Shown piece by piece: positions 1 through 64,000 of a DNA stretch of 64,000 bases; the stretch's first letter is position 1; the number at the start of each line of letters is the position of its first letter. The notes under the pieces are model-generated. The model did no database searches, was not told the DNA's origin, and saw nothing but the letters and a program-made list of their open reading frames with translations. Made by a program: the position numbers and the translations under genes. The stretch covers positions 34,996 through 98,995 of the forward strand of contig CAZNJI010000001.1 in NCBI GenBank assembly GCA_964573395.1. The letters are read 5' to 3'. Source of the stretch: an uncultured Candidatus Saccharibacteria bacterium. Lineage in GTDB: Bacteria > Patescibacteriota > Minisyncoccia > Phycocordibacterales > UBA9973.

Positions 1-717
1 AAACGAATTTATCGACTTGGACCAATTATGTCAATGCACCGACAGGGAATAAGATGGAAATTGGTTGACTACACCGTTGCGCTTTTGGCAAACATTTTAG
101 CTGACATGGTTATATTTCAATCAACATGGTCGTACCAGCAATCAAGAAAATTCGGATTCATGAGAAAGAAAAATGTCTTTGTTATCTTAAACGCAGTTGA
201 TGAATCCATTTTCTATGCGAAAAGTAAAACTCTGGATTCTCATCCTGAAAAAATAAGACTCATATATACCAGCTGGTCAAAAAGTGAAAACAAAGGATTT
301 ACCTACCTTCGCTTCCTAGAGAATCATCTTGATTGGCGCCGCTATGAAATGAAGTTTATCGGCAATTCTCCTGTACGGTTTAACCATATCGAGATGCTGG
401 ATCCTCTTTCAAGCGGTGCATTAGCTGACGAACTGCGCCAGGCAGATATTTTTGTGTCTCCTACAAAAGATGATGCATGCTCAAATGCCATATTGGAAGC
501 ACTTTCTTGCGGATTGCCGGTAGTGGCACTTCAGAGCGGCGGTAATGCTGAGCTTATTGGCGAGGGTGGGATGCTTTTTTCAAATGAAACAGAAATGCTC
601 GATGCAATTGAGAAGGTTGCAGGCTACCTTTCTTTTTATCAAAAGAAAATTATCACAAAACACATTGCAGTAATTGCCCAGGAATATATCGATGCGATAT
701 ATGCTAGTATCAAGTAG
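1..717 (+). CDS. Glycosyltransferase family 4 (GT1 fold), C-terminal part; 5'-truncated by the window edge
   Basis: The reading frame is open from nt 1. The C-terminal GT4 motif EALSCGLPVVALQSGGNAELIGEGG (an EX7E-like region) is present, and the ORF at 28..717 continues upstream. Confidence 0.8.
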   Translation, partial: KRIYRLGPIMSMHRQGIRWKLVDYTVALLANILADMVIFQSTWSYQQSRKFGFMRKKNVFVILNAVDESIFYAKSKTLDSHPEKIRLIYTSWSKSENKGFTYLRFLENHLDWRRYEMKFIGNSPVRFNHIEMLDPLSSGALADELRQADIFVSPTKDDACSNAILEALSCGLPVVALQSGGNAELIGEGGMLFSNETEMLDAIEKVAGYLSFYQKKIITKHIAVIAQEYIDAIYASIK

Positions 718-719
718 CT

Positions 720-1346
720 ATGGCAAGCTTGCTGAGCCACATCCGAAAATCGCCTCACCGGAACCGTTTAGAGCGTCTGATTACTACGACACTGCCTCTA
801 TTGGAAGGGCCCATGCTTGATATCGGATCAAAAAACCGTCGGTACGATTTCCTTTTAAAAGAGGTACCGACGGCAATCGATATTGTTGAAGATAAAAACA
901 AAAATGTGCAGTATGGCGACGTGAATAATCTTTTGTTTCCGAAAGAGGCGTTTTCTTCAGTTATATGCCTTGAGGTCCTTGAGTACGTATCAACGCCAGA
1001 ACGAGCAATTGGAGAGATACACAGAGTACTTCGAGATGGAGGTATAGTGGTATTTTCAACGCCATTTCTGTTTAAGGTACATGAGGATAAAATGCGCTAT
1101 ACCGCTCCCTATCTTCGAGAACTCTTTTCTCGCTTTCATATAAAAGAATTCCACACCGTGGGGGGCAGCTATACGGCTTTTTTAACCATAGTGTGGGGAA
1201 AGATAAAAAGTATTCGCTTTCTGCCACTTAGATATTTCTGCACAGCATTACTTCTGCCACTTTTGTCGTTTTTACGCAGACCTACCGCCCTGAGTGAAAA
1301 GTATGCTTCGGGATATTTTATTGTTGCGCAAAAAAGATATGAGTAA
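720..1346 (+). CDS. Class I SAM-dependent methyltransferase
   Basis: A glycine-rich SAM-binding motif LDIGSKN is present, along with an acidic loop and the motif VLRDGGIVVFSTPF that is typical of the Methyltransf_11 family. The gene is 1 nt away from the flanking glycosyltransferase genes. Confidence 0.8.
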   Translation: MASLLSHIRKSPHRNRLERLITTTLPLLEGPMLDIGSKNRRYDFLLKEVPTAIDIVEDKNKNVQYGDVNNLLFPKEAFSSVICLEVLEYVSTPERAIGEIHRVLRDGGIVVFSTPFLFKVHEDKMRYTAPYLRELFSRFHIKEFHTVGGSYTAFLTIVWGKIKSIRFLPLRYFCTALLLPLLSFLRRPTALSEKYASGYFIVAQKRYE

Positions 1347-2097
1347 GATTGTTTTTCGCATTGACGATATTGGGGCGTCTACTAAACATTTCAACCAGCA
1401 TGGTAGAAAGCATGTGAAGCTGTTTGGAAAAATCCCACTGTTTTTTCCGTTCGCTAACATAGGGTTCTTTAAAAGAATGGAACCGTTTCGCGGCTGGGCA
1501 AAATACGATGAGGTAACGACGGATGAATGGAAGAAATTTCTGGTAATTTTTTCAGAGCAGAGGATTGTTCCAATTATTGCCATAACGGCGTGCTGGGTTG
1601 AGCGCGACGGAACACTGACGCCGTTCCCCAAGAAGTTTCCGGCGGAAGCAAACTTCTTAAAAAAAGCTTGGCAGGATGGAAAGATTGTTGTCGCAAATCA
1701 TGGGCTAACCCACTGCATCGTTGGAAAGCATCTGCCGAAATTATGGCGATCAAACCGGAAATTCCATCGAGAATTTTTTCCGGAACTTGGTCAGTCTTGG
1801 CATACCGAGCATATCATTAGGTCGCAGGAAATTTTAGAATCTTTCTTCGGAAAACCAGTAGAAATTTTTGTTCCGCCGGGGAATCTGTGGAGTATTAAAA
1901 CATACCAGGCGCTTAAGGGAACAAACATAAAAAAGGTACTGTGCGCGCGAGGACCTTCTGACGGTTCGGTACCTGATGGAGAAATAGAATTTATTGCCGA
2001 TAAAGGGAATAGTATTGCTTTTCATGATCGGGAGTTAAAGCTATATGGAGCTTCCTGGCTCCGGAAGTTGATACAAGGCATCTATGAGCAACAATGA
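1339..2097 (+). CDS. Polysaccharide deacetylase-like protein (DUF2334-like)
   Basis: The N-terminal motif FRIDDIG and the His-containing block ANHGLTHC match the DUF2334/NodB-like fold. The internal Met at 1339 is preferred as the start because the ORF beginning at 1294 overlaps the upstream gene. Confidence 0.55.
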   Translation: MSKIVFRIDDIGASTKHFNQHGRKHVKLFGKIPLFFPFANIGFFKRMEPFRGWAKYDEVTTDEWKKFLVIFSEQRIVPIIAITACWVERDGTLTPFPKKFPAEANFLKKAWQDGKIVVANHGLTHCIVGKHLPKLWRSNRKFHREFFPELGQSWHTEHIIRSQEILESFFGKPVEIFVPPGNLWSIKTYQALKGTNIKKVLCARGPSDGSVPDGEIEFIADKGNSIAFHDRELKLYGASWLRKLIQGIYEQQ

Positions 2098-2932
2098 CCC
2101 TAATATAACTATTTGCGTAGTTTCTCATAATAGTACTGATTTTATCGATGTAATGCTCGCTTCTTTTCGAATACTTACCTGTAATCCTTATAAAGTATTA
2201 ATTCGAGATAATAATTCTACAGAGAAAGAACGTGCAAAGTTGCACAATCTCGCACGGCAACACCATAACGTTTTTGTGTATGACGTACAAACAGAGTTCC
2301 GGGGGAGTCTTGATCATGGCACTGGGCTTAATGATCTTGTTGACCGTATTGATACGCCCTACGGAGTTATCATAGATGCTGATGCAATGTTTCTTGTAAA
2401 AGATTGGGATAAAATGTTACTCGATTGCCTTACTGATGAAATGCCTATTTATGGTACTCAAGCAGATGTGGGAAGCGGAAAACCAGAGGATTTTCCGCTT
2501 ATATTTGCACTAGTGTTTCGTACTGCCACTCTTAAATCTCTACAGATTGATTTTCGCCCCAAAGTTATTCATAACTATCAAGATACAGGATGGGAACTTC
2601 GCGAGAAATACCTTGCAGCAGGATATCAAGGAGGGTTGTTGTATAGTTTCAACACTCGAAATTTTAAAAAAGGACCCTTTGCTTCGGTGGTTTGCACAGA
2701 GTATTACAATACTCCAGATGCAAGTGGCCCTATTATTGCTTCGCATTTTGGCCGAGGAAGCGCACCGCATGCAAAACGGTTAATTAGATTTGGGTCAGGA
2801 CAGAACCTGTTTTACCGCAGTATCAATAAAATTCTCAGATATGCTAATCTTATAAAATGGCGGCGTGACAAGTTGAGATATTTAGCTATTTGCCGGTCTC
2901 TTATTGAGGCGTCCTATGAAAGAAAAGACTGA
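2084..2932 (+). CDS. Glycosyltransferase family 2-like
   Basis: The N-terminal block ITICVVSHNSTDFIDV is followed by DxD-like acidic motifs (IIDADAMF). The gene sits inside a glycosyltransferase operon. Confidence 0.65.
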   Translation: MSNNDPNITICVVSHNSTDFIDVMLASFRILTCNPYKVLIRDNNSTEKERAKLHNLARQHHNVFVYDVQTEFRGSLDHGTGLNDLVDRIDTPYGVIIDADAMFLVKDWDKMLLDCLTDEMPIYGTQADVGSGKPEDFPLIFALVFRTATLKSLQIDFRPKVIHNYQDTGWELREKYLAAGYQGGLLYSFNTRNFKKGPFASVVCTEYYNTPDASGPIIASHFGRGSAPHAKRLIRFGSGQNLFYRSINKILRYANLIKWRRDKLRYLAICRSLIEASYERKD

Positions 2933-3926
2933 ACAACTTAATAAGTGTTTATATTGTCATTCAGAAAACTTCATGCAGCTGTTTGATGCACCTGATCGGT
3001 TTGGACCAAAATCAGAGGAGCGCTTCTGTGTTTGCCAATGTAATAATTGCGGGCTCGTATTTCAAAATCCTCGTGTTCGAGAAGAACATATCGGCCAATA
3101 CTACGGAGATGATATACATTATTTTAACGCTACACCTTTGCAGAAGGTATCAGTTCTTGGGAAGTTAAAATTAGCGATTGAAAAGCAAGTATTGATTGAG
3201 TTTTTCAATTATACTCATCTCGGTCCGAGTTGCGTACTCTTACGGCCATTTCTTTTTATATTTAAGCGTTGGCAGCGCGTACAGATGGTTCCGCGCTTTG
3301 TCCCGGGAGGTAAGTTGCTCGATATTGGATGCTCGCACGGTGCGTACCTTATGCGAATGCGAACACTCGGATGGGAGGTTGTGGGACAAGAGTTACATCA
3401 AAAAAGTGCTGCCTACGCGCAAAGCTTAGGCATTCCTGTCACCGTGAGCAGGATTGAGGATACTGCATTTCCACCAGGGTCATTCGATGTGATTACCATG
3501 GGAATGGTGTTGGAGCATATTTACGATCCATTTTCAGTACTGCGACAGATTACTGGATGGCTCAAACCAGGAGGAACAGTTATTTTTGCCATTCCGTATT
3601 TTAAGGGATTTGAATTTAAGTTCTTTAAGGAGTATGCGTATGGTTTACAGTTACCGTATCATATTACGTTTCTTGATAAAAAAATTATTAAGGAATATTT
3701 ATCCAGCCTAGGGTATCAGACTATTCAAACCTTCTTTCACTTCTTCGACAGGGATATAGCTGCCTCAGCACAGATTAAATATGAGGAACGTGGAGGGATG
3801 TTGTATCGTGCCGTGGGGCATAGCAAGGTAGTAAGAGTGCTGGTTATAAAACCACTGGTGTGGTTTCTCAGTGCTGTAGGCCTTACGAGTCGTATTACGG
3901 TATATGCGCACCATTCAATATTATGA
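2916..3926 (+). CDS. SAM-dependent methyltransferase with N-terminal Cys4 zinc ribbon
   Basis: The pair CLYCHS...CNNCGLVF forms a zinc ribbon. It is followed by the SAM-binding motif LLDIGCSHGAYL and the motif VITMGMVLEHIYDP. Confidence 0.8.
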   Translation: MKEKTEQLNKCLYCHSENFMQLFDAPDRFGPKSEERFCVCQCNNCGLVFQNPRVREEHIGQYYGDDIHYFNATPLQKVSVLGKLKLAIEKQVLIEFFNYTHLGPSCVLLRPFLFIFKRWQRVQMVPRFVPGGKLLDIGCSHGAYLMRMRTLGWEVVGQELHQKSAAYAQSLGIPVTVSRIEDTAFPPGSFDVITMGMVLEHIYDPFSVLRQITGWLKPGGTVIFAIPYFKGFEFKFFKEYAYGLQLPYHITFLDKKIIKEYLSSLGYQTIQTFFHFFDRDIAASAQIKYEERGGMLYRAVGHSKVVRVLVIKPLVWFLSAVGLTSRITVYAHHSIL

Positions 3927-4723
3927 AACCAAAAATCTCAGTTATTATGTCTGTTTATAATGGCGTTCGACACGTGAAAGAGGCAATAAATAGCGTGTTG
4001 CAGCAAACTTTCACAGATTTTGAGTTCCTTATTATTGATGACGCTTCACGTGATGATACTGCATCTCTTTTAGAAGAATATAAAAATCGTGACGGTAGAA
4101 TTAAAATAATTACGAATCAACATAACATCGGGCTTACGAAAAGTTTGAATAAGGGAATTAAAGAATCTCGCGGTGCGTATATTGCTCGATTGGATGCGGA
4201 TGATATTTGTTTGCCAGAACGGTTTGCTAAACAAGTTTCTTTTATGGAAAATCATCCGGTATGTGGCATGACAAGCGTATGGGCAGAGATAATTGATGAT
4301 TCTGGGAATTATAAAAGAACCATTAAGTATCCTACGGAAAATAATAAACTCAAAAAAGCACTAATTCATTACAATCCTTTTTTTCATTCAGGATTACTGG
4401 TTAGAAAAAGCGTATTTGATACCGTAGGATTGTATGATGAGGATTGGAAATTTGCTCAGGACTATGAACTCTATTTTAGAATTTCAAAAAAATTCGATAT
4501 TGCCAACATACCAGAGGTGTTACTGAAGTATCGAGAGAGCGCTCGCTCAGTTACCGGCAGTAAAAATCGAAAACAGATTTCTTTTGTTTTAAGAGCAAAA
4601 CGGAAGGCAATAAGGGATGGGCAGTACGCAAAAATTCATTATTTTTCACTATTTCGGAATTATCTCGCATGGATCTTACCAGTTGCAATGAAGAGATTTT
4701 TGAAGAATCTTTTTAAAATATAA
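3923..4723 (+). CDS. Glycosyltransferase family 2
   Basis: The sequence KISVIMSVYNGVRHVKEAINSVLQQTFTDFEFLIIDDASRDDT is a canonical GT2 N-terminus with the DxD motif ARLDADD. Its start overlaps the upstream stop as ATGA. Confidence 0.85.
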   Translation: MKPKISVIMSVYNGVRHVKEAINSVLQQTFTDFEFLIIDDASRDDTASLLEEYKNRDGRIKIITNQHNIGLTKSLNKGIKESRGAYIARLDADDICLPERFAKQVSFMENHPVCGMTSVWAEIIDDSGNYKRTIKYPTENNKLKKALIHYNPFFHSGLLVRKSVFDTVGLYDEDWKFAQDYELYFRISKKFDIANIPEVLLKYRESARSVTGSKNRKQISFVLRAKRKAIRDGQYAKIHYFSLFRNYLAWILPVAMKRFLKNLFKI

Positions 4724-5838
4724 TGAAAATTTTATACTTTATTACCAAATCAGAGCTTGGAGGGGCGCAGACACATGTGTCCCAGTTGATGGAATACATG
4801 CACAGTCAAGGCCATACGGTGGGGGTGAGTGCGCATCCTGGAGGTCCTCTTGAGCAGCGAGCCCATGAGCTGGGAATAAAATTTTATCCTAATCGTTTCT
4901 TTAGGAATACCTTTAATCCATTAAGTATAGTAAACGCTTTTCGCACCGTTAAAAAAGCCACAAGAGATTTTCAGCCTGAACTCGTCCATGTGCATAGTTC
5001 GATGGCTGGTTTTATTGCTCGGATAGCGATTCGGGGTAAGATCGCTACTATTTTTACAGCACACAGTTGGGCATTTACTGATGGTGTGTCCGTGATGCGA
5101 AAATACATTGCAATCATTGCTGAAAAATGTGCTTCTTATTTTACGAAAAAAATTATTTGCGTATCTGAATTTGATAAACAACTTGCGCTCCGATATCGTG
5201 TTGCACCGTCCGATAAACTTGTCACTATTTATAATGGAGTACAGAGCGTTCAAGAGATTGAGAAGTTGGCTCATACCCCTCTTAGGGCAATTACTGTTGG
5301 GAGATTTGCACACCAAAAAAGGTTTGATTTACTCATTACTGCTATTGCGGCACTTCCAGATTTTTTTAAAAAAAATATTCACCTGAACATTGTTGGTGAT
5401 GGAGAACAAAAACAGATGCTCCTTGATCTGGTTGTAGAAAAAAAACTGACAAAACAAGTTTCTTTTCTCAGTGCTGTTGAAAATACGGAGGTGTTTCAGT
5501 TACTGAATTCTTCTGATATGTTTATTCTTATTTCGAGATATGAAGGATTTCCGATGACCATACTTGAAGCAATGGCTGCAGGAGTGCCAGTCATTGCGTC
5601 TTCTGTTGGAGGTATTCCTGAGGCAATCGATGATACCTGTGGGATTCTTGTTGAAAATACTATCGAAAGTATTGCAACGGCACTTATGAAAATGATTACC
5701 GATAGCGAGCAACGAATTATAATGGGTATTTCCGCAAAGGAACGGTTTGAAAAATTGTTTTCACTAAAACAATGTTTAAAAAATACTGAAGCTGTGTATG
5801 ATGAAGTGCGTTTAGATAGTACGAGCCGACTTCCGTAA
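4723..5838 (+). CDS. Glycosyltransferase family 4 (GT1 fold)
   Basis: The N-terminus MKILYFITKSELGGAQTHV and the C-terminal motif EGFPMTILEAMAAGVPVIASSVGGIPE are both typical of GT4. Confidence 0.85.
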   Translation: MKILYFITKSELGGAQTHVSQLMEYMHSQGHTVGVSAHPGGPLEQRAHELGIKFYPNRFFRNTFNPLSIVNAFRTVKKATRDFQPELVHVHSSMAGFIARIAIRGKIATIFTAHSWAFTDGVSVMRKYIAIIAEKCASYFTKKIICVSEFDKQLALRYRVAPSDKLVTIYNGVQSVQEIEKLAHTPLRAITVGRFAHQKRFDLLITAIAALPDFFKKNIHLNIVGDGEQKQMLLDLVVEKKLTKQVSFLSAVENTEVFQLLNSSDMFILISRYEGFPMTILEAMAAGVPVIASSVGGIPEAIDDTCGILVENTIESIATALMKMITDSEQRIIMGISAKERFEKLFSLKQCLKNTEAVYDEVRLDSTSRLP

Positions 5839-7263
5839 TTCAAGAATGGTGTAGTCTCTGAGTACAAAAAGAATACCAATGTAAAGCAGTCCTGAGAGGG
5901 GAATAATGAGAAGGAGCGGGGCAGATAGTGTGGTCATTGCATAAGTGAATACAGCCATTCCGATTACTGCGAGCAGGCTTCTGTAGAACTTTTTTGCAAT
6001 AGGTACTTTTTGAGTCTTTCTCATTTCAACATAGAACACCGTATTGACTGCCATTTGTGCAATAACGGTCGCGATCGCCGACCCGACGATACCGTATAGA
6101 GGAATAAGGACAAAATTAAGGCCAACGTTTAATAACGCGCCTATTATCCCTGTGGTAATAAATATTCGTTGTTTATTTTCTACTAGCAATACTTCTGCAT
6201 AAATGGTTCCAGGGAATGTAAAGAATATGGTAAGAAGAAGTACTTGAAAGGTGGAAACAGCACCGGCATATTCAGCGCCAAAAACAACACTGATCAATGG
6301 TCCAGCAACAATAATACCGCCGATGACAAAAGGGAGCGCAACGGTAAGTGATGCTGAAGAAGCAATGCCGATCATCGGAGCGAGAGATTTCCCTTCTTTG
6401 GCGAATCGGCTCAATATGGGAAGTAATGATGCACTAAGGAAATTTGGAAGAATGTACAGAATATTAAGCGGGCGCTGTGCTGCGCCATAGAGTCCGAGCA
6501 TGTGTTCGTTGCCGAATATGCCAATAATGACTGAATCAATGTTGGTCATAAAGATGCCGAATATGCCAAGAATGGCAAAGGGAAGCGTCATTTTTGCAAG
6601 CGGCATGAGGAGTGACCAATTAATGTGTTGTGCTATGCCGAATATGTAGCGGCGTATTGAAAAGAGCGCAATAATAAGTCCCACGCCGTTTCCAATCATA
6701 AATGACAGTGCAAGGGAGTACGGGGAAGGGTTTTGCAGAAAAAACCCCACAATGAGGATGGTGCAGAGAAATTCATTGACGATGCTGATACCTGCTTCTG
6801 CTTCCATTTTGCTCTGCGCTCGAGGAATCGAATAAAAGAATCCTCGAAGGCTTTCAAAAATAACTGATAGACTGATAATCAGCATGATTGATGTCGCTGC
6901 TTCAAAGTGAGAAACAAATGGCGCAAGTCCAACCACTAGGAGAAGCATCGCGCACAAGAGAATAAGTTTGATCACAAGTGCAGTTGAGAAATATTCCTTC
7001 ATTCGCTCGGTATGTTTTGATAACTCTCTGATAAGGATACTCGAGATACCCATGTCGGAAACCACAGCGAATATCGCAACAACGCTCATGGCATAGGTAA
7101 AAATACCGTAGGATTCAGTACCGAGGAGGCGGGCAGCGTAAATAATAATGACCGCTCGCACTATTTTAATAAGTGTCGTACTTGCTCCCATCCAGAACGT
7201 GTTTTTCAAAATGGTTTGCCGAGTGGTGGTATTTTTGAAGAGAAATTTCCTAAGGCGATTCAT
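5812..7263 (-). CDS. Wzx-like polysaccharide/oligosaccharide flippase (MOP superfamily)
   Basis: This is a 483-aa polytopic membrane protein with about 12-14 hydrophobic segments. It sits in a glycan cluster next to a priming sugar transferase. Its 3' end overlaps the convergent GT4 gene by 27 nt. Confidence 0.8.
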   Translation of the reverse strand: MNRLRKFLFKNTTTRQTILKNTFWMGASTTLIKIVRAVIIIYAARLLGTESYGIFTYAMSVVAIFAVVSDMGISSILIRELSKHTERMKEYFSTALVIKLILLCAMLLLVVGLAPFVSHFEAATSIMLIISLSVIFESLRGFFYSIPRAQSKMEAEAGISIVNEFLCTILIVGFFLQNPSPYSLALSFMIGNGVGLIIALFSIRRYIFGIAQHINWSLLMPLAKMTLPFAILGIFGIFMTNIDSVIIGIFGNEHMLGLYGAAQRPLNILYILPNFLSASLLPILSRFAKEGKSLAPMIGIASSASLTVALPFVIGGIIVAGPLISVVFGAEYAGAVSTFQVLLLTIFFTFPGTIYAEVLLVENKQRIFITTGIIGALLNVGLNFVLIPLYGIVGSAIATVIAQMAVNTVFYVEMRKTQKVPIAKKFYRSLLAVIGMAVFTYAMTTLSAPLLLIIPLSGLLYIGILFVLRDYTILELRKSARTI

Positions 7264-7270
7264 AAAGCAA

Positions 7271-8572
7271 TTAGTGAGTAAAAATTATTTGGATTGTTTT
7301 TAGAAAAATACCAACATCGAGCAGTGGGGTACGGTTGAGAAGGTAGTAAAGGTCATACTCAAATTTTTCCCGAGAATCATCGACGGTTCTTGCGTATCTG
7401 AATTTAATTTGCGCCCAGCCAGTAAAGCCCGGCCGAATCGTATGTCGCAAAAAATAATACGGAATTTCTTTTTCAAGATTGGTAACAATTTCTGGCCGTT
7501 CAGGGCGGGGTCCTACCAGAGCGATATCTCCTTTTATGATGTTAATCATCTGCGGAATCTCATCGATGTGCAGCTTGCGAATAATCCGGCCGACTCGCGT
7601 CACTCGAGGATCCTTCTTTTCTGCCCATTGAATACCGTCCTTCTCGGCATTGTGAACCATCGATCGGAGTTTGTAGAGCGCAAAATGCTTCCCAACTCTT
7701 CCGATGCGGACTTGACGGTACAGTATTGGTTGGCCATCTTCAAGCATGATAGCAATCATAGAGAGCAGTAAAACCGGAGAAGCGATGATTAGTACAAAAA
7801 GTGCAACACCTATTTCAATTATCCGGGTAATAAGCGTAACTCCAGCATTGACACGATGCGTAACGACGTGAATTGCTTTTTCGTCGGTCATTAAGCTGAC
7901 GGGGATTTTTCCGAAGAGGGTTTCGTAGGCTTCGCCGAGCGAAAACGGTTCAGTGCTTAGTTCTTTTGAAAGACGTAAAAGCGTTTCGGCCGGGAGCTTC
8001 TCTGCAATAAGAATATCAACTGATGGCTGTTCGGTAATTGTTTCGATGGTATCGGACGGTATGTGAAACATAATTTTTCCAAAATGCGGATGAGTTTTTA
8101 ACTCAGTAATCAAATGATCGATAAGCGGATTTTGGCCGATGACCCCAATTGTTTGGTGTAAAGTAGAAGTGAACATGCTGTAAAAAAGTCGACGCCATGC
8201 AACCAGCAGCAAAAATGCAAAGCCACTTAAAATAGCAAGGTTTGTTTTCGGCGTAATGCCGTTCTGAGGAAAAAAATAAAAGAGAGCTACTGCAAGTCCG
8301 CCGTTTACCACTAGTGCTGCAAGGAGGAGTCCGATATTCCGAGGGTTTGGATTTACCCTGCGCAGGTTATAGAGATCGAAAATAAAAAATATTCCAATCC
8401 AGACAGTAAAAATAACGGCAAAGATGCCTGCCTGGAGTTTGATGTAGGGCAACTCAGATCCGTAATCAAACCGAATCAATGTCATTATGAAAAAAGCACC
8501 TGCCAGTACGAGGATATCACCTAGCAAAAGCAGTGTCTGCCGGTTTTTTACCATAAAAACATTATATAACAT
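7271..8572 (-). CDS. Polyprenyl-phosphate sugar phosphotransferase (bacterial sugar transferase, WbaP/EpsL family)
   Basis: The C-terminal catalytic domain carries [46 protein letters not shown] and FTGWAQI. The N-terminus has several transmembrane helices. Confidence 0.9.
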
Positions 8573-8636
8573 TTTTTATTTTTGTAAAATATTTGTTTCC
8601 TTGCGAAAGAAGCAGAGATGGATAGAATAGGGGAAT

Positions 8637-9125
8637 ATGGAACAGAATAATGGAAAAGAGAATGGGGCAGTATCCTCTGTTATGAATAACAAGAATCTTT
8701 GGATATCGGCTCTGGCGGTTATTTTGGTTATTTTAGTCATTGCGCTGCCGAAAGGGCAAAAGGGAAGCGAAGTATCGGAATTAACAGAAGGAGATACCTC
8801 CACTTCTTTGGTTGAAGAAGTAGAAACTACTGCACAGCTTCCGGTTGCGCCTGGCACCCAGACGCGCGCGGAAGCACGAGTTGCCTACGAAGGAAAGAAG
8901 ATTACGGTAACCGGCGCATGCGACATTGCTCCGGAAACTCAAACCCTGCCGCTTCGCACCATTATTATGGTTGATAACGACAGCGACGCGGCTCATACGG
9001 TTACCGTAGGAGCGAAGAGCTATCCGATTAAGTCAAAGTACTACCGCCTGTCATTGATTGATACTCCAGGAGAAATTGTTGTTACCTGCGATGGCGTAGA
9101 GAAAGCAACGATTACCGTTCAGTAA
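8637..9125 (+). CDS. Hypothetical secreted or membrane-anchored protein
   Basis: The N-terminus has a hydrophobic segment LWISALAVILVILVIAL. No recognisable catalytic motif is present. Confidence 0.55.
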   Translation: MEQNNGKENGAVSSVMNNKNLWISALAVILVILVIALPKGQKGSEVSELTEGDTSTSLVEEVETTAQLPVAPGTQTRAEARVAYEGKKITVTGACDIAPETQTLPLRTIIMVDNDSDAAHTVTVGAKSYPIKSKYYRLSLIDTPGEIVVTCDGVEKATITVQ

Positions 9126-9200
9126 TAGGGTGTAACATTGAAAAAACATCTCCACCACTGGGGATGTTTTTCTTTTGGGAACGGAGTACACTTTCTATAT

Positions 9201-9617
9201 ATGATCGATATAGTATTAGTGCTTATCATTGCGATTATTTTTAACGTGCTTGGGTTCGTGTGGTACGGTCCGCTCTTTGGCAAAAAGTGGGGCAACATTA
9301 TTGGCATGCCGCCGGCAAGCCAGATGACGCCTGAGGCAAACAAAGAATTCCAGAAACGAATGATACCGGTCTATATCTTAAACTTTGTGCTTTCAGTGGT
9401 AACCGCGGTTGTCATGGTTCGCTTTACGGGCGCCGGACACAGTGGCGTGTTTATTGTGCTGTTCATGATTTGGCTCGGGTTTATTATGCCGCTTGAAGCG
9501 GGAGCTGCCATGTGGAGCGGGAAGCCGCGCGCCGTTGCCTGGGAAATGTTTTGGCTCAGTGCGGGTTTTCAGTTCGTTGTTTTTGCGCTTGCTGGAGTGG
9601 TGCTGAGCATCTGGTAG
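9201..9617 (+). CDS. DUF1761-like small membrane protein
   Basis: The motif VLGFVWYGPLFGKKWGNIIGMPP matches the DUF1761 pattern. There are 3-4 transmembrane helices. The start codon is uncertain; the ORF opens at 9138. Confidence 0.55.
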   Translation: MIDIVLVLIIAIIFNVLGFVWYGPLFGKKWGNIIGMPPASQMTPEANKEFQKRMIPVYILNFVLSVVTAVVMVRFTGAGHSGVFIVLFMIWLGFIMPLEAGAAMWSGKPRAVAWEMFWLSAGFQFVVFALAGVVLSIW

Positions 9618-9632
9618 TTTCATACCAGAAAC

Positions 9633-9657
9633 CTCCGCCAGAAAGGCGGGGTTTTGC
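9633..9657 (+). terminator. Rho-independent terminator
   Basis: The stem CCGCC-agaaa-GGCGG is followed by GGTTTTG. Confidence 0.6.
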
Positions 9658-9859
9658 GCTTAAAGGAAACGTGTGGTAGAGTAATTCTCGTGTAGATCAG
9701 AGACAGCAGGTATCCTTACGGGGATTTAAAAGCCCTAAACCAAAAGCCTTGCTTTTGGTCGGGCGAACGGCAAAGCCGTTCTAGCCTGCCGAGGTCAAAC
9801 TCTATTTTTCTACGCCGTTACCTAAACATAGGTAGCGTGATTTATTTAACAATTTCAAT
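9658..9859 (+). promoter_or_regulatory. Structured leader upstream of rplJ (candidate L10 autoregulatory leader)
   Basis: A 200-nt untranslated region carries several hairpins, for example accaaaagcc/ttgcttttggt and gaacggcaaagccgttc, immediately upstream of rplJ. It sits where ribosomal-protein L10 leaders are found in most bacteria. Confidence 0.3.
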
Positions 9860-10348
9860 ATGGCAATTTCAAAAGATAAGAAAAAAGATATTGTAAAAAC
9901 TTTTGAAGAGCTCGTCGGCGGAGCAGAGTCAATTGCATTCGTGCAGTTCTCTCGCCTTGCCGTTCTAGATGCAAACAAGCTTCGTCGCTCGCTCCAGGCA
10001 GCGGGTGTCGGGTACAAAGTAGGGAAGAAAACACTTCTCAAGCGGGTACTCGAAGCACGGGGATATACCGGAACACTTCCGGAACTCCCGGGGGAGATTG
10101 CAATTGCATACGGAACCGATCCGCTTGCTCCTGCACGAGAAGTGCATGCGTTCTCTGAAGCGCATAAGGGCATCGTATCGATTGTGGGTGGCGTCTTTGA
10201 AGGTGGTTACAAAAATCAGGAAGAAATGATGGCGATTGCAACCATCCCAAGCATGCAAGTGCTTCGCGGTATGTTTGTCAATATTATCAATTCTCCAATA
10301 CAGCGTTTTGCAATTGCGCTGAATCAAATTGCAGAAAAGAAAGCTTAA
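9860..10348 (+). CDS. rplJ: 50S ribosomal protein L10
   Basis: The N-terminus MAISKDKKKDIVKTFEELVGGAESIAFVQFSRLAVLDANKLRRSLQAAGVGYKVGKKTLLKR is characteristic of L10, and the gene is followed by L7/L12. Confidence 0.95.
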   Translation: MAISKDKKKDIVKTFEELVGGAESIAFVQFSRLAVLDANKLRRSLQAAGVGYKVGKKTLLKRVLEARGYTGTLPELPGEIAIAYGTDPLAPAREVHAFSEAHKGIVSIVGGVFEGGYKNQEEMMAIATIPSMQVLRGMFVNIINSPIQRFAIALNQIAEKKA

Positions 10349-10361
10349 TTAACATAATGGT

Positions 10362-10757
10362 ATGGATGAAAATAAAACAGTAGAAGTTCCTGCAAAATTC
10401 AAAGACATCGTTGAGAAAATTGAAGGTCTTAGTGTGCTTGAATTGCATGAGCTCGTAAAAGTATTTGAAGAAAAATTCGGCGTTTCAGCTGCTGCAGTTG
10501 CGGCAGCTCCGGCGGCCGGCGGTGCAGCTGGTGCAGCAGAAGAGAAAGACAGCTTTACCGTAGTCCTTGCCTCTGCAGGCGACGCAAAAATCGGCGTCAT
10601 GAAGGTGGTGAAGGAAGCGCTTGGTCTTGGCTTGAAAGAAGCAAAAGATCTTGTTGATGGCGCTCCGGCAACGCTTAAAGAAGGCATGAAGAAAGAAGAA
10701 GCAGAAGCGCTCAAAAAAGCTGTTGAAGAAGCAGGTGGTAAGATTGAACTGAAATAA
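10362..10757 (+). CDS. rplL: 50S ribosomal protein L7/L12
   Basis: An Ala-rich hinge is followed by the C-terminal motif [33 protein letters not shown]...KIELK. Confidence 0.95.
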
Positions 10758-10779
10758 ACGGAGCCTATGCTTACATAAA

Positions 10780-10808
10780 AACAACCCCAGTGTTCGGGGT
10801 TGTTTTTA
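10780..10808 (+). terminator. Rho-independent terminator after rplL
   Basis: The stem AACAACCCC-agtgttc-GGGGTTGTT is followed by TTTATT. Confidence 0.7.
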
Positions 10809-10855
10809 TTTGACAAAACTGCGCGGTCAGGTAGGTTTAACTAAAAATACCGCAT

Positions 10856-11374
10856 ATGAAGCAAGCAAACACTGTTTTTTCAAACACTCTTTTAGAAGAA
10901 AGCATACGAGCAGCCTTGGCTGCGCACAAAGATTTCGGCATTGTCCTGGAACTTTTAACAGAATCTCTCCGGGGTGATCAATCCGAACGAGTGAGAATTC
11001 TCTCGAAATACAAAACCCAGGAAGAAACCGCCTACCAGGCCACTCTTCAGATGCTTAAGGGAAGAATAGGGGTTCTCTTTTTTTCCACGGTCCGTTCAGA
11101 ACTTGAACCGTTGCTGGGAAGCAAGCATCTGATGCTCTTAGATCCAATGGTTCACTACGGCAAAAGCCGGACACTGCGGGAACATCTGGTAGATGCTCTC
11201 GGCAGGGTTCTCTCCGGAGAGTTGCCTGAAAAATGCTTCAGATTAAAACCTGAAGCTGCACGCCTTGAAACTGGCATCTACGGCCTCACACAAAAATTGG
11301 AAGCAGTTGGAATAGATTTTTCTTTTTCCGTAAGCGAAGAATGTGTTAGCATTGAAATCAAACCACTAAAATAG
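10856..11374 (+). CDS. Hypothetical protein
   Basis: This is a 172-aa ORF with no motif I recognise. Its coding-like composition is similar to its neighbours. Confidence 0.55.
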   Translation: MKQANTVFSNTLLEESIRAALAAHKDFGIVLELLTESLRGDQSERVRILSKYKTQEETAYQATLQMLKGRIGVLFFSTVRSELEPLLGSKHLMLLDPMVHYGKSRTLREHLVDALGRVLSGELPEKCFRLKPEAARLETGIYGLTQKLEAVGIDFSFSVSEECVSIEIKPLK

Positions 11375-11618
11375 CACCGCGTATGTTTAAAATTCCGTTC
11401 TTCAGAATTGCAGCCGTACACATGCTGACTGCAGTACCGCCCAAAGGATTACAGAATCCTTACTTGAAAAAAGTATTTTTTCTTTCATCATCACGGAAAA
11501 AATTCCGCCCCCAAATAGGTGATCGAAGATAAACCGTTTTACCGCCCAGGCTTTCCATAAAGCCTGGGTATTTTTTTTGACACCGGTTCCATCTCGGGAT
11601 AGAGTGAGAAAAAAATCT

Positions 11619-11756
11619 ATGAAAATCAAATCTTCGAGGAATCTTCTGAACATTGTCGGGTTCATTCTGGTAGTTGTCGTGCTATTGTCCGTCTGTAAAA
11701 AACCAGTTCCAAAACAACCACAAAAAGCGGAAACACAAAAAAGCGCCTCAAGGTAA
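11619..11756 (+). CDS. Small ORF (45 aa) with signal/lipoprotein-like N-terminus
   Basis: The translation is MKIKSSRNLLNIVGFILVVVVLLSVCKKPVPKQPQKAETQKSASR. The ORF is flanked by a hairpin plus T-run upstream (11545-11578) and downstream (11771-11798). It is below the cutoff of the ORF track. Confidence 0.3.
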   Translation: MKIKSSRNLLNIVGFILVVVVLLSVCKKPVPKQPQKAETQKSASR

Positions 11757-11854
11757 GTTTTTACCGAAAGCCGTGTCTAAAACGACACGGTTTTTTTCTT
11801 GGCGCAAGTGCCCTTAAATGATTTATAATCAAAGCATTAAGGAAGAGAGAACTG

Positions 11855-12493
11855 ATGGAAATTCTGGGGAAACTACTAGGCGGAATATCGAGAGTAAAGG
11901 TAATGCGGCTTTTTCTGCTCAACCCGAATCAAGGGTTTGAAATCGGCGACATCGTCGAGCGATCGCGCCTGCAGCCCTCAACGGCCCGCCGATCGATTAC
12001 CCAGCTTGCCGGAATGGATTTCGTCAGAAGAAGGTCATTCATTAAAGAAACGATTGATGGTAGAAACGGGGCAGCCAAGCGCAAGCGCACGCAAGGATGG
12101 TTTTTAAATCAGGAATTTCCGTATCTCACGGAATTGAAGACGCTCCTCGTTGAAGGAGAATTCTTCAAGCGCGAAGACTTGGTGAAGCGTTTCAAGCCCG
12201 CCGGAAAAATCCATCTGCTGATTGTTTCGGGTATCTTCATCCAGAACAGCGAAAGCAGGCTTGATGTCATGATTGTTGGCGATAATTTAAGGCGTGCGTA
12301 TATCCAAAAGGCGATTTCTATGCTCGAAAGCGAGCTCGGGAAAGAGGTTGCCTATGCCGTGTTCGATACGGCCGACTTCAAGTACCGCATTTCGATGTAT
12401 GACAAGCTGATTCGGGACGTTCTTGACTACCCGCATGAGCAACTGTTGGTGGCAAAGGATTTTTCCACACTACTCCTCCCGAACGAGCGCTAA
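11855..12493 (+). CDS. Hypothetical protein (possible N-terminal winged-helix)
   Basis: This is a 212-aa ORF. The N-terminal segment ISRVKVMRLFLLNPNQGFEIGDIVERSRLQPSTARRSITQLAGMDFV looks like a winged helix-turn-helix. Confidence 0.6.
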   Translation: MEILGKLLGGISRVKVMRLFLLNPNQGFEIGDIVERSRLQPSTARRSITQLAGMDFVRRRSFIKETIDGRNGAAKRKRTQGWFLNQEFPYLTELKTLLVEGEFFKREDLVKRFKPAGKIHLLIVSGIFIQNSESRLDVMIVGDNLRRAYIQKAISMLESELGKEVAYAVFDTADFKYRISMYDKLIRDVLDYPHEQLLVAKDFSTLLLPNER

Positions 12494-12608
12494 AATGATA
12501 TAATAAAAACAATACTTTAAAGGCCACACGTTAAAGTAGGCTCTATTACTGGCTAGAGGTGTGTGCGATACGCTACAGTGGGGAAACCCACTTACGCGTA
12601 CAGTTTTT

Positions 12609-13298
12609 ATGCTTATACAAACATGGGGCGATGTCTTTGCGACATCACTGCAGGGATTGTGGTACGGCTTCATTACAACCGTTCCAACAATTCTCGTTGC
12701 AGTCATTATATTCATTATTGGTTGGCTAGTAGGCTCAACGCTCTCAAAAGCGATTGCGCACTTAATTGATGCGCTGAAACTCGACCGCCTCTTCAAGAGT
12801 GCAGGCGCAGATGAAGTGTTTGCTCGCGCTGGATGGAAGTTCAACGTGGGGAGGTTTTTGGGTGAGATCGTAAAGTGGTTCGTGGTTATCGTATTCCTTA
12901 CCGCTTCACTTGATCTGTTGGGATTGAACCAAGTAAATGTATTCCTTCGCGAAGTAGTGCTCGGATATCTGCCACAGGTATTCATCGCAGCGCTCATGCT
13001 CGTGATCGGAACTGTCGTTGCTTCGATCGTTCGCCGATTGGTGATGGGTTCAGCGGCAATGGCAAATGTTCGCTCAGCGCGCATGCTCGGTTCAGTTGCA
13101 TACTACGCAATCTGGATTTTCACTATCTTGATTGCGCTCAATGAACTGGGCATTGCGCCTCAGTTCATGCAGATTCTCTTCGGTGGTATCGTCGCACTCT
13201 TGGCTATTGCCGGCGGTATTGCATTTGGGCTCGGTGGCAAGGAAGCAGCAGGCCGTTTTGTGAATCGCATCTCTGATGACATGTCGTCACGAAGCTAA
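12609..13298 (+). CDS. Membrane protein with repeated conserved TM-helix motifs (MscS-associated type)
   Basis: There are several hydrophobic helices with the repeated pattern ...LDLLGLNQVNVFLREVVLGYLPQVFIAALMLVIG.../...LNELGIAPQFMQILFGGIVALLAIAG.... The start is uncertain; the ORF opens at 12561. Confidence 0.55.
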   Translation: MLIQTWGDVFATSLQGLWYGFITTVPTILVAVIIFIIGWLVGSTLSKAIAHLIDALKLDRLFKSAGADEVFARAGWKFNVGRFLGEIVKWFVVIVFLTASLDLLGLNQVNVFLREVVLGYLPQVFIAALMLVIGTVVASIVRRLVMGSAAMANVRSARMLGSVAYYAIWIFTILIALNELGIAPQFMQILFGGIVALLAIAGGIAFGLGGKEAAGRFVNRISDDMSSRS

Positions 13299-13317
13299 CC
13301 GCTTCTTGGTTTTTTCA

Positions 13318-13346
13318 AAAACACCCTTTATTTAAGGGTGTTTTTG
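13318..13346 (+). terminator. Rho-independent terminator
   Basis: The stem AAAACACCCTT-tattta-AGGGTGTTTT is followed by a T-run. Confidence 0.65.
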
Positions 13347-13385
13347 GTTCTTCCTTCCATAAAAGGACGACTTAGGGAGCAATGC

Positions 13386-13414
13386 TTGACAGACGATTTA
13401 TTTTCGTATAAACT
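13386..13414 (+). promoter_or_regulatory. Candidate sigma70-type promoter for the 23S-5S rRNA unit
   Basis: A TTGACA hexamer at 13386-13391 is followed, after a 15-17-nt spacer, by TATAAACT at 13407-13414. The promoter lies about 250 nt upstream of the 23S processing stem. Confidence 0.5.
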
Positions 13415-14172
13415 CGTTCCACTTATATGTTTACTCGAGAAACCACTATAAAAAATAGGCCGTAAGACCATTTTTTTGTGGGTGCGGCCGCCGAAAGGCG
13501 GCCTTTCTCGTGGAAAGCAGATAAGGTGCGTGATCGTTGAAAACAGAACCCTATCCTTCGGAGTGTGCATGAGTAATGCAGACAGCAGGCTGAAGAGATA
13601 GCGTGAGGGTCGGATTCCGAGCGGTCGGATGAAGGCCCGAAATGATTTCTAGATTTCCTAATAGGAAATTTAAGAGCATACGGTGGATGCCTTGGTTCAA
13701 AATGGCGATGAAAGACGCGGCTTAGCGGCGATACGCTTCGGGGAGGTGCTATGCAACCTACGATCCGGAGATCTCTGAATGAGGAAACTCATATCGATAG
13801 ACTCGATATACCTGAACTCGTAAGTAGTACAGGAGCAAACCTGGGGAAGTGAAACATCTCAGTACCCAGAGGAAAAGAAAACAATGAGCGCGGATGCGTT
13901 CGAATTCCCTCAGTAGCGGCGAGCGAAAAGGGAACAGCCCAAACCGTTTTGTGCTTGCACGAAGCGGGGTTGTAAGGTAATGGCGTCGTTTTACGAAAAG
14001 AGTTAACAAATGTGTGTATAGAAGAAGTTGTTGGAAACCAACACCACAGCGGGTGATAGTCCCGTATTCGAAATGCACTACATCTCTTCTGTCATTATTC
14101 TTGAGTACTCCAGGACACGGATAGCCTGGAGGAATCCACCAGTACTAACTGGTAAGGCTAAATACATTTTGA

Positions 14173-14214
<42 letters not shown>

Positions 14215-14792
14215 GTCCGAAAGGACAGTGAAATAGACCTGAAACCGTATGTTTACAAGGAGTCGGCGCGGAGATTTATCTCCGCCACGGCGTGCCTATT
14301 GAAGAATGAGCCAACGAGTTTATGTGTGCGGCTCGGCTAAGTCGTAAAGCGATGGAGCCAGAGCGAAAGCAAGTGTGAATAGCGCGTAATTGGTCGTACA
14401 CATAAGACCCGAAGCCAGGTGAGCTACCCATGAGCAGGGTGAAGGCGCAAGAAATTGCGCTGGAGGCCCGAACCGGTTTGTCGTACAACGCATTCGGATG
14501 ACTTGTGGGTTGGAGTGAAAAGCTAATCGAACCTGGTAATAGCTGGTTCTCTCCGAAATAGCTTTTGGGCTAGCGTCATGTGTTCCTCTTGGGGGTAGAG
14601 CACTGGAAGGTTTCGACAGGGAGCAATCTCGCGAAACCTATCAAACTCCGAATACCAATGACTAAAAACGTGGCAGTTAGACTACGGGGGCGAAGCTCCG
14701 TCAGTCAAAAGGGAAACAGCCCATGATCGCCGATTAAGGTCCCTAAATCAATACTAAGTGCACTCAAGGAGGTGGAATTTCTCAGACAATGA

Positions 14793-14824
<32 letters not shown>

Positions 14825-14903
14825 GAAAGCGTAACAGCTCACTCATCAAGAGATCTTGCGCCGTAGATAATCGGGGCTTAAGTGTATTACCGAAATTGAG
14901 GGT

Positions 14904-15236
14904 TTGTAGATTTCATAAAGGAAGTGGAAACTTCCAAAAATTCTTGCACTGTCTTGCCAGTGCAATACGTATCATAGCGATGAGCAGTTAGTTGGGTTTT
15001 GGGATATATGCAAAATGCAGCTGGTGCTTTGTGAGGATAAGAAGTAAGACACCTTATTGCTCTAAAGCAAAAAAACATCATCCGATAACGTATTGCCTGG
15101 CCCGAATTACGTGAATTTGGAAATTGTGTAAGATTGGTTCTTTCTGGTAGCGATTTCGCTATCAGATATTACAGGGGAAGATAAAAATCGATTGTTTGGT
15201 TTCGAACATCTTCCCCTCCTTTATGAAGTCTACAAG
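14904..15236 (+). other. Stem-closed intervening sequence (IVS or expansion) replacing 23S helix 45 (E. coli about 1164-1185)
   Basis: The flanks align to E. coli CACCGAAGCUGCGG and GGUAGGGGAGCGUUCUG. The insert is bounded by the complementary arms TTGTAGATTTCATAAAGGAAG (14904-14924) and CCTCCTTTATGAAGTCTACAAG (15216-15236). It is about 333 nt long and has no convincing ORF. Confidence 0.65.
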
Positions 15237-15981
15237 CGGTAGGAGAGTATTCTGCTCTCGCTGTGAAGGTTAAGGGGTGACCCGTACTGGAGCGTGCAGA
15301 AGTAAGAATGTTGGCACAAGTAACCGCAAGCAGGGTGAGATCCCCTGCCGCCGAAACACTAAGGTTTCCTGGGCAATGGTGATCATCCCAGGGTTAGTCG
15401 GGTCCTAAGGTAATGACGAAAGTCGCAGCCGATGGACATATGGTTAATATTCCATAACTTCTTTGTTATTCGATGAAGGGACGGAGCGTAGTACATGCAG
15501 CGGATTATTGGATTTCCGTGCACGTGTCGCACATGCTGGGTAGGAAAATCCGCCCGGCTCACTTGAATGTGGAATGCCAGATACGGGCCGTGCCGAGGTA
15601 CGCCAAAGCGAAGTGCATGGAGCAGGCTCCCAAGAAAAGCTTCTAAGATTAGTAACAAAGAACCCGTACCGTAAACCGACACAGGTAGTGAGGTCGAGTA
15701 GACCAAGGCGAACGAGTGAGAGATCCCCAAGGAACTCGGCAAAAAAGCAGCCGTAACTTCGGGATAAGGCTTGCCCTTCTCTACGCAAGTAGAGCGGGGC
15801 CGCAGCGAAAGTATTCCTGGCAACTGTTTATCAAAAACACAGCTCCCTGCGAACTCGTAAGAGTATGTATAGGGGGTGACACCTGACCAATGCCAGAAGG
15901 TTAACTATCGGCGGTATTCAGCACCGAGTCCGGAAAGAAATTTCCTGACCCCGTGCTGAATGCAGATTGATACAAGCCCTG

Positions 15982-16046
<65 letters not shown>

Positions 16047-16679
16047 GCGCACGAATGGTGTAATGACTGGGAAACTGTCTCGGGGATTTGCTCGGTGAAA
16101 ATACAATACCGGTGAAGATGCCGGTTACCTGCAGTTAGACGAAAAGACCCCGGAAGCTTTACTACAGCTTGGGATTGGGTATGTTTGTTTATTGCGTAGC
16201 ATAGGAGGGAGACGTTGAAGCACCGCTTTCGGGTCGTGCAGAGTCGCCAGTGAAATACCTCTCTGTAAATGGGCATATTCTAACCCGTACGGCAAAAACG
16301 TGCGGGAACAGTTCCTGGCGGGTAGTTTTACTGGGGCGGTATCCTCCAAAAGAGTAACGGAGGAGTTTATAAAGGTTAGCTAGGCGCGAATGGAAACCGT
16401 GCCGATAGTGCAATGGCATAAGCTGGCTTGACTGTAAGGGGGACATCCCGAGCAGGTGCGAAAGCAGAACATAGTGAACCGACGGTCCGCATTAGATGCG
16501 GCCGAAGATTAACGGATAGAAGCTACTCCGGGGATAACAGGCTAGTTCCGCCTAAGAGTTCATATCGACGGCGGAGTTCGGCACCTCGATGTCGGCTCAC
16601 CTTATCCTGGGGCCGGAGAAGGTCCCAAAGGTTTGGCTGTTCGCCAATTAAAAAGGTACGCGAGCTGGGTTCAGACCGT

Positions 16680-17114
16680 CCTGAGGCTTAATATTGTTTA
16701 CAATATTGGCCGAAAGACCGTCTGAATCCCGAGGCATCACGACAAAAAAGAATTTTAAGAATTCACGGAATAATTTAGAAAAGATATGTTTTAGTCTTTT
16801 CGTCTATGAAAAAGATAATATAAAAAGAGACCATCTTATTACGGCGGTCGCCATTGGCAACAATGGATGACATGCTCAACTGATATCGGGAAAGCCCAGC
16901 TGTAGTTTCATTAAAAACTACGGCTGGGTAATTCCGAGGGAAGGTGAATCAGTTAGTAGTAAGTCGTTAGTAGTTAGTAGAAAAAGCAATTGCAATTTCC
17001 TACTTACTACTTTCTACTACCTACTTGCTCGTTCCCGCCCGTAGAGACTAATTGTTGAGGCACTCTCTGAGTGCAAGTTATAGTCCAATCCACTTAGTAA
17101 TAAGTGAAAAGATG
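16680..17114 (+). ncRNA. Group I intron in 23S rRNA at the site equivalent to E. coli U2593 (the I-CreI/Cr.LSU site); no ORF
   Basis: The exon flanks gggttcagaccgt | cgtaagacaggttggtc align to E. coli GGGUUUAGAACGU|CGUGAGACAGUUCGG, so the 5' exon ends in U and the intron ends in G. An R element GTAGAGACTAA lies at 17041-17051 and an S element AAGTTATAGTCC at 17075-17086; these form P7. A P/Q pair ATCGGGAAAGCCCAGC / GGCTGGGTAA forms P4. GGCGGTC at about 16847 can act as an internal guide sequence pairing with exon GACCGU through a U-G wobble. The boundary is precise to within 2 nt. Confidence 0.8.
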
Positions 17115-17470
17115 CGTAAGACAGGTTGGTCTCCTATCTACTGCAGGCGTTGATACTTGAGGAGATTCGTTTCTAGTACGAGAGGACCGAAATGAACGAA
17201 CCTCTGGTGTATGGGCTCTTTCGCCAGAAGGACCGCCCAGTAGCTATGTTCGGAATGGATAACCACTGAAAGCATCTAAGTGGGAAGCCAGCTCCAAGAT
17301 TAGGTATCGTTGAGGGCCCTAGGAGATGACTAGGTTGATAGGCATTACGTGGAAGCGCAGCAATGCGTTGAGCGGAGATGTACTAATTGCCCGACTCCTA
17401 TTAGGAAATCTGGAAATCACATGAACACGCAAAACGTTATAGCAATATGACACAGAGTACCTTGAGTGCT

Positions 17471-17585
17471 CTGTGTTGGTGATTCGTCGCAGGGGTCACA
17501 CCTCTTCCCATTTCGAACAGAGAAGTTAAGCCCTGTAGAGCCGATGGTACTTTTTTTAAGGGAGAGTAGGCAGTCGCCAGCACAG
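17471..17585 (+). rRNA. rrf: 5S rRNA
   Basis: Helix I pairs CTGTGTTGGTG with CGCCAGCACAG. The conserved internal blocks CCCATTTCGAACAGAGAAGTTAAGCC and GAGAGTAGG are present. The gene lies 60 nt downstream of the 23S end. Confidence 0.85.
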
Positions 17586-17603
17586 AGCATTCAAAAACAA
17601 AAA

Positions 17604-17627
17604 AACGCCCGAAAGGGCGGTTTTTTG
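17604..17627 (+). terminator. Rho-independent terminator after the 5S rRNA
   Basis: The stem CGCCC-gaaa-GGGCG is followed by TTTTTTG. Confidence 0.7.
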
Positions 17628-17680
17628 TTATAATGGGTTTTATTACTACTAACTACTACCTAGTTATTACTTACTAATTT

Positions 17681-18463
17681 ATGGATTGGGCTGCTCGCCG
17701 GAAATTATTGTATGCCATTGTCGTTTTAGGCATCATCGTTATTGCGCTAGTTATTTTCTTTCAAAAAACGTTTACGGCAGAGCCGAGCTGTTTTGACCGA
17801 CGCAAGAACGGCGATGAAACCGGGCGCGACTGTGGCGGATCATGCGCGCTCTATTGTCGAAATGCATTTCCAGATCCGAAGGTTCGATGGAAGCGGAGTT
17901 TTGTCATTACGCCGAACTTTGCACATGCAATTGCCTACGTTGAGCATAATAGCCAGAATGCCGGACTTCGCTCGCTCCGCTACCGTTTCAACTTGCTTGA
18001 CGAAAGCGGGGAATTGATAGCTTCAAAGGAAGGTACTACGTTTATTGGAGGTCCGGGCGTTACGGCCATTATTGAGCCGCTCATTCCGATTGAGGGAAAA
18101 AATCCAATGATTACTGAATTTGAAATTCTCGATTCGGGGCAGTGGGAAAAAGTTCCGCCTGGTACGACGGGGGTTCTAGTAAAGACACTAAAAACCACCC
18201 TGGATGATGCTGAGCCGAATGAAACGAAGCTTTCCGCCGACTTGCAAAACCAGCTGGGCGCGGTACTGTTTGACGTGTCGGTTACCGCAATCCTCTATGA
18301 TGCCGATGGAAACGCGATTACGATTAGCAGGACTGAAGTTCCGCGGCTTGATCCGCTCGCAAAGACGACCGTGTACTTTACCTGGCCGTTTCCGGTTACC
18401 GAACGCGTAGCGCGCATTGAAGTGATTCCTCGAGTGGATCCATTCAAAAACATTGCACAGTAA
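17681..18463 (+). CDS. Hypothetical membrane-anchored protein
   Basis: The N-terminus has a transmembrane helix LLYAIVVLGIIVIALVIFF followed by a Cys-rich segment. No catalytic motif is recognised. Confidence 0.6.
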   Translation: MDWAARRKLLYAIVVLGIIVIALVIFFQKTFTAEPSCFDRRKNGDETGRDCGGSCALYCRNAFPDPKVRWKRSFVITPNFAHAIAYVEHNSQNAGLRSLRYRFNLLDESGELIASKEGTTFIGGPGVTAIIEPLIPIEGKNPMITEFEILDSGQWEKVPPGTTGVLVKTLKTTLDDAEPNETKLSADLQNQLGAVLFDVSVTAILYDADGNAITISRTEVPRLDPLAKTTVYFTWPFPVTERVARIEVIPRVDPFKNIAQ

Positions 18464-18466
18464 ATA

Positions 18467-19588
18467 ATGAGACGGTTTGTAGAAACAATTGATTGGTGGC
18501 TTTTGGCCGCAATAGTGCCTGTCATGGCTGCGGGGCTGATCACGATGACATCCTTTTCCGGGGAGACGTCTTTTTTTCTGCGCCAGCTTATTTGGGTGCT
18601 GGCTTCTTTTGCGCTCGCGCTGTTCCTCTCTCGGGTCGACATGAGGTTTTTGCGGCAATCCCGGGTTCTGATTATTTTTTTCTCCATTACGATTTTACTG
18701 CTCGGCATCGTTCTTGTTGCCGGAAAGACGGTAAAAGGATCGCAGAGCTGGCTCGACTTCGGCGGCATTTCATTCCAGCCGACCGATCTGGTGAAGCTTT
18801 TGGTAATCGCCATGCTGGCAAAATATTTTTCCCGGCGCCACGTTGAAATAAAAAATCCGAAGCACCTGTACATTTCAGTGCTCTACGCGCTCATTCCGGT
18901 TGGGTTCATTTTGCTGCAGCCCGATTTCGGATCGGCGGTCATCATTATTTCGCTGTGGATTGGTATGGCGCTCATTGCCGGCATTTCAAGAAAGCATCTT
19001 CTCTTCATTGGATTGGCAGCACTGTTAGTTTTCGTGGCCGGGTGGTTTTTCTTGTTCAAGCCGTATCAGAAAGCCCGGATTGTTTCGTTCATTAATCCGA
19101 TGAGCGACATTCGCGGCAGCGGGTACAATGCGTATCAATCGATGATCGCGGTCGGGTCGGGGCAGGTGCTCGGGAAGGGGGTTGGATACGGAACCCAGTC
19201 GCGCCTCTCATTCCTTCCCGAATACCAAACCGACTTTATCTTTGCCGCTTTTGCCGAAGAGTGGGGATTCGTCGGATCGCTCATTTTGCTTGCGTGTTTC
19301 GGGATTATTATCTGGCGGGTTATTCTCCATGCCATGCGGGGCGCGACGAATTTTGAAACGCTGTTTTGCGCCGGGTTCGCCATATTCATCATTGCGCACT
19401 TGCTAGTGAACATTGGGATGAACGTTGGACTCATGCCGGTAACGGGAATTCCGTTGCCGTTCATGAGCTACGGCGGATCGCATCTGCTGTCAGAAATGAT
19501 TGGAATTGGTATCATTCTTTCAATGGCTAAATATGAACGAGCGCTTCATCGCGATGACATGAATCGGGAGTTTGTCGGATATGAATAA
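18467..19588 (+). CDS. SEDS-family peptidoglycan glycosyltransferase (FtsW/RodA/SpoVE)
   Basis: There are 10 transmembrane segments. The conserved C-terminal block is GIPLPFMSYGGSHLLSEMIGIGIIL, and DFIFAAFAEEWGFVGS is also present. Confidence 0.9.
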   Translation: MRRFVETIDWWLLAAIVPVMAAGLITMTSFSGETSFFLRQLIWVLASFALALFLSRVDMRFLRQSRVLIIFFSITILLLGIVLVAGKTVKGSQSWLDFGGISFQPTDLVKLLVIAMLAKYFSRRHVEIKNPKHLYISVLYALIPVGFILLQPDFGSAVIIISLWIGMALIAGISRKHLLFIGLAALLVFVAGWFFLFKPYQKARIVSFINPMSDIRGSGYNAYQSMIAVGSGQVLGKGVGYGTQSRLSFLPEYQTDFIFAAFAEEWGFVGSLILLACFGIIIWRVILHAMRGATNFETLFCAGFAIFIIAHLLVNIGMNVGLMPVTGIPLPFMSYGGSHLLSEMIGIGIILSMAKYERALHRDDMNREFVGYE

Positions 19589-20147
19589 CCTGCTGCATGA
19601 GCTGGATGCCAAATTGTTTCTGTTCATCACCGGGCTTACGGCAAAAAATTCTTCCGCCGATATCTTCTTTCTTACCATTACCGCAACGGGGTTTTGTTTG
19701 GCTTTCTTTGCCGTTCTGGCTGTATATTTCTTGCGGCATAAGCATCCTGAGTCTTCTTCTGTGTGGCAAAATTTTATCTTTCGGTATAAAGAACTCTTTA
19801 CGATCGGGCTTTCGCTTGCCGTTACGTATGCAGTGGTGCAGATTCTCAAAATGCTCTATGGGCTTCCTCGACCCTTTTTAGCGCTTGATAGTTTTGAACC
19901 GCTTTTGGTGCATGGAGCATACAATTCTTTTCCATCAGCGCATGCCGCGGTCTTCATGGCGCTTGCGGTATCGGTTGGTTTTTTCCATCGCCTGCTCGGA
20001 TACTTCTTGCTTATCCCCGCGCTCTTGATAGGCTTTTCGCGTATTTACGTTGGCGTACATTTTCCAATTGATGTCATTGCCGGCTTTTGTTTCGGGTTCC
20101 TGATCCCATTCTCTATCCGATGGGTTTTCAAAAAAATCTTTCCATAG
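19572..20147 (+). CDS. PAP2-family membrane phosphatase (undecaprenyl-diphosphatase-like)
   Basis: The PAP2 motifs KxxxxxxRP (KMLYGLPRP), PSAH (SFPSAHAAV) and SRxxxxxHxxxD (SRIYVGVHFPIDV) are all present. Confidence 0.8.
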   Translation: MSDMNNLLHELDAKLFLFITGLTAKNSSADIFFLTITATGFCLAFFAVLAVYFLRHKHPESSSVWQNFIFRYKELFTIGLSLAVTYAVVQILKMLYGLPRPFLALDSFEPLLVHGAYNSFPSAHAAVFMALAVSVGFFHRLLGYFLLIPALLIGFSRIYVGVHFPIDVIAGFCFGFLIPFSIRWVFKKIFP

Positions 20148-20198
20148 TCTTGGCCGGGTTTTCCTTGCAGGAAAAGGCTAAAATGGTAGAATCTCGGA

Positions 20199-21527
20199 AT
20201 GCTTAAACGAAGAATACTGGCCCTGATCGTCCTTCTTATCGGCACGGGAATCGGCTATTTTGTCTATACGTCAAACCTGAGTACTCTGGAAGAGCCGACA
20301 CGGCACCCCTTCCATCTCGGGCTCGATCTTTCCGGCGGAACTCGCCTTATCTATAAAGCCGACGTAAGCCAGGTTACCGGATCGGTGAATGATTCCATGG
20401 ATGCACTCCGCGACATCATTGAGCGCCGCGTCAATCTATTTGGTGTTTCCGAGCCTGTCGTCCAAGTACAGCGGGGAAGCGTAACGAACGGCGGCGAAGA
20501 ACGTTTGACTGTTGAACTTCCAGGGGTAACAGACGTGAAAGAAGCAATTGCTATGATTGGACAAACGCCGTTTCTTGAATTTCGGGTGCAAAGAGAATTT
20601 TCAGCAAGCGATATTTCTGCTGACGGAACGCTGGTGATTGACCCGAATGAATCTTTTATTGCCACAGAGCTTACCGGAAAATATTTAAAGAATGCGCTCT
20701 TGCAGTTCGATCCGAATACCGGAGAGCCGATTGTATCGCTTCAGTTCGACGGTGAAGGATCGGATATTTTTGAAAAAATTACCGGAGAAAATATTGGAAA
20801 GATTGTCGCCATTTACCTTGATGGAGAACCTATTTCAATGCCGGTGGTGCAGCAGGCAATTTCTGGAGGGCAGGCGATTATTTCGGGAGACTTTAGCCCA
20901 GAGGAGGCCAAGCAGTTAGTTGGCCGATTGAATTCCGGCGCGCTCCCGGTACCAATCTCGCTCATTTCAACACAAACTATCGGCGCATCACTCGGAGAGG
21001 AGGCAGTGGCAGCCGGCGTGCAAGCAGGGCTCATCGGTTTCATTGCCATCGCCGTGTTCCTGATTTTGTGGTACCGAGCACCGGGAGTAGTTGCAGTTAT
21101 TGCACTTGCATTCTATGTCGTCCTGACGCTTGCGCTCTATAAGCTCATTCCGGTAACGCTCACCGCGGCAGGAGTTGCCGGCTTTATTATCTCTATCGGC
21201 ATGGCGGTTGATGCGAATATTTTAATCTTTGAACGGTTTAAAGAAGAGTTGCGCCGAACGGGTTCAGTGAAAGAGGCGATTGCAAACGGATTCGATCGGG
21301 CATGGCTTTCAATCCGCGATGCGAACACTTCTACCTTTATTACCTCAGCCATCCTCTTCTGGTTCGGTACATCACTCATTAAAGGGTTTGCACTTACCTT
21401 GGGGCTTGGGGTACTGGTTGGCCTCTTTTCGGCAATCGTGGTCTCGCGCGCTCTCTTGCGAGCACTGCCACAGACAAGCGATAGTCGAGTGCTTAAATTC
21501 TTATTCAGTAGCGGAATCAGTAAATAA
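20199..21527 (+). CDS. secD: Protein translocase subunit SecD
   Basis: The N-terminus has a transmembrane helix followed by a periplasmic domain. The C-terminal 6-TM bundle carries ISIGMAVDANILIFERFKEE. The gene is followed by secF. Confidence 0.9.
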   Translation: MLKRRILALIVLLIGTGIGYFVYTSNLSTLEEPTRHPFHLGLDLSGGTRLIYKADVSQVTGSVNDSMDALRDIIERRVNLFGVSEPVVQVQRGSVTNGGEERLTVELPGVTDVKEAIAMIGQTPFLEFRVQREFSASDISADGTLVIDPNESFIATELTGKYLKNALLQFDPNTGEPIVSLQFDGEGSDIFEKITGENIGKIVAIYLDGEPISMPVVQQAISGGQAIISGDFSPEEAKQLVGRLNSGALPVPISLISTQTIGASLGEEAVAAGVQAGLIGFIAIAVFLILWYRAPGVVAVIALAFYVVLTLALYKLIPVTLTAAGVAGFIISIGMAVDANILIFERFKEELRRTGSVKEAIANGFDRAWLSIRDANTSTFITSAILFWFGTSLIKGFALTLGLGVLVGLFSAIVVSRALLRALPQTSDSRVLKFLFSSGISK

Positions 21528-21539
21528 ACTATACGGCTT

Positions 21540-22433
21540 ATGTTTTTCATGAAATACAAAAAAATCTTCGTTTTTATCTCAAGCATCTTGGTGTTTGGTT
21601 CTATCGTACTGATGTTCACGCTTGGTTTGCGTTTAGGAATCGACTTCAAAGGCGGAGCACAGCTTGAGCTTACCTATCCAGATGGCCGCCCTGAGGTGCA
21701 GCCACTTGTTCTAGCCGCAAAGAATGCTGGTTTTGGCGACGTGCTGATTCAGCCATCAGGAGAAAGCGATTTTCTTATTAAGACGCGCGATCTCTCTGAA
21801 GAAGAGCGTGCGCAGTTTTTAGAAATTGCATCATTTGACGGCAGTTATCAATTGGAACAAAAAAGTTTTAATTCAATTGGCCCATCGGTTGGTGCCGAAC
21901 TGACCCGAAAGGCAATTACAGCGCTCATTCTCGTTTCGCTCGCCATTGTCTTTTTCATCGCCTATGCGTTCCGCAAAGTGTCAGAGCCGGTTTCATCGTG
22001 GAAGTACGGCCTTATTGCCATTATTACGCTTTTGCATGACGTCATTATCTCAATTGGGGTTTTCACCATTCTGTCGCATTTTAACGGAACCGAGATCGAC
22101 ACTTTGTTCGTTGTGGCACTCTTAACGATTCTTGGTCTCTCTGTATCAGACACGATTGTCATTTTCGATCGCATTCGCGAAAATCTTCGAGAAAAAACCA
22201 ACGAATCATTTGAGTCGCTGGTGGGAAGGAGTTTAGATCAGACACTGACGCGCTCATTTAATACTTCGTTCACCGTCATTTTAGCGCTGGTAGCATTGGT
22301 TATTTTTGGCCCGGCATCAACCAGAACGTTTGCCATCATGCTTACTGCTGGGATGTTCTTCGGAGCCTACTCATCAATCTTCCTTGCATCTCCGCTGTTA
22401 GTGTACGCCTTGCAGTGGGGGAAGAAAAAATAA
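21540..22433 (+). CDS. secF: Protein translocase subunit SecF
   Basis: The motifs GIDFKGG...LTILGLSVSDTIVIFDRIREN are typical of SecF, and the gene sits immediately downstream of secD. Confidence 0.9.
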   Translation: MFFMKYKKIFVFISSILVFGSIVLMFTLGLRLGIDFKGGAQLELTYPDGRPEVQPLVLAAKNAGFGDVLIQPSGESDFLIKTRDLSEEERAQFLEIASFDGSYQLEQKSFNSIGPSVGAELTRKAITALILVSLAIVFFIAYAFRKVSEPVSSWKYGLIAIITLLHDVIISIGVFTILSHFNGTEIDTLFVVALLTILGLSVSDTIVIFDRIRENLREKTNESFESLVGRSLDQTLTRSFNTSFTVILALVALVIFGPASTRTFAIMLTAGMFFGAYSSIFLASPLLVYALQWGKKK

Positions 22434-22488
22434 GATTCGTTTATCTCCAAAAAAATAGTATTTCTGCGATCGCTAAGAAAGAAAAAAA

Positions 22489-23529
22489 TTATGTCAGTGT
22501 TGGGAAGAGTGCGGTAGAACCGATGTACGAAAGAGCACTAATGATGACAATGAGGAGCATGCCATAAGCCATGTGCTTTTTGTGGTGCTGCTCGTATTCC
22601 CGCAGTACAATGCCGATCATCGCCAGTAGTATTACTGCAACGATAAGAATATAGAGCGGAATGACGAATCCTCGCGGATTGGCAACTATCCGCTGCCAGA
22701 GAGAAGACTTTGCCTCGCCGTTATCCGGTACGGCAATAACCGGAACAATGTTCGTAGATTCGTTCACTGCTTCAATATACTGCGGATCTTCTTTTGTTAC
22801 TGCTATGGTTGGAGTCGTTTTTGCTCGAACCGCAGGTTCTGTTTTCTGCTCTTCTTCAATACCTGCAATGGTGCCGGCTTCATTTGGAGTTGGGATGGAA
22901 ATGTTCTGTGCCGGAGGAGCACTAATCGCCGGAACAGGCTCTTCAGCTGCAATTGCCGGCATGCCGAAGAGTTCGACGACGAATGTCGTTTCTCGTCCTT
23001 TATACATGCCGCGGGCCGTTGCAATACCAATTTCGGTGAATTTCGTACTCATAATGTTTGCGCGGTGGGTTGGGGAATTAAGCCAGGCATCCTGCACCGG
23101 AAGGGAGTCTTCAAAATTTACCGCCAGATTCTCTCCGGCATAAATGAAATTGTAGCCCGCTGCCTGGAACCAGTGCCACGGCGTTACTCCTTCAGGGCTC
23201 GTATGAGAAAAGTAGCTCTTCGCCGCCATGTCGTTTGCTTTCAGTTGGGCAGCTGCTTCAAGTGTGTTGCTTATCGCAAGCGTTGGCAAGGCTGCCTCTC
23301 TTCTGTCTTTATTCGTCAGGTCGACGAGTACGGAAGGGTAAACTTCTGCCGTAAAAGATCCGTTTCGAATGACTCTCGTGCCAACGGTTGAGAATGCAAA
23401 TATTCCCATCACGATTGCAATAAGCGCCCAAACCGCCCCTTCTTTGAGTACGTGCGGCAGGTGGCCGTTGTCAGGATGGGGGAAGACGCCCAGCTTTGCA
23501 TGGTGCGCTGCACGTTTGAGTAATTTCAT
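22489..23529 (-). CDS. Membrane-anchored CAP/SCP (PR-1-like) domain protein
   Basis: The CAP-domain blocks YFSHTSPEG...GENLA...HRANIMSTKFTEIGIA are present, with a C-terminal transmembrane helix. The internal Met (MKLLKRAAHH) is preferred as the start; the ORF opens at 23634. Confidence 0.7.
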   Translation of the reverse strand: MKLLKRAAHHAKLGVFPHPDNGHLPHVLKEGAVWALIAIVMGIFAFSTVGTRVIRNGSFTAEVYPSVLVDLTNKDRREAALPTLAISNTLEAAAQLKANDMAAKSYFSHTSPEGVTPWHWFQAAGYNFIYAGENLAVNFEDSLPVQDAWLNSPTHRANIMSTKFTEIGIATARGMYKGRETTFVVELFGMPAIAAEEPVPAISAPPAQNISIPTPNEAGTIAGIEEEQKTEPAVRAKTTPTIAVTKEDPQYIEAVNESTNIVPVIAVPDNGEAKSSLWQRIVANPRGFVIPLYILIVAVILLAMIGIVLREYEQHHKKHMAYGMLLIVIISALSYIGSTALFPTLT

Positions 23530-23622
23530 TTCAAAATAATACCATGACAGCTTGCTGAAGAGTATTTTATCCACTGCGAATATGTTGACATTTTTAGCAA
23601 CCCTTGTATGATTGCATGGTCT

Positions 23623-25047
23623 ATGAAAAGCCATTCTCCCACAAGAGAAGAAGATTTTTTAGTCCTTCCTGAGCGGCTTTCGGCTAAAACTATTTTTACC
23701 AAGCGTACGAACTACGTGATTCTGGCGACGGCTATCGTTGCAGTTTCTGCGCTGACGCTCCTTGGCACTATTTTCAATATCCCATTTCCTATCGTCCTTT
23801 CAGCTACTGCTGGAGCGTTTTATCTGACCCTTTATGTATTTAAGCTCTGGGTCGTAAAGCAGTCTTTTAAAGATGAAAAGCGGCTGATTCAGTACAGCGA
23901 GAACGATATTGTGGCAATGGACGAAAGTGCGCTCAAAACTTATACCGTGCTCATTCCGCTCTATAAAGAAGCGCCGGTCGTTCCGCAGATTTTAAGGGCA
24001 ATGGGTGCAATCGATTACCCTACAGAAAAAATTGAATTTCTGGTAACGCTTGAAGCGTATGATCACGAAACGCGTGAGGCGTTTGAGCGGGTGGAACTGC
24101 CAAGAAACTGGCGCATTATCACCCTTCCTGACGTACAACCAAAAACGAAGCCGAAGGCATTGAATGTCGCGCTTCGCGAAGCGAAGGGGGAATACTTGGT
24201 CATTTATGATGCCGAAGTTGTGCCTGAGCCGTTACAGCTCAAGCGCGCAGCGTTAGCATTTAAAGAATACCCAGGAGTTGCGGCGCTCCAATGCCGGCTC
24301 GATCACTATAACGCGAATCAAAACATATTGAGCCGTCTGTTTAATGCGGAATTTGTTTTTTATTACGATTTATTTCTTCCGGGCCTTGAAGTGCTTAATC
24401 TGCCGATCCCCCTTTCAGGGCACAGCACCCATTTTCGGAGGAATGCACTGCTTGCCATCGGATCATGGGATCCGTACAACGTTACCGAAGACGTTGACGT
24501 TGCAATTCGTCTCTACCGAGCCGGATACCGGGCACGAGTGCTTGATTCGGTAAGCGAAGAAGAGGCAACTGTAACGCTTGGCTCATGGCTTCGCCAGCGA
24601 ACCCGCTGGATCAAAGGATTCCTCGGAACGGCAATCGTGCATTACCGCTATCCGCTCACGCTTGCCGAAAATATCGGCGGATGGAGAAGTTTCGTGTTGT
24701 TCTGCATTTTGCTTCCCCTTTCTAATTTCATTCACGTACTGAATCTTTTATACTTCGCGCTGACGACGGTTTGGCTTTTGTTCCGCCCGGAATTCGTGCA
24801 GCTATTCTTTAATTTGCCGGTGCTCTACATCAGCTATACCGTTTCGGTGCTCGGCATTGCGACATCTTCATATTTAAATTTGATTGCGCTGTATCGCCGA
24901 AAGCGGTTCTCGCTCGTAAAATATGCGCTTCTTTCTCCGGCATACTGGGTATTGCTTGCCTATGCGGGAGTGCGAGCCATGTACCAGCTATTCCGCGCTC
25001 CAACGGTATGGGAAAAGACGACGCACGGCACGCATCTTTTGAAGTAA
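23623..25047 (+). CDS. Processive family-2 glycosyltransferase (integral membrane, QxxRW-type)
   Basis: The motifs YDAE, QCRLDHYN, HFRRN and QRTRWIKGF (QxxRW) are flanked by transmembrane helices. The protein is a paralogue of residues about 350-730 of the 1554-aa fusion protein at 40318-44982. Confidence 0.8.
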   Translation: MKSHSPTREEDFLVLPERLSAKTIFTKRTNYVILATAIVAVSALTLLGTIFNIPFPIVLSATAGAFYLTLYVFKLWVVKQSFKDEKRLIQYSENDIVAMDESALKTYTVLIPLYKEAPVVPQILRAMGAIDYPTEKIEFLVTLEAYDHETREAFERVELPRNWRIITLPDVQPKTKPKALNVALREAKGEYLVIYDAEVVPEPLQLKRAALAFKEYPGVAALQCRLDHYNANQNILSRLFNAEFVFYYDLFLPGLEVLNLPIPLSGHSTHFRRNALLAIGSWDPYNVTEDVDVAIRLYRAGYRARVLDSVSEEEATVTLGSWLRQRTRWIKGFLGTAIVHYRYPLTLAENIGGWRSFVLFCILLPLSNFIHVLNLLYFALTTVWLLFRPEFVQLFFNLPVLYISYTVSVLGIATSSYLNLIALYRRKRFSLVKYALLSPAYWVLLAYAGVRAMYQLFRAPTVWEKTTHGTHLLK

Positions 25048-25048
25048 C

Positions 25049-26842
25049 ATGATTGCAGTAATGAAAAAAATCAACCTTTCGCTTTTTTCGTGGATGATGC
25101 TCGGTATCGCAATCATCGGCATAGCCGCAACAGCACTAGTGTACCAAGAAGGGCTCACGCTCGCGCTCGTTGATGCGCAGTCCCATTTGAATTTCGGGAA
25201 GCTTTTTTTTGACAGCAGTACTCCGGGTATCAGCCAGATAGGGTTTTGGCCGCCGCTTCTGCACGCGCTCTTAGTGGTGCCTACCCAAATTCCTTTTTTG
25301 TATGAAACCGGCCTTGCGGCGGCAATCGTGCTTATTCCAGTACTCGGGATTGGCGCATACTATCTGTATAAGCTCATTTTCTTGCTCACCGCGAGTACGC
25401 GTTTCAGTATTGCAGGGGTAGTTATTTTCGCGCTTAATCCGTTCGTGCTTTATTACGCCAGCGTGCCGATGATGGAAACGCTCTTCCTCTCCATGATGAC
25501 CCCTTTGTTGTTTTATTTCGTGAAATGGCAGGAAACAGGCAAGATCGCATTCTTGCTCTATTCTGCATTTTTTGTTTCTCTTGCCTGTCTGGCTCGATTT
25601 GACGGATTCGCTTTTATTCCAGTTTTTGTTATTGCCGCCGGAGGTTTCCTTCTGTCCCGGAAAGTTTCAAAAGCTGAACTTGAGGCAACGCTCGTGCTTG
25701 CTGCTCCGCTCTTTTTAATCGGCGTCATTATCATCCTTTCATACAGCAGCATTTACGGAGATAGCCCGTTTGAATTCTTGAGCGGAAAATGGTCTGCATT
25801 TTCCCAGCAGAAATTTTTGTCACTTCCATCTCGATTTTCCCTCTCAGGATCCGTTACCTACTTGAGCCTAGCGGCATTTTCAATGCTCGGCAAAGGGCTT
25901 TCTTTTGCCGGCATTATCGGGCTCATTATTCTTACCTGTATTCGTCGAGCATTTGGACTTCTGTTGATTGTGCTTGCAAGCATGGCGCCTGCGGCGCTTG
26001 TCGTGTTCACGCTTTTTACTGGAAGCACGGTAATTTATCTGCCGACACTTCCTCCATTTACCGAATTCTTCAATGAACGCTACGGGCTGACACTCTTTTT
26101 ACCTGCCGTACTTGCAACGATATTCGGCTCATACGCACTTACCCTGCTTCGTCCAAGCCGCCGGTTTCTACGGCAGGGGCTATTCGTTCTTTCGTGGGCG
26201 CTTTTATCTTTCGGCATGCTCAGCACTTTTGCATTTAGCTTGAATACTTTTTTCGGAAACAAATTCTCTCTCTTAAAAGAAGCAACGGTGAACATTGTGC
26301 CACGAACCGAAGAGCAAAAAGTAATTGGCCAATATTTCTGCGACCATCCGCCGACAGGATACGTACTCATGACGCGCGCTCTTTTGAACGCTGTTCCCAT
26401 CCACTCCTGTACTCCGCTGAAGCAGTTCATCATTGAATCGAACTTCCCGTTCTTTGAGCAGACGATCGAGCGGCCATGGCTGTATGCGGAATATGTCGTC
26501 CTGCATAATGAAAATACCGCAAGCGATTACGAGCTTTCCTCTGATGAGCCGACAAGAATTTGGTCCAAGAGCCGGGAACTTTTCGATCGATTCTATGCGC
26601 CAGTGCAAAAAACGGCCCACTATACGCTCTACCGGCTCGATCAGGGAAGAGTGCGGGGGTATGCAGAATTCATCGGACTTCCGGAAGAGAAAATTTATAC
26701 CCTACAGGAAGTAAGGTCGAAGCTCTCCAGTCGTTATTATGAAGAGCTTGGCGTTGCCTCAGCGAAGGTGCTTGTCGATCAAGACGATGAATATCTCAAG
26801 AAAACGAAGCAGTTCGAAGGGTACGGCAGAGCTACTCGATAG
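25049..26842 (+). CDS. Polytopic membrane protein, GT-C-like glycosyltransferase candidate
   Basis: The protein has about 12 transmembrane helices and an extracytoplasmic DxD-like motif near the N-terminus (VDAQSHLNFG). It is a paralogue of 49676-51301; the shared blocks are D(A/Q)(Q/E)SHLN, LNP(F/N)VLY and (V/T)PM(M/T)E. Confidence 0.7.
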   Translation: MIAVMKKINLSLFSWMMLGIAIIGIAATALVYQEGLTLALVDAQSHLNFGKLFFDSSTPGISQIGFWPPLLHALLVVPTQIPFLYETGLAAAIVLIPVLGIGAYYLYKLIFLLTASTRFSIAGVVIFALNPFVLYYASVPMMETLFLSMMTPLLFYFVKWQETGKIAFLLYSAFFVSLACLARFDGFAFIPVFVIAAGGFLLSRKVSKAELEATLVLAAPLFLIGVIIILSYSSIYGDSPFEFLSGKWSAFSQQKFLSLPSRFSLSGSVTYLSLAAFSMLGKGLSFAGIIGLIILTCIRRAFGLLLIVLASMAPAALVVFTLFTGSTVIYLPTLPPFTEFFNERYGLTLFLPAVLATIFGSYALTLLRPSRRFLRQGLFVLSWALLSFGMLSTFAFSLNTFFGNKFSLLKEATVNIVPRTEEQKVIGQYFCDHPPTGYVLMTRALLNAVPIHSCTPLKQFIIESNFPFFEQTIERPWLYAEYVVLHNENTASDYELSSDEPTRIWSKSRELFDRFYAPVQKTAHYTLYRLDQGRVRGYAEFIGLPEEKIYTLQEVRSKLSSRYYEELGVASAKVLVDQDDEYLKKTKQFEGYGRATR

Positions 26843-26888
26843 TCTTGACATAGTTGTGTTTTTATAATATAAGAAGCGAATTACTAGC

Positions 26889-29800
26889 ATGACAACTCAC
26901 TACCGTTTCCACATGAAAAAACTTGTCCAGGGACTCTTGATTCTCATGCTCTTTTTCAGCGTTGTGCCGAAACCGGCAGAAGCTGCTCTTCCTGATGGTT
27001 TTGAAATCAAAACAATCGTTTCCGGCCTGAATCTTCCCACTGCGTTTGCGTTCGCTCCGGGAAATAAAATCTTCGTCGCGCAAAAAGGCGGCACTATTCG
27101 GCTCATTGAAAACGGCGTACTCAACCCAACGCCGGTCATTGCCATTCCAAACGTAAATCAGGCGGGCGATCGAGGCGTGCTCGGTATTGCCACGGATCCG
27201 AATTTTCAAACGAATGGCTATATCTACGTATTTCACACGCACGAAACGAACTCAGCGAATCCAAATGGCCCGAAAACGGGAATCCTTCGCCGGTTAACCG
27301 TGGTAAACAATGTCGCTTCAATGGATTCATCAGTTATCCTTCTTGGAACAACATTCGGAAGCGCGCTGCAGCCATCGTGCACGAATTTTCCGGTAACCGC
27401 AGATTGCGTTCCGTCGGATTCGCTCGCGCATTCAACCGGGGGAATCTACTTCGGCCCTGACGGCAAGCTCTGGATTGCAACCGGAGACGGTTCTGGATTC
27501 AACGGAAACGACCCGCTCGCGCTTCGCAGCCAGAGCCTCGATGCGCTTTCCGGAAAAATTCTTCGCATCAATCCGGATGGCACCGCACCGGCCGACAATC
27601 CGTTCTATAACGGAGACCCGAATGCGAATCGCTCAAAGGTGTGGGCGCTCGGCTTTCGCAATCCGTTCCGCCTTACATTCCGCCCTGCAACTGGAAAGCC
27701 GTATCTGGCGGATGTCGGCTGGTACAGCTATGAAGAAATAAATTTTGGAACGAAGGGTGCTAACTATGGATGGCCATGCCGAGAAGGAGACATTGCAACA
27801 ACGTATAACTGCACTCCTTCGTCTGCGACTACTGAACCATTTTATAAGTACGGTAGAACCGATCTTGGGGCATCTATTACTGGAGGAGCGTTTTCGGGAA
27901 ATGCGTATCCAGCCGAATACCGCGATCAGTATTTCTTTGCGGACTTTTCAAACGATTGGATGAAGCGAATGACGATTGATCCGTCAGACAGTTCGATTGT
28001 CAGCATCGATAACGTCATCGACAGCGGCGCTGGCGGCATCGTGGATATTAAAGCTGGCCCTGACGGATCGATTTATTACATTTCGATTTACACCGGTTCG
28101 ATCAATAAGATCGAATATGATTCAAACCGCCAACCAACCGCGGTTATTGCTGCAACCCCAACAAACGGTACCGCACCGCTCTCTGTGCAGTTCAATTCAG
28201 CGGGAACCAATGATCCCGATGGAAATCTGGCCGGCATTGAATGGAATTTCGGCGATGGAAGCCCGGTTTCAACCGAGGCGGCTCCGACGCATACCTATGC
28301 GCTCGGAACCTACACCGCAACCCTTACGGCTCGCGATACACTGGGCCGCACCGGCGTCCAAACGGTAACCATTTACTCTGGCACCGAGCCAACAGGAGGC
28401 CAGGGAAATACGAAGCCGCACCTAACTGCAGTAACAACTGATCCAAATCCAACTGTTATTGGAAGAGACGTGAAAGTGAGCGCGACGGTTACTAATGCCG
28501 GCGGAACCGATCCGTTTGTCGTCGACATTGAAATCTATAATGCCGCAGGAAATCTCGTCGGCTCTCGAGCGTGGGAAAACATCAGTCTTGAAAACGGCGC
28601 AACCGAAACCTTTTCATTCGATTGGCTGCCGCCGCTTATCGGCACCTACCGCGTTTCGGTCGGCTTGTTCTATGACGGATGGACCGGCTTGCATGAATGG
28701 AACAATTTTTTCTACGAATTCGAAGTAGGAGAGCGCATTCCGGTAACCGAGAATCTCATCGCGAATCCATCTCTTGAAACCGAAGGATCAGCTGCAGGCG
28801 TTCCTGCTTCCTGGGAAAAAGGAGGATATGGAACCAATACTCGCACCTTCACCTATCCGGTAACGGGCAGCGGCAGTGCACGAGCGGCTCGCATTGATAT
28901 GTCCAATTTCTCATCGGGGGATGCGAAATGGATGAATGATCCTGTTCCGGTTGTTCCGGGCACTCAGTATCTGGTATCAAGCCGGTATCGCTCTGACGTG
29001 ACGACAACCGTTACCGCGCGCATCATAAAAACGGATGGCACATCTGTATATAAGTGGGTAAACGATACTCTTCCGACCGAAGGGTGGGCGCAGTTCGAAG
29101 GCACGTTCACTGCTCCGGCAAATGCTGCCAGCGTTGTCATTTTCCATTTGATTCGCACCAATGGGTATCTTGAAACGGATGATTACTCGCTCTCGGCAGT
29201 TGCTTCAGCCTATCAAGGAGACACTGTCCGGCCGACACTCAACATTACCGCGCCGACATTTGAACAAACGATTTCCGGCACATTTTCTTTTGCAGTAACG
29301 GCAAATGACGACAAGAAGGTAAAGCGAGTCCAGCTTATCCTTGACGGCAAACTCGTAGGCGGGAGCGATCTAACTGCGCCATTTAATTTTTCATATGACA
29401 CCAGCACGCTAGTCAACGGTACCCATGTGGTACAGGCGCAAGTATGGGATGCGGCAGGAAACACTCGCACCACGCTCCCGCTTTCATTTACCGTCCAGAA
29501 CGGGGGCAGTGCGCTTACGCCATCCGGAACCGGATCGCTTGATTTCGACGGGGTTGATGATTACGTGAATTTTGAGCGATGGAATATTGAAGAGACGAAC
29601 GGATTCACCGTTGAAGCGCTGTATACGCCGAAGATTGTTACTGCCGACGGGGTCATTCTTTCAAAGAGCGATGTCGGGTCGGTTGACTGGGAATTGGGAT
29701 ACAAGGCGCTTTCCGGCGGATCGGTTCGTCCGTACTTTACGGTAAAAACGCAAGAAGGAGCGGTTGCAACCGCCGAGGGCGGCGCTATTTCCGGCGGCGA

Positions 29801-30980
29801 ACTAGCGCACATTTCAGGAGTATTTGATGGAATGAAAATCCGTCTCTATAAAAATGGAAGCCTTGCCGCTGAAACAGCACTCGCAGGAACAGTAGCAACG
29901 AGCCAGAAGCTCGTATACATGGGAGCGCGGCCAGACATGAGCCAACCGCTGAAGGGAGAACTTGATTCGGTCCGCGTCTGGACGGTGCCAAAGACCATTA
30001 CTGAGATTCAGTCGATGGTAAATACTGAAGAGATCGGCACCGGAAACGGCCTCATCAAGCACTGGAAGCTCAATGAAGGATTCGGCCAAGACGTGATCGA
30101 CAGTTCAAATTCTGGCCACCATGGCGTGCTCGGAAACTCTGACGGAAATGATGAAAACGATCCGCGATGGATCGGCGGCTTGGGAAACGGCTCAACTGGA
30201 ACATTCTCCGTCGCGTATGTTGCAACAACTATTTCCGATAATCGGCTTGCTCCAGGAGAAGAGGTGACTATTACGTCATCAGTAAAAAATACTGGCGATA
30301 GCGCTGGGTTTGCAATTCTGTATTACGACATTTTTGATGAAACCGGGACCCGCGTGTATAACCGCTACTTTGACGGCGAGTCGCTCCTGGTAGGAGAACA
30401 GCGCGATTTCTCCATCAACTGGAGCACGAATACTCCTGGCCGGTACCGCGTTGCGTTTGCCGCAATCAAGCTCAATTGGAGCGGGCTCTATCATTGGGAG
30501 AACAGCGCGGCAACGTTTATCGTTGAAACGAACGAGCACCAGGTGTACGATGATGCGCTCAAGCCTGGCTGGGCGAACTGGTCATGGGAAACGACAACCG
30601 ATTTCAGTAATGCCGATTCTGCGCATGAAGGAACGCAGGCACTCTCGGTAACACCAACGACTCCATGGAGCGGGTTATATCTGCACACTGAGCCACTTGC
30701 AACGGATAACCGCACGATGCTCAACTTCGCCATTAAGGGAAAAACAGCCGGTGGTCAGGTACTGCAGCTTCGCCTCTACGATGAAAATCGCCAAGGGCTT
30801 CCGCGCGTGCCGCTCGCGCACTATCTTCCGGATGGAGTGAAAAGCGATGCGTGGTCGACCGTAATCATTCCGCTTGCTGATCTTGGCGCAGGCGGAGCTC
30901 CGATTACCGGATTCGTAATCCAGGGCATGAGCGGGGCAGTTGAACCGGTATACCTTCTCGACGCAATCAAGTTCCAATAA
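26889..30980 (+). CDS. Giant secreted multidomain protein: soluble aldose/sorbosone dehydrogenase-like beta-propeller, PKD, CARDB-like, CBM4/9-like, Ig-like, LamG/ConA-like domains
   Basis: A signal peptide is present (LLILMLFFSVVPKPAEA). The glucose/sorbosone-dehydrogenase propeller blocks are LNLPTAFAFAPGNKIFVAQKGG, IATGDGSG and LSGKILRINPDGTAPADNPF. The PKD motif is PLSVQFNSAGTNDPDGNLAGIEWNFGDGS. The CBM-like block is NLIANPSLETEG. The LamG-like block is LDFDGVDDYVNFE...GELDSVRVW. Confidence 0.85.
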   Translation: MTTHYRFHMKKLVQGLLILMLFFSVVPKPAEAALPDGFEIKTIVSGLNLPTAFAFAPGNKIFVAQKGGTIRLIENGVLNPTPVIAIPNVNQAGDRGVLGIATDPNFQTNGYIYVFHTHETNSANPNGPKTGILRRLTVVNNVASMDSSVILLGTTFGSALQPSCTNFPVTADCVPSDSLAHSTGGIYFGPDGKLWIATGDGSGFNGNDPLALRSQSLDALSGKILRINPDGTAPADNPFYNGDPNANRSKVWALGFRNPFRLTFRPATGKPYLADVGWYSYEEINFGTKGANYGWPCREGDIATTYNCTPSSATTEPFYKYGRTDLGASITGGAFSGNAYPAEYRDQYFFADFSNDWMKRMTIDPSDSSIVSIDNVIDSGAGGIVDIKAGPDGSIYYISIYTGSINKIEYDSNRQPTAVIAATPTNGTAPLSVQFNSAGTNDPDGNLAGIEWNFGDGSPVSTEAAPTHTYALGTYTATLTARDTLGRTGVQTVTIYSGTEPTGGQGNTKPHLTAVTTDPNPTVIGRDVKVSATVTNAGGTDPFVVDIEIYNAAGNLVGSRAWENISLENGATETFSFDWLPPLIGTYRVSVGLFYDGWTGLHEWNNFFYEFEVGERIPVTENLIANPSLETEGSAAGVPASWEKGGYGTNTRTFTYPVTGSGSARAARIDMSNFSSGDAKWMNDPVPVVPGTQYLVSSRYRSDVTTTVTARIIKTDGTSVYKWVNDTLPTEGWAQFEGTFTAPANAASVVIFHLIRTNGYLETDDYSLSAVASAYQGDTVRPTLNITAPTFEQTISGTFSFAVTANDDKKVKRVQLILDGKLVGGSDLTAPFNFSYDTSTLVNGTHVVQAQVWDAAGNTRTTLPLSFTVQNGGSALTPSGTGSLDFDGVDDYVNFERWNIEETNGFTVEALYTPKIVTADGVILSKSDVGSVDWELGYKALSGGSVRPYFTVKTQEGAVATAEGGAISGGELAHISGVFDGMKIRLYKNGSLAAETALAGTVATSQKLVYMGARPDMSQPLKGELDSVRVWTVPKTITEIQSMVNTEEIGTGNGLIKHWKLNEGFGQDVIDSSNSGHHGVLGNSDGNDENDPRWIGGLGNGSTGTFSVAYVATTISDNRLAPGEEVTITSSVKNTGDSAGFAILYYDIFDETGTRVYNRYFDGESLLVGEQRDFSINWSTNTPGRYRVAFAAIKLNWSGLYHWENSAATFIVETNEHQVYDDALKPGWANWSWETTTDFSNADSAHEGTQALSVTPTTPWSGLYLHTEPLATDNRTMLNFAIKGKTAGGQVLQLRLYDENRQGLPRVPLAHYLPDGVKSDAWSTVIIPLADLGAGGAPITGFVIQGMSGAVEPVYLLDAIKFQ

Positions 30981-30992
30981 TTATTTTTTGCT

Positions 30993-32312
30993 ATGAGCCA
31001 GGAATCAAGAACAATTGAAGATTCTGTATTTCGGTCGCCAAACCGGATTGCGGTAAACATTGCGCTCTTAGTGGCGTCCGTGCTTCTTTTGATCATTCTC
31101 ATTGTTTTCAAGTCGACTCGCGCCGGATTCGGACACTGGTTTCTGTTCAGCTACACAGTGCTCGTTACGGTGTTTCAGTTGTTCCGGCTTTCCGCTTCGC
31201 TCATTTTTCCGAAATTCCTCTCTCAGATAGTTTACCCGGTCAAGGCCGAGAATTACGAGCCAATGGTAACGATCGTCGTGCCGTGCAAAAACGAGGAAGC
31301 GGCAATTAAGCATACGCTCGAAGCGTGTTTTGAGGCTGAATATCCGAAGGAAAAGCTTGAGGTCATCGTGATCAATGACGGATCAACCGACGGCACGATT
31401 CACCAGATTGGCCTGGTGAAGAAAAATCACCCCGAACTCATCGTCATCGATTGGAAAGAGAACAGGGGAAAGCGCGAGGGAATGGCGGCAGGCTTCCGGC
31501 AGGCACGGGGAGAAATCGTCGTTCAGCTCGATAGCGACAGCTACATTGAGCCGAAGACGTTCAAAGAACTGATTCAGCCATTCGCAAACCCGGCTATCGG
31601 AGCGGTATGCGCGCACGGCGACGTGGCGAATGCGGACAAAAATATCATTACGAAAATGCAGTCGGGGTACTATTATGTTTCATTTCGGCTTCTCAAGGCT
31701 GCGGAATCAATCTTCTTCTCAGTGCTTTGCTGCAGTGGCTGTTCATCGGCATATAGAAAAGACATCGTGCTTCCGGTGCTTGATAGCTGGCTCAAGGAAT
31801 CCTTTTTGGGAGTTACCGTAAAGCACGGAGACGACCGGTCGCTGACGGGATGGGTATTAAAGCGCGGATTCCGCACCGTGTATACCGATCGCGCTCGAGC
31901 ATATACCATTGCTCCGGAAAACATTCGTCAGCTGATGAAGCAGCAGGTTCGCTGGAAAAAGTCGTGGGTATCGAACGCCTATTTTACCTTTAAATACATT
32001 TTTAAAACTGACCCACTTTTCGGAGCGCTTTATTACGTTCCGCTCATTCTTATCTCGTTCGTCACGCCGCTGGTTGCACTCTTGAATCTGTATCTGCTTC
32101 CAACCATCAGCGGAGAAAGCCCGGTCATTTATCTTCTCGGCGGAATCATCACCAGCTTGCTCTTCGTGATGTGCGCGCTCTATTACGCGCGCGGAGAACG
32201 CCGTTACATCGGCTATTTTTTGCTGTGGCAGATACTTTCAGCAGCCGTGCTGAGCTTCATCCTTTATTACTCGTTCGCTCGTTTCCGAGACCAGCGCTGG
32301 GGAACTCGCTAA
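30993..32312 (+). CDS. HAS/NodC/chitin-synthase-like processive GT2 (beta-GlcNAc-polymer synthase candidate)
   Basis: The motifs VVPCKNEE, NDGSTDGT, QLDSDSY, HGDDRSLTGW and QQVRWKKSW (QxxRW) are present, with N- and C-terminal transmembrane helices. The GDDRxLT motif is the one seen in hyaluronan and NodC-type synthases. Confidence 0.85.
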   Translation: MSQESRTIEDSVFRSPNRIAVNIALLVASVLLLIILIVFKSTRAGFGHWFLFSYTVLVTVFQLFRLSASLIFPKFLSQIVYPVKAENYEPMVTIVVPCKNEEAAIKHTLEACFEAEYPKEKLEVIVINDGSTDGTIHQIGLVKKNHPELIVIDWKENRGKREGMAAGFRQARGEIVVQLDSDSYIEPKTFKELIQPFANPAIGAVCAHGDVANADKNIITKMQSGYYYVSFRLLKAAESIFFSVLCCSGCSSAYRKDIVLPVLDSWLKESFLGVTVKHGDDRSLTGWVLKRGFRTVYTDRARAYTIAPENIRQLMKQQVRWKKSWVSNAYFTFKYIFKTDPLFGALYYVPLILISFVTPLVALLNLYLLPTISGESPVIYLLGGIITSLLFVMCALYYARGERRYIGYFLLWQILSAAVLSFILYYSFARFRDQRWGTR

Positions 32313-32316
32313 CAAC

Positions 32317-35052
32317 ATGCATTCCGTACATACCCACAAAAGAATCCGAATCGGAATCGTGGCAGCGGTTATTTTTTTGACTGCCGCAGTCGTTCTGGCG
32401 ATTCACATCATTAATGGAAGCGCTTTGCCGAATCGAATCCTGCACGATATCCGTCGCCTCTCTTCTCACGCCAGAGAAATGATCGTTCCATACAACATCA
32501 AGACGCCTGAGCTGTCTGCCGAAGCTGCACAGACCGTGCCAGTGCTGGTGTACCACGGCATCGGTTCGGATGATTCTCGCTATTCAATGAAGATAGCGCA
32601 GTTTCGAAACCACATGATCGCCCTAAAAGAAGCTGGTTTTCAAACTGCCTCGGCGGAAGATTTTTTCGCATTTCTTGAAGGAAAGAAAACCCTTCCGGCA
32701 AAATCATTCGTGCTGACGTTTGACGACGGACGGAAAGATAGTTACTACAACGCCGATCCGATTCTCGCGCGCCTCGGCTTTTCGGCGGTGATGTTCGTTG
32801 CTCCCGGCCAGTCGCTGGTAGAGTCAACGGAGAAATATTCTCGCTACTATTTAAATCCGATAGAGCTTTCCCGCCTCATGAAAACAGGGCGTTGGGAGAT
32901 TGGTTCGCACGGCGTTCAGGAAAACGGGGGATACATAGCGATTGACGCGGAAGGTACTACGGGGCAGTTTTTGAGCAATAAAAAGTGGCTTCCAGATGTT
33001 CTGCACATTGAAACTGATGAAGAATACAACGCGCGCGTTTCGTATGAATTATCTCAATCAAAGCAATCGCTCGAACTTTTTACCGGAAAACCGGTTATCA
33101 TGTTTTCATATCCATTCAGCGATTATGGGCAAGAAAGCCTCAACGCTTCTCGCGTTGCCAGTACGGCTATTAATGCGGCTGTCACAGATAACTACCGCTA
33201 TGCCTTTCGCCAGCAGTGGGGATACGACAGCGGATATATCGGAAATCGCCCAGGAGATAATCCGCTGTTCTTGAAGCGCATCGAGCCGGCATCCGACTGG
33301 ACCAATGAGCGACTTCTTTTGTTCTTGGAAGGCGGAGTCGACGTGTCTCTTGAAGAAGCAGCTCATCTGACGCTCGCTGAAAGCGCGCTTCGGTTTCGGG
33401 TTGCCTGGGGAGGAAAATCCGCCTTTGAATCGGAAAAAATTACCGTACAACCGGACGGAAACATTGCAAGCGTTGCCGCCATTCTTGACGGTACGCATAC
33501 TTGGAAGAATTATCAGGTAACGATGGATGCATCGCTTGATACCGCTTCTTCAGTTGCACTCTATCTTAGATCGCAGGAGCCGGGAGAAGGGGTCCGCTGC
33601 CGCTTTTCCTCTGACGCTGTGTACATAGAAACAGTGAAAAATGATGTAGCAACGTATCGAAAGCAGTATTCGCTCCAGGAAGAAGTAGGGAAGAATCGCC
33701 GTCTGAGTGCAAGTATTTTTGGAAATACGGTCGGTTGTTTTGAGGAAGGCGTGCTAGTTGCAGCAGGGAACATTCCAAACGTACTGCCTATTGGCGGAAC
33801 TGGTATTGAGTACTGGGCATACAACAACCGCGCACCGCTTGAAATCAGCTCTCTTTCCATTGTCCCAAGCGCGGCAATGAATGATTCACTGGTGAGCCAG
33901 TTTGAATCCCTTTCGGATAAATCGCTGGTTCGCGTGGTGCCAACGGCAGAACTGAAAGATGCATTGATAGCGGAATCGCCAAGAACTTTTCGGTATGCAG
34001 GGGAAAATCTCATAAACATGGAAACGTTCGTCCGTGGCGGTTCTGCAACGTATGGCGAAATCAGCGGTACGACTGCAAACATTATTCTTGCAAGGCAGGC
34101 AGCGGCCGGAGGGTTCTGGTTCTGGTCACCGCTTTCAGTTGCGCCACATCAAGAATATGCAATCGAGGCTTCCTATGAATCAACCATTGAAAGCGAGCTA
34201 ATGGTGCGATACGGCACACAGAGCGGCACAGTATGGAAATCAATCCGCATGCTGCCGGCAGGATCATTTTCATACCAAGAGGTTATTGAAATTCCGGAAG
34301 GCGCTCAAACAATGGAGGTTCTTCAGGTGATTCGCGATTCCGGAAGTTTGGCCGTTATTCATCCAAGCATCCGACTCTTGCAGTCTGGAAAATTCGCGCG
34401 CGGGATGGTAACGCTTTCATTTGATGACGGATATAAATCATTTATGACCAATGCTCTGCCGGTACTTTCTGAATTTAAGATGCCAAGCACGGTTTCAATT
34501 ATTACCAGCCATGTCGGCTATAGCCGGTATCTTTCCGCTCAAGACATAAACAGCATCAGCCGAAAAGGGCATGAGATTGCTGCCCATACTAGAACACATA
34601 CGCATCTTTCGGAAAATCAGGAAGAAAGTTTGATTACCGAGATTGTCGGCTCTTGGTATGATCTTTCAAAGGCCGGATACAAGATAACGTCATTCGTTTA
34701 TCCGTACGGAAACTTCTCGCTCGATGCGAAGAATATTGCCGCAAGAAAGTTTTCTGGTGCGCGAACGGTCAGCCGGGGTTTTAATACGAAAAATACCGAC
34801 CCGTACCTTCTGAAAGACCAGCTAGTAACCCGGGATATTTCTGTTGTGGCTGTTCAAGAGTATCTTGCCACTGCAAACGCGAATCAATCATGGCTTATTC
34901 TTGAACTGCATGAAGTTTTGAAAGAAGACAGTCAAAATGATTCAGAGTCAATTACGATTGCAAAATTACGTGAAATTTTAAAGGCTGTTCAGGATTCCGG
35001 GGTCGAAGTGGTAACGCTTGAAGAAGGCATAAGACAATTAAAAGAGCGCTAA
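32317..35052 (+). CDS. Membrane-anchored protein with two NodB-type polysaccharide deacetylase domains (PgaB/chitin-deacetylase-like)
   Basis: The first NodB domain reads VPVLVYHGI...FVLTFDDGRKDSYYNADPILARLGFSAVMFVAPG. The second reads MVTLSFDDGYKSF...HEIAAHTRTHTHL. The gene lies 4 nt downstream of the synthase gene. Confidence 0.85.
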   Translation: MHSVHTHKRIRIGIVAAVIFLTAAVVLAIHIINGSALPNRILHDIRRLSSHAREMIVPYNIKTPELSAEAAQTVPVLVYHGIGSDDSRYSMKIAQFRNHMIALKEAGFQTASAEDFFAFLEGKKTLPAKSFVLTFDDGRKDSYYNADPILARLGFSAVMFVAPGQSLVESTEKYSRYYLNPIELSRLMKTGRWEIGSHGVQENGGYIAIDAEGTTGQFLSNKKWLPDVLHIETDEEYNARVSYELSQSKQSLELFTGKPVIMFSYPFSDYGQESLNASRVASTAINAAVTDNYRYAFRQQWGYDSGYIGNRPGDNPLFLKRIEPASDWTNERLLLFLEGGVDVSLEEAAHLTLAESALRFRVAWGGKSAFESEKITVQPDGNIASVAAILDGTHTWKNYQVTMDASLDTASSVALYLRSQEPGEGVRCRFSSDAVYIETVKNDVATYRKQYSLQEEVGKNRRLSASIFGNTVGCFEEGVLVAAGNIPNVLPIGGTGIEYWAYNNRAPLEISSLSIVPSAAMNDSLVSQFESLSDKSLVRVVPTAELKDALIAESPRTFRYAGENLINMETFVRGGSATYGEISGTTANIILARQAAAGGFWFWSPLSVAPHQEYAIEASYESTIESELMVRYGTQSGTVWKSIRMLPAGSFSYQEVIEIPEGAQTMEVLQVIRDSGSLAVIHPSIRLLQSGKFARGMVTLSFDDGYKSFMTNALPVLSEFKMPSTVSIITSHVGYSRYLSAQDINSISRKGHEIAAHTRTHTHLSENQEESLITEIVGSWYDLSKAGYKITSFVYPYGNFSLDAKNIAARKFSGARTVSRGFNTKNTDPYLLKDQLVTRDISVVAVQEYLATANANQSWLILELHEVLKEDSQNDSESITIAKLREILKAVQDSGVEVVTLEEGIRQLKER

Positions 35053-35076
35053 ATGTTATACTTTTAATCTAAATCC

Positions 35077-38055
35077 ATGACTACTACCACTACGAAGATC
35101 GTTCGCACCATTATTTTGGGACTCTGCGCTTTTTCTGCAGTAATTTTAGTACGTTATTTTTCCGTTGATCATCCGCGTACCGTGCATGTGTTTACTCCGG
35201 CTCCATCGTTTCGCGCTGCTGCGATTGATCCATTCGAGCAGGAATTTGCTGTTGAAGAGGTGGGAGCAATGTCTGAATCTTCACATAGCACGTTTTGGCT
35301 TAATTCCGGAGGCAGAATGACCGTACAGAACGGCATTGCAAAGACCATACAAGGCGATTTACCGGCAAGTGATCGATGGTATCAGGAATACGCCCGCACC
35401 AATGCGCTTGATACCGACGGAGGCTTGCATCCGCAGAATTTGTTCCGTCTCGTTACCCGATCACAGTGGCAAGATGTCCGCCAGGAGGTATTTTTTAAAA
35501 TAGAAAAAACGAATATGAGCGACAGTCCGAACCAAAACGCGTCGAATGGTGTTTTGTTCTTTAATCGTTACAGAGATGCAGATAATCTCTATTATGTCGG
35601 TGTTCGCGTTGATGGAAATGCTGTTGTCAAAAAGAAAATTAATGGTGTGTATTACACCTTGGGGTTGAATAAAATTGTCGATGGCGTGTATAATGAAGCG
35701 TCACATCCAAATCTCCTTCCAACCGATAAGTGGATTGGAATGAAAACGGAAGTAAAAAACGAAACTGATGGCACAGTAACCATCATTCTTTTTACCGACA
35801 TTGGCCAAACTGGCACTTGGACGGAAGCACTCCGGGTCACTGATGATGGAAATCAATACGGTGGTCCTGTTTTCTCTGAAAGTGGTTTTGCGGGGATTCG
35901 ATCTGACTTTATGGATTTATCATTTAGCTCATACACAGTCAGTGACATAGTTGCGAATGCTCCTACTGTCCAAGTAGATCAAGTACCGCCAACCCTCACG
36001 CTTCTCGGAAATGAAAAGGAGGTTGTTCTGGTGGGTGCACCGTACAACGACGCAGGGGTAACCGTCACTGACAACATAGATAAGAAGCCAACACTCGTTA
36101 CGGCAGGGCTTCCGGTAAATACCCAAACGCCGGGAAAGAAGCAGGTTACGTACACCGCAACGGATGCCGCTGGGAACACCCAGTTTAAAAGCCGAACGGT
36201 AGAAGTAATTGCAAAAAGTGCGCCGCTCAGTGTTACTAACAAAACGCTTACCTGCGCGCAGCTGCTTGCTGCTTCAAGCTTCTACCGCGATAAGCACATG
36301 CAGGCGCTCCGTGAATATAACGCTCGCGTTGCCGCCAAAGATACCGCTACTGCTGAGACGCTTGAAACCATTGCCTGTACACCGCAGGCAATCTGGATTT
36401 CTAACTACACCGCCAGTACGGCAAATATTGAGTCTCATGTAAAAAGCAGGATCGCCGATGCGGAAAAAGAAGGAAAACTTCCAGTGTTTGTTATCTACAA
36501 CAGCCCGCATACCGGAACGTATAAATGGGGAAGCGGATTAACGCCGGGGCAAGGCCATCTTGATTGGATTTCAGCGGTAGTTCGCGGTATTGGAAGTTCC
36601 AACGCGTGGGTGGTTGTCGAACCTGATTTAATTGGCCTTTCATTTGAATACAACAGTGCTGAGCGTCTTGCCGCTCGAACGGATATTAAAAATGCAGTCG
36701 AGAAACTGCAAAGTGCGCCGAATATTCGCGTGTATCTTGATGCCGGACATAGCAATTGGCGGGGAATTCAGGATGTTGCCAAAGCACTCAATGAATCCGG
36801 CATTGCTGCCGCTGATGGCTTCGCAACAAACATTTCAAACTTTCGTTTTACCAACAACGAAATTGATTACGGCAACCAACTCTCTGCTCTAGTTGGCGGA
36901 AAGTCGTTTATTATTGATACAAGCCGAAATGGAAATGGCCATTCTCAAACAAACGAATGGTGTAATCCGAGCGGCAGAAGTATTGGTCCGGCGCCAACAC
37001 AGAATACGGGCTACGATAAAGTAGATGCTTTTGTCTGGATTAAGAATCCAGGAGAATCCGATGGAACTTGTAGTGGCGGTCCGACGCCAGGGCAATTCTG
37101 GCAGAGCTACGCGCTTGGATTGGTAGATACAGCGAAGAAACTTTCAGGAAATCTTGCACAGCAAGGGATTGTAACGGTAAGTAAAAACGTTAGTGCAAAC
37201 CCCACGCCAACTCCTGCACCAACCCCAACGCCAACACCCCCGCCGGCTCCTGCGCCAAAACCAGGGCCGGTAATTATTTCAGACGGAACAGATTCACGTC
37301 CAAACATTCCTGCAACGCCTACACCTACCCCTGCACCAACCCCAACGCCAACACCCCCGAAACCTACCACGCCAACCCCTGCACCTACTCCTGCTCCCGT
37401 TGCGCCAAAGCCGGCTCCGGCAACTCCAAAACCTACTCCAGCTCCAACGCCGAAACCAACTCCTGCACCATCTGCTCCTGTAGCCAGTAGCGGTGGAGGC
37501 GGAGGGGGAGGCGGCGGAGGTCGATCATCATCTGTATCTCAAACTCCTAAAGTCATTTCTTTAAACGATACAGCAACAGTGAATCGATTGAGAACGTCTG
37601 AACAATTGAAAAATTTAAATTCAGTGGCAGTTAAAGATTTTACAGCAGAAGGTATTGTTCCACCTCCACCTGAAGTAATAGCAATGCTTCAAGTGCCAGT
37701 AACTGCAATTGGCCCAGGAGTTACAGAAGAAAAAATTGAAATTGCCCGTGAACGAATTACTAATAGTCCGACTGGTGCAGGAATCATTGGAAAATCCATT
37801 GGTAATAATTTATCCTTCGGCGCACGCGGAACCGAAGTAGCTGAACTCCAAGTTTTTCTTGCTAAATTCCCAGAACTATATCCGGCTGGTCTAGTAACAG
37901 GGTACTACGGAAAACTGACCCGTGAAGCAGTGCAACGATTCCAGGTTTCGAACGGTATTTTTATTACCCCGCCAGCAGTGGGTACGGCAGGATACGGCTC
38001 GGCTGGCCCGCGCACTCGAACGCTTATCAATCAGATTCTCTTGGGGGCAAATTAA
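35077..38055 (+). CDS. Secreted glycoside hydrolase family 6-like enzyme with Ig-like N-domain, Pro/Thr linker and C-terminal peptidoglycan-binding domain
   Basis: The GH6 blocks are VFVIYNSPH...[29 protein letters not shown] and [14 protein letters not shown]. The linker is [14 protein letters not shown] and is followed by a Gly run. The C-terminal PG_binding_1-like block is [17 protein letters not shown]...[15 protein letters not shown]. Confidence 0.8.
37212..37359 (+). repeat. Identical 30-nt direct repeat within the Pro/Thr linker coding region
   Basis: The sequence CCTGCACCAACCCCAACGCCAACACCCCCG occurs at 37212-37241 and again at 37330-37359. A GGN run lies at 37490-37520. Confidence 0.6.
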
Positions 38056-38056
38056 A

Positions 38057-38086
38057 AAACCGCCCTGTATGCAAGGCGGTTTTTCT
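38057..38086. terminator. Bidirectional terminator between convergent genes
   Basis: The stem ACCGCC-ctgtatgcaa-GGCGGT has an A-run upstream and a T-run downstream. Confidence 0.6.
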
Positions 38087-38096
38087 GTTCCTTTAC

Positions 38097-39704
38097 TTAT
38101 CGTCTAAATGGTTCTTTCTGAGAGAAGGGCGCACCGGGTGCCGGATGAACGAGTTCAGAAGGAGGGAATTCGGGAATATTCAATTCAGGGCACTTAATCA
38201 TGTTAATCCATCGCTTCGTTGTTTTATACACGAATCCAGTACCGGTTTCATCAATCGGGCCAACCTGTTTCCATGGATTCAATACATTCGTTGCTTCTCT
38301 TACCTGGAACTGCTTCACTGCCTGGTAGCTTCCTGGTCCGTATACGCCATCAACCACCAAGTTTGCATTCATGTATTCATTCAAGAAAGTCTGAAGCCGC
38401 ACGACATTTGCGGTATCGTTCGGGGACCCCCAGCGAATGTAGCTGGTAATATATTCGCCACACGCTTCTTCACCAAGAATTTCTCCTGGCGGATTAGGGC
38501 GTGAACCACTTCTTCGGCTACTGCCACTGCTTCCCCCGCTGCCGCCGTTTCCATTGTCATCATCGTCAGACTCATCATCATCGTTCGGATCGTAGGTGTC
38601 ATCATCGTCTGCGTTACCGTCGGTATGGCATCCTGGGTCGGCTTCGTCTATGAGCTCATCGCCGTCGTTGTCCGCTTCGTCGCTGCACTCCGGGTCGGTA
38701 TCTCCGCCTCCGCCGCCGTTTCCATCTTCATTAGTCTCATCATCGTCGGTTGGCACATATGAATCTGGGTTATCTGCATCGCCATCAGAGTGGCATCCCG
38801 GATCCGCCGCATCAATCAATTCATCATCGTCATTGTCTGCCTCATCGCTGCATTCCGGATCGCCTCCTCCCGTTCCGCCTCCGTCAGGGCAATCAAAAGC
38901 AATCTCTACGACCAGATCATTAAAATCATAGTCGCCATTGCTTACCATGTCTTCAAACGCCAAAATGTAATTATCTGGGCGCGGATTATAGGTAACAACC
39001 TGGTCTTTATTATTCGCATTAAGGGAATTTTGGGCTGCAATTGGAATAGGGGCAGCGCCTTCATCTGAAGTTTGGATTGCGAAGCCAATGCTTGTTATCG
39101 AGTCGTCCGGAATGACGAATTCGTATGAGTCTCCGCTTGCCGCTTCCTCAGTTTCGTCAAATCCTGGAACTTCCCCTTTTCGAAAGAGCGGGGTAAACGT
39201 GCTAAGGTCGCCGTTCGTATAGTAGCCGAACACGTTTCCATTCTGCGCCGCCTCATCGATGAATGCCGCCGTCACGGTGATTTCTTCTCCTTCGGTCACG
39301 CTCCAGAGCTGGTATTGGGTTTGGTCCACTGTTACGTCTATCTGGTCATCGGGGAATTTTTCATCGAGTACCTCTTGCAGCGTTTTTTCGGTTCCGATGC
39401 TCGGTCCGAATTCCTCTGCCGCATCGTCATCCAAAGAGTCGGGCGTGGTGCATGAATTCTCCGCAACAAGCAGGATGCTTGGCGATTCTTCTTGAACAAT
39501 CGCCTCGGATTTAGTTTGCTCCGTTTCCTCTGGGTCTGGTTCAGGAGTTTCTACCGGAACATCTTCAAGAGGGGAAGTAACTTCTTCCGTTTGAGGTTCT
39601 GCTGGCGACACTTCTTGTCCGAAGGCAAAAAATGAATCTGTATTGAAAGTAAGAAAACTTAGTGCGAGAAACAATCCAATTCCGTAATGTAAAAATTTTT
39701 TCAT
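38097..39704 (-). CDS. Secreted acidic repeat protein with C-terminal peptidoglycan-binding-like domain
   Basis: A signal peptide is present (MKKFLHYGIGLFLALSFLTF). There are two tandem repeats of about 55-72 aa each, of the form DPECSDEADND(D/G)DELID(A/E)ADPGCH(S/T)DG. The C-terminal block NVVRLQTFLNEYMNANLVVDGVYGPGSYQAVKQFQ looks like a peptidoglycan-binding domain. Confidence 0.75.
   Translation of the reverse strand: MKKFLHYGIGLFLALSFLTFNTDSFFAFGQEVSPAEPQTEEVTSPLEDVPVETPEPDPEETEQTKSEAIVQEESPSILLVAENSCTTPDSLDDDAAEEFGPSIGTEKTLQEVLDEKFPDDQIDVTVDQTQYQLWSVTEGEEITVTAAFIDEAAQNGNVFGYYTNGDLSTFTPLFRKGEVPGFDETEEAASGDSYEFVIPDDSITSIGFAIQTSDEGAAPIPIAAQNSLNANNKDQVVTYNPRPDNYILAFEDMVSNGDYDFNDLVVEIAFDCPDGGGTGGGDPECSDEADNDDDELIDAADPGCHSDGDADNPDSYVPTDDDETNEDGNGGGGGDTDPECSDEADNDGDELIDEADPGCHTDGNADDDDTYDPNDDDESDDDDNGNGGSGGSSGSSRRSGSRPNPPGEILGEEACGEYITSYIRWGSPNDTANVVRLQTFLNEYMNANLVVDGVYGPGSYQAVKQFQVREATNVLNPWKQVGPIDETGTGFVYKTTKRWINMIKCPELNIPEFPPSELVHPAPGAPFSQKEPFRR
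38481..38861 (-). repeat. Tandem coding repeats (2 copies, Asp/Cys-rich) in the acidic protein gene
   Basis: Seen in the translation of 38097..39704; the two copies are adjacent and about 70% identical. Confidence 0.7.
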
Positions 39705-39853
39705 AGGCTAACTCCAACGTTACATGCCATCAGTTTCCTGACAGTTTCTGCTAATACTTAGAAATCGTACGCTCTGCCTGTGGAAAGTGTCAATAGCCAT
39801 TTTTTTAATAGTGGTTATACTAAAGGCAGTGTAGTGTTTTTGGTTAATGTCTT

Positions 39854-39881
39854 TTGACATCTTTTTTGTTTGTGTTAAAGT
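39854..39881 (+). promoter_or_regulatory. Candidate promoter for the gtrA-to-hydrolase operon
   Basis: TTGACA at 39854-39859 is followed, after a 16-nt spacer, by TAAAGT at 39876-39881. The site is about 20 nt upstream of the RBS region of the 39902 CDS, in a divergent intergenic region. Confidence 0.4.
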
Positions 39882-39901
39882 GCAAGGCTCGGAAATAATC
39901 T

Positions 39902-40321
39902 ATGAAAAAGCTTTTCGGAGAATTGGGACGGTTTGGACTCGTCGGGGGAATCAATACCCTGGTGGATCTCGGAGTGTTCAATTTGCTTATTTTTTTCTCC
40001 GGCCAAAACATTGAAAGACACTACACTCTCTTTAAGGCACTATCGTTTACTGTTGCTGTCGTTAATAGCTTCATCCTGAATAAGTTTTTCGTCTTCAGAA
40101 GCAAGGAAACAGCGGCTAGTAAGATTTTCCCCTTCCTCATCGTCAGTCTAGGGGGGCTTGCTTTAAATAGCCTATTTGCATCGTTCATTTTCCACCAACT
40201 TAATGCCGCGTACGGACAAGCCGACGTGAAATTTCACGCCAACGTAGCGGCAATTATTAGTACCGGGGTCGTAATGGTCTGGAATTTTCTTGGTTACAAG
40301 AAAATTGTATTTAAACTATGA
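39902..40321 (+). CDS. GtrA-family membrane protein (polyprenol-sugar translocation)
   Basis: The N-terminus FGLVGGINTLVDLGVFNLL is followed by four transmembrane helices, and the protein is about 139 aa, all typical of GtrA. The gene overlaps the downstream giant gene by 4 nt. Confidence 0.8.
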   Translation: MKKLFGELGRFGLVGGINTLVDLGVFNLLIFFSGQNIERHYTLFKALSFTVAVVNSFILNKFFVFRSKETAASKIFPFLIVSLGGLALNSLFASFIFHQLNAAYGQADVKFHANVAAIISTGVVMVWNFLGYKKIVFKL

Positions 40322-43300
40322 AACCAGTCTTCTTATCGATAATTATACCGGCGTATAACGAAGCGAAGCGCATCGGCTCCACCCTCAGAAGTATCGACGA
40401 GTATTTACGAGATAAGGAGTATACGTACGAAATTATTGTAGTGAGCGATGGTTCTTCTGATGACACCGAAACGGTTGTTTCAGGCCTCGCGTCGGAGGTA
40501 CGGAACCTCGTGCTTCTCTGCAATAGGGTTAATAGCGGAAAAGGGTATGCAGTGAAGTGCGGCATGCTCAAAGCAACGGGAGAATACCGGTTATTTCTTG
40601 ATGCTGACCACTCAACGCATATCAGTAATCTAGAAAGTTTCCTTCCGGAAATTCAGGGTTCTGATGCAAGTGTTATTGTTGGGTCAATCGCGCTCCAAAC
40701 GTCAAAAAGTATCGACCGTGCCGGATGGTACCGGAAAATTCTTCGGCCGATTTCGAAAAAAATCATCCATTCATTTTTACGCGTCGGGGTCAAGGATACC
40801 CAGCGCGGTTTCAAGCTCTTTACAAAACGGGCCGCGGAAATTATTTTTCCAAAAAGTGATAGTAAGGGGTTTCTGTTTGATGTTGAACTCTTAGTTATCG
40901 CCACCCATAACAACATGGTGGTAAAGGAATTGCCTGTTGATTGGGATAATCCGGCTGGGTCGAAAATCAAGCTCTCTTCGTACATAAAAGCGTTTGTTGA
41001 TTTCTTGAAAATCGTCGGAAAAAAAATAAGCGGTAAATACCGCTCTGCGTCGCATTTCCTCATTCAGCATTTCGATGAAGAAACTGAGAGTATAAAAGGA
41101 AAAGGGTTTTTCTATAAGAACAAAGAATTCGTCCACCATAGCAATCTGCACCACACCCAGACGGCGCTCTATAACCTGCTGAGTTCGCAGAAGATTTTTA
41201 TCGTGCTCCTGGTTGGCATTTTGGCAATCGGGTTCATTATCGATTGGCATGCAACGCTGGTTGCCATCATTGCAACCCTTACCATCGTGTACTTCCTCGA
41301 TCTTCTGTTCAATGCATTTTTAATTTACCGAAGCTTCGCCAAGAATCCGGAGATTGCGGTAAGTGGACAGGAGCTATCAGCACTCTCAGATGCAGCACTG
41401 CCAACCTATACTATTTTCTGTCCGCTCTACAAAGAGTGGCAAGTGGTGCCGCAGTTCGTCTCTGCAATGCAAGCACTCGACTACCCCGTCGAAAAACTTC
41501 AGGTGATGTTCCTGTTGGAAGAAAATGATGTCGAGACGATTGAAAAAATCCGCGAGTACGATTTGCCGGAACATTTCGAAATTGTCGTGGTGCCGCACTC
41601 AAAGCCAAAAACGAAGCCGAAAGCAATGAACTATGGCCTCAAGCATGCGCGAGGGGAATACTTGGTAATTTACGATGCTGAAGATGTCCCCGAGCCCGAT
41701 CAGCTCAAGAAGGCCGTTCGCGCTTTTGAGAAAGTAAAAGAAAACGTTGTCTGCATCCAGGCAAAGCTGAATTTTTACAATCCGCACCAAAATGTATTAA
41801 CCCGCGCTTTTACGGCTGAATACTCGCTGTGGTTTGACCTGGTGCTTCCGGGATTGCAGTCGCTCAATGCGCCGATTCCGCTTGGCGGCACGTCGAATCA
41901 TTTCAAGGTTTCGGCGCTTCGGGAGCTTTCCGGTTGGGACGCGTTTAACGTAACTGAAGATGCCGATCTGGGTATGCGGCTTGCAAAGCGCGGCTACCGA
42001 ACGGCAATTCTTGATTCAACCACGCATGAAGAGGCAAATTCCGGCCTCTGGAACTGGTTCAATCAGCGCAGCCGCTGGATCAAGGGCTACATTCAAACCT
42101 ATTTCGTGCACACGCGCGATCATGAAAAATTCCTTGAGAAAGGGAAACTGAAAGACGCGATTATCTTCCATTTGAATATCGGCGGAAAGATTCTTTCAAT
42201 GTTTATCAACCCATTCATGTGGCTTCTCACCGCTTCCTACTTCCTGTTCCGGGAAACCGCCGGGCCGTTCATTGAAACGCTCTTCCCGACAACAGTGCTC
42301 TATCTTGGCGTATTCTCGCTCGTGTTCGGAAATTTCCTCTACATGTACTATTACATGATCGGCTGCATGAAGCGCGGTTACACCGGGCTCGTAAAGTATG
42401 CGTTCGTCATTCCATTCTATTGGCTCGGCATGAGCGCCGCTGCCTGGCGGGCGCTCTACGAAGTAGTGGTGAATCCGCACTACTGGTCCAAGACGGTGCA
42501 CGGGCTGCACCTGCAGAAAGAAAAAGGAGAGCCGGAAATTCTTGAAGATATCGAAACAAACGCCGAACAGATTCCGCAGTACTTCTGGACAAGAGTGCGG
42601 CAATCCATTTTTTCAGGCGCCGGCGTGCTGGTGGTGGCAACCATTATCGCAAACGTCTTCAATCTGCTTTTCAACATTTATCTTGGCAATCGGCTCTCGC
42701 TTGAAGAATTCGGCGTTATTACGGCGCTTAATACGCTCGTGTATTTAATTAGCATCGTGGTGAGCGCGTACGGAACGACCATCGTCCACCAAGTGGCGCA
42801 CCTGGTCGGGCGAATGAGCCAGTTTGCCGGGTTTTCATACTTTAAAAAGATTAGAGCCTACGGCTTCCTGATCGCCATTGCTGCTGCGGCGCTCTGGCTG
42901 TTCCTCACGCCAGCAATCGCGAATTACCTGCACATTTCAAACAGCCTCCTCGTTGCGTCATTCGCGCCGGCGATTATCGCGGTCTTGCTTGCTTCAGTGA
43001 ATCGCGGTTATCTCCATGGCAGCCTGTTCTTCAAAAGCATTGCCATTATCGTTTTAGTCGAAGTGATAGCAAAGCTTGGGTTGGCGATTTGGTTCGTTGA
43101 ATCCAAGATTCAATGGTTTGCGGCATTATCATTGCCGATTTCAATGATTATTGCCTACCTCATATCGCTTTTCATGGTGAAGCGCCCGGAGAAAGTGCCG
43201 CTTGATCGTTCAACCCAGAAAGATTTCTCATTCTCATTTTTCGGTGCAGCACTCGTTACTGGATTCTCGACTATGGCGTTCTTGAGCCTCGATGTTTTCT

Positions 43301-44982
43301 TTGCTAAGCACTACTTGAGCCCGAGCGAAGCCGGCGTTTACAGCCTCCTTTCGCTTGTCGGGAAAATGATTTTCTTCTTCGGATCGCTCTTAAATGCATT
43401 CATCGTCCCGATGACGAGCCGGCTTGAAGGGAAAGGCGAAGACGCAAAACCGCTCTTCTATAAAATATTCCTGGGCGCATTCTTCTGTTCGCTTGTTTCG
43501 AGCGCCGGGCTCGTGCTTACTGGGCCATACGTGCTTCCGCTCATGTTCGGCGCAAAGGCCGCAACCATTTTCGCGTACATTCCGCTCTATGCGCTCGCAA
43601 TGTTCCTCTTGGCGGTTACGAATACGGTCGTCCTTTTCCATTTGGCACGAAAGCAGTATCTGTTTGCTGCCATCTCCATTTTCTCGGCGCTTCTGATGGT
43701 GTTCGGCATCTCACGGGCGAACGATTCGGTTGAAAAAATCGTCGGCGTCTTCCTGTTCTCAAACGCGATTTACGCGATTCTTATCTTCTCAAGCCATCTC
43801 TTTTACGGAAAAATCGTTTCGTTCTATAAGAACGTTTTAGATGCGCTCCGGGTATTTCTGCCAATTCCGGCGGCGCTGCCAGCGAAGCCGGGCAAGAAGC
43901 GGATTCTCATTTTCAACTGGCGCTGCCTGAACCACACTTTTGCCGGTGGCGCCGAAGTCTACATTCAAACCTTCGCGAAGCAGTGGGTTAAAGAAGGGCA
44001 CTCGGTCACGATCTTTTGCGGCAATGATCGCCAGTCGCTTTCAAACGAATTCGTTGACGGCATCCGGGTCATTCGCCGCGGCGGATTCTATTCGGTGTAC
44101 ATAAACGCGTTTCTCTACTACATGGCAAAATTCCGCGGCAAATTCGACGTCATCATCGACTGCGAAAACGGCATTCCATTCTTTACGCCGCTCTACGCCA
44201 AAGAATCAGTGTATATTCTGGTGCACCACGTGCACCAAGAGGTGTTCAGAAAAACGCTAGTTGCGCCGCTTGCCGCTTTTGCGGCGTTCATGGAGCGTAA
44301 AGTTATGCCGGCCGTGTATCGCAATACGCCGTTCATCACCGTGTCTGAATCGTCAAAAGCCGATCTTGAAGCGCTGGGCGTAACCAGCAGGAACATTGAG
44401 GTCATTCATCCCGGAGCCGACATTGCATTCCTGCGTCCGGCGCCGAAAAACGACGTGCCAACCATTTCATATGTTGGCCGTTTGAAGGATTACAAATCGA
44501 TTGACGTACTCATTAAGGCATTTGCAAAGGTAGTGCGGAAAGTGCCGCGTGCCCAGCTGGTAATTGCCGGAACGGGAGAGATGCGCGGAACGCTTGAATC
44601 GGTTGCGAAAGAGCTCGGGATTGAAGGATCGGTAAATTTCGTTGGTCGGGTAAGCGAAGAGGTAAAGCGCGAAATCTACCAGCAGTCGTGGGTAACGGTG
44701 AATCCGTCGATGATGGAAGGGTGGGGCATTACGACCATCGAGGCGAATGCCTGTGGTACGCCAGTCGTTGCGGCAGACGTTCCCGGGCTTCGTGATTCGG
44801 TGCGTGACGGCATTACCGGGTTCCTGTTTCCGCATGGCGACGATGAGGTGCTGGCAGAGAAGCTCGTAAAAATCATCAAGAGTAAAGTGCTTCAGAGAAA
44901 GCTTGCGATGAACGCGATTGAGTGGTCGCAGGATTTCGCCTGGGAGAAGGGAGCTGACAAGTTCTTGAGGATAATTGTATGA
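40318..44982 (+). CDS. 1554-aa four-module fusion: GT2 (polyprenyl-phosphate glycosyltransferase-like) + processive QxxRW GT2 + Wzx/MOP-like flippase + GT4
   Basis: This is a single uninterrupted ORF. Module 1 carries IIIPAYNEAKRI...VVSDGSSDDT and DADHST. Module 2 carries YDAED, QAKLNFYNP and QRSRWIKGY with flanking transmembrane helices. Module 3 is a 12-TM block of about 420 aa. Module 4 carries KRILIFNWRCLNHTFAGGAEVY...EGWGITTIEANACGTPVVAADVPGLRDSV. Confidence 0.85.
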   Translation: MKPVFLSIIIPAYNEAKRIGSTLRSIDEYLRDKEYTYEIIVVSDGSSDDTETVVSGLASEVRNLVLLCNRVNSGKGYAVKCGMLKATGEYRLFLDADHSTHISNLESFLPEIQGSDASVIVGSIALQTSKSIDRAGWYRKILRPISKKIIHSFLRVGVKDTQRGFKLFTKRAAEIIFPKSDSKGFLFDVELLVIATHNNMVVKELPVDWDNPAGSKIKLSSYIKAFVDFLKIVGKKISGKYRSASHFLIQHFDEETESIKGKGFFYKNKEFVHHSNLHHTQTALYNLLSSQKIFIVLLVGILAIGFIIDWHATLVAIIATLTIVYFLDLLFNAFLIYRSFAKNPEIAVSGQELSALSDAALPTYTIFCPLYKEWQVVPQFVSAMQALDYPVEKLQVMFLLEENDVETIEKIREYDLPEHFEIVVVPHSKPKTKPKAMNYGLKHARGEYLVIYDAEDVPEPDQLKKAVRAFEKVKENVVCIQAKLNFYNPHQNVLTRAFTAEYSLWFDLVLPGLQSLNAPIPLGGTSNHFKVSALRELSGWDAFNVTEDADLGMRLAKRGYRTAILDSTTHEEANSGLWNWFNQRSRWIKGYIQTYFVHTRDHEKFLEKGKLKDAIIFHLNIGGKILSMFINPFMWLLTASYFLFRETAGPFIETLFPTTVLYLGVFSLVFGNFLYMYYYMIGCMKRGYTGLVKYAFVIPFYWLGMSAAAWRALYEVVVNPHYWSKTVHGLHLQKEKGEPEILEDIETNAEQIPQYFWTRVRQSIFSGAGVLVVATIIANVFNLLFNIYLGNRLSLEEFGVITALNTLVYLISIVVSAYGTTIVHQVAHLVGRMSQFAGFSYFKKIRAYGFLIAIAAAALWLFLTPAIANYLHISNSLLVASFAPAIIAVLLASVNRGYLHGSLFFKSIAIIVLVEVIAKLGLAIWFVESKIQWFAALSLPISMIIAYLISLFMVKRPEKVPLDRSTQKDFSFSFFGAALVTGFSTMAFLSLDVFFAKHYLSPSEAGVYSLLSLVGKMIFFFGSLLNAFIVPMTSRLEGKGEDAKPLFYKIFLGAFFCSLVSSAGLVLTGPYVLPLMFGAKAATIFAYIPLYALAMFLLAVTNTVVLFHLARKQYLFAAISIFSALLMVFGISRANDSVEKIVGVFLFSNAIYAILIFSSHLFYGKIVSFYKNVLDALRVFLPIPAALPAKPGKKRILIFNWRCLNHTFAGGAEVYIQTFAKQWVKEGHSVTIFCGNDRQSLSNEFVDGIRVIRRGGFYSVYINAFLYYMAKFRGKFDVIIDCENGIPFFTPLYAKESVYILVHHVHQEVFRKTLVAPLAAFAAFMERKVMPAVYRNTPFITVSESSKADLEALGVTSRNIEVIHPGADIAFLRPAPKNDVPTISYVGRLKDYKSIDVLIKAFAKVVRKVPRAQLVIAGTGEMRGTLESVAKELGIEGSVNFVGRVSEEVKREIYQQSWVTVNPSMMEGWGITTIEANACGTPVVAADVPGLRDSVRDGITGFLFPHGDDEVLAEKLVKIIKSKVLQRKLAMNAIEWSQDFAWEKGADKFLRIIV

Positions 44983-46235
44983 AGAAAATATTCATAACCC
45001 ACTTTTTCACGAAAAATAATAAAGGCGATGCTGCCATTCTTTTTTCCATGATTGATCAGATAAAAAAGAATATTGAAAACGTCTCAATTTCCGTGGCAAC
45101 TACTGAGCCGATTTCAGGTACTGAGCCTTATAAAGTAGTGCATTCTTTTTTCTATCATGCTATTTATTCCACCGAAAACCCTATAGTAAAGGTTTTGAAA
45201 TCAGTTTGGATTATCTCTGCAAGTATGGTTTGGGCGTTTTTTTATAGATATTTAAGAATAAAATTAGATTTCCTTTTAAGGAAAGAAATCATCGGTTTAC
45301 TGGAGGAATATAATTCTTCGGATATGGTCGTTCCGGTAGGGGGTGGGTATATAACAGGGAGCAATTCTCTTAGAGGAAATATGACAATTGTTTTGCATTT
45401 ACATGCAATTGTAATTGCCCTTTTGCTAAAAAAACCTGTCATACTTTTTTCTCAATCAATCGGCCCTTTTGCAAATGATTTTCAAAGATACATAACAAGA
45501 TTTGTGTTGAATAAGGTCACTTATATTTTTGCAAGAGAAAATTATTCCGTAGAAACTTTAAATTCTATTGGTGTTAATAAAAGTAAGGTAGTAAAAACTG
45601 TTGATGCTGCCTTCCTTTTTGAAAGTAATTTGAAAAGCGAGATGAACATAGAAATGCAGTCTTTTGGCATTACTTTTGATAAGCCAATAGTCGGTATAAC
45701 GCTTAAAAAATGGTTAGGAAAAGATGAGCAAGATAAATATGAACGCGAATTAGCGCAATTCTGTAATTATGCAATTGATGAGAAGAAAATGGATGTGGTA
45801 ATTATTCCCCAGGTTACTTCGCTCATGCATAACGACGATGACCGCTTGGTTGGGGATAGGATTAAGGAAATTGTAGGTAAAAAAGAAGGTCTCTTTGTCT
45901 TAAATAAAGAATATAGCGCATATGAGATAAAAGGAATTTATGAAAATATCAACTATCTTGTTGGTACACGGATGCATTCATGTATTCTTTCGCTTATTTC
46001 GGGCATTCCGGTTATTGCTATTCAGTACGAATATAAAACAGGAGGCATGATGAAGGATTTGGGATTGCATGATTGGGTGGTTAAATTTGAGGATGTTACG
46101 TTTGATTTATTGAAAAACAAATTTGATCAGCTGCTAAATGAAAAAGAAAAATATCTTTTGGCGCTAAGCAGTACTATTCCGGCTTACCAGAAAGAAGCAC
46201 AAAAAGCGTTCTTAGTTTTAAAAGAGCAAATGTAG
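44979..46235 (+). CDS. Polysaccharide pyruvyl transferase-like protein (WcaK/CsaB family)
   Basis: The N-terminal block THFFTKNNKGDAAI is followed by GGGYITG and by a C-terminal block LVGTRMHSCILSLISGIPVIAIQYEYK. Both blocks are typical of PS_pyruv_trans. Confidence 0.65.
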   Translation: MKKIFITHFFTKNNKGDAAILFSMIDQIKKNIENVSISVATTEPISGTEPYKVVHSFFYHAIYSTENPIVKVLKSVWIISASMVWAFFYRYLRIKLDFLLRKEIIGLLEEYNSSDMVVPVGGGYITGSNSLRGNMTIVLHLHAIVIALLLKKPVILFSQSIGPFANDFQRYITRFVLNKVTYIFARENYSVETLNSIGVNKSKVVKTVDAAFLFESNLKSEMNIEMQSFGITFDKPIVGITLKKWLGKDEQDKYERELAQFCNYAIDEKKMDVVIIPQVTSLMHNDDDRLVGDRIKEIVGKKEGLFVLNKEYSAYEIKGIYENINYLVGTRMHSCILSLISGIPVIAIQYEYKTGGMMKDLGLHDWVVKFEDVTFDLLKNKFDQLLNEKEKYLLALSSTIPAYQKEAQKAFLVLKEQM

Positions 46236-46238
46236 CCT

Positions 46239-47348
46239 ATGAATATTCCTAGCCAAAAACCAAGCATAATCTTCTCAAATTATGATGATCGTAAAAATCC
46301 GTACTATGGCGGCGGTGGAGCTGTTGCAGTGCATGAAGTCGCCAAACGCTTAGTAGATGCTTCCAGTATTACGGTTGTAACTGGAAAATATCCAGGAAGC
46401 AAAGATGAAATGATCGATGGTGTTTTCTATAAACGCATTGGAACATCGAAAATAAAACCTCCGCTTGCCCTCATGGTATATCAGCTTCTTTTACCTTTTT
46501 ACGCGATGAAAATGAAGTATGAAGTATGGGTTGAATCTTTCACGGCTCCGTATTCAACCGCTTTTCTACCTATTTTTACTCGAAAGCCGGTAATAGGTTT
46601 AACGCATCTCCTTGCAGGAAGGCCAATGTATCGGAAGTATAAAATTCCTTTTCACTGGATAGAGAAAATCGGATTGAAATTTTATAAGTACGTTATTGCG
46701 CTCAATGATGAATTAAAGAATCAGATATTATCTGCAAACAAAAAAGCGCAAGTGGCCATTATCCCAAACGGCGTTCCGGAAAGTTTAATTTCCGCTGAGT
46801 TTGAAAAACAAGGTAATCATATCCTTTATCTAGGAAGAATTGATTATAAACAAAAAGGGCTTGACATGCTTCTTGAAGTCTATAAAAAAATAGCAAACAA
46901 TACCAATTTAAATCTAATCATTGCCGGAGGAGGAGAGCAAAAGGAAATCGATAAATTAATGGAAAACATAAAAAACTTAGAACTTGCTACGCGAGTTCAC
47001 TATGTAGGGAAAGCAGAGGGTGAGACAAAAGAGAAGCTTTTTAAGGAAGCAAAAGTGTTTGTTATGACTTCAAGGTTTGAAGCTTTTCCGCTAACGCTTA
47101 TTGAGGCATGGTGCTACAAATGTCCTGTCGTGCTTTTTAATATAGATGTTTTAAGGTGGATTCCTGAATCATTTACAAAAAAGATTGAGCCTTTTAGTGT
47201 GGAAAAATTTTCACAGGAACTGCTTAACTTATCAAATAGTCAAGAGGAATGGAAGATAATGGGAGAAAAAGCTAAGGAGTTTTCCCAGAAATTTAGCTGG
47301 AATAATGCATCAAGAATGTATGAAGAATTCATTAGGAATGTTAAATAA
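46239..47348 (+). CDS. Glycosyltransferase family 4
   Basis: The central block ILYLGRIDYKQKGLDMLLE and the C-terminal block SRFEAFPLTLIEAWCYKCPVV are typical of GT4. Confidence 0.85.
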   Translation: MNIPSQKPSIIFSNYDDRKNPYYGGGGAVAVHEVAKRLVDASSITVVTGKYPGSKDEMIDGVFYKRIGTSKIKPPLALMVYQLLLPFYAMKMKYEVWVESFTAPYSTAFLPIFTRKPVIGLTHLLAGRPMYRKYKIPFHWIEKIGLKFYKYVIALNDELKNQILSANKKAQVAIIPNGVPESLISAEFEKQGNHILYLGRIDYKQKGLDMLLEVYKKIANNTNLNLIIAGGGEQKEIDKLMENIKNLELATRVHYVGKAEGETKEKLFKEAKVFVMTSRFEAFPLTLIEAWCYKCPVVLFNIDVLRWIPESFTKKIEPFSVEKFSQELLNLSNSQEEWKIMGEKAKEFSQKFSWNNASRMYEEFIRNVK

Positions 47349-47349
47349 T

Positions 47350-48144
47350 ATGACGAACTTATTAATTAAAATTAAATATCTTGCCTTTATGGTAATTTTC
47401 TTCACTCTTAATCCGGGGAAATTTTTCAGACTTGTGAAAAATCACCTAAAGGCGAAAAAAATTGTTATTGGAAAGAGAAATGGTAATTTTTATGTTTCAG
47501 TAATCATTGTTACCCATAATGCTCTTGATTATGTAAAGAAATGCTTACATTCATTGAATAAATTTAAATCTGAAAATGTGGAAATAATTGTTGTTGACAA
47601 TGCAAGCAATGAAGAAACGGTGAATTTTTTAAATTCTCAAAAAGAATTAGGAAAGATTGATAAATTACATCTTTCAAAAGAAAACACTTATTTTGCTGGG
47701 GGCAACAACATTGGCGCAAAATTGGCAAGTGATCGATCTACTCATTTTTTGTTATTAAACAGTGATACTGAAATTAAAAATGCCCAGTGGCTTGATGCAA
47801 TGCTTTCAAATGTGCCAGATAGGGGAATTATCTCTTTTGGTAAAACAAGTATTCCGGTAGTTAGGCCAGATGGATGGTGTTTTCTTATAGACAAGAAAAC
47901 ATATGAAGAATTTGGTGGTATTAACGAATACTATAAAATGAATTGGGGAATTACAGAACTTGCAGGAAAGGTCGGCAACAAAGGATATGGGGTAAAAAGT
48001 ATCCTTAATCCTGAAAAGTATGTTGTTCACTATGGCCAAAAAAGTTATATGTCTGCAAGTAGCACGGCTAAATTTAACAGGATGTCTAATAATGAGGTTG
48101 TAAAGCTGTTTAAGAATGTAAAAGTTAATTTATATAAAATTTGA
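47350..48144 (+). CDS. Glycosyltransferase family 2
   Basis: The motifs YVSVIIVTHNALDYVKKCLHSL, VVDNASNEET and LLLNSDTE are present. The internal Met (MTNLL) is chosen as the start so that the gene abuts the upstream stop. Confidence 0.75.
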   Translation: MTNLLIKIKYLAFMVIFFTLNPGKFFRLVKNHLKAKKIVIGKRNGNFYVSVIIVTHNALDYVKKCLHSLNKFKSENVEIIVVDNASNEETVNFLNSQKELGKIDKLHLSKENTYFAGGNNIGAKLASDRSTHFLLLNSDTEIKNAQWLDAMLSNVPDRGIISFGKTSIPVVRPDGWCFLIDKKTYEEFGGINEYYKMNWGITELAGKVGNKGYGVKSILNPEKYVVHYGQKSYMSASSTAKFNRMSNNEVVKLFKNVKVNLYKI

Positions 48145-48147
48145 TTT

Positions 48148-49692
48148 ATGAAAAATTCTTCAGCAATTATTTTCTTAGTCCTATTTGGAATCCTTATTTT
48201 TGGGCTAGTTTTTCGAGGAACATGGGGCAATCCCTCTGCAGAAGAATTAGCGCAAAGTACTAATAATCCTATTAGAATTTATGGAACCACTACTGATAGA
48301 GGAAGGTTTGTATTAACAAGAAATCTAGTAGAGGAACATTCTTTTAAGCTTGATCGAATGGAAGCGGATGCTTCTTCTCCTGATGCCGGGTATTACAAGG
48401 GTAATTGGTATCTCTTGTATGCCCCAGGAACATCAATTTTAGCCACTCCATTTTATAAGCTTGGCTCATACTTTAATTTAGAACTTGTTGGGTCATTTGC
48501 TTTATCAACGGTAACTACTCTGGGTAGTTTGATTTTTATTTTCTTAATTTCGAGAAGAATCTTAAAATTGCCAATCTGGCTTTCGCTGTTTTCTAGTTTT
48601 GTTTTCGGATTCGGCTCCATTGCAATTGGATATACTTCAGGTTTATTTCAGCACCACACAACAACTTTCTTTATTATTTCTAGCCTTTATGCCGTTTTTC
48701 AATATAAAAATAGTAAAAAGAGTATTTTATGGGCTTTATATGTATGGCTTGCTTATGGAATCGCAATTTCGCTTGATTACCCGAATATTTTCTTAATGCT
48801 TCCGGTAATGATCTATTTCTTGGTAGCTTCTTTTGAAACGAGAGAGGAAGATAAAAAATATAAAATTAGAATCAACCCGATTTTTTTAATGACATCTGTA
48901 GTGTTTATTTCTCTTAGTTTAGTACATGGCTACTACAACTATAAACACTTTGGGGGATGGAATAAATTAAGTAGTAATCTACCTGACTATAGACAAAATA
49001 TTCATCGATATCTAGATGAGGGAAACATGGAGCAAGCTATTGAAGAGGTAACAATAAATAAAGGGGAAAGAAGTCCTGTTTCTGTATTTACAGAAAACAA
49101 AATAACAAATGGTTTATATGAATTGCTTGTTGCTAAAGATAAAGGATTGTTTTTCTTTAATCCGATCTTTATCTTTGGGCTTTTTGGAATCATTCTTGCT
49201 TTTAAGAAAATGACCTTAGAAAAAGGGATCTTAATAGCTTTAATAGGAGCAAATCTATTTTTGTATTCAAGCTGGGCTGATCCATGGGGCGGATGGGTCT
49301 ATGGCCCTCGATACTTAATTCCCTCAATGGCGACACTTTCGATTTTTGTTGCTTACGCTATGCACCCTTTGCGTTATAAATTTTTCCCTAAAATAGTTGC
49401 TTTTATCCTATTTGCTGGATCAGCCGCGATTTCATTAATTGGCGCTCTGACAACTAATTCTGTTCCTCCAAAAGTCGAAGCTATATTTTTGAATATAAAA
49501 TACGGTATTCCTTATGCATATGACTTTCTAATTGCAGGGCAAAGTAACAGTTTTACCTATAACCAATTTTTTTCAAGCTTAATTTCTTTGAAAAATTATT
49601 ACCTTGCAATCTTAAGCTTAATTATTCTAATGGTTTTTATAGTTCTCTTTATCATGCCTAAATTCGAGAAAAAATATGAACCTGTCGATTAG
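48148..49692 (+). CDS. Polytopic membrane protein, GT-C-like (PMT/ArnT-like glycosyltransferase candidate)
   Basis: This is a 514-aa protein with about 12 transmembrane helices. It lies within the glycan operon and overlaps the next gene. Confidence 0.65.
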   Translation: MKNSSAIIFLVLFGILIFGLVFRGTWGNPSAEELAQSTNNPIRIYGTTTDRGRFVLTRNLVEEHSFKLDRMEADASSPDAGYYKGNWYLLYAPGTSILATPFYKLGSYFNLELVGSFALSTVTTLGSLIFIFLISRRILKLPIWLSLFSSFVFGFGSIAIGYTSGLFQHHTTTFFIISSLYAVFQYKNSKKSILWALYVWLAYGIAISLDYPNIFLMLPVMIYFLVASFETREEDKKYKIRINPIFLMTSVVFISLSLVHGYYNYKHFGGWNKLSSNLPDYRQNIHRYLDEGNMEQAIEEVTINKGERSPVSVFTENKITNGLYELLVAKDKGLFFFNPIFIFGLFGIILAFKKMTLEKGILIALIGANLFLYSSWADPWGGWVYGPRYLIPSMATLSIFVAYAMHPLRYKFFPKIVAFILFAGSAAISLIGALTTNSVPPKVEAIFLNIKYGIPYAYDFLIAGQSNSFTYNQFFSSLISLKNYYLAILSLIILMVFIVLFIMPKFEKKYEPVD

Positions 49693-51301
49693 TAAACAAG
49701 CTGTAGAAAGAGTTGCTCGATTTTTCGAGAAAGCTGCACGGCCGAAAGGGGTGTTTATTTTAGCTACGATTTTAAGCATTGTTTCTATTATTTTCTGCTA
49801 TATCAAAGGCTACATTGTTATTTATGGCGACGCGGAATCGCATCTAAACATCGCAAAGCGCGTGATTCATAGCATTACACCGGGCTTTGCGCAGTTAGGT
49901 GGTATTTGGCTGCCATTGCCGCATGTACTTATGCTTCCGTTTATTTGGTCTGATGTTTTGTGGAAAACTGGCCTTGCAGGTTCAATCGTTTCAGGCCTCT
50001 CGTTTGTTGTCTCGGCCGTATTCATTTATAAAACTGCTTTCTTCTTGTTTAAAAACCGAATTGCATCATTCGCGGCAGCGCTTGTTTTTATGCTGAACCC
50101 TAATGTGCTGTATTTGCAGGCAACGCCGATGACAGAATTAGTGCTTATTTGTTTCTTCGTGCTTTCTTCGTATTTCTTTATAAAGTTTTTGTTTAACGAA
50201 AAGCAAACACTTTCGCTTATCCAGGCAGCCTTCTTTGGTTTTTGTGCGGTGCTTACCCGCTACGACGGTTGGTTCTTGGTTGCCGTTGAGGCCGGAATTA
50301 TCGCGCTCTACTTTCTGCCATGGCAGAAACTGCGCGAAGGGGTAAGGGTATTTTGGAAGGGGATTGAATGGAAGAAGATTGAAGGGAACGTTGTTTTGTT
50401 TGCAACGCTGGCGTTTCTGGGAATAGTGCTGTGGCTCGGATGGGACTGGCTTATTTTAGGCGATCCGCTTTACTTTACCACCAGCCAATTCTCGGCCGCG
50501 TCCCAACAGCAGGAGTGGCTTTCTCGGGGTATGTTGCCGGCATACCACAATGCGTGGATGTCGTTTCTGTATTACTTCGTTACGGCGATGAGTAATGCAG
50601 GTGTGGTGTTGTATTTTGCTGCGCTTATCGGCATATTCCATTATCTTGGTAACAAACATTTCAAGCATCGATTCTTCGTAATCCTGCTTCTTTTGAGCCC
50701 GTTCATTTTCAACGTTGTTACGCTCTTTTTGGGACAGTCGGTCATTTTTATTCCGCACCTGACGCCGCTTGATTGGGATCATAGTATTTTTAACGTCCGC
50801 TACGGGGTTATGGCCGTGCCGCTTGTCGCTCTCTTATTCGGGTATCTTTTCTTTGTCAGCAAGGCTGGCGGCAAACTGCTTTTGGGCGGATTATTCTTAT
50901 TCCAATTTGCGCTCTATGGCGTCGGCTATTCTCAGGTTATTTCATTCGAAGATGGCTGGCGCGGGCTTTCATCCCAGCAGGCAACGCTCCCTGATGCGCA
51001 GTACTGGTTTGCGCGAAACTACGATTACGGCCTGGTGCTGATGGATGACTTCGCGAAAACAATTAGTATTACGAGAACGCCGGTAAAAATGCAAAACATG
51101 ATTTACATCGGAAACAAGCCGTACTGGGAAGAATCGCTCGTTGAACCGCAGAAGTATGCTCGCTGGATTATTATGCAAAAAGACGATACTGTATGGAGCA
51201 ACGTCTTGGGACGGCCGGAAGTGGAAGACCGCCTCTATGCCTATTTCAACAAGGTGTACACCTCAGACGAGATTCTTATTTTTAGACGAATCGATAACTA
51301 A
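49676..51301 (+). CDS. Polytopic membrane protein, GT-C-like; paralogue of 25049-26842
   Basis: The conserved blocks GDAESHLNIAKR, LNPNVLY and TPMTE are shared with the protein at 25049-26842. The hydropathy pattern is also similar. Confidence 0.7.
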   Translation: MNLSISKQAVERVARFFEKAARPKGVFILATILSIVSIIFCYIKGYIVIYGDAESHLNIAKRVIHSITPGFAQLGGIWLPLPHVLMLPFIWSDVLWKTGLAGSIVSGLSFVVSAVFIYKTAFFLFKNRIASFAAALVFMLNPNVLYLQATPMTELVLICFFVLSSYFFIKFLFNEKQTLSLIQAAFFGFCAVLTRYDGWFLVAVEAGIIALYFLPWQKLREGVRVFWKGIEWKKIEGNVVLFATLAFLGIVLWLGWDWLILGDPLYFTTSQFSAASQQQEWLSRGMLPAYHNAWMSFLYYFVTAMSNAGVVLYFAALIGIFHYLGNKHFKHRFFVILLLLSPFIFNVVTLFLGQSVIFIPHLTPLDWDHSIFNVRYGVMAVPLVALLFGYLFFVSKAGGKLLLGGLFLFQFALYGVGYSQVISFEDGWRGLSSQQATLPDAQYWFARNYDYGLVLMDDFAKTISITRTPVKMQNMIYIGNKPYWEESLVEPQKYARWIIMQKDDTVWSNVLGRPEVEDRLYAYFNKVYTSDEILIFRRIDN

Positions 51302-51303
51302 TT

Positions 51304-52302
51304 ATGAAGCCTTTTTCAATAGCCTTGCTGATAGCGGAAGTTGCAATTCTTGCGCTGGTCATTTCATTCGTTCAAGAGAACAAGAAAAAGCCGGAAGCGG
51401 TTGCGCCTGAAGTAATTCCGTTTACCGTAAAATCGATTGATACGATGAAATACTCGCGCGATCTGGCGCGAGAAAAATCAAACGATTCGTCGTTCGACAC
51501 AGAGATTGCCGCGCAGATGAAATTGATAAAAGGCGCAGGGGCAACCCATGCGGCAATTAGCACTCCGTATGACAAAGAGTTCGTTCCGATGCTTACACGC
51601 TGGGTGAATGCGGCGCGCGCTGAAGGGCTTTCTGTTTGGTTCCGCGGAAATTTCTCGGGATGGGAAGGGTGGTTTAACTACAGCCGGATTAGTGCCGATA
51701 CGCACAAAAAACTGCTGGCAGAATTTATTGCAAATAACCCAACGCTTTTTGCTGATGGTGATATTTTCAGCGCTTGCCCTGAGTGCGAGAATGGCGGCCC
51801 GGGCGATCCGCGCCGAACGGGAAAGAAGAATGAATTCAATCACTTTCTCGTTTCTGAATACGATATTGCCCGCGATGCATTCCGAAAAATCGGCAAAGAC
51901 ATAACGCTCTACACCAGTATGAATCTCGACATTGCCCGCGAGGTTATTAATCCGGTAACGGCGCAGAAGTTGGGAGGCACAATTTTGGCAGACCACTACG
52001 TAAGTTCGGTAGAGAAATTTGGAAATGACATCAAACAAACTTCGCAGCGCCTGGGCGCGCATGTGGGGCTCGGAGAGTTTGGTGCGCCAATTCCGGACAT
52101 TAATGGCAAGATGACCCTAGAGCAGCAGGCGCAGTTCGTGGCAGGGCTTGCAAAGGCCATGGGCGAGCAGAACATTCTTGTGATGAACTATTGGACGCTG
52201 AAAGGGGGAACAACGGCGCTGGTGAATTCAAAAAATGAGCCATTGCCGGCATACAATGTTTTAAAGCAGTTTTACACTTCAATAAAAAATCCTCCTCGCT
52301 AA
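51304..52302 (+). CDS. Secreted protein, possible TIM-barrel glycoside hydrolase
   Basis: An N-terminal signal-anchor is present, and the alternating beta/alpha pattern suggests a TIM barrel. The call is weak and not motif-based. Confidence 0.45.
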   Translation: MKPFSIALLIAEVAILALVISFVQENKKKPEAVAPEVIPFTVKSIDTMKYSRDLAREKSNDSSFDTEIAAQMKLIKGAGATHAAISTPYDKEFVPMLTRWVNAARAEGLSVWFRGNFSGWEGWFNYSRISADTHKKLLAEFIANNPTLFADGDIFSACPECENGGPGDPRRTGKKNEFNHFLVSEYDIARDAFRKIGKDITLYTSMNLDIAREVINPVTAQKLGGTILADHYVSSVEKFGNDIKQTSQRLGAHVGLGEFGAPIPDINGKMTLEQQAQFVAGLAKAMGEQNILVMNYWTLKGGTTALVNSKNEPLPAYNVLKQFYTSIKNPPR

Positions 52303-52340
52303 CTACTTGCCGCTTGATTGTTTAATGGTATAAATAAGAT

Positions 52341-52898
52341 ATGACCCCATTGATTATCGTGCTCATTATTATTGGCGTTTTGGTTTTGTGGTTTATTGTT
52401 GCCTACAACAGCTTCGTCACGCTAAAGAATCGCGTTGAAGAAGCGTGGGCGGACATCGAGGTGCAGTTGAAGCGCCGCTACGATCTGATTCCGAACCTGG
52501 TTAATACCGTAAAAGGTTATGCCAGCCACGAAAGCGCTGCATTTGAAAACGTTACGAAAGCACGCGCCCAAGCAATGCAAGCGGGAACTGCTGCAGAACA
52601 TGCGCAGGCTGAAAACATGCTTACCGGAGCGCTCAAGAGCCTCTTTGCGGTTGCTGAGGCTTACCCAGACTTGAAGGCAAACACGAATTTCCTTGAACTG
52701 CAGCGTGAGCTTGCCGATACTGAAAACAAGATTCAGGCGGCGCGCCGCTTCTACAACGGTAACGTTCGCGATTACAACACCAAGCGCGAAACATTCCCTT
52801 CAAATATTGTTGCCGGAATATTCAACTTTAAAGATCAGGCATTCTTCGACATTCCGGATGATGGCGTTGAAAGCCAGCCGGTTGAAGTGAAATTTTAA
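52341..52898 (+). CDS. lemA: LemA family protein
   Basis: The N-terminal transmembrane helix is followed by [32 protein letters not shown]...[23 protein letters not shown], which is typical of LemA. Confidence 0.85.
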
Positions 52899-52916
52899 TC
52901 TTCATTAAAAACTACT

Positions 52917-53303
52917 ATGAAAAAAACAATCTTAACCATCGTTTTCCTCTCAATCCTGGTGCTGATTGTCGGGTTCCTTGCAAAGCCGTCTCCGGTTCAA
53001 TATTGGCAAGATAATGAAGTAGGAGCTCCGACCGACGGCCGCGACATGTTTCCAGCTTCCGTTCAGGCAGCAGTTGCCGCAGATCCGTACACGCAGGTGA
53101 AGCGGTGCGACTTAAACGGGCAAGCATACTTTGTAACCGATGCGGTGATGATTGCCGATGAAGGAAACGACGTATACGACTCGAACGGCGTAAAGGTGGA
53201 CAGTTGTTTTGGGTTCACCACGCCGGAGATGATTTCTCCATTCTGTAATGCGCTTGGCGGCGCACCGTGTGTAGTGCTCTATACGCCAGACTTGAGTCGG
53301 TAG
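52917..53303 (+). CDS. Small secreted hypothetical protein
   Basis: A signal peptide is present (MKKTILTIVFLSILVLIVGFLA), and the protein has 4 Cys residues. Confidence 0.55.
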   Translation: MKKTILTIVFLSILVLIVGFLAKPSPVQYWQDNEVGAPTDGRDMFPASVQAAVAADPYTQVKRCDLNGQAYFVTDAVMIADEGNDVYDSNGVKVDSCFGFTTPEMISPFCNALGGAPCVVLYTPDLSR

Positions 53304-53348
53304 TATACTGAAAGCATTACCTTAGTAATATAAAAGAGAACATATTCA

Positions 53349-53780
53349 ATGGAACCAAATCAAATGAACCCAGAGCCAATTGCTCCGGTACAACCGCAGG
53401 CGCCCATGGCCGCACCTTCAGGTAAATTGCCAACCGGCGTGAAGATTATCGGCGTACTGTATTACATTGGAGCCGCAGTGGGCGTACTTGCGGCAATCGC
53501 ATTCTTTGTGGGGATAAGCTTCCTGTTCCCAGGGTTCGGTCTCGGCGCAATCGGCGGCATTATCATCCTTGTGTTTGCCATACTTGCATTCTTTGTGGCG
53601 CGAGGAATCTTTCGTAGGAAAAATTGGGCTCGCATCGTTGTTATCGTCAGCAGTATTCTCGGGGTCATTGGCGGCCTTACCAATCTTGACGATGGTGGCA
53701 TCGTCCAACTTATCATCAATGGATTGATCCTTTGGTACCTCACCATGAATGCAAACGCAAAAGCGGCATTTAAGAAATAA
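53349..53780 (+). CDS. Hypothetical membrane protein
   Basis: The protein has 3-4 hydrophobic helices and a Pro/Ala-rich N-terminus. Confidence 0.55.
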   Translation: MEPNQMNPEPIAPVQPQAPMAAPSGKLPTGVKIIGVLYYIGAAVGVLAAIAFFVGISFLFPGFGLGAIGGIIILVFAILAFFVARGIFRRKNWARIVVIVSSILGVIGGLTNLDDGGIVQLIINGLILWYLTMNANAKAAFKK

Positions 53781-53818
53781 TCCTGGGTTATTTCCCTGGA
53801 ATGTTATAATCCGTTTTA

Positions 53819-54715
53819 GTGGCAACTCTCTATACCCATCAATCAAAAAATATTACCAAAACATGGCTCTTGGTAGCCGTGTTTTTGGCCGTTGTGCTTG
53901 GGCTTGGCTACTTTCTGGCAAGCTACTACCAAAACCCCGGAATCCTTACTTTTGCGCTTATTTTCAGCATTGTGATGAATATTGCCGGTTTCTGGTATTC
54001 AGACAAAATTGCCCTGGCGGCATCCCACGCAAAACCGGCTGATGAAGTGCAATTTCGTGAATTGCATCGCATTGTCGATAATCTGGCAATCACTGCCGGA
54101 CTTCCGAAGCCGAAAGTCTATATCATCAACGACCCGGCGCCGAACGCATTCGCAACTGGCAGAAACAAGCACCACGCAGCAGTGGCAGTAACCACGGGGC
54201 TTTTGCAAATACTCGATCGCGCAGAGCTTGAGGGCGTGATTGCGCATGAACTTGCGCACATTGGAAATAAAGACATTCTGCTTCAGAGCTTAGTAGTTGT
54301 ACTTGTTGGTTTCGTATCGCTTGCCTCGGACTTTTTCCTGCGAAGCATGTGGTGGGGAGGCGGCAGCCGCGATAACGATAACAGGGGAAGCAATGTGCTT
54401 GCGATTGTCGGCATCATCTTCATTATTCTTTCGCCGATTATTGCAACGCTTATCCAACTAGCGATTTCGCGAAAGCGCGAATACTTGGCTGATGCGACCG
54501 GTGCGCTCATTACCCGCTATCCTGACGGCCTTGCAAGCGCGCTCCGAAAAATTAGCTCGTACAATCGCCCGATGCAGCACGCGCATAACGCAACCGCGCA
54601 TCTGTTCATTGCAAACCCGTTCGGCGCCCGCGCACTTCGCGGCTTGAGTTCACTGTTTATGACCCACCCACCCGTTGAACGTCGAATTAAAGCATTACTT
54701 GGAAAATCTGAATAA
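53819..54715 (+). CDS. htpX: M48 zinc metalloprotease HtpX
   Basis: The HExxH motif is present (HELAHIGNKD), along with transmembrane helices and the C-terminal motif MTHPPVERRIKALLG. Confidence 0.9.
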   Translation: MATLYTHQSKNITKTWLLVAVFLAVVLGLGYFLASYYQNPGILTFALIFSIVMNIAGFWYSDKIALAASHAKPADEVQFRELHRIVDNLAITAGLPKPKVYIINDPAPNAFATGRNKHHAAVAVTTGLLQILDRAELEGVIAHELAHIGNKDILLQSLVVVLVGFVSLASDFFLRSMWWGGGSRDNDNRGSNVLAIVGIIFIILSPIIATLIQLAISRKREYLADATGALITRYPDGLASALRKISSYNRPMQHAHNATAHLFIANPFGARALRGLSSLFMTHPPVERRIKALLGKSE

Positions 54716-54847
54716 AAGTTAGGAAACTGCGTCCCGTCCCGTAATCAAAAGTTTGTGCACTCGACGAACTTTTGTATTATCGGGATGACCCATCCGCCGG
54801 TAGAACGCCGAATCGAGGCACTCCTCGGAACCAAAGTTGAGTAAATT
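54716..54847 (+). pseudogene. Diverged duplicate of the htpX 3' end (last about 20 codons), in frame immediately after the htpX stop
   Basis: The segment 54788-54847 encodes MTHPPVERRIEALLGTKVE*, compared with the native MTHPPVERRIKALLGKSE*. There are many synonymous nucleotide differences. The reading frame is continuous with htpX across its TAA stop. Confidence 0.5.
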
Positions 54848-55051
54848 TCGCCAGTACGCTAGACTGTGTCGAACCAAAAAATTATACGCATGGTGTACCA
54901 TTGGATAACCTCTGGATCTGCAACGCAACCAACGATTTCTCGGCCGCCGACTCCACCGCCTGTCACTGAAGAAGATGAAATTGTACTAGTTCAGTCTGAA
55001 AACTAGGTAAAATGAATTACAGGCCGCCTTCTTCAAGGTGGCCTTTCACAA

Positions 55052-55138
55052 GGAGGAGTGCCAGAGCGGTTGAATGGGCAGTCCTGGAAAGACTGTGTAT
55101 CAGAAATGGTACCGCGAGTTCGAATCTCGCCTCCTCCG
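55052..55138 (+). tRNA. tRNA-Ser (anticodon GGA)
   Basis: The acceptor stem pairs GGAGGAG with CTCCTCC. The anticodon stem pairs CAGTC with GACTG, and the loop CTGGAAA gives anticodon GGA. A long variable arm forms the stem GTATC-agaaat-GGTAC. The T arm pairs GCGAG with CTCGC around the loop TTCGAAT. The discriminator base is G, and CCA is not encoded. Confidence 0.85.
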
Positions 55139-55162
55139 CAAAAATTTATTACAATTTAGTTT

Positions 55163-56128
55163 GTGATAAAAACCAAGCGATTCTTTTTTCTCTGCGTCAG
55201 TACTCTTTTTTCGATCCCTGTTTTTGTTTCGGCTCATGTGAAGTGGTTTACCGAACCGACAGTCGAAACAGTTCGCCCGTACAACATTTCTGACGGAACT
55301 GTGCTTCTGTGGATTGGCATAGCAATTGTTTTCGTACTCCTTGGTTCCTTTCTTGAAAAAAAATTATCTGCGCCGGCATGGCTCTTACGCCGGATTGGAA
55401 CGCTCGGACCTGCAGTGCTTTCGCTTGCGACAGTCGGATTAGGAGTCGCTTTGGTTATTTTTTCAATCAACGGATTTATTTTTGCACCGAATCTTCCCGT
55501 TGGAAGCAGCGGAACGCCGCTTCTTATTTTGCAGGCGGTTACAGGCGTTATGTTCATATTCGGAGCATACGTACGATATGCCGGAATAGTGCTTGCTGTA
55601 TTATTTTTCCTTGCAGGAAAATATTTCGGAGCAATGGAAGTAATAGATGCCATTGAAATGATTGGATTCGCACTCTTTGCATTCATTGTGGGCAGGCCAC
55701 AGTGGCAGTGGAAAGAAGGGAAATGGTTCCAGAGGATTGCAGCTCGGCTGCAGCAGTACGGCGTTCCGCTCTTGCGCGTTGGTACCGGGCTTAATTTGGT
55801 TTTGCTTGGATTTACCGAAAAAATTCTTGCGCCTTCGCTTACCCAGAATTTTCTGATGCATTACGACTGGAATTTTTTGCAGCATTTCGGCGTAACGGAT
55901 TACTGGTTCGCGTTTTCTGCCGGAGCGGCCGAGGCGCTTATCGGTATTTTTCTTATGTTGGGCCTTGTTACTCGAATTACGACGCTGGTACTGGCCGGAT
56001 TCCTTGTTACGACGCTTCTATTACTTGGCCCGGTAGAGCTCATTGGGCATTTGCCGCACTTTTCAATTGCCATCGTGCTTTTGCTCTTCGGAGCAGGGAA
56101 TCGTTTAAAGCTGGTAAAAGGGAAGTAA
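55163..56128 (+). CDS. Hypothetical polytopic membrane protein
   Basis: This is a 321-aa ORF with about 8 transmembrane helices. Confidence 0.65.
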   Translation: MIKTKRFFFLCVSTLFSIPVFVSAHVKWFTEPTVETVRPYNISDGTVLLWIGIAIVFVLLGSFLEKKLSAPAWLLRRIGTLGPAVLSLATVGLGVALVIFSINGFIFAPNLPVGSSGTPLLILQAVTGVMFIFGAYVRYAGIVLAVLFFLAGKYFGAMEVIDAIEMIGFALFAFIVGRPQWQWKEGKWFQRIAARLQQYGVPLLRVGTGLNLVLLGFTEKILAPSLTQNFLMHYDWNFLQHFGVTDYWFAFSAGAAEALIGIFLMLGLVTRITTLVLAGFLVTTLLLLGPVELIGHLPHFSIAIVLLLFGAGNRLKLVKGK

Positions 56129-56165
56129 AACCTGAAATAAGCCTTATTTTGCTTACTTAATGCAT

Positions 56166-56194
56166 AAAACAGCCTATTGACAAATAGGCTGTTT
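56166..56194 (+). terminator. Rho-independent terminator
   Basis: The stem AAAACAGCCTATT-gacaa-ATAGGCTGTTTT is followed by ATGCT. Confidence 0.55.
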
Positions 56195-56247
56195 TATGCT
56201 AATGTCCCAAAAAACAAAATTTCATCACCTCTTTAAAAATAAAATCA

Positions 56248-58257
56248 ATGATAGACGCACTCAAAACACCTAAACCGAACTTTCTTCAAAGATTGCTTCG
56301 AGGCAAAAAGAAGCCGCCTAAAAAAGAACGACCTGCTTCTGAGCCAATTATGGATGCAGCAACAGTTGAAGAACTGATAATGGAAAGTAAAAAAAGCGTG
56401 TATGGCAATGATAATGTCGTACTGAATAATCAGGACACTATCAGAGCACAAAACGGTAAGAACTATGAAAATAGCGATGAAGGATTACGGTCTTTCGTTG
56501 GCTCCACACCTAATGCCACTGGGTCATCGCAAAATGGACACAATGTTACTTCAGAGATCGCCAATCCTCATCAACCATCATCACACAGTGATGATGAAGG
56601 TGAAGAAGGGTTCATTACCTCTTCCGGCCCTACTCCACCCACGCAGTCAGCTGGCGGTGGAAATGGAAACGGAAACGGCGGGAAGGTTAACTACGAAGAT
56701 CCGGAAGGAAAAAAAATTCCAACCATTATATGGATCCTTGTAGGAGTTTTCCTGTTTGGGATTTTATTCGGTGCATGGAAAATGAACTGGCCACAGAAAT
56801 ACTGGCTTTGGACAACCAAGCATCCGTCTCTTTCTCTTTTAATTCTTTCTTCAATCCTTTTTGGATCCTGGTATCTTTTGAAAAATAGACGTGAAAACGC
56901 CGAAAGAAAAGATCCGGGAAAAGCGGAAGTTAAGAGATTGAAACGACTCAATGCTCAGAAAACTGCATGGGGAACGTTTAAGTCTCAATTCAGCAGCTTA
57001 GACAGATCTATCTTTGTTTTTGCGGTAGTGTGTGCTGCAGCTTCAGTTACATTCTTTCTGTACTATCTTGCAGAGGAAGCGATTAAAACTCCGTTGAAAG
57101 CCGGAAGCATACTGGCAATAGTTGGTATCTGCTTTTGGTTTATCGGAAGCAGAAAGTACATACAGCGAAATCATCCGGTTGTCGAAAAATTCGGGAGACG
57201 GATTACCTGGTTTGCGGCGCTCGTAATGGCGGGTACTTATTTTTGGTTCATGCCAAAACAACCTGCTGTTATTGCAGTACCGGTTACTCAAAGCATGGCT
57301 GCCGAAGAAAGAAAGCAGCTACAGGAAGCAAACGCTATTCTTCTCGAACAAAAAGATTCCTTGCATCGAAGAAAGATACAAGAAATAGAGAATGAAAAAC
57401 TCAGCAATAATGCAGAAATGCAACAGTACATGCAGCAGAAGATTGCCAGGGCAGAACATATACGAGACAGTATCGTAGAACACGCCAGAGACTCCGCAAA
57501 GAAGGCAGTTGGTTTTTTCCAGAATGAAAACAAAGCGCTCAAGGATGAGAAAGCAAGTCTAGAGTTGAACCTTTCGAAAGTCGAAAGAGAAAACGAACGG
57601 TTGCGCTCGGATCGGACAAACGTCTTAAGTGGAGATTTGAAATTATTTCTCTTTTCTTCGCACGGATTGTTAATTCTGGTAATTATTATTCTCGCTTTGT
57701 ACCTGAGGAAATCAAAACCGAAGGTAGCTTATCCGGCACTGGTTGCCACTTTTGCATTAGCAATTATTGCTTTGTGGTTTTACCGGGGCGGACTTCTTCC
57801 TCTTCAACCTTCAGACAAGGATGATGTGGTAAGCACTAATCCGCCAAGGGTTGTTACAGACAGTGCTGCAATTAAAAAGCTGCAGGAAGAAGTAAAACGG
57901 CTCCAGGACGATGTCATTAAAAAAGACTCTGCCTTGGCCGCCATACCTTCCGTTGGCGACAGCACGAAAACTGATTCGCTTCAGATGGCCGACAACGACC
58001 GTCCGGCAGCAGATTCAGCAGCGGTGGTAAAGACTCCAAAACCCATGCCGGATACGACTGCAAAGAAGCCTGATGTGGCTAAAGGCGGAAAAGGAAGAAA
58101 ATCGAAGGTGAATTCGTACAAACCTGATCCGAAATCTCCCCTGGTGGTAAAACACCAGGCAAGAGAGTACAAGCCGGATCCGCTCGGTACCAGAGTTATG
58201 GCTACCGGAGCGAGGCAATACAAGCCGGACAATCGGCTGCCATTACGGACGTATTAG
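56248..58257 (+). CDS. Hypothetical membrane protein with Gly/Asn-rich segment, coiled coil and C-terminal YKPD repeats
   Basis: This is a 669-aa ORF. It contains GGGNGNGNGG, about 6 transmembrane segments, a coiled-coil stretch ENEKLSNNAEMQQYMQQKIARAEH, and three (E/Q)YKPD repeats at the C-terminus. Confidence 0.7.
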   Translation: MIDALKTPKPNFLQRLLRGKKKPPKKERPASEPIMDAATVEELIMESKKSVYGNDNVVLNNQDTIRAQNGKNYENSDEGLRSFVGSTPNATGSSQNGHNVTSEIANPHQPSSHSDDEGEEGFITSSGPTPPTQSAGGGNGNGNGGKVNYEDPEGKKIPTIIWILVGVFLFGILFGAWKMNWPQKYWLWTTKHPSLSLLILSSILFGSWYLLKNRRENAERKDPGKAEVKRLKRLNAQKTAWGTFKSQFSSLDRSIFVFAVVCAAASVTFFLYYLAEEAIKTPLKAGSILAIVGICFWFIGSRKYIQRNHPVVEKFGRRITWFAALVMAGTYFWFMPKQPAVIAVPVTQSMAAEERKQLQEANAILLEQKDSLHRRKIQEIENEKLSNNAEMQQYMQQKIARAEHIRDSIVEHARDSAKKAVGFFQNENKALKDEKASLELNLSKVERENERLRSDRTNVLSGDLKLFLFSSHGLLILVIIILALYLRKSKPKVAYPALVATFALAIIALWFYRGGLLPLQPSDKDDVVSTNPPRVVTDSAAIKKLQEEVKRLQDDVIKKDSALAAIPSVGDSTKTDSLQMADNDRPAADSAAVVKTPKPMPDTTAKKPDVAKGGKGRKSKVNSYKPDPKSPLVVKHQAREYKPDPLGTRVMATGARQYKPDNRLPLRTY

Positions 58258-58283
58258 AGTGATGAAATGTTCTTTAAGTGCTA

Positions 58284-58315
58284 AAGCGCAGGAATGAATC
58301 CTGCGCTTTTTTTAT
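58284..58315. terminator. Bidirectional terminator between convergent genes
   Basis: The stem AGCGCAGGA-atgaat-CCTGCGCT is followed by TTTTTTTA. Confidence 0.65.
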
Positions 58316-59412
58316 TTGATATGAAGCACTACTACTTCTGGCGGATTGAAAAGGCGAAGCGGCGGGCCGAAAGTTCCCACGCCGCTCGTGGTTACAGTAT
58401 GCATTTCGCCGACGATATGATGGCCGTAGAAGAATTTTCCGTATATTCCCCGAACTATGTAACCGATTGGCCAGAATTGGCCGCGATGCGAATGGCCGGA
58501 CACTACCAAGTCGAATCCGTACTTGTTGAATATGTCGTAGAAGGTTGGCGGATGGTTGATGGCAACCATGCCTTCAAACGACGGAATACCGAAGCTTTGG
58601 ATGATAGCTTCGATTGATGCCGCCTCGGCCTGCGGCCGATACATGAATCCGGCAATGTGTACGCCTTCAAACATTGTTACTTCATCTTGAAGCGTCGTTA
58701 TTCCGAACGATCTGATGGTGTCCATGAAAAGCCCGTAGTTCCCGTACCCTTCATGATTCCCTGGCGCATAAAAAACAGGGTAGTCTTTCGTTAGAGATTT
58801 CCATGCCGGGGCAATTGCTTCGAAATCAAACGTTGCTCCGTCAAAATAATCTCCGGCAATTAGAACAACATCCGGATCGGCTTTCTGAATTACTTTTATA
58901 GTGCGCTGTGCAAGACGGGTTTGATTGACCAGCCCGAAGTGGGTATCGGCAATGACGGCTATCCGCTTTCCGCTCCAGGCGCCAAGCGCCGGAGCTGAAA
59001 TTTCATACGAAACGGTGCGCACGGTCAGCGTCTGCAGCATGCCAGCTATTCCCGCAAGAGATGCAAGCACTACAAGCGCTCGTGCGACGATGAGCGCACT
59101 CCATTCAAAGTGAAAGATTGCGCTTCCGAGATAGAGGATCCCAAGAATGCCGGCTGCAATCAGAAAGTATACGGCACAGCCAGCGAGCGCCATAACGGCC
59201 GCGTATATTGCTCTGGCAAGCGCGCTTTGGGAAATGTTTGAAAGAGAGAATGTGCCGATCAGAAGAAAGGGAAGGATTACTGAAACAGCGAGTGCGATTT
59301 TCGATCCGGCAGGCGAAAGCCGAAGCGCAACGGTAAAGAGTTTTGCCGAAGCGATGGAAAGAACGAGCGTAAGGGACAAGAAAACCAAGAGGAAAATGAT
59401 TCTTGATGACAT
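58312..59412 (-). CDS. Membrane-anchored metallophosphoesterase (calcineurin-like)
   Basis: The N-terminus has transmembrane helices. The catalytic motifs are IAVIADTHFG, GDYFDG, GNHE and GHSHRG. Confidence 0.85.
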   Translation of the reverse strand: MSSRIIFLLVFLSLTLVLSIASAKLFTVALRLSPAGSKIALAVSVILPFLLIGTFSLSNISQSALARAIYAAVMALAGCAVYFLIAAGILGILYLGSAIFHFEWSALIVARALVVLASLAGIAGMLQTLTVRTVSYEISAPALGAWSGKRIAVIADTHFGLVNQTRLAQRTIKVIQKADPDVVLIAGDYFDGATFDFEAIAPAWKSLTKDYPVFYAPGNHEGYGNYGLFMDTIRSFGITTLQDEVTMFEGVHIAGFMYRPQAEAASIEAIIQSFGIPSFEGMVAINHPPTFYDIFNKYGFDLVVSGHSHRGQFWPIGYIVRGIYGKFFYGHHIVGEMHTVTTSGVGTFGPPLRLFNPPEVVVLHIK

Positions 59413-59459
59413 GATGGCAAAAAGTATAGCATTCCCGAATCTTCATTTATACTGGTGGC

Positions 59460-62453
59460 ATGACATCTCCAGCTTTTGCCGAACTCTATGAAAAGCTCAA
59501 TCAGGGCCAGAAAAAGGCGGTAGATACGATTGAGGGGCCGGTAATGGTGATTGCCGGGCCGGGAACCGGCAAAACCCAAGTATTAACGCTGCGCATCGCG
59601 AACATCCTTTTAAAGACCGATACGGCTCCAGAGCAAATTCTGGCGCTCACCTTTACGGAGAGCGGCGTAGCGGCAATGCGAAAGCGCTTGGCGGCAATTA
59701 TTGGCGCGCCGGCCTACCGGGTAACCATTACCACCTTCCATAGCTTCTGCGATGGCATCATTAAGATGTACCCAGAATATTTTCCGCGGATTATCGGTTC
59801 GCGGCCGATCACGGAAGTGACCCAGGTGGGCATCATCGAAAAAATCGTTGATGCGGGCGATTTGAAACTGCTTCGGCCGTGGGGCGACCCGCACCTGTAT
59901 GTTCGATCGATTCTCTCTGCCATTAGCGACCTCAAGCGTGAAGGGGTTGTGCCGCGACGGTTTGAAACACTGGTGGCAGAGGCGCATGAGAGCGTTATGC
60001 ACTCGCCGGATCTCTATCATGAAAAAGGAGCGCACAAAGGAAAAATGAAGAGTGTGTACGTTGATGAGCTTCGCCGTATCGAAAAAAATAAGGAACTTGC
60101 TCTGGTGTACGGTGCGTACGAAAAAGCGCTGGCCGAAAACCGGCAGTACGATTTCAACGACATGATCGTTGAAGTATTGCTCGCACTTGTTGAGCACGAG
60201 CCGCTTTTGCGGATACTCCAGGAAAATTACCAGTATTTTTTAATCGACGAACACCAAGATACCAACAACGCGCAGAATAAAATCATCGAGCTTCTGGTAA
60301 GTTTTCACGATCAACCGAATTTGTTCGTGGTCGGAGACGAGAAGCAGGCGATCTTCCGGTTTCAGGGCGCATCGCTTGAAAATTTTTATTACTTCCGCGA
60401 TCGCTTCCCCGGCGCGATTGAAATTCCGCTCGTAGAAAATTACCGCTCAACCGGAAGCATTCTCTCGGTAGCGGACAGTTTGCTCGTTGGCCCCGAAAAG
60501 CTTCGATCGCAAACGGCAGCAGGCGCGCCGCTGAAGCTCTACGGGTTCAGTTCGTTCGATGCAGAGCATTTTTTCCTGGCACAAGACGTTAAAGAGCGGA
60601 TTGCTGCTGGAACTCTACCGGAAGAAATCGCCGTGCTGTATCGAAGCAATCGCGAAGCATTTGCCGTTGCTGAGGCGCTCAAGAAAAACGGCGTGCCGGT
60701 CTCCATTGAATCCGATGGAGATTTACTGAGCGATCGAGACGTTGCCACGCTCCTGTCGCTGCTGCGAACGGTTGCGTTTTTCGGTAATGACACGCACTTG
60801 GTGCCAGTGCTTCATAATCCGCTCTTCGGAATCGATCCGCTTGATGCCTACCGGCTCATTCGTGTTGCAAGCCAAAAGAGAATCTACAACATGTTCGACA
60901 TGCTCTACCGGCCGGAACTCTTGGAAGAAGTAAAGGCAGTGAAGCCCGATTCGATTACCGCGCTTGCCGACCTACTTTCAATGCTGCGCGACCTCTCGGC
61001 CAAAGAAACACTCCCGGTAACGTTTGAGCGCGCATTTGAAGCAAGCGGCCTGTTGAAAACAATGCTTGCGTCTCCTGCCGTATCAAACCGGCTCGAGGCG
61101 ATCGGAGAGCTCTTTCAAGAGGTGCGGCTTTTTGCCGAAGAAAACCCGAAAGGCACTTTGGCCGATTTCTTCAGCTATCTTGAGACGGTAGAGGCGCACG
61201 GGCTATTTATCAAGAAAACCGCTCCGTCGCGGAAGGCGGGAATGGTGCGGCTCATGACGGCGCACCGATCGAAAGGGCTCGAATTCGATATCGTCTACAT
61301 TATCCATGCGACGGCCGGCATTTGGGGAGACCGGAAAGATCGGGAATTGTTGCCGCTCATTCCGGAAGTGTATAAGCTTCGAGAAGGAGAAGATTCGTTT
61401 GATACTGATGCCCAAAACGACGAACGACGGCTGTTCTACGTAGCGCTTACCCGCGCCCGAAAAGAAATTATTCTTACCTATTCGGCGACAACGGCGCAGG
61501 GACGAGAAGCGATTCTTTCTCCATTTGTGCACGAAATCGAGCCGTCCTTAATTGAAACGGTTGCAACTGAGGCGATCGAAGCTCGGTTTAAAAAAGAGTG
61601 GCCAAGCACGCTCTCGAACAAAAAAAACAGTGTTCCGGAAAAAGATATTAGCAACGGCTATGTGAAGGAACTCTTTGATTCGCAGGGGTTTTCCGTTTCT
61701 GCGTTGAATAATTTTTTGGAGTGCCCGTGGAAATACTTTTACCAGAACCTGCTTCGGATTCCGGTAACGCCGAGCATGCAGCAGTACTACGGGCAAGCAA
61801 TGCATGCGGCAGTGGATGCATTCTTCAAGCGGCGGGTGGCAGAAGAAACTGATGCGGAATTTTTAGTAAATAGATTTAAGTCCGCGGTGCTCAATCTGCC
61901 GATCACTGAGCGCGATACGAATGAATTGCTTCTCAAAGGCGAGCGTGCGCTTCGCGGTTGGTACGAAGAATCGTTTAGCGACATTTCAGTTGCATATCCA
62001 GTTAAAACCGAATTTCGCATTAACGGCGTACTGCTTGATGACGTGAAGCTCACCGGCGTGCTCGACCGAATCGACTTTATCGGAGGAAACGACGTGCACG
62101 TGATCGACTACAAAACAGGAAAGCCGAAGTCGAGAAACGACATTGAGGGGAAAACCAAAACAAGCAATGGCAATTACTACCGCCAGCTCGTGTTCTATAA
62201 ACTCCTCTTGAGTCTCTATGATAACGGCAAGTACGAATTCAAATCGGGAGAACTCAATTTCTTGGAACCGGACGAAAAGGGGAAGTACAAAAAAGAGGTG
62301 TTCGAGGTGCCTGATGAAGACGTGGAAGATCTGAAGGTAACCATCAAAGAGTCGGCTGAAAAAATCAGAAACTTCGCATTTGCTCATGACCGTTGTGATA
62401 CTCCTGAGTGCGGCTTCTGCTCGCTTCGCAACCTTATGTCTTTAGAGGAATAA
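59460..62453 (+). CDS. UvrD/PcrA-like SF1 helicase fused to C-terminal PD-(D/E)xK nuclease with cysteine cluster
   Basis: The Walker A motif is AGPGTGKT. The helicase motifs FLIDEHQDTN, VVGDEKQAIFRFQGA and LMTAHRSKGLEFD are present. The C-terminal nuclease domain carries LDRIDFIGGNDVHVIDYKTG...YYRQLVFY, and the cysteines sit at C...CDTPECGFC. Confidence 0.85.
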   Translation: MTSPAFAELYEKLNQGQKKAVDTIEGPVMVIAGPGTGKTQVLTLRIANILLKTDTAPEQILALTFTESGVAAMRKRLAAIIGAPAYRVTITTFHSFCDGIIKMYPEYFPRIIGSRPITEVTQVGIIEKIVDAGDLKLLRPWGDPHLYVRSILSAISDLKREGVVPRRFETLVAEAHESVMHSPDLYHEKGAHKGKMKSVYVDELRRIEKNKELALVYGAYEKALAENRQYDFNDMIVEVLLALVEHEPLLRILQENYQYFLIDEHQDTNNAQNKIIELLVSFHDQPNLFVVGDEKQAIFRFQGASLENFYYFRDRFPGAIEIPLVENYRSTGSILSVADSLLVGPEKLRSQTAAGAPLKLYGFSSFDAEHFFLAQDVKERIAAGTLPEEIAVLYRSNREAFAVAEALKKNGVPVSIESDGDLLSDRDVATLLSLLRTVAFFGNDTHLVPVLHNPLFGIDPLDAYRLIRVASQKRIYNMFDMLYRPELLEEVKAVKPDSITALADLLSMLRDLSAKETLPVTFERAFEASGLLKTMLASPAVSNRLEAIGELFQEVRLFAEENPKGTLADFFSYLETVEAHGLFIKKTAPSRKAGMVRLMTAHRSKGLEFDIVYIIHATAGIWGDRKDRELLPLIPEVYKLREGEDSFDTDAQNDERRLFYVALTRARKEIILTYSATTAQGREAILSPFVHEIEPSLIETVATEAIEARFKKEWPSTLSNKKNSVPEKDISNGYVKELFDSQGFSVSALNNFLECPWKYFYQNLLRIPVTPSMQQYYGQAMHAAVDAFFKRRVAEETDAEFLVNRFKSAVLNLPITERDTNELLLKGERALRGWYEESFSDISVAYPVKTEFRINGVLLDDVKLTGVLDRIDFIGGNDVHVIDYKTGKPKSRNDIEGKTKTSNGNYYRQLVFYKLLLSLYDNGKYEFKSGELNFLEPDEKGKYKKEVFEVPDEDVEDLKVTIKESAEKIRNFAFAHDRCDTPECGFCSLRNLMSLEE

Positions 62454-62477
62454 GCTTTTTATTGAGTAATTTGCCAC

Positions 62478-62506
62478 TTGGAAAAACTGAAAAAACTTGC
62501 TATACT
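62478..62506 (+). promoter_or_regulatory. Candidate sigma70-type promoter upstream of gyrB
   Basis: TTGGAA at 62478-62483 is followed, after a 17-nt spacer, by TATACT at 62501-62506. An AAGCTT-attttct-AAGCTT palindrome follows at 62520-62538. Confidence 0.45.
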
Positions 62507-62554
62507 GAATCATCAATTTAAGCTTATTTTCTAAGCTTTTTATTTAAAACAGCA

Positions 62555-64000
62555 GTGGCAAAAGAGACCTCAAAAAAAGCATACGGTGCAGAGCAAATTT
62601 CGGTCCTTGAAGGGCTTGAGCCGGTGCGCCGCCGCCCGGGCATGTACATCGGCTCTACGGGAGCCGACGGCCTCCATCATCTGGTATGGGAAATCTTCGA
62701 CAACTCGCGCGATGAAGCGATGGGCGGCTACGCAAGCCACATTGAAGTAACGCTCCTTCCGAACGACACGGTACGCATCGTTGATAACGGCCGCGGCATT
62801 CCGGTAGATATTCATCCAAAAACAAAAGTTTCGGCGCTTGAAACGGTAATGACCACGCTCCACGCCGGAGGAAAATTCGGTGGCGAAGGATCGGGGTATA
62901 AAGTCTCCGGAGGCTTGCACGGCGTCGGTGCATCGGTGGTGAATGCGCTTTCAAACTATACTCGGGCTGAAGTGCACAAAGACGGCGCAGTGTGGGTGCA
63001 GGAATACGCGCGTGGAGAAAAGAAGGCGAATGTCAAAAAGGTTGGCACAACCAAGGAAAACGGAACCATCATCACCTTCCAGCCTGACGAAACTATTTTT
63101 AAAGAAGGGGTTCGGTTCGATTGGAAAACGATTGTCGACCGCATGCGCCAGCAGGCGTACTTGGTAAAGCGGCTCCGCATTACGGTCATTGATGCGCGCG
63201 AGGCAAAGGAAAAGATTGATCCGACCAAAATATTCTGGCTGAAAGAGCTCGGCCTTGAAGTGCCCAGCCAAACTTACTACTTCGAAGGCGGGCTTGTTTC
63301 CTTGGTAACGCACTACAATAGCCACCAGAAGCCGATTCACGAAACCATTTTTTATTGCGAGAAAGAAATCGATAATGTTGGCGTAGAAATCGCACTGCAG
63401 TACGTTGACGATATTACGCCTCGCATCGTTCCATTTGCGAACAACATTTACAACCCTGAAGCGGGAACGCACGTGACCGGTTTTAAAACAGCCCTTACTC
63501 GCCTTTTGAATACCTACGGAAAGAAAAACAATCTGATTAAGGAATCAGACGGTGGGTTTACCGGCGACGACGTTTTGGAAGGATTAACGGCGGTGGTTTC
63601 CGTAAAGCTTGCTGAAATTCAGTTCGAAGGGCAGACGAAAGCGAAGCTCGGCTCAACGGAAGCACAAGGTGCAACCGCAACCGCGTTTGGCGATGCATTT
63701 GCAACATTTTTGGAAGAACATCCAGACGAAGCAAAAGCGATTATCATGAAATCGCTGTTGGCACTTCGCGCCCGCAAAGCAGCTAAGGCAGCGAAAGATT
63801 CTATTTTGCGAAAAGGAGCGCTTGAGGGCATGACTTTGCCAGGAAAGCTTGCCGACTGCCAGACGAAAGATGCAGAAGATGCAGAACTGTTTATTGTTGA
63901 GGGAGATTCCGCTGGAGGCTCGGCAAAGCAGGGTCGTGATCGTACCATTCAGGCTGTGCTTCCCCTTCGCGGAAAAATTTTGAACGTTGAACGAGCGCGA
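62555..64000 (+). CDS. gyrB: DNA gyrase subunit B, N-terminal 482 codons (3'-truncated by the window edge)
   Basis: A GTG start gives the translation AKETSKKAYGAEQISVLEGLEPVRRRPGMYIGSTGADGLHHLVWEIFDNSRDEA...LHAGGKFGG. The reading frame is open to nt 64000. The ORF track shows only spurious antisense ORFs here. Confidence 0.9.
   Translation, partial: MAKETSKKAYGAEQISVLEGLEPVRRRPGMYIGSTGADGLHHLVWEIFDNSRDEAMGGYASHIEVTLLPNDTVRIVDNGRGIPVDIHPKTKVSALETVMTTLHAGGKFGGEGSGYKVSGGLHGVGASVVNALSNYTRAEVHKDGAVWVQEYARGEKKANVKKVGTTKENGTIITFQPDETIFKEGVRFDWKTIVDRMRQQAYLVKRLRITVIDAREAKEKIDPTKIFWLKELGLEVPSQTYYFEGGLVSLVTHYNSHQKPIHETIFYCEKEIDNVGVEIALQYVDDITPRIVPFANNIYNPEAGTHVTGFKTALTRLLNTYGKKNNLIKESDGGFTGDDVLEGLTAVVSVKLAEIQFEGQTKAKLGSTEAQGATATAFGDAFATFLEEHPDEAKAIIMKSLLALRARKAAKAAKDSILRKGALEGMTLPGKLADCQTKDAEDAELFIVEGDSAGGSAKQGRDRTIQAVLPLRGKILNVERAR

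Follow-up and report, generated by a model that had tools for sequence, protein, structure and literature searches.

The 64,000-nucleotide stretch of DNA analysed here (the window), from an uncultured Candidatus Saccharibacteria bacterium, carries a GT2 synthase gene followed by a gene for a large deacetylase, which raises the question of what glycan, if any, these genes produce at the cell surface. The synthase (30993..32312, + strand) has 439 residues and was assigned, from its open reading frame, Pfam and NCBIfam matches and a tree, to the processive GT2 enzymes, in a distinct clade related to HAS and NodC. Direct reading of the sequence revealed D129-G-S, D180-S-D182, G279-DDRSLT, Q317-QVRW321 (in the context QQVRWKKSW) and a C-terminal WGTR. 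Its hydrophobic segments (residues 15-48, 341-372, 375-399 and 405-428) follow a layout of two N-terminal and about three C-terminal segments. The GT-A motifs and the C-terminal transmembrane channel of the HAS/NodC/chitin-synthase class are both present, in agreement with the initial annotation, which had described a full processive motif set and transmembrane helices. Pfam matches include PF00535 (2.7e-29) and PF03142 Chitin_synth_2 (5.6e-23; 81.8 bits against a cut-off of 27).

Among solved structures, the best relatives of the GT2 are HAS (1.9e-29, and 3.6e-44 by profile), whereas the profile match to BcsA reaches only ~1e-8. In a neighbor-joining tree built from 181 columns and a small number of reference sequences, the GT2 lies inside the HAS/HasA/NodC superclade with a bootstrap of 96%, whereas PgaC and the cellulose-like GT2 of the same window lie outside. 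The expected grouping with GlcNAc-using rather than cellulose-type synthases is thereby upheld, and UDP-GlcNAc is the substrate of every characterised member of the superclade. The GT2s from CPR, DPANN and Paenibacillus form a clade of their own (100% bootstrap), which is sister to CvHAS, HasA and NodC together and outside HAS proper. We found no biochemical data on members of this clade in the literature searched.

The same position as a sister clade, not within HAS, led us to reject the GT2 as a true class I HAS. NodC (TIGR04242) is the top NCBIfam match and covers nearly the full length, with 29% identity across 81% of the protein, but NodC identity was rejected at 159.5 bits against an equivalog cut-off of 550. 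PgaC/IcaA (TIGR03937), the second match, was likewise rejected (132.8 bits against 422.3); the match is limited to the soluble GT-A part (residues 85-326), and the GT2 falls outside the PgaC branch. The signatures GDDR, RWKKSW and WGTR are closer to HAS than to NodC, and the “switch-loop” region reads CCSGCSSAYR, compared to SGPL or GGPL in HAS. A second, cellulose-synthase-like GT2 is encoded in the window at 23608-25047.

Only 4 nt downstream of the GT2 gene begins the gene of a membrane-anchored protein of 911 residues (32317..35052, + strand), exactly as initially annotated and as defined by its open reading frame, Pfam, NCBIfam and hydrophobicity. It has a single N-terminal transmembrane segment (residues 8-38) and two stretches matching PF01522 (126.8 bits against a cut-off of 23.1). 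The protein is a fusion of two deacetylases, CE4a and CE4b, that are encoded by separate genes at other loci. CE4a consists of the transmembrane segment, a PgaB-like NodB domain and a ConA-like domain, and CE4b of a CBM-like domain and an HfsH-like NodB domain.

The catalytic domain of CE4a (residues 73-340; 32533..33336, + strand) is, by NCBIfam and alignment, of the PgaB/IcaB type with permuted motifs. Residues H80, D136, D137 and H198 are present and invariant across 108 homologues, whereas N203 takes the place of the second metal-binding His189 of PgaB, so that of the Asp-His-His triad only D137 and H198 are found. All members of the CE4a subclade carry SH[AG]xQxxGG, and a more distant subclade retains HxxxxH. 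The catalytic domain of CE4b (residues 692-908; 34390..35040, + strand) is a canonical NodB domain according to Pfam, NCBIfam and its motifs. FDDG (residues 702-705), H757-TRT-H761 (HTRTH), YPYG and LELH865 are all present, providing the metal triad, the catalytic Asp base and the His acid, and the motifs are conserved in 11 of the 12 long homologues. The earlier claim of two complete NodB domains, for which an alignment of the metal triad had been proposed, thus applies to the C-terminal domain but not to the N-terminal one, which lacks one ligand. Judged by these residues, the C-terminal domain is the one of the two predicted to be clearly catalytically competent.

The region between the two catalytic domains had been described as β-rich, and its AlphaFold2 model (pLDDT 84.7) indeed comprises two β-sandwich domains separated by a low-confidence linker. 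The first (residues ~360-518; 33394..33870, + strand) is a ConA-like β jelly roll by the model and fold comparison; it resembles CBM66, DUF1080 and GH16, contains two conserved cysteines and occurs in all family members of ~520 residues. The second (residues ~587-689; 34075..34383, + strand) is a small β-sandwich that belongs to the fused CE4b unit; a weak relationship links it to the CBM4_9 region in the 1363-residue protein encoded upstream. Its best matches are the exopolysaccharide deacetylases PgaB, HfsH and IcaB, and PgdA gives a marginal match (16.9 bits, cut-off 400). Identity with PgaB (TIGR03938) was rejected, at 120.3 bits against an equivalog cut-off of 321.9 and with a ConA-like jelly roll following the CE4 domain and no C-terminal GH-like (β/α) domain.

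The next gene encodes a membrane-anchored protein of 992 residues (35077..38055, + strand), composed of a domain here termed X, an Ig-like domain, a GH6 domain, a Pro/Thr-rich linker and a PG_binding_1 domain. The X domain (residues ~50-295; 35224..35961, + strand) is the third component of the cassette and adopts a ConA-like jelly roll, with no sequence match found in Pfam, NCBIfam or the PDB. Its fold matches include the lyases PL14, PL20 and PL28, at the level of the fold only (8-16% identity). The invariant residues include R124, R164, Y172, Y173, R177, D179, K185, K187, Y192, R275 and D277; the conserved residues are mostly basic, which is more in keeping with an anionic ligand than with a polycation. 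The GH6 domain (36331..37080, + strand; Pfam and alignment) is of the endoglucanase type with intact signature motifs. It matches PF01341 at 182.4 bits (cut-off 27; 2.4e-53). Among solved structures, M. tuberculosis CelA1 is the nearest to it (5.2e-57), with VEPD, DAGHS and PGESDG conserved. The PG_binding_1 domain (37825..37959, + strand; Pfam) is a candidate peptidoglycan tether. The “secreted GH6 hydrolase” of the initial annotation is therefore present together with PG_binding_1, but the protein is better described as a conserved X to which Ig, GH6 and peptidoglycan-binding domains have been added. Of the related loci, L009 and L003 alone share the GH6 with the window, and in L009, as here, an intact GH6 is fused to X. 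Alternatively, the role of the GH6 could lie with the second GT2 of the window or in attacking host polymers. Given the single N-terminal transmembrane anchors of the deacetylase and the X protein, the CE4 and X domains would be extracellular.

Relatives of the GT2 are encoded in at least 548 species genomes, mostly of Patescibacteria in addition to DPANN archaea. We examined 80 related loci. A PgaB-like CE4 gene lies directly downstream of the GT2 gene on the same strand at 76 of them, the projected gap ranging from -18 to +164 nt, and this linkage spans phyla and both domains of life. Because the CE4 follows directly in nearly all loci, the GT2 and the CE4 most probably form a genuine functional pair; the pair belongs to a widespread module of three to four genes in these ultra-small bacteria and archaea (CPR and DPANN) rather than being a local curiosity of one episymbiont. 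X is present at 57 of the 80 loci, and at 53 of the 67 with sufficient downstream sequence. Several relatives carry further partners: P0190 (L013) is a CE4::GH18 fusion, P0169 joins a CE4 to a heparinase II/III-like lyase domain, and a PilZ-GT2 of Paenibacillus (39% identity) is accompanied by a CE4 and a GH18.

A UDP-N-acetylhexosamine 6-dehydrogenase gene lies directly upstream of the GT2 gene and co-directional with it at 24 of the 67 informative loci; L002 and L003, the closest named relatives, are among the 24, and the other two thirds have none next to the GT2. The enzyme scores as a UDP-ManNAc/GlcNAc 6-dehydrogenase (NF040825, 373 bits; TviB, 259 bits) above UDP-glucose dehydrogenases (215 and 173 bits), and its PDB match to 4r16 (5e-91) exceeds that to UGDH (~1e-35). 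We found no sugar dehydrogenase within the 64-kb window. Linkage to a hasB-type UDP-glucose 6-dehydrogenase that would supply UDP-GlcA was rejected, with none in the window and the UDP-N-acetylhexosamine type in the relatives. As L002 and L003 carry the HexNAc enzyme, one may also be encoded elsewhere in this genome, beyond the window.

Comparison with known systems showed partial likeness to several. The locus had been said to mirror PgaC/PgaB of E. coli and IcaA/IcaB of staphylococci. This holds for the pairing of a membrane GT2 with a CE4 that acts outside the cytoplasm and removes part of the N-acetyl groups from a GlcNAc polymer, and for the N-terminal CE4, which shares the circularly permuted motif order of PgaB/IcaB (H80 corresponds to PgaB H55, D136/D137 to D114/D115, and H198 to H184), but not for the synthase, which is not a PgaC/IcaA. 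Moreover, the GT2 belongs to another clade, PgaA porin, PgaD, IcaD and the PgaB C-terminal hydrolase-like domain are absent, as is a counterpart of PgaB H189, and there is an extra NodB domain along with ConA/CBM-like domains. Class I HAS (CvHAS, XlHAS1 and streptococcal/Bacillus HasA with hasB/hasC) are alike in GDDRxLT, QQxRWxKS(W/F), the C-terminal WGTR and transmembrane layout, and the dehydrogenase beside the GT2 in a third of the relatives recalls hasA-hasB. However, the GT2 family is a sister clade, the associated dehydrogenase is of the HexNAc rather than the UDP-glucose type, and HAS operons have no obligatory CE4 partner. NodC/NodB likewise couple a GlcNAc-polymerising GT2 with a NodB-fold deacetylase, but NodC has GEDR where the GT2 has GDDR and lacks WGTR, whereas here NodA is absent and the deacetylase is large, anchored and multi-domain. 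CE4b aligns along the whole model of HfsH, the Caulobacter holdfast deacetylase (90.1 bits, cut-off 400; positions 30-248 of 249). HfsH deacetylates a GlcNAc-containing adhesin, and the holdfast is made via a Wzx/Wzy-type pathway without a processive synthase. BcsA/BcsZ-type systems similarly combine a processive synthase with a secreted or anchored β-1,4-endoglucanase, which here is a GH6 instead of a GH8, fused to X and restricted to the window, L009 and L003.

A further parallel is the fungal and chloroviral UNGD-cda1-CHS8 cluster, which comprises a UDP-GlcNAc 6-dehydrogenase-type enzyme, a CE4 and a HAS-like CV-class chitin synthase and is induced in Trichoderma specifically during parasitic host contact (PMC5122149, PMC7053769). 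The same three activities are co-located at 24 of the 67 related loci, though not in the window, and the likeness is at the level of shared families. The cluster differs in being eukaryotic or viral, the dehydrogenase is missing from the window, and the X protein is unreported there.

Building on the observed domain content, motifs and gene linkage, we infer the chemistry and role as follows. As a whole, the three genes are best explained, with somewhat better than even confidence, as a synthase-dependent surface-glycan module that makes a GlcNAc-based polymer and partly deacetylates it outside the cytoplasm. By homology, the GT2 would work like class I HAS and chitin synthases: on the cytoplasmic side it would build a β-linked, GlcNAc-based chain out of UDP-GlcNAc, which would leave through the transmembrane channel of the enzyme itself. 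On the outer side, the two-headed CE4, itself membrane-anchored, would grip the nascent chain via its ConA-like and CBM-like domains and strip off some of the N-acetyl groups; the N-terminal PgaB-like domain, having lost one metal ligand, may be slower, differently metallated or mainly binding. More speculatively, the membrane-anchored X might bind or process the polymer via its conserved Arg/Lys/Tyr-rich region, and in this genome its β-1,4-endoglucanase-type GH6 might trim the chain while its peptidoglycan-binding domain tethers it to the wall. The product of this genome is most likely a chitin/chitosan-like, β-1,4-linked and partly de-N-acetylated polymer; the CE4::GH18 fusion, the Paenibacillus GT2 with CE4 and GH18, and the GH6 fused to X are hints of β-1,4-GlcNAc.

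The chitosan-like product first proposed thus remains the best reading in being GlcNAc-based and deacetylated, but the sequence would fit an acidic GlcNAc/GlcNAcA polymer as well as a homopolymer. The HexNAc 6-dehydrogenase beside the GT2 in the relatives points to a uronic-acid co-monomer and makes a purely polycationic glycan, as initially suggested, insecure; in about one third of the related systems it probably supplies a GlcNAcA-type second monomer. Whether this extends to the present genome, as an acidic or zwitterionic glycosaminoglycan-like heteropolymer of GlcNAc alternating with N-acetylhexosaminuronic acid, with the dehydrogenase encoded outside the window, we consider possible but doubtful. 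In this scenario, deacetylation by the CE4 would leave free amines, and X would act on an anionic chain as a lectin or a lyase. The upstream position and UDP-ManNAc/GlcNAc type of the dehydrogenase, the HAS-like motifs, the Arg/Lys/Tyr-rich invariant residues and lyase-like fold of X, the heparinase-like domain of P0169 and the UNGD-deacetylase-CHS8 parallel (PMC5122149, PMC7053769) all agree with it. Against these stand the window and the two thirds of informative relatives lacking the enzyme, the fold-level nature of the lyase matches, and the GH18 and GH6 partners, which indicate a neutral β-1,4 HexNAc/Glc-type backbone; the Lys and Arg by which CvHAS recognises GlcA (PMC12987647) are conserved in NodC too and hence do not discriminate.

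Three other explanations appear far less probable. Short NodC-like chito-oligosaccharides, modified by the NodB-type domains into a diffusible signal without any surface polymer, would accord with NodC as best NCBIfam match and with the rhizobial NodC/NodB pairing, but the score is far under the cut-off and a NodA-like acyltransferase is absent. In its C-terminal transmembrane region and WGTR the GT2 resembles HAS that translocate polymers (the NodC end reads DWLSR), and an anchored deacetylase and X with lectin/CBM-like domains, and with peptidoglycan binding here, suit a retained polymer; we regard such a signal as very improbable. Marginally less probable still is a CE4 that deacetylates peptidoglycan, PgdA-like, or another wall component and not the GT2 product. 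CE4 enzymes commonly do so and the neighbouring X protein carries PG_binding_1, but the adjacent co-directional linkage across phyla and domains of life, the marginal PgdA match and the exopolysaccharide deacetylases as best matches argue otherwise. The least credible is a β-1,6 PNAG product as in Pga/Ica systems; a PNAG/chitosan-like polymer had been suggested initially. The PgaB/IcaB-type N-terminal CE4 and the second-best PgaC_IcaA match speak for it, whereas this match covers only the soluble part, far under its cut-off, the NodC cut-off is failed too, and PgaC lies outside the 96%-supported HAS/NodC/CPR superclade and lacks GDDRxLT, RWxKSW and WGTR. In addition, no PgaD/IcaD-like small partner was recognised, and a ConA-like domain replaces the C-terminal glycoside-hydrolase-like domain of PgaB.

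On a wider scale, we put forward as a long shot that CPR and DPANN share an ancient, undescribed envelope module, consisting of a HexNAc 6-dehydrogenase, a HAS-like synthase, a PgaB-like CE4 and X, for a partly N-deacetylated GlcNAc/GlcNAc-uronic-acid polymer. If so, the product would be a zwitterionic prokaryotic analogue of glycosaminoglycans, X would be the founding member of a new lectin- or lyase-like carbohydrate-active family, and the genes would follow the same logic as the UNGD-CDA-CHS8 cluster that is switched on in parasitism, a parallel suggesting a general “contact glycan” of parasitic and episymbiotic lifestyles.

Upstream of the GT2, the giant carbohydrate-binding surface protein noted initially was confirmed as a protein of 1363 residues (26889..30980, + strand), in which Pfam and NCBIfam recognise a GSDH-like β-propeller, PKD, CARDB, CBM4_9, Big_7 and LamG domains. 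Synteny of this gene is limited to the closest subclade (L009, 57% identity), and the gene does not belong to the general cassette.

Two open reading frames on the forward strand lie exactly where the initial annotation had placed them: a processive synthase (GT2, 439 residues, 30993-32312) and, 4 nt beyond it, a deacetylase of 911 residues (32317-35052). The processive motifs of GT2 can all be read (D129-G-S, D180-S-D, G279-DDRSLT and QQVRW321-KKSW), its C-terminal end is WGTR, and hydrophobic segments are located at residues 15-48 and at three C-terminal positions. Its Pfam matches are PF00535, PF13641 and PF03142 (Chitin_synth_2, 5.6e-23). A single N-terminal transmembrane segment and two PF01522 stretches agree with the earlier description of the second protein as membrane-anchored with two NodB domains, and the described neighbours, a multi-domain surface protein of 1363 residues upstream and a GH6 protein of 992 residues downstream (35077-38055), are also present. 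The former, a “giant carbohydrate-binding” protein (26889-30980), starts with a β-propeller resembling PQQ-dependent glucose/sorbosone dehydrogenases (PF07995, 5.7e-48), followed by PKD, CARDB, CBM4_9, Big_7 and LamG domains. An orthologue of 57% identity sits beside the related locus L009; as full-length synteny is seen with L009 only, we dropped this protein as a member of the cassette. Its other matches are to its CBM4_9 region, within separate genes for canonical NodB deacetylases (CE4b). The close homologues all come from Patescibacteria MAGs, which makes a CPR origin of the window DNA credible as judged from sequence.

Scanning one genome per GTDB species revealed that relatives of GT2 are encoded in at least 548 species genomes. 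The best 80 of these are mostly Patescibacteria and also hold MAGs labelled Micrarchaeota, Woesearchaeota, Nanoarchaeota, Bathyarchaeia, Anaerolineales and Actinomycetes. A PgaB-like CE4 deacetylase is encoded directly downstream of GT2 on the same strand in 76 of the 80 loci, with projected gaps of -18 to +164 nt. A third protein, X, which corresponds to the N-terminal part of the GH6 protein in the window, is found in 57 of the 80 loci, usually right after CE4, and in 53 of the 67 loci having at least 3.5 kb of downstream sequence. In addition, a nucleotide-sugar 6-dehydrogenase gene immediately precedes GT2 in the same direction in 24 of the 67 loci whose upstream sequence is long enough. 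Four loci (L064, L065, L074 and L076) encode a synthase of 43-49% identity with no CE4 detectable downstream; L065, L074 and L076 are from Woesearchaeota/Nanoarchaeota MAGs, and L074 keeps the dehydrogenase upstream. Thus, the polymer of the archaeal versions may be unmodified. In 16 of the 80 loci (for example, L035 14916-16202), a histidine kinase (HisKA and HATPase_c) is encoded ~2.6 kb downstream of GT2, a hint that some lineages control the cassette through a two-component system. Public annotations read “hyaluronan synthase”, “polysaccharide deacetylase family protein” and, for X, “hypothetical protein”, and we found no paper on this cassette in CPR/Patescibacteria/DPANN in the hyaluronan/chitin-synthase literature.

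Searching against the PDB revealed that the best solved relatives of GT2 are class I hyaluronan synthases (HAS). The single sequence matches Chlorella virus HAS (CvHAS) at 1.9e-29, and the GT2 family profile matches Xenopus HAS1 at 3.6e-44 and CvHAS at 1.8e-35; by contrast, bacterial cellulose synthases reach only ~1e-8 with this profile, in an alignment to the N-terminal GT-A part, and none of the eukaryotic chitin synthases among the solved structures goes beyond 1e-3. In the NCBIfam ranking, NodC comes first with 159.5 bits (cut-off 550) and PgaC/IcaA second with 132.8 bits (cut-off 422.3), and as both scores fall under the cut-offs, GT2 is an equivalog of neither. Pairwise, it shares 32% identity with Bacillus anthracis pXO1 HasA (152 bits), 29% with NodC (135 bits) and ~27% with PgaC (~105 bits). 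In a neighbour-joining tree (181 columns of the catalytic core, 100 bootstraps), the sequences from CPR and DPANN group with a Paenibacillus PilZ-GT2 in a separate clade (100% bootstrap), which is sister to CvHAS, HasA and NodC within a 96% superclade. PgaC and the second, cellulose-synthase-like GT2 of the window are positioned outside this superclade. Neither the tree nor the profile scores place GT2 with cellulose or mannan synthases, a grouping that the initial annotation had taken as contradicting a GlcNAc synthase.

GT2 has a mixed set of signature residues. GDDRxLT, RWKKSW and WGTR at the end are HAS-like, compared to GEDR and no WGTR in NodC, whereas the “switch loop” equivalent, CCSGCSSAYR, is unlike both the SGPL or GGPL of HAS and the CCGPC of NodC. 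In CvHAS, Lys177 and Arg341 recognise the carboxylate of GlcA (PMC12987647). Their equivalents K160 and R320 of GT2 are conserved throughout the clade but in NodC as well, so that they do not reveal the donor sugar, and we dropped them as a means of calling the substrate. Altogether, GT2 belongs to no characterised family, and represents a distinct clade of HAS-like synthases.

Homologues of the deacetylase fall into two groups: ~95 short ones (~520 residues), composed of a transmembrane segment, CE4 and a β domain, which together are equivalent to residues 1-517 of the window protein, and ~12 long ones (904-960 residues) that add a second NodB domain. The N-domain (CE4a, residues 73-340) is of the PgaB/IcaB type with permuted motif order (BpsB, 6.5e-11; TIGR03938, 120 bits). 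PgaB residues H55, D114/D115 and H184 align with H80, D136/D137 and H198, which are invariant in 108 homologues, and the second metal ligand of PgaB, H189, aligns with N203. As the whole subclade holding the window protein has SH[AG]xQxxGG, compared to HxxxxH in a more distant subclade, the N-domain is short of one triad ligand. The C-domain (CE4b, residues 692-908) aligns along the entire HfsH model of NCBIfam, with complete FDDG, HTRTH, YPYG and LELH motifs that are conserved in 11 of the 12 long homologues. The metal triad expected of both NodB domains is therefore complete in the C-domain only.

The middle region of the deacetylase has no match in Pfam, PHROGs or NCBIfam. Its AF2 model (pLDDT 84.7) consists of a ConA-like jelly roll (residues ~360-518) that resembles CBM66, DUF1080 and GH16, a low-confidence linker and a smaller β-sandwich (residues ~587-689). 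Residues 601-909, comprising the second sandwich and NodB, are colinear with the C-terminal ~310 residues of standalone proteins, down to 4e-54. These proteins (557-621 residues) combine CBM4_9-like domains with NodB, and their genes lie close to the cassette in seven or more other loci. The “tandem-NodB” architecture is therefore a fusion of two deacetylases that are encoded by separate genes elsewhere.

X has more than 600 homologues, most of which are standalone “hypothetical” proteins of 280-330 residues. A sequence-profile search against the PDB, as well as Pfam, PHROGs and NCBIfam, returned nothing for X. The AF2 model (pLDDT 91.6) shows an N-terminal transmembrane helix and a ConA-like jelly roll, for which Foldseek gave CBM66 as the best match (3.5e-8), along with L-type lectins, DUF1080, GH16 and the lyases PL14, PL20 and PL28, all at 8-16% identity. 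X and the middle domain of the deacetylase are of a common fold class, with no significant hhalign match between them (E 0.031, probability 1.6%). Residues R124, R164, Y172, Y173, R177, D179, K185, K187, Y192, R275 and D277 of X are invariant, and H118 nearly so. Several invariant residues follow i/i+2 patterns on consecutive strands, suggesting one conserved sheet face that may form a binding cleft or active site; being basic, this face would be suited to an anionic ligand.

In the window, X is extended by an Ig-like domain, GH6, and a Pro/Thr-rich linker with PG_binding_1. The downstream protein thus does contain the reported GH6 domain, but its first ~290 residues are the cassette component X. 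The GH6 domain is of the endoglucanase type and intact (Mycobacterium tuberculosis CelA1, 5.2e-57), with VEPD, DAGHS and PGESDG conserved. L009 has the X-GH6 fusion as well, and further has in common with the window a 597-residue membrane protein, the 1363-residue protein and a CAP-domain gene; GH6 is found near the cassette in L003, too.

The closest named relatives, L002 and L003, both carry the dehydrogenase. By its scores, it is of the UDP-N-acetylhexosamine type, with 373 bits for UDP-ManNAc dehydrogenase (NF040825) and 259 bits for the UDP-GlcNAc 6-dehydrogenase TviB, compared to 215 and 173 bits for UDP-glucose dehydrogenases. Against the PDB, it matches 4r16 at 5.5e-91, Cap5O at 1e-75 and UGDH at ~1e-35. 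No correlation was seen between its presence and the CE4 subclade that has lost the His.

From sequence, fold and gene linkage, on which our functional statements about the cassette are based, we lean towards a GlcNAc-based polymer that is secreted, loses part of its N-acetyl groups outside the membrane and is here most likely chitin/chitosan-like. To our knowledge, every characterised member of the HAS/HasA/NodC superclade uses UDP-GlcNAc, the one sugar nucleotide that is obligatory for a peptidoglycan-making CPR cell; together with the near-universal CE4 partner, this points to a GlcNAc backbone. A chitin-like β-1,4 linkage is suggested by the GH6 of the window, by CE4 and GH18 in Paenibacillus, and by the deacetylase relative P0190 (858 residues, L013 from position 3195), a CE4::GH18 fusion from a locus that also carries the dehydrogenase. 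The main rival, an acidic GlcNAc/GlcNAcA polymer, seems to us rather unlikely. It is supported by the HexNAc 6-dehydrogenase in a third of the loci, the HAS-like synthase motifs and the basic conserved residues of X; within the 64-kb window, no UDP-HexNAc 6-dehydrogenase gene was found. Another deacetylase relative, P0169 (1538 residues), which speaks for uronic acid, joins CE4 to a heparinase II/III-like lyase domain and a second NodB domain, so that the P0169 and P0190 fusions give opposite hints on uronic acid in the polymer. A β-1,6 product of the PNAG type is disfavoured by the position of PgaC outside the superclade and by the failed PgaC equivalog cut-off. Hence, the synthase/deacetylase pair itself stands as observed, whereas its interpretation as PNAG/chitosan-like machinery holds in part only: the chitosan-like alternative is retained.

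The pairing of a synthase with an extracytoplasmic CE4 follows a logic common to Pga, Ica and NodBC, and that of synthase and dehydrogenase recalls hasA-hasB, the gene order in pXO1 being hasA-galU-ugd. The closest gene content is found in fungi and chloroviruses, where UNGD, a UDP-GlcNAc 6-dehydrogenase, is clustered with cda1, a polysaccharide deacetylase, and CHS8, a “chitin/hyaluronan” synthase of the CV class; the product of this cluster is not known, and in Trichoderma it is induced specifically in mycoparasitism (PMC5122149, PMC7053769). The cassette varies an established scheme, in which CE4 modifies a synthase-dependent GlcNAc polymer. New are the distinct synthase clade, the uncharacterised partner X, the fused double deacetylase and the recurrent HexNAc-dehydrogenase link. 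As far as we know, Patescibacteria and DPANN archaea spend their lives attached to host cells, and very little is known of their surface molecules; with the cassette, there is now a specific and widely conserved candidate for such a polymer, directly testable by lectin/chitin-binding probes, glycosidase sensitivity and heterologous expression. Current annotation labels hide a separate HAS-like synthase clade, an X family of >600 members and a UDP-HexNAc 6-dehydrogenase link that mirrors the unexplained fungal/chloroviral cluster.

A related cassette also exists in a cultured Firmicute, on a megaplasmid of Paenibacillus cellulositrophicus (L081, NZ_CP045296.1, 261845-269475), in the order two-NodB deacetylase, PilZ-domain GT2, CE4 with jelly roll, and GH18. 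Its PilZ-GT2 shares 39% identity with the window GT2, and the PilZ domain suggests control by c-di-GMP. The CE4 and jelly-roll protein has the CE4/jelly-roll layout of the window deacetylase, with catalytic motifs that look degenerate (FEDG; no His at the H198 position). This plasmid locus may serve as a tractable model for the family.

Further loci in the window were also noted. At 23608-26842, the second processive-type GT2 (479 residues; PF13632, weak PgaC and cellulose-synthase matches) is followed after 1 nt by the 597-residue polytopic membrane protein, which has no match in Pfam, NCBIfam or PHROGs and a homologue of 44% identity in the same neighbourhood of L009. In principle, the product of this GT2 could instead be what the GH6 domain serves. 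A 23S rRNA gene followed by a 5S gene lies at 13658-17582; the 23S gene is 3749 nt long compared to a 2925-nt model, indicating ~800 nt of insertions, and no adjacent 16S gene is found in the window. Both the insertions and the unlinked rRNA genes are features typical of CPR genomes. On the reverse strand, at 38097-39704 and convergent with the gene of X-GH6, a 535-residue protein is encoded, with DUF4114, acidic double-disulfide repeats and PG_binding_1. At 39902-46235, the gene of a GtrA-family protein overlaps with the start of that for a 1554-residue fusion of GT2, GT2 and GT4 domains, downstream of which are a polysaccharide pyruvyl transferase and more GT4 and GT2 genes; these appear to form a cell-wall glycan pathway of their own, whose product may be pyruvylated. 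Finally, the region 28-8572 encodes a flippase of the Wzx type, an initiating transferase (Bac_transf), several GT2 and GT4 proteins, methyltransferases and, at 1294-2097, a small protein resembling DUF2334/CE4, which indicate a third glycan locus, of the Wzx/Wzy type.

Follow-up and report, generated by a model that had tools for sequence, protein, structure and literature searches.

CslZ of Streptomyces is a membrane-tethered GH6 enzyme that cuts cellulose, chitin and, in vitro, peptidoglycan (PMC9040799). Together with an LPMO it is required for deposition of the CslA glycan outside the wall, and the csl cluster also has a separate peptidoglycan (PG)-binding-domain protein (PMC9040799). A sequence-only reading of the DNA described here found a GH6 domain and a PG-binding tail in one secreted protein and considered this odd because GH6 enzymes are normally cellulases. 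CslZ is a precedent to the contrary.

The DNA comes from an uncultured Paceibacterota-like (CPR) bacterium. By sequence, the closest relatives of its GH6 outside the CPR appear to be CslZ orthologues in Streptomycetaceae cslA-glxA-cslZ loci. The top non-CPR genome matches are Kitasatospora GH6s with 44% identity, and at the single locus checked (L014) the GH6 gene is convergent with GlxA and a GT2, the cslA-glxA-cslZ arrangement. Like CslZ, the GH6 described here belongs to a glycan-synthase locus, an analogous operon. However, its GT2 is no more than a distant relative of CslA (22% identity, E=0.006) and its GSDH is unrelated to GlxA. Thus, the GH6 itself excepted, the parallel with cslA-glxA-cslZ is one of analogy.

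Organization of the locus

The window, the whole 64,000-nt stretch of DNA that was analysed, contains both of the convergent ORFs described earlier, encoding proteins of 992 and 535 aa (the latter referred to as protein 2). The GH6 gene closes a tightly packed plus strand operon (23608-38055), in which all genes lie on the same strand with gaps of 1-46 nt and a strong bidirectional terminator stands at the end. The genes and signals are as follows.

23608..25047, plus strand: processive GT2, BcsA/PgaC-like, first operon gene (Pfam, PDB, NCBIfam; TED and QxxRW motifs)
25049..26842, plus strand: GT-C (PMT_2)-like membrane protein, ~10 TM helices (TM scan, homology)
26889..30980, plus strand: 1363-aa secreted GSDH-type oxidoreductase (Pfam, NCBIfam)
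30993..32312, plus strand: NodC/hyaluronan-synthase/chitin-synthase-like GT2 (Pfam Chitin_synth_2; GDDR and QQxRW motifs)
32317..35052, plus strand: 911-aa TM-anchored protein with two CE4 polysaccharide deacetylase domains (Pfam, NCBIfam; PgaB-like and HfsH-like)
35077..38055, plus strand: 992-aa multidomain GH6 protein, last gene of the operon (ORF, Pfam)
38055..38084, no strand assigned: bidirectional intrinsic terminator hairpin between the GH6 and protein 2 genes (A-tract, GC stem, T-tract)
38097..39704, minus strand: 535-aa protein 2, predicted wall-anchored and lectin-like, a single-gene transcription unit (ORF, Pfam, NCBIfam)
39902..44982, plus strand: GtrA flippase-like gene and a 1554-aa GT2 + GT2 + TM + GT4 fusion (Pfam)

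The terminator, common to the two convergent genes, has a dG of -14.8 kcal/mol on the plus and -20.3 kcal/mol on the minus strand (z -4.5 and -6.5), and 0/200 shuffles were equally stable. The GtrA and 1554-aa fusion genes are a continuation of the glycan cluster beyond protein 2.

The Ig-like, GH6, PT/Gly linker and PG_binding_1 calls of the sequence-only reading, the last made for both proteins, were all borne out by Pfam and composition, and the motifs it quoted, including the two acidic Asp/Cys repeats of protein 2, are present in the translations. Features that it did not contain are the CBM66-like module, the TM anchor, the loss of an active-site aspartate, the DUF4114 domain, the bidirectional terminator and the operon context.

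Structure of the GH6 protein

From N- to C-terminus the 992-aa protein consists of a TM anchor, a CBM66-like module, an Ig-like domain, the GH6 domain, a PT/Gly linker and PG_binding_1.

35110..35166, plus strand: N-terminal transmembrane helix, aa 12-30 (hydropathy scan, single segment, score 2.18)
35236..35976, plus strand: beta-sandwich carbohydrate-binding-type module, aa 54-300 (AF2 and Foldseek)
35995..36207, plus strand: bacterial surface Ig-like domain, aa 307-377 (Pfam PF16403 Bact_surface_Ig-like, 1e-14)
36322..37134, plus strand: GH6 catalytic domain, aa 416-686 (Pfam, PDB alignments)
37177..37791, plus strand: Pro/Thr/Ala-rich linker, ~205 aa, ending in a Gly10 run (composition)
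37825..37959, plus strand: PG_binding_1 domain, aa 917-961 (Pfam)

The protein is predicted to be extracytoplasmic with one N-terminal TM helix; there is no canonical lipobox at its N-terminus. The N-terminal module (~240 aa) has no Pfam annotation. Its AF2 model (pLDDT 92.6) matches CBM66 best (4AZZ, E=6.7e-8, TM 0.77 on target), followed in Foldseek by L-type lectins and then DUF1080. Elsewhere this module occurs by itself or in tandem, flanking GH5, behind CE4 and ahead of PG_binding_1 tails. The Glyco_hydro_6 match (aa 419-668) has E=2.4e-53 and 182 bits against a Pfam cut-off of 27, and the domain aligns with 1UP0 (3e-56) and 1TML (1e-45) in the PDB. The linker, with P49, T29, A22 and G18 among its 205 residues, would serve as a wall-spanning spacer. 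The PG_binding_1 match (8.5e-8, 32.7 bits vs cut-off 23) spans positions 1-43 of the 57 in the model, about two thirds, and the tail also matches the SleB N-terminal region in NCBIfam.

The combination of GH6 and PG_binding_1 is rare, as had been supposed. It was found in 0/93 GH6 ORFs in 89 loci and in none of the best 120 GH6 homologues. Among all fetched proteins, which include the best 150 of an exhaustive search across 1.84 billion representatives, a single further case was found, P0243. This protein, from a second lineage and 44% identical, has the same layout of N-terminal module, Ig, GH6, linker and PG_binding_1, suggesting that the architecture is under selection. The 992-aa protein is a singleton at 90% identity among ~15 billion proteins. 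The fusion is not an artefact of assembly, as an independent Logan assembly yields the identical 992-aa protein.

The operon and its relatives

The first GT2 aligns with BcsA (7LBY, 2e-11). The second aligns with CvHAS (7SP7, 2e-29) and matches NodC (1.2e-46) and PgaC (1.5e-38) in NCBIfam; it is predicted to be a GlcNAc-polymer synthase. The 10-TM protein is 29% identical (E=2e-64) to an L009 protein annotated as PF13231 PMT_2, and it is conserved as a neighbour of the GT2. The 1363-aa protein carries GSDH (PQQ-type sugar dehydrogenase fold), PKD, CARDB, CBM4_9, Big_7 and LamG domains.

The GT2, GT-C, GSDH and GH6 core is kept in several other CPR lineages. The GSDH-PKD giant is directly upstream of GH6 in eight loci (L001, L002, L005, L006, L007, L009, L010, L012), and homologues of the GT2 and 10-TM proteins (E<=1e-61) lie <=10 kb from GH6 in seven (L001, L006, L007, L009, L010, L013, L031). 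GtrA and a small GT2 lie within the core module in L001, L006 and L010, and L008 has an alternative, a GT2 together with a fusion of PMT_2 and GH8. This synteny is not shared by all loci: at the P0006 loci (L003, L004) the synthase context is absent. In the closest relative, L010, all six operon genes are present and the protein has the same TM, N-terminal module, Ig and GH6 parts, but it ends right after GH6 with no PG tail. The anchor is thus not essential to the module.

From these comparisons we lean towards the view that the 992-aa protein is the glycan-cutting part of an envelope polysaccharide synthesis operon, with CslZ as its functional counterpart and GH6 homologue. Alternatively, the protein could be a nutritional surface glycanase. 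A CPR cell living by scavenging would then use GH6, together with the CBM-like module, to break down beta-1,4 glycans (cellulose, chitin, chitosan) from the environment or a host. The PG tail would do no more than hold the enzyme at the surface of the producer, and its neighbours in the operon would be coincidental or also degradative (GSDH as auxiliary activity, CE4 as chitin deacetylase); the GSDH-type enzyme and the glycoside hydrolase could be such a degradative pair. In favour of this, cellulase activity is the classical one for GH6 and the best relatives of solved structure are endoglucanases; the N-terminal module is also found elsewhere with a GH5 cellulase and with a CE4 esterase, and some clade members, at the P0006 loci, are away from any synthase. 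In addition, an ectosymbiotic parcubacterium (Ca. Nealsonbacteria) was proposed to recycle biomass and EPS via CE4 enzymes (preprint, bioRxiv 10.1101/2022.04.20.488981). However, two processive synthases and a GT-C protein are encoded in the same operon, with GtrA adjacent, a linkage that recurs across lineages. The loss of the putative base aspartate (below) argues against a high-turnover digestive enzyme, and tethering at both ends would restrict its reach to insoluble external substrates. We consider the nutritional role unlikely.

The GH6 active site

The domain retains the catalytic acid D517 (36625-36627), D555 and D662, in line with the GH6 assignment of the sequence-only reading, and the site is not fully canonical. 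G480 (36514-36516) occupies the position of the RDCG aspartate (TfCel6A D79/TrCel6A D175), leaving three of the four aspartates that are conserved in GH6. Column statistics showed that D517, D555, D662 and Y(Tf73) are invariant in 123/123 sequences. The domain falls in a CPR-only subclade without the RDCG aspartate, across which the signature-1 Asp and its partner Cys are both gone. D517 and every other remaining active-site Asp are present in 24/24 members of this subclade at ~45% overall identity. TrCel6A D175, the RDCG aspartate, is presumably the base.

TrCel6A D175A keeps only 2-3% activity (PMC6091422), and from its sequence the domain described here could be weakly active or non-catalytic. 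If it were dead or crippled, it might not cut the nascent polymer but act as a glycan-binding or chaperoning module that guides or templates its passage through the wall. The clade-wide loss of the signature-1 Asp and Cys would fit, as would CslZ D120A, in which activity on peptidoglycan and CMC is lost (PMC9040799); D120 is the position equivalent to G480, the mutated codon being read off the published primer (PMC9040799). The GH6 domains fused to tunicate cellulose synthase (CesA) are likewise without GH6 signature 1, and it is suspected that they do not hydrolyse glycans; in these, however, the acid itself is lost (PMC7464555), whereas D517 is kept here. Against a dead domain, the 24/24 retention at such low identity is the pattern of a working enzyme, and TrCel6A D175A still works via a water wire (PMC6091422). 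A purely binding role is therefore judged improbable. With the RDCG aspartate missing, slower hydrolysis or a changed specificity is expected, and this would suit a housekeeping trimming enzyme.

Protein 2 and the PG_binding_1 tails

Protein 2 has, in order, a signal peptide, an acidic N-terminal region, DUF4114, two acidic Cys repeats, a Gly/Ser linker and PG_binding_1. The N-terminal signal-peptide-like segment indicates an extracytoplasmic protein.

39764..39793, minus strand: promoter-like site of protein 2, TTGACA-18-TACGAT, 10/12 matches (consensus scan, pattern match only)
38880..39455, minus strand: DUF4114/PA-IIL-like beta-sandwich lectin domain, aa 84-275 (Pfam, AF2, Foldseek; motif FEDMVSNGDYDFNDLVVEI)
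38529..38867, minus strand: two acidic repeats, ~55 aa each, C-x18-C (CSDEADNDxDELIDxADPGC) with an Asp-rich tail (regex, translation)
38301..38411, minus strand: PG_binding_1 domain, aa 432-468 (Pfam 9.7e-6, 26.1 bits vs 23)

The DUF4114 match (aa 191-270) has 4.8e-8 and 34.3 bits vs a Pfam cut-off of 27. In Foldseek the best 14 matches of the AF2 model (pLDDT 83.8) are all LecB/BC2L-A/CV-IIL lectins (top E=3.3e-4), and DUF4114 has been tied to Ca-dependent lectins and sugar binding (PMC9109919, PMC11934332). The repeats, earlier thought possibly dockerin-like, have no dockerin match in Pfam or NCBIfam. They are of the type of NF033662, the 'acidic double-disulfide repeat' of NCBIfam (6e-8, two stretches, below the model cut-off), which elsewhere precedes LPXTG or PG_binding_1 anchors, and they would form a Ca-binding stalk. 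Protein 2 is thus a probable secreted Ca-dependent lectin-type adhesin with a LecB-like fold and a PG_binding_1 wall anchor. It is a singleton (90% identity, ~15 billion proteins); P0121 is 100% identical to it.

A functional pairing of protein 2 with the GH6 protein was considered and rejected, since the gene for protein 2 is flanked by a promoter-like site and a terminator of its own, and the genes related to it adjoin type IV pilus operons, not GH6 genes. The adjacency looks incidental.

Both PG_binding_1 tails exceed the Pfam threshold. They are homologous but old (26% identity, 95 aa, E=3e-5), and the family profile of the protein 2 tail matches PG-binding domains of endolysin 7RUM (6e-4), 1LBU, SleB and phiKZ gp144. 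In Patescibacteria, tails of this kind commonly form the C-terminus of surface proteins, which are diverse and in some cases pilin-like; L091 has three PG_binding_1-tailed surface proteins within 12 kb. The GH6 enzyme is plausibly anchored to a wall, as the sequence-only reading proposed. Nothing favours its further suggestion of the host's wall; FtsW/RodA is encoded in the window, so the organism builds a wall of its own.

Methanothrix-type methanogens are not known to have murein. A role as a host-directed weapon or attachment factor is very unlikely. In that reading the tail would bind bacterial host peptidoglycan while GH6, perhaps able to cut peptidoglycan like CslZ, breaches the host wall in episymbiosis, protein 2 aiding attachment by its lectin and PG tail. 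PG_binding_1 does often accompany wall-lytic enzymes (SleB, endolysin and lytic transglycosylase matches), CslZ acts on peptidoglycan in vitro, and in parasitic Paceibacteria extracellular proteins with PGBD, Ig and PKD domains are highly expressed and were proposed to have a part in attachment to hosts (PMC10936435). However, those hosts are methanogenic archaea, the TM and PG anchors at opposite ends fit retention in the producer's envelope, the tails also occur on unrelated CPR surface proteins, the closest relative, L010, has no such tail, and the genes around GH6 form a biosynthetic operon rather than a set of secretion or toxin genes.

Proposed role of the GH6 protein

The 992-aa protein is thus most likely a synthase-associated glycanase, tethered at its N-terminus by a TM helix and at its C-terminus by a peptidoglycan anchor. 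The helix would hold it in the membrane, and the PT/Gly linker would let the PG_binding_1 domain reach the peptidoglycan of the producing cell itself. The three domains from helix to linker (CBM66-like, Ig, GH6) would then sit between membrane and wall, where the nascent beta-1,4 glycan appears. There the enzyme may trim or release the polymer, or open the wall locally for its passage, as proposed for CslZ.

Two convergent genes and their domains

Both open reading frames of the sequence-only reading were found exactly where it had placed them, and the Ig-like domain, GH6 core and peptidoglycan-binding tail that it assigned to the longer product were recovered by Pfam. The two products are called here the GH6 protein and protein 2.

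Genes and Pfam domains of the GH6 protein and protein 2
35077..38055, + strand: GH6 protein, 992 aa
aa 307-377: Bact_surface_Ig-like (1e-14)
aa 419-668: Glyco_hydro_6 (2.4e-53; 182 bits, cut-off 27)
aa 917-961: PG_binding_1 (32.7 bits, cut-off 23)
38097..39704, - strand: protein 2, 535 aa
aa 191-270: DUF4114 (4.8e-8; 34.3 bits, cut-off 27)
aa 432-468: PG_binding_1 (26.1 bits, cut-off 23)

Both C-terminal blocks exceed the Pfam gathering threshold of 23 for PG_binding_1 (PF01471), with partial coverage of the 57-position model (positions 1-43 in the GH6 protein and 3-39 in protein 2). The family profile also matches the solved peptidoglycan-binding domains 7RUM, 1LBU, 6TCI and 3BKH. The two tails are homologous to each other (E=3e-5 over 95 aa); at just 26% identity, a recent duplication was ruled out. 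The GH6 protein has a single transmembrane (TM) helix at its N-terminus (aa 12-30), where no canonical lipobox was found, the sequence LGLC having been judged by eye against the consensus. The catalytic domain is followed by a Pro/Thr/Ala linker of about 205 residues, which ends in a run of ten glycines and leads into PG_binding_1.

At 90% identity each of the two proteins remains a singleton in a set of about 15 billion sequences. An independent Logan assembly reproduces the identical 992-aa reading frame, which is therefore not an assembly artifact. This, together with the identical layout of a homologous protein, P0243 (1026 aa, 44% identity, also with linker and peptidoglycan-binding tail), ruled out an assembly or frameshift origin of the tail. 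The full layout was seen only in P0243 and in the GH6 protein among all proteins fetched, including the 150 best matches from an exhaustive search of 1.84 billion representatives. At E≤1e-30 there were 1,545 GH6 matches. The fusion of GH6 to PG_binding_1 is thus as unusual as had been supposed, P0243 being the single other case among the proteins fetched. The closest relative, from a "Candidatus Paceibacterota" MAG (locus L010, 56% identity), has the TM helix, N-terminal module, Ig and GH6 domains and ends straight after the catalytic domain; the linker and tail are therefore an add-on.

The GH6 active site

Similarity to GH6 (PF01341, CAZy GH6) is significant over the whole domain. The closest solved structures are Mycobacterium tuberculosis Cel6 (Cel6/CelA1, 1UP0, E=3e-56) and Thermobifida fusca Cel6A (Cel6A/E2, 1TML, E=1e-45), each over about 270 residues. 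The catalytic core proposed from sequence stands at D517, D555 and D662 and fails at the aspartate of the RDCG motif. D517, in a ten-residue segment, aligns with T. fusca D117 (TrCel6A D221, the catalytic acid of signature 2), D555 (LDAGHS) with D156, and D662 (GESDG) with D265 (TrCel6A D401); all three are invariant in 123/123 aligned sequences. At the position of the RDCG aspartate (T. fusca D79, TrCel6A D175, PROSITE signature 1) the GH6 protein has G480, and no compensating acidic residue was found within its signature-1 loop. The catalytic domain can be aligned throughout with 1UP0 and 1TML and shares with them the acid in a VEPD motif, the DAGH and GESDG aspartates and the WCN...GTC disulfide. 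It differs from both in having PHTGTYKWG in place of RDCG, in the loss of the canonical Cys80, in a one-residue deletion after the signature-1 loop, and in the gain of a Cys pair, C393/C434.

These differences mark a clade. Neighbor-joining gave a 24-member RDCG-less group, the 23 nearest homologues plus the protein P0060. The RDCG aspartate is present in 0/24 members of this CPR subclade and in 96/96 canonical sequences, and C434 shows the reverse distribution (24/24 and 0/96). Cys80 is lost and the one-residue deletion present across the clade, all remaining active-site residues are invariant, and an acidic residue at T. fusca position 136 (D536 in the GH6 protein) is enriched. A genome scan found the RDCG-less state only at CPR loci L001-L013, while RDCG is kept in other CPR GH6s. 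Three clade members, P0314, P0365 and P0340, keep an acidic residue in the remodeled loop (SRDS, SREK and PREA, respectively), and these loops seem intermediate in form between the canonical one and the fully Asp-free one of the window.

TrCel6A D175 has been proposed to be the base, acting through a two-water wire, and D175A keeps 2-3% of activity via a longer wire (PMC6091422). In CslZ the D120A mutation abolished activity on peptidoglycan and CMC (PMC9040799), and the published primer showed that the mutated residue is the RDCG aspartate. Since GH6 membership is defined by homology, the missing aspartate does not exclude the GH6 protein from the family; on alignment its catalytic domain is classed as a divergent GH6, or a divergent subfamily. 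The pattern of conservation argues that it is still an enzyme, probably slow or of altered specificity.

The N-terminal module

Residues 54-300 of the GH6 protein, which gave no Pfam match, are predicted with high confidence to form a β-sandwich (pLDDT 92.6). The best solved fold match is CBM66 (E=6.7e-8, TM 0.77 on target, 13% identity), followed by L-type lectins and DUF1080, and from the model it is best called a CBM66-like or ConA-like module. It belongs to a large family lacking Pfam annotation (P0244, P0246, P0254 and about 100 representatives) with the motifs WWLNSGG...HPQNIFRL...NASNG...AGIRTDFMDV. In 74 representatives the module stands by itself and in 24 it is repeated in tandem; it also flanks a GH5 cellulase, follows a CE4 deacetylase, and precedes GH6 and PG_binding_1 tails. 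With this distribution across architectures it behaves like a carbohydrate-binding module. The neighboring deacetylase and GSDH proteins were both checked and contain no copy of it. A large unannotated module of carbohydrate-binding type has been identified.

The operon and the surrounding glycan clusters

The GH6 gene is the sixth and last of six closely packed genes on the + strand.

Genes of the operon
from 23608, +: gene 1, GT2, most BcsA-like, with TED and QxxRW motifs
from 25049, +: protein of 597 aa with about 10 TM helices, homologous (E=2e-64) to the PMT_2 (GT-C) protein of locus L009
from 26889, +: secreted GSDH-PKD-CARDB-CBM4_9-Big_7-LamG protein, 1363 aa
from 30993, +: NodC/HAS/chitin-synthase-like GT2
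from 32317, +: TM-anchored double CE4 deacetylase with PgaB-like and HfsH-like domains
from 35077, +: gene 6, GH6 gene

The 597-aa protein had no match in Pfam and NCBIfam; its GT-C identity follows from its homology to the L009 protein, which is annotated PMT_2. The 41-nt gap between the two convergent stop codons holds a strong bidirectional terminator consisting of an A-tract, a GC hairpin and a T-tract. It was seen by eye and confirmed by folding (dG -14.8 kcal/mol on the + strand and -20.3 on the - strand; z -4.5 and -6.5; 0/200 shuffles fold as well), and was not called by the promoter/terminator scanner. Protein 2 has a promoter-like site of its own. A prophage or endolysin origin of the GH6 protein, prompted by its PG_binding_1 domain, was set aside as its neighbors are all glycan-synthesis genes.

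The glycan cluster runs on past protein 2 with GtrA, a 1554-aa GT2-GT2-GT4 fusion, a pyruvyl transferase and more glycosyltransferases. The fusion (40318..44982) is a single reading frame in which two GT2 domains, one GtrB-like and the other of processive type, are joined to a multi-TM block and a GT4; it lies directly 3' of GtrA with overlapping start and stop codons. From 46000 to 50000, a part of the cluster spanning GT4, GT2 and DUF7657-like genes, the GC content falls to 0.347 from about 0.48 on both flanks, and because of this dip the part may have been laterally acquired. A second polysaccharide cluster, of Wzx/flippase type, occupies 1..8572 of the window and codes for a GT4, methyltransferases, GT2s, a DUF2334/CE4-like protein, a Polysacc_synt flippase and a Bac_transf priming transferase. 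About half of the 64 kb is given over to envelope glycans.

A CAP (cysteine-rich secretory protein) domain gene (22489..23634, - strand) borders the glycan cluster. CAP genes are also found at the cluster edge in L010 (15213..16250) and adjoining a protein 2 relative in L092 (4523..5590); the CAP protein is a recurrent neighbor of CPR surface-protein genes.

The 23S rRNA match (13658..17406) spans 3,749 nt against a model of 2,925 nt, an excess of about 820 nt that matches no Rfam intron family and inside which no reading frame of ≥150 aa is listed. A 5S rRNA lies at 17475..17582, and no 16S gene was found upstream of the 23S within the window. Unlinked, insert-bearing rRNA genes are associated with CPR, and those seen here fit a CPR origin.

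Conservation of the neighborhood

The linkage of GH6 to a synthase-type module is mostly conserved. At eight of the loci found in the searches (L001, L002, L005, L006, L007, L009, L010 and L012) the GSDH-PKD giant lies directly upstream of the GH6 gene. At 7 loci (L001, L006, L007, L009, L010, L013 and L031) the BcsA-like GT2 and its 10-TM partner have homologues ≤10 kb from GH6, and at L010 all six genes are present, their order slightly changed. The loci encoding P0006 (L003 and L004) have no synthase-type context. At L008 the GH6 gene adjoins one (11234..13966, - strand) whose 910-aa product joins a PMT_2 (GT-C) membrane domain to GH8, the family of BcsZ; next come a 795-aa double GT2 and a GtrA-FAD oxidoreductase fusion. 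The L008 GH6 is paired with a GT2 and the PMT_2-GH8 fusion, the synthase, oxidoreductase and glycanase theme recurring in another combination.

Comparison with known GH6 and synthase systems

The best genome matches to the GH6 protein outside CPR are Kitasatospora GH6s (44% identity). In one of these, L014, the GH6 gene converges on a GlxA gene (Pfam GlxA domain, 4e-34) and a Glyco_trans_2_3 GT2, an arrangement that is the cslA-glxA-cslZ locus. CslZ, a GH6 tethered to the membrane, hydrolyzes cellulose, chitin and Streptomyces peptidoglycan, and together with an LPMO it is required for deposition of the CslA glycan outside the wall; its cluster codes for a separate membrane protein that has a domain for binding peptidoglycan (PMC9040799, Zhong et al. 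2022, mBio). The GH6 protein resembles CslZ in its catalytic domain, in its membrane tether, in the position of its gene beside a processive GT2 and an extracytoplasmic oxidoreductase, and in a connection to peptidoglycan, which CslZ cuts and to which the GH6 protein would be linked by PG_binding_1. The tether, however, is a TM helix here and a lipoprotein anchor in CslZ, the peptidoglycan-binding domain is fused to the enzyme rather than encoded separately, the CBM66-like and Ig domains are extra, and D120, which CslZ needs, is missing. The partner oxidoreductases also differ, having a GSDH (PQQ-type) fold in the window and being a copper radical oxidase (GlxA) in Streptomyces. No GlxA, kelch or GO-like domain was found in the window; the GSDH-PKD protein stands in the equivalent place. 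The GT2 of the window shares 22% identity with CslA over 180 aa (E=0.006), the aligned motifs being TED and QxxRW alone, and is not an ortholog. With so distant a GT2 and GSDH in the place of GlxA, the system would work in a CslZ-like way, but is not a member of the cslA-glxA-cslZ locus. From these comparisons the operon follows the same synthase, oxidoreductase and GH6 logic with parts that are non-orthologous save for GH6.

Exopolysaccharide synthase operons generally carry their own hydrolase. As with the BcsZ/PgaB/PslG/PelA-type hydrolases, a glycoside hydrolase and a deacetylase are encoded here in a polymer-making operon. The family differs (GH6 against GH8, GH153, GH39 and GH166), as does the setting, a monoderm cell and a predicted peptidoglycan anchor in place of a periplasmic location. 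Tunicate CesA, a GT2-GH6 fusion in which signature 1 is not conserved (PMC7464555), is a further precedent for coupling of GH6 to a GT2 synthase with signature 1 gone, although it is a eukaryotic fusion and the window has separate genes of a bacterial operon.

Protein 2 as a separate, probable wall-anchored lectin

The N-terminal domain of protein 2 (model pLDDT 83.8) matched LecB/PA-IIL-family lectins in all of its top 14 Foldseek matches (LecB, BC2L-A and CV-IIL; best E=3.3e-4, TM 0.56 on target). It carries the motif D-x-D-[YF]-N-D-x-V-V, and the family alignment shows no variation at D198, D200 and D203. Comparison of DYDFNDLVVEI in protein 2 with DNDYNDAVVVI of LecB was not significant (E=0.11 over 13 residues). 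Thus it is only the predicted fold, the motif and the literature that suggest a link to LecB. DUF4114 was described as a Ca-dependent lectin fold in the Myxococcus xanthus pilus-tip adhesin PilY1.1 (PMC9109919) and shown experimentally to be the mannose-binding domain of the Acanthamoeba MBP (PMC11934332). Protein 2 shares with AcMBP-1 the order of lectin, Cys-rich repeats and anchor (PMC11934332), and with PilY1.1 a pilus connection, its relatives adjoining type IV pilus genes (PMC9109919). Unlike both, its anchor is PG_binding_1 and not a TM helix or a pilus tip.

The two acidic Asp/Cys repeats had been thought possibly dockerin-like. No dockerin family appeared among Pfam matches at E≤0.1, and the dockerin/cohesin reading was rejected; the repeats resemble NCBIfam NF033662, "acidic double-disulfide repeat" (6e-8, 32.3 bits, below the cut-off of 41), a type of repeat that precedes wall anchors in many proteins. 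Each has two Cys, allowing one disulfide, against four in NF033662, and by sequence they are a related, shorter variant. Relatives with the layout DUF4114, acidic repeat and PG_binding_1 are common in Patescibacteria. In other CPR proteins the acidic repeat with its PG_binding_1 tail also stands behind PKD, PA14 and Ig domains, and LPXTG anchors come after the repeat in Actinobacteria. Found in such varied settings, the repeat and PG_binding_1 behave as a generic stalk-and-anchor cassette, one that recurs in Patescibacteria. Parasitic Paceibacteria express extracellular proteins with peptidoglycan-binding domains highly (PMC10936435).

The two relatives examined, on unrelated contigs (L091 9837..22350 and L092 73..4376), are divergent from a T2SSE/T2SSF/pseudopilin (type IV pilus) operon and have no GH6 gene nearby. 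L091 also codes, within 12 kb, for CLIPPER plus PG_binding_1 and SpaA-like plus PG_binding_1 proteins. A functional pair of GH6 protein and protein 2 was ruled out by their separate transcription units, and is also contradicted by the L010 operon, which lacks protein 2, and by the relatives beside pilus genes. The fold matches, the published work on DUF4114 and the contexts of the relatives point to protein 2 as an independent, putative wall-anchored lectin adhesin. Its convergent placement beside the GH6 gene appears incidental.

Proposed function of the GH6 protein

Domain content, operon structure, the conserved neighborhood and the state of the active site were established here. The reading favored, with moderate confidence, is a membrane- and wall-tethered enzyme acting on the polymer of the upstream synthases by trimming, release or a local nick in the wall. 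The protein would be held in the membrane by its N-terminal helix, and the long PT/Gly linker would give PG_binding_1 the reach to attach to the cell's own wall. So tethered, the CBM66-like, Ig and GH6 domains would lie between membrane and wall, where the polymer of the upstream synthases would come out. This polymer may be a β-glucan or a partly de-N-acetylated GlcNAc polymer, and both may be made. GH6 would shorten or free its chains, or nick the wall locally for the polymer to pass.

Three other functions were weighed. A surface-displayed nutritional glycanase is unlikely. Compared with the canonical endoglucanases 1UP0 and 1TML, the GH6 protein has no CBM2-type cellulose-binding module, and its operon is biosynthetic, not catabolic. 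A non-catalytic glycan-handling module, for which the absent RDCG aspartate could speak, is quite improbable; in the GH6 of tunicate CesA the acid is lost, whereas it is kept here. A weapon or attachment factor directed at a host wall is very improbable: FtsW/RodA is encoded in the window, so the organism makes its own peptidoglycan, and the initial suggestion of a cellulase aimed at the host wall has given way to a glycanase of CslZ type, associated with the synthases of a CPR envelope-glycan operon.

A wider proposal is more tentative. Paceibacterota-type CPR may have a previously undescribed envelope β-glycan machine consisting of a BcsA-like GT2, a GT-C protein, a GSDH-type oxidoreductase and a GH6 that works without the putative base, convergent with CslA/GlxA/CslZ, in which the GH6 is here stapled from membrane to peptidoglycan. 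If true, this GH6 embodies the proposed step of cutting a passage for the glycan through the wall. Nothing relevant on CPR cellulose synthase or on GH6 in Patescibacteria was found in the literature searched. Four points are new here: a GH6 subclade specific to CPR that lacks the RDCG aspartate, a counterpart of CslA/GlxA/CslZ that contains GSDH, the putative double tether to membrane and peptidoglycan, and the unannotated CBM66-like module.

A natural GH6 clade that lacks the equivalent of TrCel6A D175 in an otherwise intact site bears on the long-standing question of the catalytic base in GH6 (PMC6091422); if true, it is a natural experiment on that question. The fused PG_binding_1 gives independent support for a synthase-associated GH6 acting at or in the peptidoglycan layer, an idea that so far came from Streptomyces CslZ. 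The envelopes of CPR/Patescibacteria are almost unstudied, and the CPR surface is the interface with hosts. A conserved synthase, oxidoreductase and GH6 module would be a testable piece of the surface-glycan biology of these organisms.

What the first reader, a model, noticed from the sequence alone, without database searches (positions are those of the whole stretch)
40318..44982. Single 1554-aa polypeptide fusing two GT2 glycosyltransferases, a Wzx-like flippase and a GT4 glycosyltransferase
One uninterrupted ORF joins four modules in order: a DPM1-like polyprenyl-phosphate GT2; a processive QxxRW GT2 with its own transmembrane bundle, paralogous to the free-standing gene at 23623-25047; a 12-TM MOP/Wzx-type transporter of about 420 aa; and a GT4. 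Such 'assembly-line' fusions of synthesis and export of a lipid-linked glycan are very rare. This one is preceded by a 4-nt-overlapping gtrA and followed by a pyruvyl transferase and further glycosyltransferases, all translationally coupled. That implies a complete lipid-linked glycan pathway, partly in one protein. It is not a frameshift artefact unless three separate frame-restoring errors occurred.
Basis: partly seen in the sequence, partly recalled or inferred. Interest (0 to 1): 0.8.

Follow-up and report, generated by a model that had tools for sequence, protein, structure and literature searches.

The report
Four-module glycan synthase–flippase fusion protein
A single 1554-residue membrane protein really does join three sugar-adding enzymes to a lipid-linked-sugar flippase, but it is a widespread, conserved and so far uncharacterised protein family of the ultra-small Patescibacteria (CPR) rather than a rare one-off, and probably builds part of their cell envelope.

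Summary

It is not an artefact. More than 100 protein clusters cover the full length, and 14 independently assembled genomes carry the same single ORF. Other genomes split the same ordered modules into adjacent genes.

The fusion is spread across Patescibacteria, and this MOP clade is fused to many other enzymes.

The conserved partners are not gtrA or the pyruvyl transferase. They are a GT39/PMT_2-like membrane protein (49676-51301), DUF7657 and a membrane-anchored outside protein. The window also holds a second, unfused pair of GT2b and GT39-like paralogues.

No initiating phosphoglycosyl transferase accompanies the cluster. The most likely role, inferred only, is assembly and flipping of a polyprenyl-phosphate-linked glycan that is used outside the membrane.

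The parts
39902..40321 (+). gtrA (139 aa, GtrA/DPMS transmembrane domain); stop overlaps the fusion's start by 4 nt
   Evidence: PF04138 E=2.8e-23; ATGA overlap. Present upstream of the fusion only in 5 related loci, all with the same flavour of GT2a.
40318..44982 (+). the 1554-aa four-module ORF
   Evidence: Identical protein P0001 is in NCBI; full-length homologues at 42-61% identity.
40318..41103 (+). module 1, GT2a (residues 1-262): soluble GT-A domain of polyprenyl-phosphate-sugar-synthase type, motifs DAD95-97 and D160-x-Q162
   Evidence: PF00535 7-172. The family profile matches DPMS 5mlz over the full domain (4-231, E=2.6e-22), GtrB 5ekp and ArnC. NCBIfam matches spanning most or all of the domain: PpgS, AglJ, PgfS (residues 6-177), Dol-P hexose transferase, all below cut-off. 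Motifs conserved.
41164..41328 (+). two-helix membrane hairpin (residues 283-337), the N-terminal membrane anchor of GT2b
   Evidence: hydropathy; also present at the N-terminus of the free-standing paralogue.
41350..42510 (+). module 2, GT2b (residues about 345-731): membrane-integrated synthase-fold GT2 with YDAED453-456, GGTSNHF, TED546-548, QRSRW583-587, then interface and TM helices
   Evidence: PF13641/PF13632; BcsA 7lby E=8.7e-16; Foldseek BcsA, hyaluronan synthases, PcManGT; motifs conserved at 90-95% or more; 52-75% identity across related loci.
42511..42594 (+). flexible linker (about residues 732-759) between GT2b and the transporter
   Evidence: pLDDT below 50 at model residues 483-500 and pTM 0.57 for the two-domain model; low conservation.
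42595..43812 (+). module 3, 12-TM MOP-superfamily transporter (residues about 760-1165), Wzx/PST-like
43903..44979 (+). module 4, retaining GT4 (residues 1196-1554) with EX7E (E1467...E1475)
   Evidence: PF13439 + PF00534; MshA, PimA, BshA, TarM in PDB; motif conserved.
44979..46235 (+). polysaccharide pyruvyl transferase (418 aa), lineage-variable neighbour
   Evidence: PF04230 E=2.8e-41; found in only 4 of 20 informative loci.
46239..47348 (+). GT4 glycosyltransferase (369 aa), variable part of the cluster in a low-GC stretch
   Evidence: PF00534/PF13439; GC 0.35.
47305..48144 (+). GT2 glycosyltransferase (279 aa as listed; the true start may be later)
   Evidence: PF00535 E=1.6e-15.
48148..49692 (+). 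DUF7657 polytopic membrane protein (514 aa), conserved partner, possible GT-C
   Evidence: PF24677 at 25.6 bits against a 26-bit cut-off; weak NCBIfam match to the LA_3751/LA_3752 family putative glycosyltransferase; 4 of 120 listed homologues carry PF13231; in 13 of 20 informative loci.
49676..51301 (+). GT39/PMT_2-like polytopic membrane protein (541 aa), the most conserved partner; invariant first-loop Y-G-D52-x-E54-S-H-L-N motif
   Evidence: Many homologues carry PF13231 and some are named 'glycosyltransferase family 39 protein'; 54-71% identity to the listed homologues; invariant columns; in 17 of 20 informative loci. No PDB sequence match.
51304..52302 (+). membrane-anchored extracytoplasmic protein (332 aa), third member of the conserved trio, function unassigned
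   Evidence: one N-terminal TM helix; conserved downstream of the GT39-like gene; relatives carry an extra CarboxypepD_reg domain; only a faint Glyco_hydro_cc hint.
23608..25047 (+). free-standing paralogue of GT2b (479 aa)
   Evidence: 41% identity, E=4e-109; PF13632/PF13641.
25049..26842 (+). paralogue of the GT39-like protein (597 aa), starting 2 nt after the GT2b paralogue's stop
   Evidence: hhalign probability 99.9, E=3e-35, 456 columns against the unk541 family profile; unrelated to the MOP and DUF7657 profiles.

Best explanation
The ORF is a genuine, conserved multi-enzyme of Patescibacteria. It holds four modules on one membrane-embedded chain: (1) a GT2 of the polyprenyl-phosphate-sugar-synthase type, (2) a membrane-integrated GT2 with the cellulose/hyaluronan-synthase fold and an intact TED/QRxRW active site, (3) a 12-TM MOP transporter of the Wzx/PST kind and (4) a retaining GT4. 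Proposed mechanism: all three catalytic domains face the cytoplasm. GT2a, helped in this lineage by GtrA, loads a sugar on polyprenyl phosphate. GT2b (beta-linking) and GT4 (alpha-linking) act on a lipid-linked acceptor at the membrane surface. The fused MOP domain flips the lipid-linked product. Outside the membrane, the GT39/PMT_2-like protein, DUF7657 and the anchored unk332 protein use the flipped lipid-linked sugar or glycan to build or decorate an envelope glycoconjugate. Because no phosphoglycosyl transferase accompanies the cluster, the carrier is probably polyprenyl monophosphate, as in archaeal Agl N-glycosylation and GtrB/GT-C systems. Shown here: module identities, intact motifs, the MOP fold, the conserved module order with fusion/fission, and the conserved partner genes. 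Inferred: topology, substrates, order of reactions, the carrier lipid and the final acceptor.
For: Domain identities. MOP fold. Wzx Pfam families hit in relatives at the same position. Catalytic motifs of GT2a, GT2b and GT4 conserved at 90-95% or more in 120 homologues (279 positions at 95% or more). Same module order as one ORF in 14 or more loci, and as GT2a|GT2b-MOP-GT4, GT2a-GT2b|MOP-GT4, GT2a-GT2b|MOP and GT2b|MOP in others. This fusion/fission pattern implies the modules work together. Even numbers of strongly hydrophobic spans between the catalytic domains (2, then 2, then 12). GT39-like partner in 17 of 20 informative loci and DUF7657 in 13 of 20. GT39-like homologues carry PF13231, and about 940-aa versions appear (from length and domains) to be fused to an unk332-like part. 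A second adjacent pair of GT2b paralogue and GT39-like paralogue in the same window. No WbaP-type initiating transferase within 8 kb in any of 46 loci. GT2a matches spanning most or all of the domain are Dol-P/Und-P sugar synthases (DPMS, PpgS, AglJ, PgfS).
Against: No activity was tested, and no curated family cut-off (NCBIfam) is reached by any module. The window's MOP copy has no Pfam hit, and fold alone cannot separate a lipid-linked-glycan flippase from a MATE-type exporter. GT2b carries the signature of processive, self-translocating synthases, which need no flippase. AlphaFold gives no confident GT2b-MOP interface (pTM 0.57, disordered linker). MraY/WecA-type initiating transferases were not searched for. 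The GT-C nature of DUF7657 is weak, and DUF7657 is not demonstrably related to the GT39-like protein. Neither membrane partner matches a solved structure by sequence. The window's GT2a lacks the DADLQxPPE motif found in most other members.
Confidence: 0.55

Rival explanations
1. Hybrid of two pathways. GT2b is an autonomous processive synthase that polymerises and extrudes a beta-glycan (cellulose-, chitin- or PNAG-like) through its own membrane channel. GT2a, GT4 and the MOP domain serve a separate lipid-linked sugar stream used to prime or decorate that polymer outside. The fusion only co-localises them.
For: Intact D, DxD, TED and QRxRW motifs. Best sequence and structure matches are BcsA, hyaluronan synthases and PgaC/IcaA. 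The window also encodes a wall-anchored GH6 glucanase, a chitin-synthase-like GT2 and deacetylases. Some homologues carry a polysaccharide deacetylase domain (P0015, P0017).
Against: Only four strongly hydrophobic helices flank GT2b, against eight in BcsA. The small non-secreting PcManGT gives the best target-normalised match (TMt 0.67). GT2b is consistently adjacent or fused to a flippase and consistently paired with a GT39-like protein, which classical synthase systems do not need. No PilZ, BcsB, PgaD or Alg44-type partner was found.
Confidence: 0.25
2. Glycolipid or lipoglycan anchor pathway. GT2b and/or GT4 glycosylate a diacylglycerol- or phosphatidylinositol-type lipid, as YpfP and PimA do. 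The MOP domain flips this glycolipid, as LtaA does functionally. Outside, GT-C enzymes extend it with polyprenyl-phosphate sugars from GT2a, as in mycobacterial lipomannan synthesis.
For: The GT4 module matches PimA and MshA. GT2b has a weak Glyco_transf_21 (glycolipid synthase) hit. The logic 'GT2 polyprenyl-P-sugar synthase + GT-C outside + cytoplasmic GT4' mirrors Ppm1/PimA/MptA-B (established knowledge of mycobacterial LM/LAM synthesis).
Against: MOP/PST flippases characterised so far act on polyprenyl-linked substrates (established knowledge). The GT21 hit is far weaker than the synthase hits. No LtaS-type or inositol-related gene was seen in the cluster.
Confidence: 0.12
3. The MOP module is a MATE-type small-molecule exporter or an inactive membrane scaffold, and has nothing to do with flipping lipid-linked glycans.
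For: The window's copy hits no Wzx Pfam model. Three of 44 relatives and two fused homologues hit PF01554 MatE. MATE structures score as well as WzxE.
Against: Wzx models are hit by 19 and 10 of 44 relatives against 3 for MatE. In the 10 other fusions examined, the partner domains were glycosyltransferases in 9 (with an added GNAT in one) and APH + GrpB in the tenth. About 25 positions in the module are conserved at 95% or more across 120 homologues, so it is under selection.
Confidence: 0.05
4. Assembly or frameshift artefact, or a decaying pseudogene that happens to read through.
For: None found. The source is probably a metagenome-assembled genome, so reads could not be inspected.
Against: The same single ORF occurs in 14 or more independent genomes. 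More than 100 clusters show full-length coverage at 42-61% identity. Catalytic motifs are intact in all modules. Both structure models are of high confidence.
Confidence: 0.01

Closest known systems
Wzx / PST-family flippases of the MOP superfamily (e.g. WzxE lipid III flippase, PDB 9G95; TacF)
   Different: About 12% sequence identity and no Pfam hit for the window copy. Covalently fused between a synthase-type GT2 and a GT4. No Wzy polymerase, chain-length regulator or initiating phosphoglycosyl transferase in the cluster. The window has a separate canonical Wzx with a WbaP-type transferase at 5812-8572.
Membrane-integrated processive GT2 synthases (BcsA, hyaluronan synthase, PgaC/IcaA, chitin synthase/NodC) and the minimal cellulose-synthase-like PcManGT (PDB 6YV7)
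   Same: GT-A domain with D, DxD, TED and QRxRW motifs, interface helices and flanking TM helices. Best sequence and fold matches.
   Different: Only about 480 residues with 2+2 strongly hydrophobic helices. No PilZ domain and no BcsB, PgaD or Alg44 partner. Instead it is fused or adjacent to a flippase and paired with a GT39-like protein. Far below the NCBIfam cut-offs for PgaC and CelA.
Three-component GtrA/GtrB/GT-C glycosylation systems and relatives (CsbB-GtcA-YfhO, ArnC-ArnT, Ppm1-PMT, PgfS-PgfM)
   Same: GtrA gene + polyprenyl-phosphate-sugar-synthase-like GT2 + PMT_2/GT39-like polytopic protein in one operon.
   Different: Here the GT2 is fused to three further modules. GtrA is present only in one sub-lineage. 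Two different polytopic proteins and an anchored outside protein are conserved. A MOP flippase is present, which those systems lack.
Archaeal Agl N-glycosylation on dolichyl monophosphate (AglJ, AglG/I/E, flippase-like AglR, AglS)
   Same: Initiation by a DPM1-like GT2 without a phosphoglycosyl transferase, extension by GT2 and GT4 enzymes, a Wzx-like MOP protein and a Dol-P-sugar-dependent membrane transferase. NCBIfam hits to AglJ (GT2a) and Agl16 (GT4, full length). The pathway outline is recalled from established literature and was not tested here.
   Different: Bacterial. No AglB/STT3-type oligosaccharyltransferase was seen. All hits are far below the family cut-offs. The steps are fused into one protein.
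Multi-domain glycosyltransferase polymerases of ABC-transporter-dependent O-antigen synthesis (e.g. Klebsiella and E. coli O9a types; PMC11231755 appeared but was not read)
   Same: Several GT modules on one polypeptide acting successively on one lipid-linked glycan.
   Different: Those are soluble or peripheral and are not fused to their exporter. Export there is by an ABC transporter, not a MOP domain.

Membership tests
MOP superfamily | 12 (or 14) TM helices arranged as two pseudo-symmetric six-helix lobes | tested here: met
Wzx / PST family (Pfam PF01943, PF13440) | sequence match to the family model above its gathering score | tested here: not met
   The window copy has no hit even at E<=10. 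Transitive support only: 19 of 44 and 10 of 44 stand-alone relatives hit PF01943 and PF13440. Fused homologues hit at the same position, e.g. P0008 PF13440 at 49.9 bits against a 23-bit cut-off.
Wzx / PST family | translocates a polyprenyl-diphosphate-linked repeat unit | not testable with these tools
   Needs a flipping or complementation assay.
Wzx/Wzy-dependent pathway | initiating phosphoglycosyl transferase and Wzy polymerase encoded with the flippase | tested here: not met
   Neither was recognised in 39.9-52.3 kb. No WbaP-type homologue within 8 kb in any of 46 loci. WecA/MraY-type enzymes were not searched for. The window's only such transferase (7271-8572) belongs to another cluster with its own Wzx.
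Polyprenyl-phosphate sugar synthases (DPM1/DPMS, GtrB, ArnC) | GT-A domain with a DxD motif and whole-domain similarity to family members | tested here: met
   DAD95-97 conserved. Profile match to DPMS 5mlz over 4-231 (E=2.6e-22), GtrB over 4-172, and ArnC. NCBIfam matches spanning most or all of the domain: PpgS, AglJ, PgfS (6-177), Dol-P hexose transferase.
Polyprenyl-phosphate sugar synthases (DPM1/DPMS, GtrB, ArnC) | score above a curated equivalog cut-off; DADLQxPPE-type motif | tested here: not met
   Best NCBIfam scores are 47-59 bits against cut-offs of 325-500. The window has DADHSTHIS. The DADLQYPPE motif is present in the other flavour of this module in most fusions. That this motif is typical of the family is recalled from memory.
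Polyprenyl-phosphate sugar synthases (DPM1/DPMS, GtrB, ArnC) | association with a GtrA/DPMS-type 4-TM domain | tested here: met
   gtrA (PF04138) lies directly upstream with a 4-nt overlap, but in only 5 of 46 related loci.
Processive membrane GT2 synthases (BcsA/HAS/PgaC/chitin synthase) | D, DxD, TED and Q(R/Q)xRW motifs | tested here: met
   D404, YDAED453-456, TED546-548 and QRSRW583-587 are conserved at 90-95% or more in 120 homologues.
Processive membrane GT2 synthases (BcsA/HAS/PgaC/chitin synthase) | synthase fold: GT-A domain packed on interface helices and a TM bundle | tested here: met
   Foldseek hits to BcsA (1.5e-11), hyaluronan synthases (about 2e-10) and PcManGT (7e-9, TMt 0.67). 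Domain pLDDT about 90.
Processive membrane GT2 synthases (BcsA/HAS/PgaC/chitin synthase) | continuous transmembrane channel and secretion of a long polymer | tested here: inconclusive
   Only 2+2 strongly hydrophobic helices plus amphipathic helices. Model coordinates could not be inspected. Product length is not testable here. Scores are far below the PgaC and CelA cut-offs (93.9 against 422; 84.8 against 699).
GT4 retaining glycosyltransferases | two-Rossmann GT-B architecture (PF13439 + PF00534) and an EX7E motif | tested here: met
   PF13439 at 1210-1370 and PF00534 at 1377-1536. E1467 and E1475 conserved. PDB matches to MshA, PimA and BshA.
GT-C, GT39/PMT_2-like (partner gene 49676-51301) | polytopic membrane protein matching PF13231, with an acidic motif in the first outside loop | tested here: inconclusive
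   The window copy has no Pfam hit. Many homologues carry PF13231 and a few are named GT39. Invariant D52-x-E54 after the first TM helix. No PDB sequence match.

The most novel reading that the evidence does not exclude
The fusion, together with the GT39-like, DUF7657 and unk332 partners, is a Patescibacteria-wide, possibly essential envelope-glycan machine of a new pathway type. In this reading, a synthase-fold GT2 works on a polyprenyl-monophosphate carrier, with no phosphoglycosyl transferase, and hands its product directly to a covalently attached MOP flippase. A PMT_2-type enzyme then uses the product outside. This would be a hybrid between synthase-dependent, Wzx-dependent and archaeal-type Dol-P pathways. 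The recurrent pairing of GT2b with a GT39-like protein (two paralogous pairs in this window) would then define a previously unrecognised two-enzyme unit.
Probability: 0.25. Interest if true: 0.72.

Novelty: new variant of a known kind. Interest (0 to 1): 0.5.

Why it matters
Patescibacteria (CPR) make up a large share of bacterial diversity. They are mostly uncultured, live attached to host cells, and their surface chemistry is essentially unknown. A gene cluster conserved at 50-75% identity across several named Patescibacteria candidate lineages, centred on one protein that couples glycan synthesis to membrane flipping, is a concrete candidate for a core envelope polymer or glycoconjugate of this radiation.

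The natural fusion/fission series says which enzymes work together: GT2a, GT2b, MOP and GT4, plus the GT39-like protein. That would be hard to learn without genetics. The fused synthase-flippase is also an attractive single-chain target for structural and biochemical work on how lipid-linked glycans are handed from their last glycosyltransferase to a Wzx-type flippase.

It is not a new enzymology by itself. Every module belongs to a known superfamily, and the proteins are already in public databases under generic names.

Tried and rejected
- **Pfam on the 12-TM segment alone at E<=10:** nothing.
- **Sequence profile of the MOP family against PDB:** only GPCR matches, presumably spurious and caused by membrane-helix composition. 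Rejected as uninformative and replaced by structure prediction.
- **NCBIfam for finer naming:** no module reaches any curated cut-off.
- **PDB sequence-profile searches for the GT39-like, DUF7657 and unk332 families:** no useful hits.
- **hhalign of the GT39-like profile against the DUF7657 profile:** probability 1.7%, so a common GT-C origin could not be shown.
- **hhalign of the 597-aa protein against the MOP and DUF7657 profiles:** negative.
- **Two-domain AF2 model to look for a GT2b-MOP interface:** domains are confident but their relative placement is not (pTM 0.57).
- **Exact look-up of the window's protein on contigs:** not on record.
- **Cluster look-ups for taxonomy of other MOP fusions:** almost no names.
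- **AFDB50 fold search:** library unavailable.
- **Literature:** six searches on CPR or Patescibacteria glycosyltransferases, flippase fusions and cellulose synthase found nothing on this family. The one candidate paper (PMC12419801) concerns other domains.
- **Promoter and terminator scans:** not above shuffled expectation.


Full report
**Observation.** The window holds an uninterrupted ORF at 40318-44982 on the + strand: ATG start, 1554 codons. Its ATG overlaps the stop of an upstream gtrA gene in an ATGA. Its own stop overlaps the ATG of the next gene in the same way. Pfam on the whole protein finds a GT2 domain at residues 7-172, a second GT2 of the PF13641/PF13632 type at 362-666, and a two-part GT4 at 1210-1536. 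A simple hydropathy scan finds a two-helix hairpin at 283-337, two strongly hydrophobic helices after the second GT2 (about 625-676), and about twelve helices at 760-1162. One caveat: the proposed transporter module has no Pfam hit at all, even scanned alone at E<=10.

**The transporter module.** An exhaustive phmmer search with residues 751-1190 found 2879 relatives at E<=1e-3 and 127 at E<=1e-30. They occur as stand-alone proteins of about 410-430 aa, as two-domain proteins of about 720-840 aa, and inside long fusions. Of 43 stand-alone relatives aligned with the query, 19 hit PF01943 (Polysacc_synt, the Wzx family), 10 hit PF13440 and 3 hit MatE. In fused homologues these models hit at exactly the corresponding position; P0008, for example, hits PF13440 at 49.9 bits against a 23-bit cut-off.

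**The three glycosyltransferase modules.**
- **GT2a.** Both alone and as a small family profile, GT2a matches dolichol-phosphate mannose synthase over its whole domain (5mlz, residues 4-231, E=2.6e-22). It also matches GtrB and ArnC. The NCBIfam hits that span most or all of the domain are polyprenyl-phosphate sugar synthases (PpgS, AglJ, PgfS, a Dol-P hexose transferase), all far below cut-off.
- **Two flavours of GT2a.** Most fusions carry DADLQYPPE...DVQSGLKVF and match ArnC at 2.4e-26. The window and its nearer relatives carry DADHS...DTQRGFKLF, and only these have gtrA upstream.
- **GT2b.** It matches E. coli BcsA (E=8.7e-16) and, below cut-off, PgaC/IcaA and CelA. In a 951-residue model (pLDDT 90) its nearest solved structures are BcsA, hyaluronan synthases and the small archaeal PcManGT.
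- **GT4.** It resembles MshA, PimA, BshA and TarM.
- **Motifs.** In an alignment of 120 homologues, 279 positions are conserved at 95% or more. They include DAD95-97 and D160-x-Q162 (GT2a); YDAED453-456, TED546-548 and QRSRW583-587 (GT2b); and the EX7E pair E1467/E1475 (GT4). All three enzymes look active.

**Not an artefact, and not rare.**
- A search of 5.8 billion clustered proteins returned an identical NCBI entry.
- Among the best 120 hits, 81 proteins are of four-module length or longer (79 of 1500-1700 aa and two of about 1900 aa). Most of them cover 100% of the query at 42-61% identity.
- The other 39 are of three-module size, about 1240-1430 aa, and lack GT2a.
- Where sources give names, they are Parcubacteria, Patescibacteria, Roizman-, Woese-, Beckwith- and Niyogibacteria.
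- A scan of one genome per GTDB species found 46 loci in Paceibacteria (61% identity, same gene order), Giovannoni-, Roizman-, Doudna-, Gottesman-, Levy-, Woese-, Moranii- and Azambacteria. It also found third-party MAGs whose record titles name other phyla; I did not verify those titles.
- Stop-to-stop analysis shows GT2a-GT2b-MOP-GT4 as one frame in 14 loci, plus four more of four-module length where GT2a was too divergent for my threshold.
- Other arrangements are GT2b-MOP-GT4 with GT2a as the adjacent upstream gene, GT2a-GT2b next to MOP-GT4, GT2a-GT2b next to MOP, and GT2b next to MOP.

This fusion/fission series, always in the same order, excludes a frameshift artefact and indicates that the modules act together. 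Other members of the same MOP clade are fused as MOP-GT4, MOP-GT4-GNAT, MOP-GT2, MOP-GT4-GT2, MOP-GT2-GT4, GT2-MOP and MOP-APH-GrpB. The statement that such fusions are very rare does not hold for this lineage.

**Neighbourhood.** The operon runs from gtrA (39902) to about 52302 with overlaps or gaps of a few bases. Downstream of the fusion lie:
- a pyruvyl transferase, a GT4 and a GT2;
- a DUF7657 polytopic protein;
- a 541-aa polytopic protein with no Pfam hit of its own;
- a 332-aa protein with one N-terminal helix.

Many homologues of the 541-aa protein carry PF13231 (PMT_2), and some are named glycosyltransferase family 39. The listed homologues are 54-71% identical to it, and an invariant YGD-x-ESHLN motif follows the first helix. 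About 940-aa versions carry the CarboxypepD_reg domain that relatives of the 332-aa protein also carry. From their length and domains I infer these are fusions of the two.

Among 20 related loci with at least 7 kb of downstream sequence, 17 have this GT39-like gene, 13 have DUF7657 and 8 have the 332-aa gene, which is often cut off by the flank limit. Only 4 have a pyruvyl transferase and 3 have gtrA. The middle of the cluster (46-50 kb) has a GC content of 0.35 against about 0.47 elsewhere and varies between genomes.

No WbaP-type initiating transferase and no canonical Wzx lies within 8 kb of the fusion in any locus. The window's own canonical Wzx and WbaP-type transferase sit in a separate cluster at 5.8-8.6 kb.

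**An unexpected pairing.** The free-standing paralogue of GT2b (23608-25047; 41% identity, E=4e-109) is followed two bases later by a 597-aa polytopic protein. That protein is a clear paralogue of the GT39-like partner (hhalign probability 99.9, E=3e-35 over 456 columns). It is unrelated to the MOP and DUF7657 profiles. The genome thus holds two copies of a pairing between a synthase-fold GT2 and a PMT_2-like protein. Neither the classical synthase scheme nor the GtrB/GT-C scheme predicts this pairing, and I cannot fully explain it.

**Mechanism (inferred).** The strongly hydrophobic spans between the catalytic domains come in even numbers: two, then two, then twelve. This would keep GT2a, GT2b and GT4 on the cytoplasmic side, where nucleotide sugars are. 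The helix at 689-718 is amphipathic, and I take it to be an interface helix. The proposed sequence is:
1. GT2a (with GtrA in this lineage) makes a polyprenyl-phosphate sugar.
2. GT2b and GT4 add beta- and alpha-linked sugars to a lipid-linked acceptor.
3. The fused MOP domain flips the product.
4. The GT39-like protein, DUF7657 and the anchored outside protein use it to build or decorate an envelope glycoconjugate.

The lack of a phosphoglycosyl transferase points to a monophosphate carrier, as in archaeal Agl glycosylation and GtrB/GT-C systems. That comparison is from established knowledge, not from a test here.

The main rival is that GT2b is a true self-translocating synthase and the other modules serve a parallel decoration stream. 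Its motifs and best matches favour this. Its small membrane part, its constant association with a flippase and its pairing with a GT39-like protein argue against it. AlphaFold gives no confident interface between GT2b and the MOP domain (pTM 0.57, disordered linker at residues 732-749). Direct hand-over is therefore not supported structurally.

**Novelty.** Every module belongs to a known superfamily, and the proteins are already deposited under generic names such as 'glycosyltransferase' and 'cellulose synthase/poly-beta-1,6-N-acetylglucosamine synthase-like glycosyltransferase'. Six literature searches found no description of this architecture or cluster; the library covers open-access papers and preprints only. 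I rate it a new variant of a known kind: a covalent synthase-flippase-transferase assembly with a conserved GT39-like partner, spread across several named Patescibacteria lineages. Interest is moderate (0.5). It is a good experimental handle on the unknown envelope of a major bacterial radiation, but the present evidence is annotation-level and the mechanism is inferred.

Noticed in passing
window 23608-26842: The free-standing paralogue of GT2b is followed 2 nt later by a 597-aa polytopic protein that is a paralogue of the GT39-like partner of the fusion (hhalign probability 99.9, E=3e-35). The genome therefore has two copies of a pairing between a synthase-fold GT2 and a PMT_2-like protein. 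No classical scheme predicts this pairing.
   Followed up: partly
window 13658-17582: The 23S rRNA gene spans 3749 nt against a 2925-nt Rfam model, so it holds about 820 nt of insertions. A 5S gene follows, and no 16S gene lies within the 13.6 kb upstream in the window. No credible ORF and no Rfam intron family was found inside the excess sequence.
   Followed up: partly
window 2904-8572: A second, canonical polysaccharide cluster: methyltransferase, GT4 (4723-5838), free-standing Wzx (5812-7263, minus strand, PF01943 E=5e-31) and a WbaP-type phosphoglycosyl transferase (7271-8572, minus strand, PF02397).
   Followed up: no
window 30993-35052: A chitin-synthase-like GT2 (PF03142, 439 aa) is followed by a 911-aa protein with two polysaccharide deacetylase domains. 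This resembles a NodC/NodB or PgaC/PgaB pair. Some homologues of the fusion itself carry a deacetylase domain (P0015, P0017).
   Followed up: no
window 35077-39704: A 992-aa protein joins a GH6 (cellulase-family) domain, an Ig-like domain and a peptidoglycan-binding domain. On the opposite strand lies a DUF4114 + peptidoglycan-binding protein. These are wall-anchored enzymes directly upstream of the operon.
   Followed up: no
window 26889-30980: A 1363-aa secreted-looking protein with glucose/sorbosone dehydrogenase, PKD, CARDB, CBM4_9, Ig and LamG domains.
   Followed up: no
window 46001-50000: GC drops to 0.35 (about 0.47 elsewhere) over the GT4, the GT2 and most of the DUF7657 gene. The GT4/GT2 part of the cluster also varies between related genomes, so it may be exchanged horizontally.
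   Followed up: no
window 51304-52302 and loci L001, L005, L008, L011, L035: The anchored 332-aa partner is about 80-100 residues shorter than its relatives, which end in a CarboxypepD_reg-like domain. From their length and domains, about 940-aa homologues of the GT39-like protein appear to be fusions of the two.
   Followed up: partly
loci L008, L015, L018, L019, L021, L027, L030, L031, L034-L037: Third-party MAG records titled 'uncultured Gammaproteobacteria', 'Bdellovibrionales' or 'Pseudomonadales' carry the same fusion, in several cases with the same partner genes as bona fide Patescibacteria. The record titles are probably unreliable, but this was not verified.
   Followed up: no
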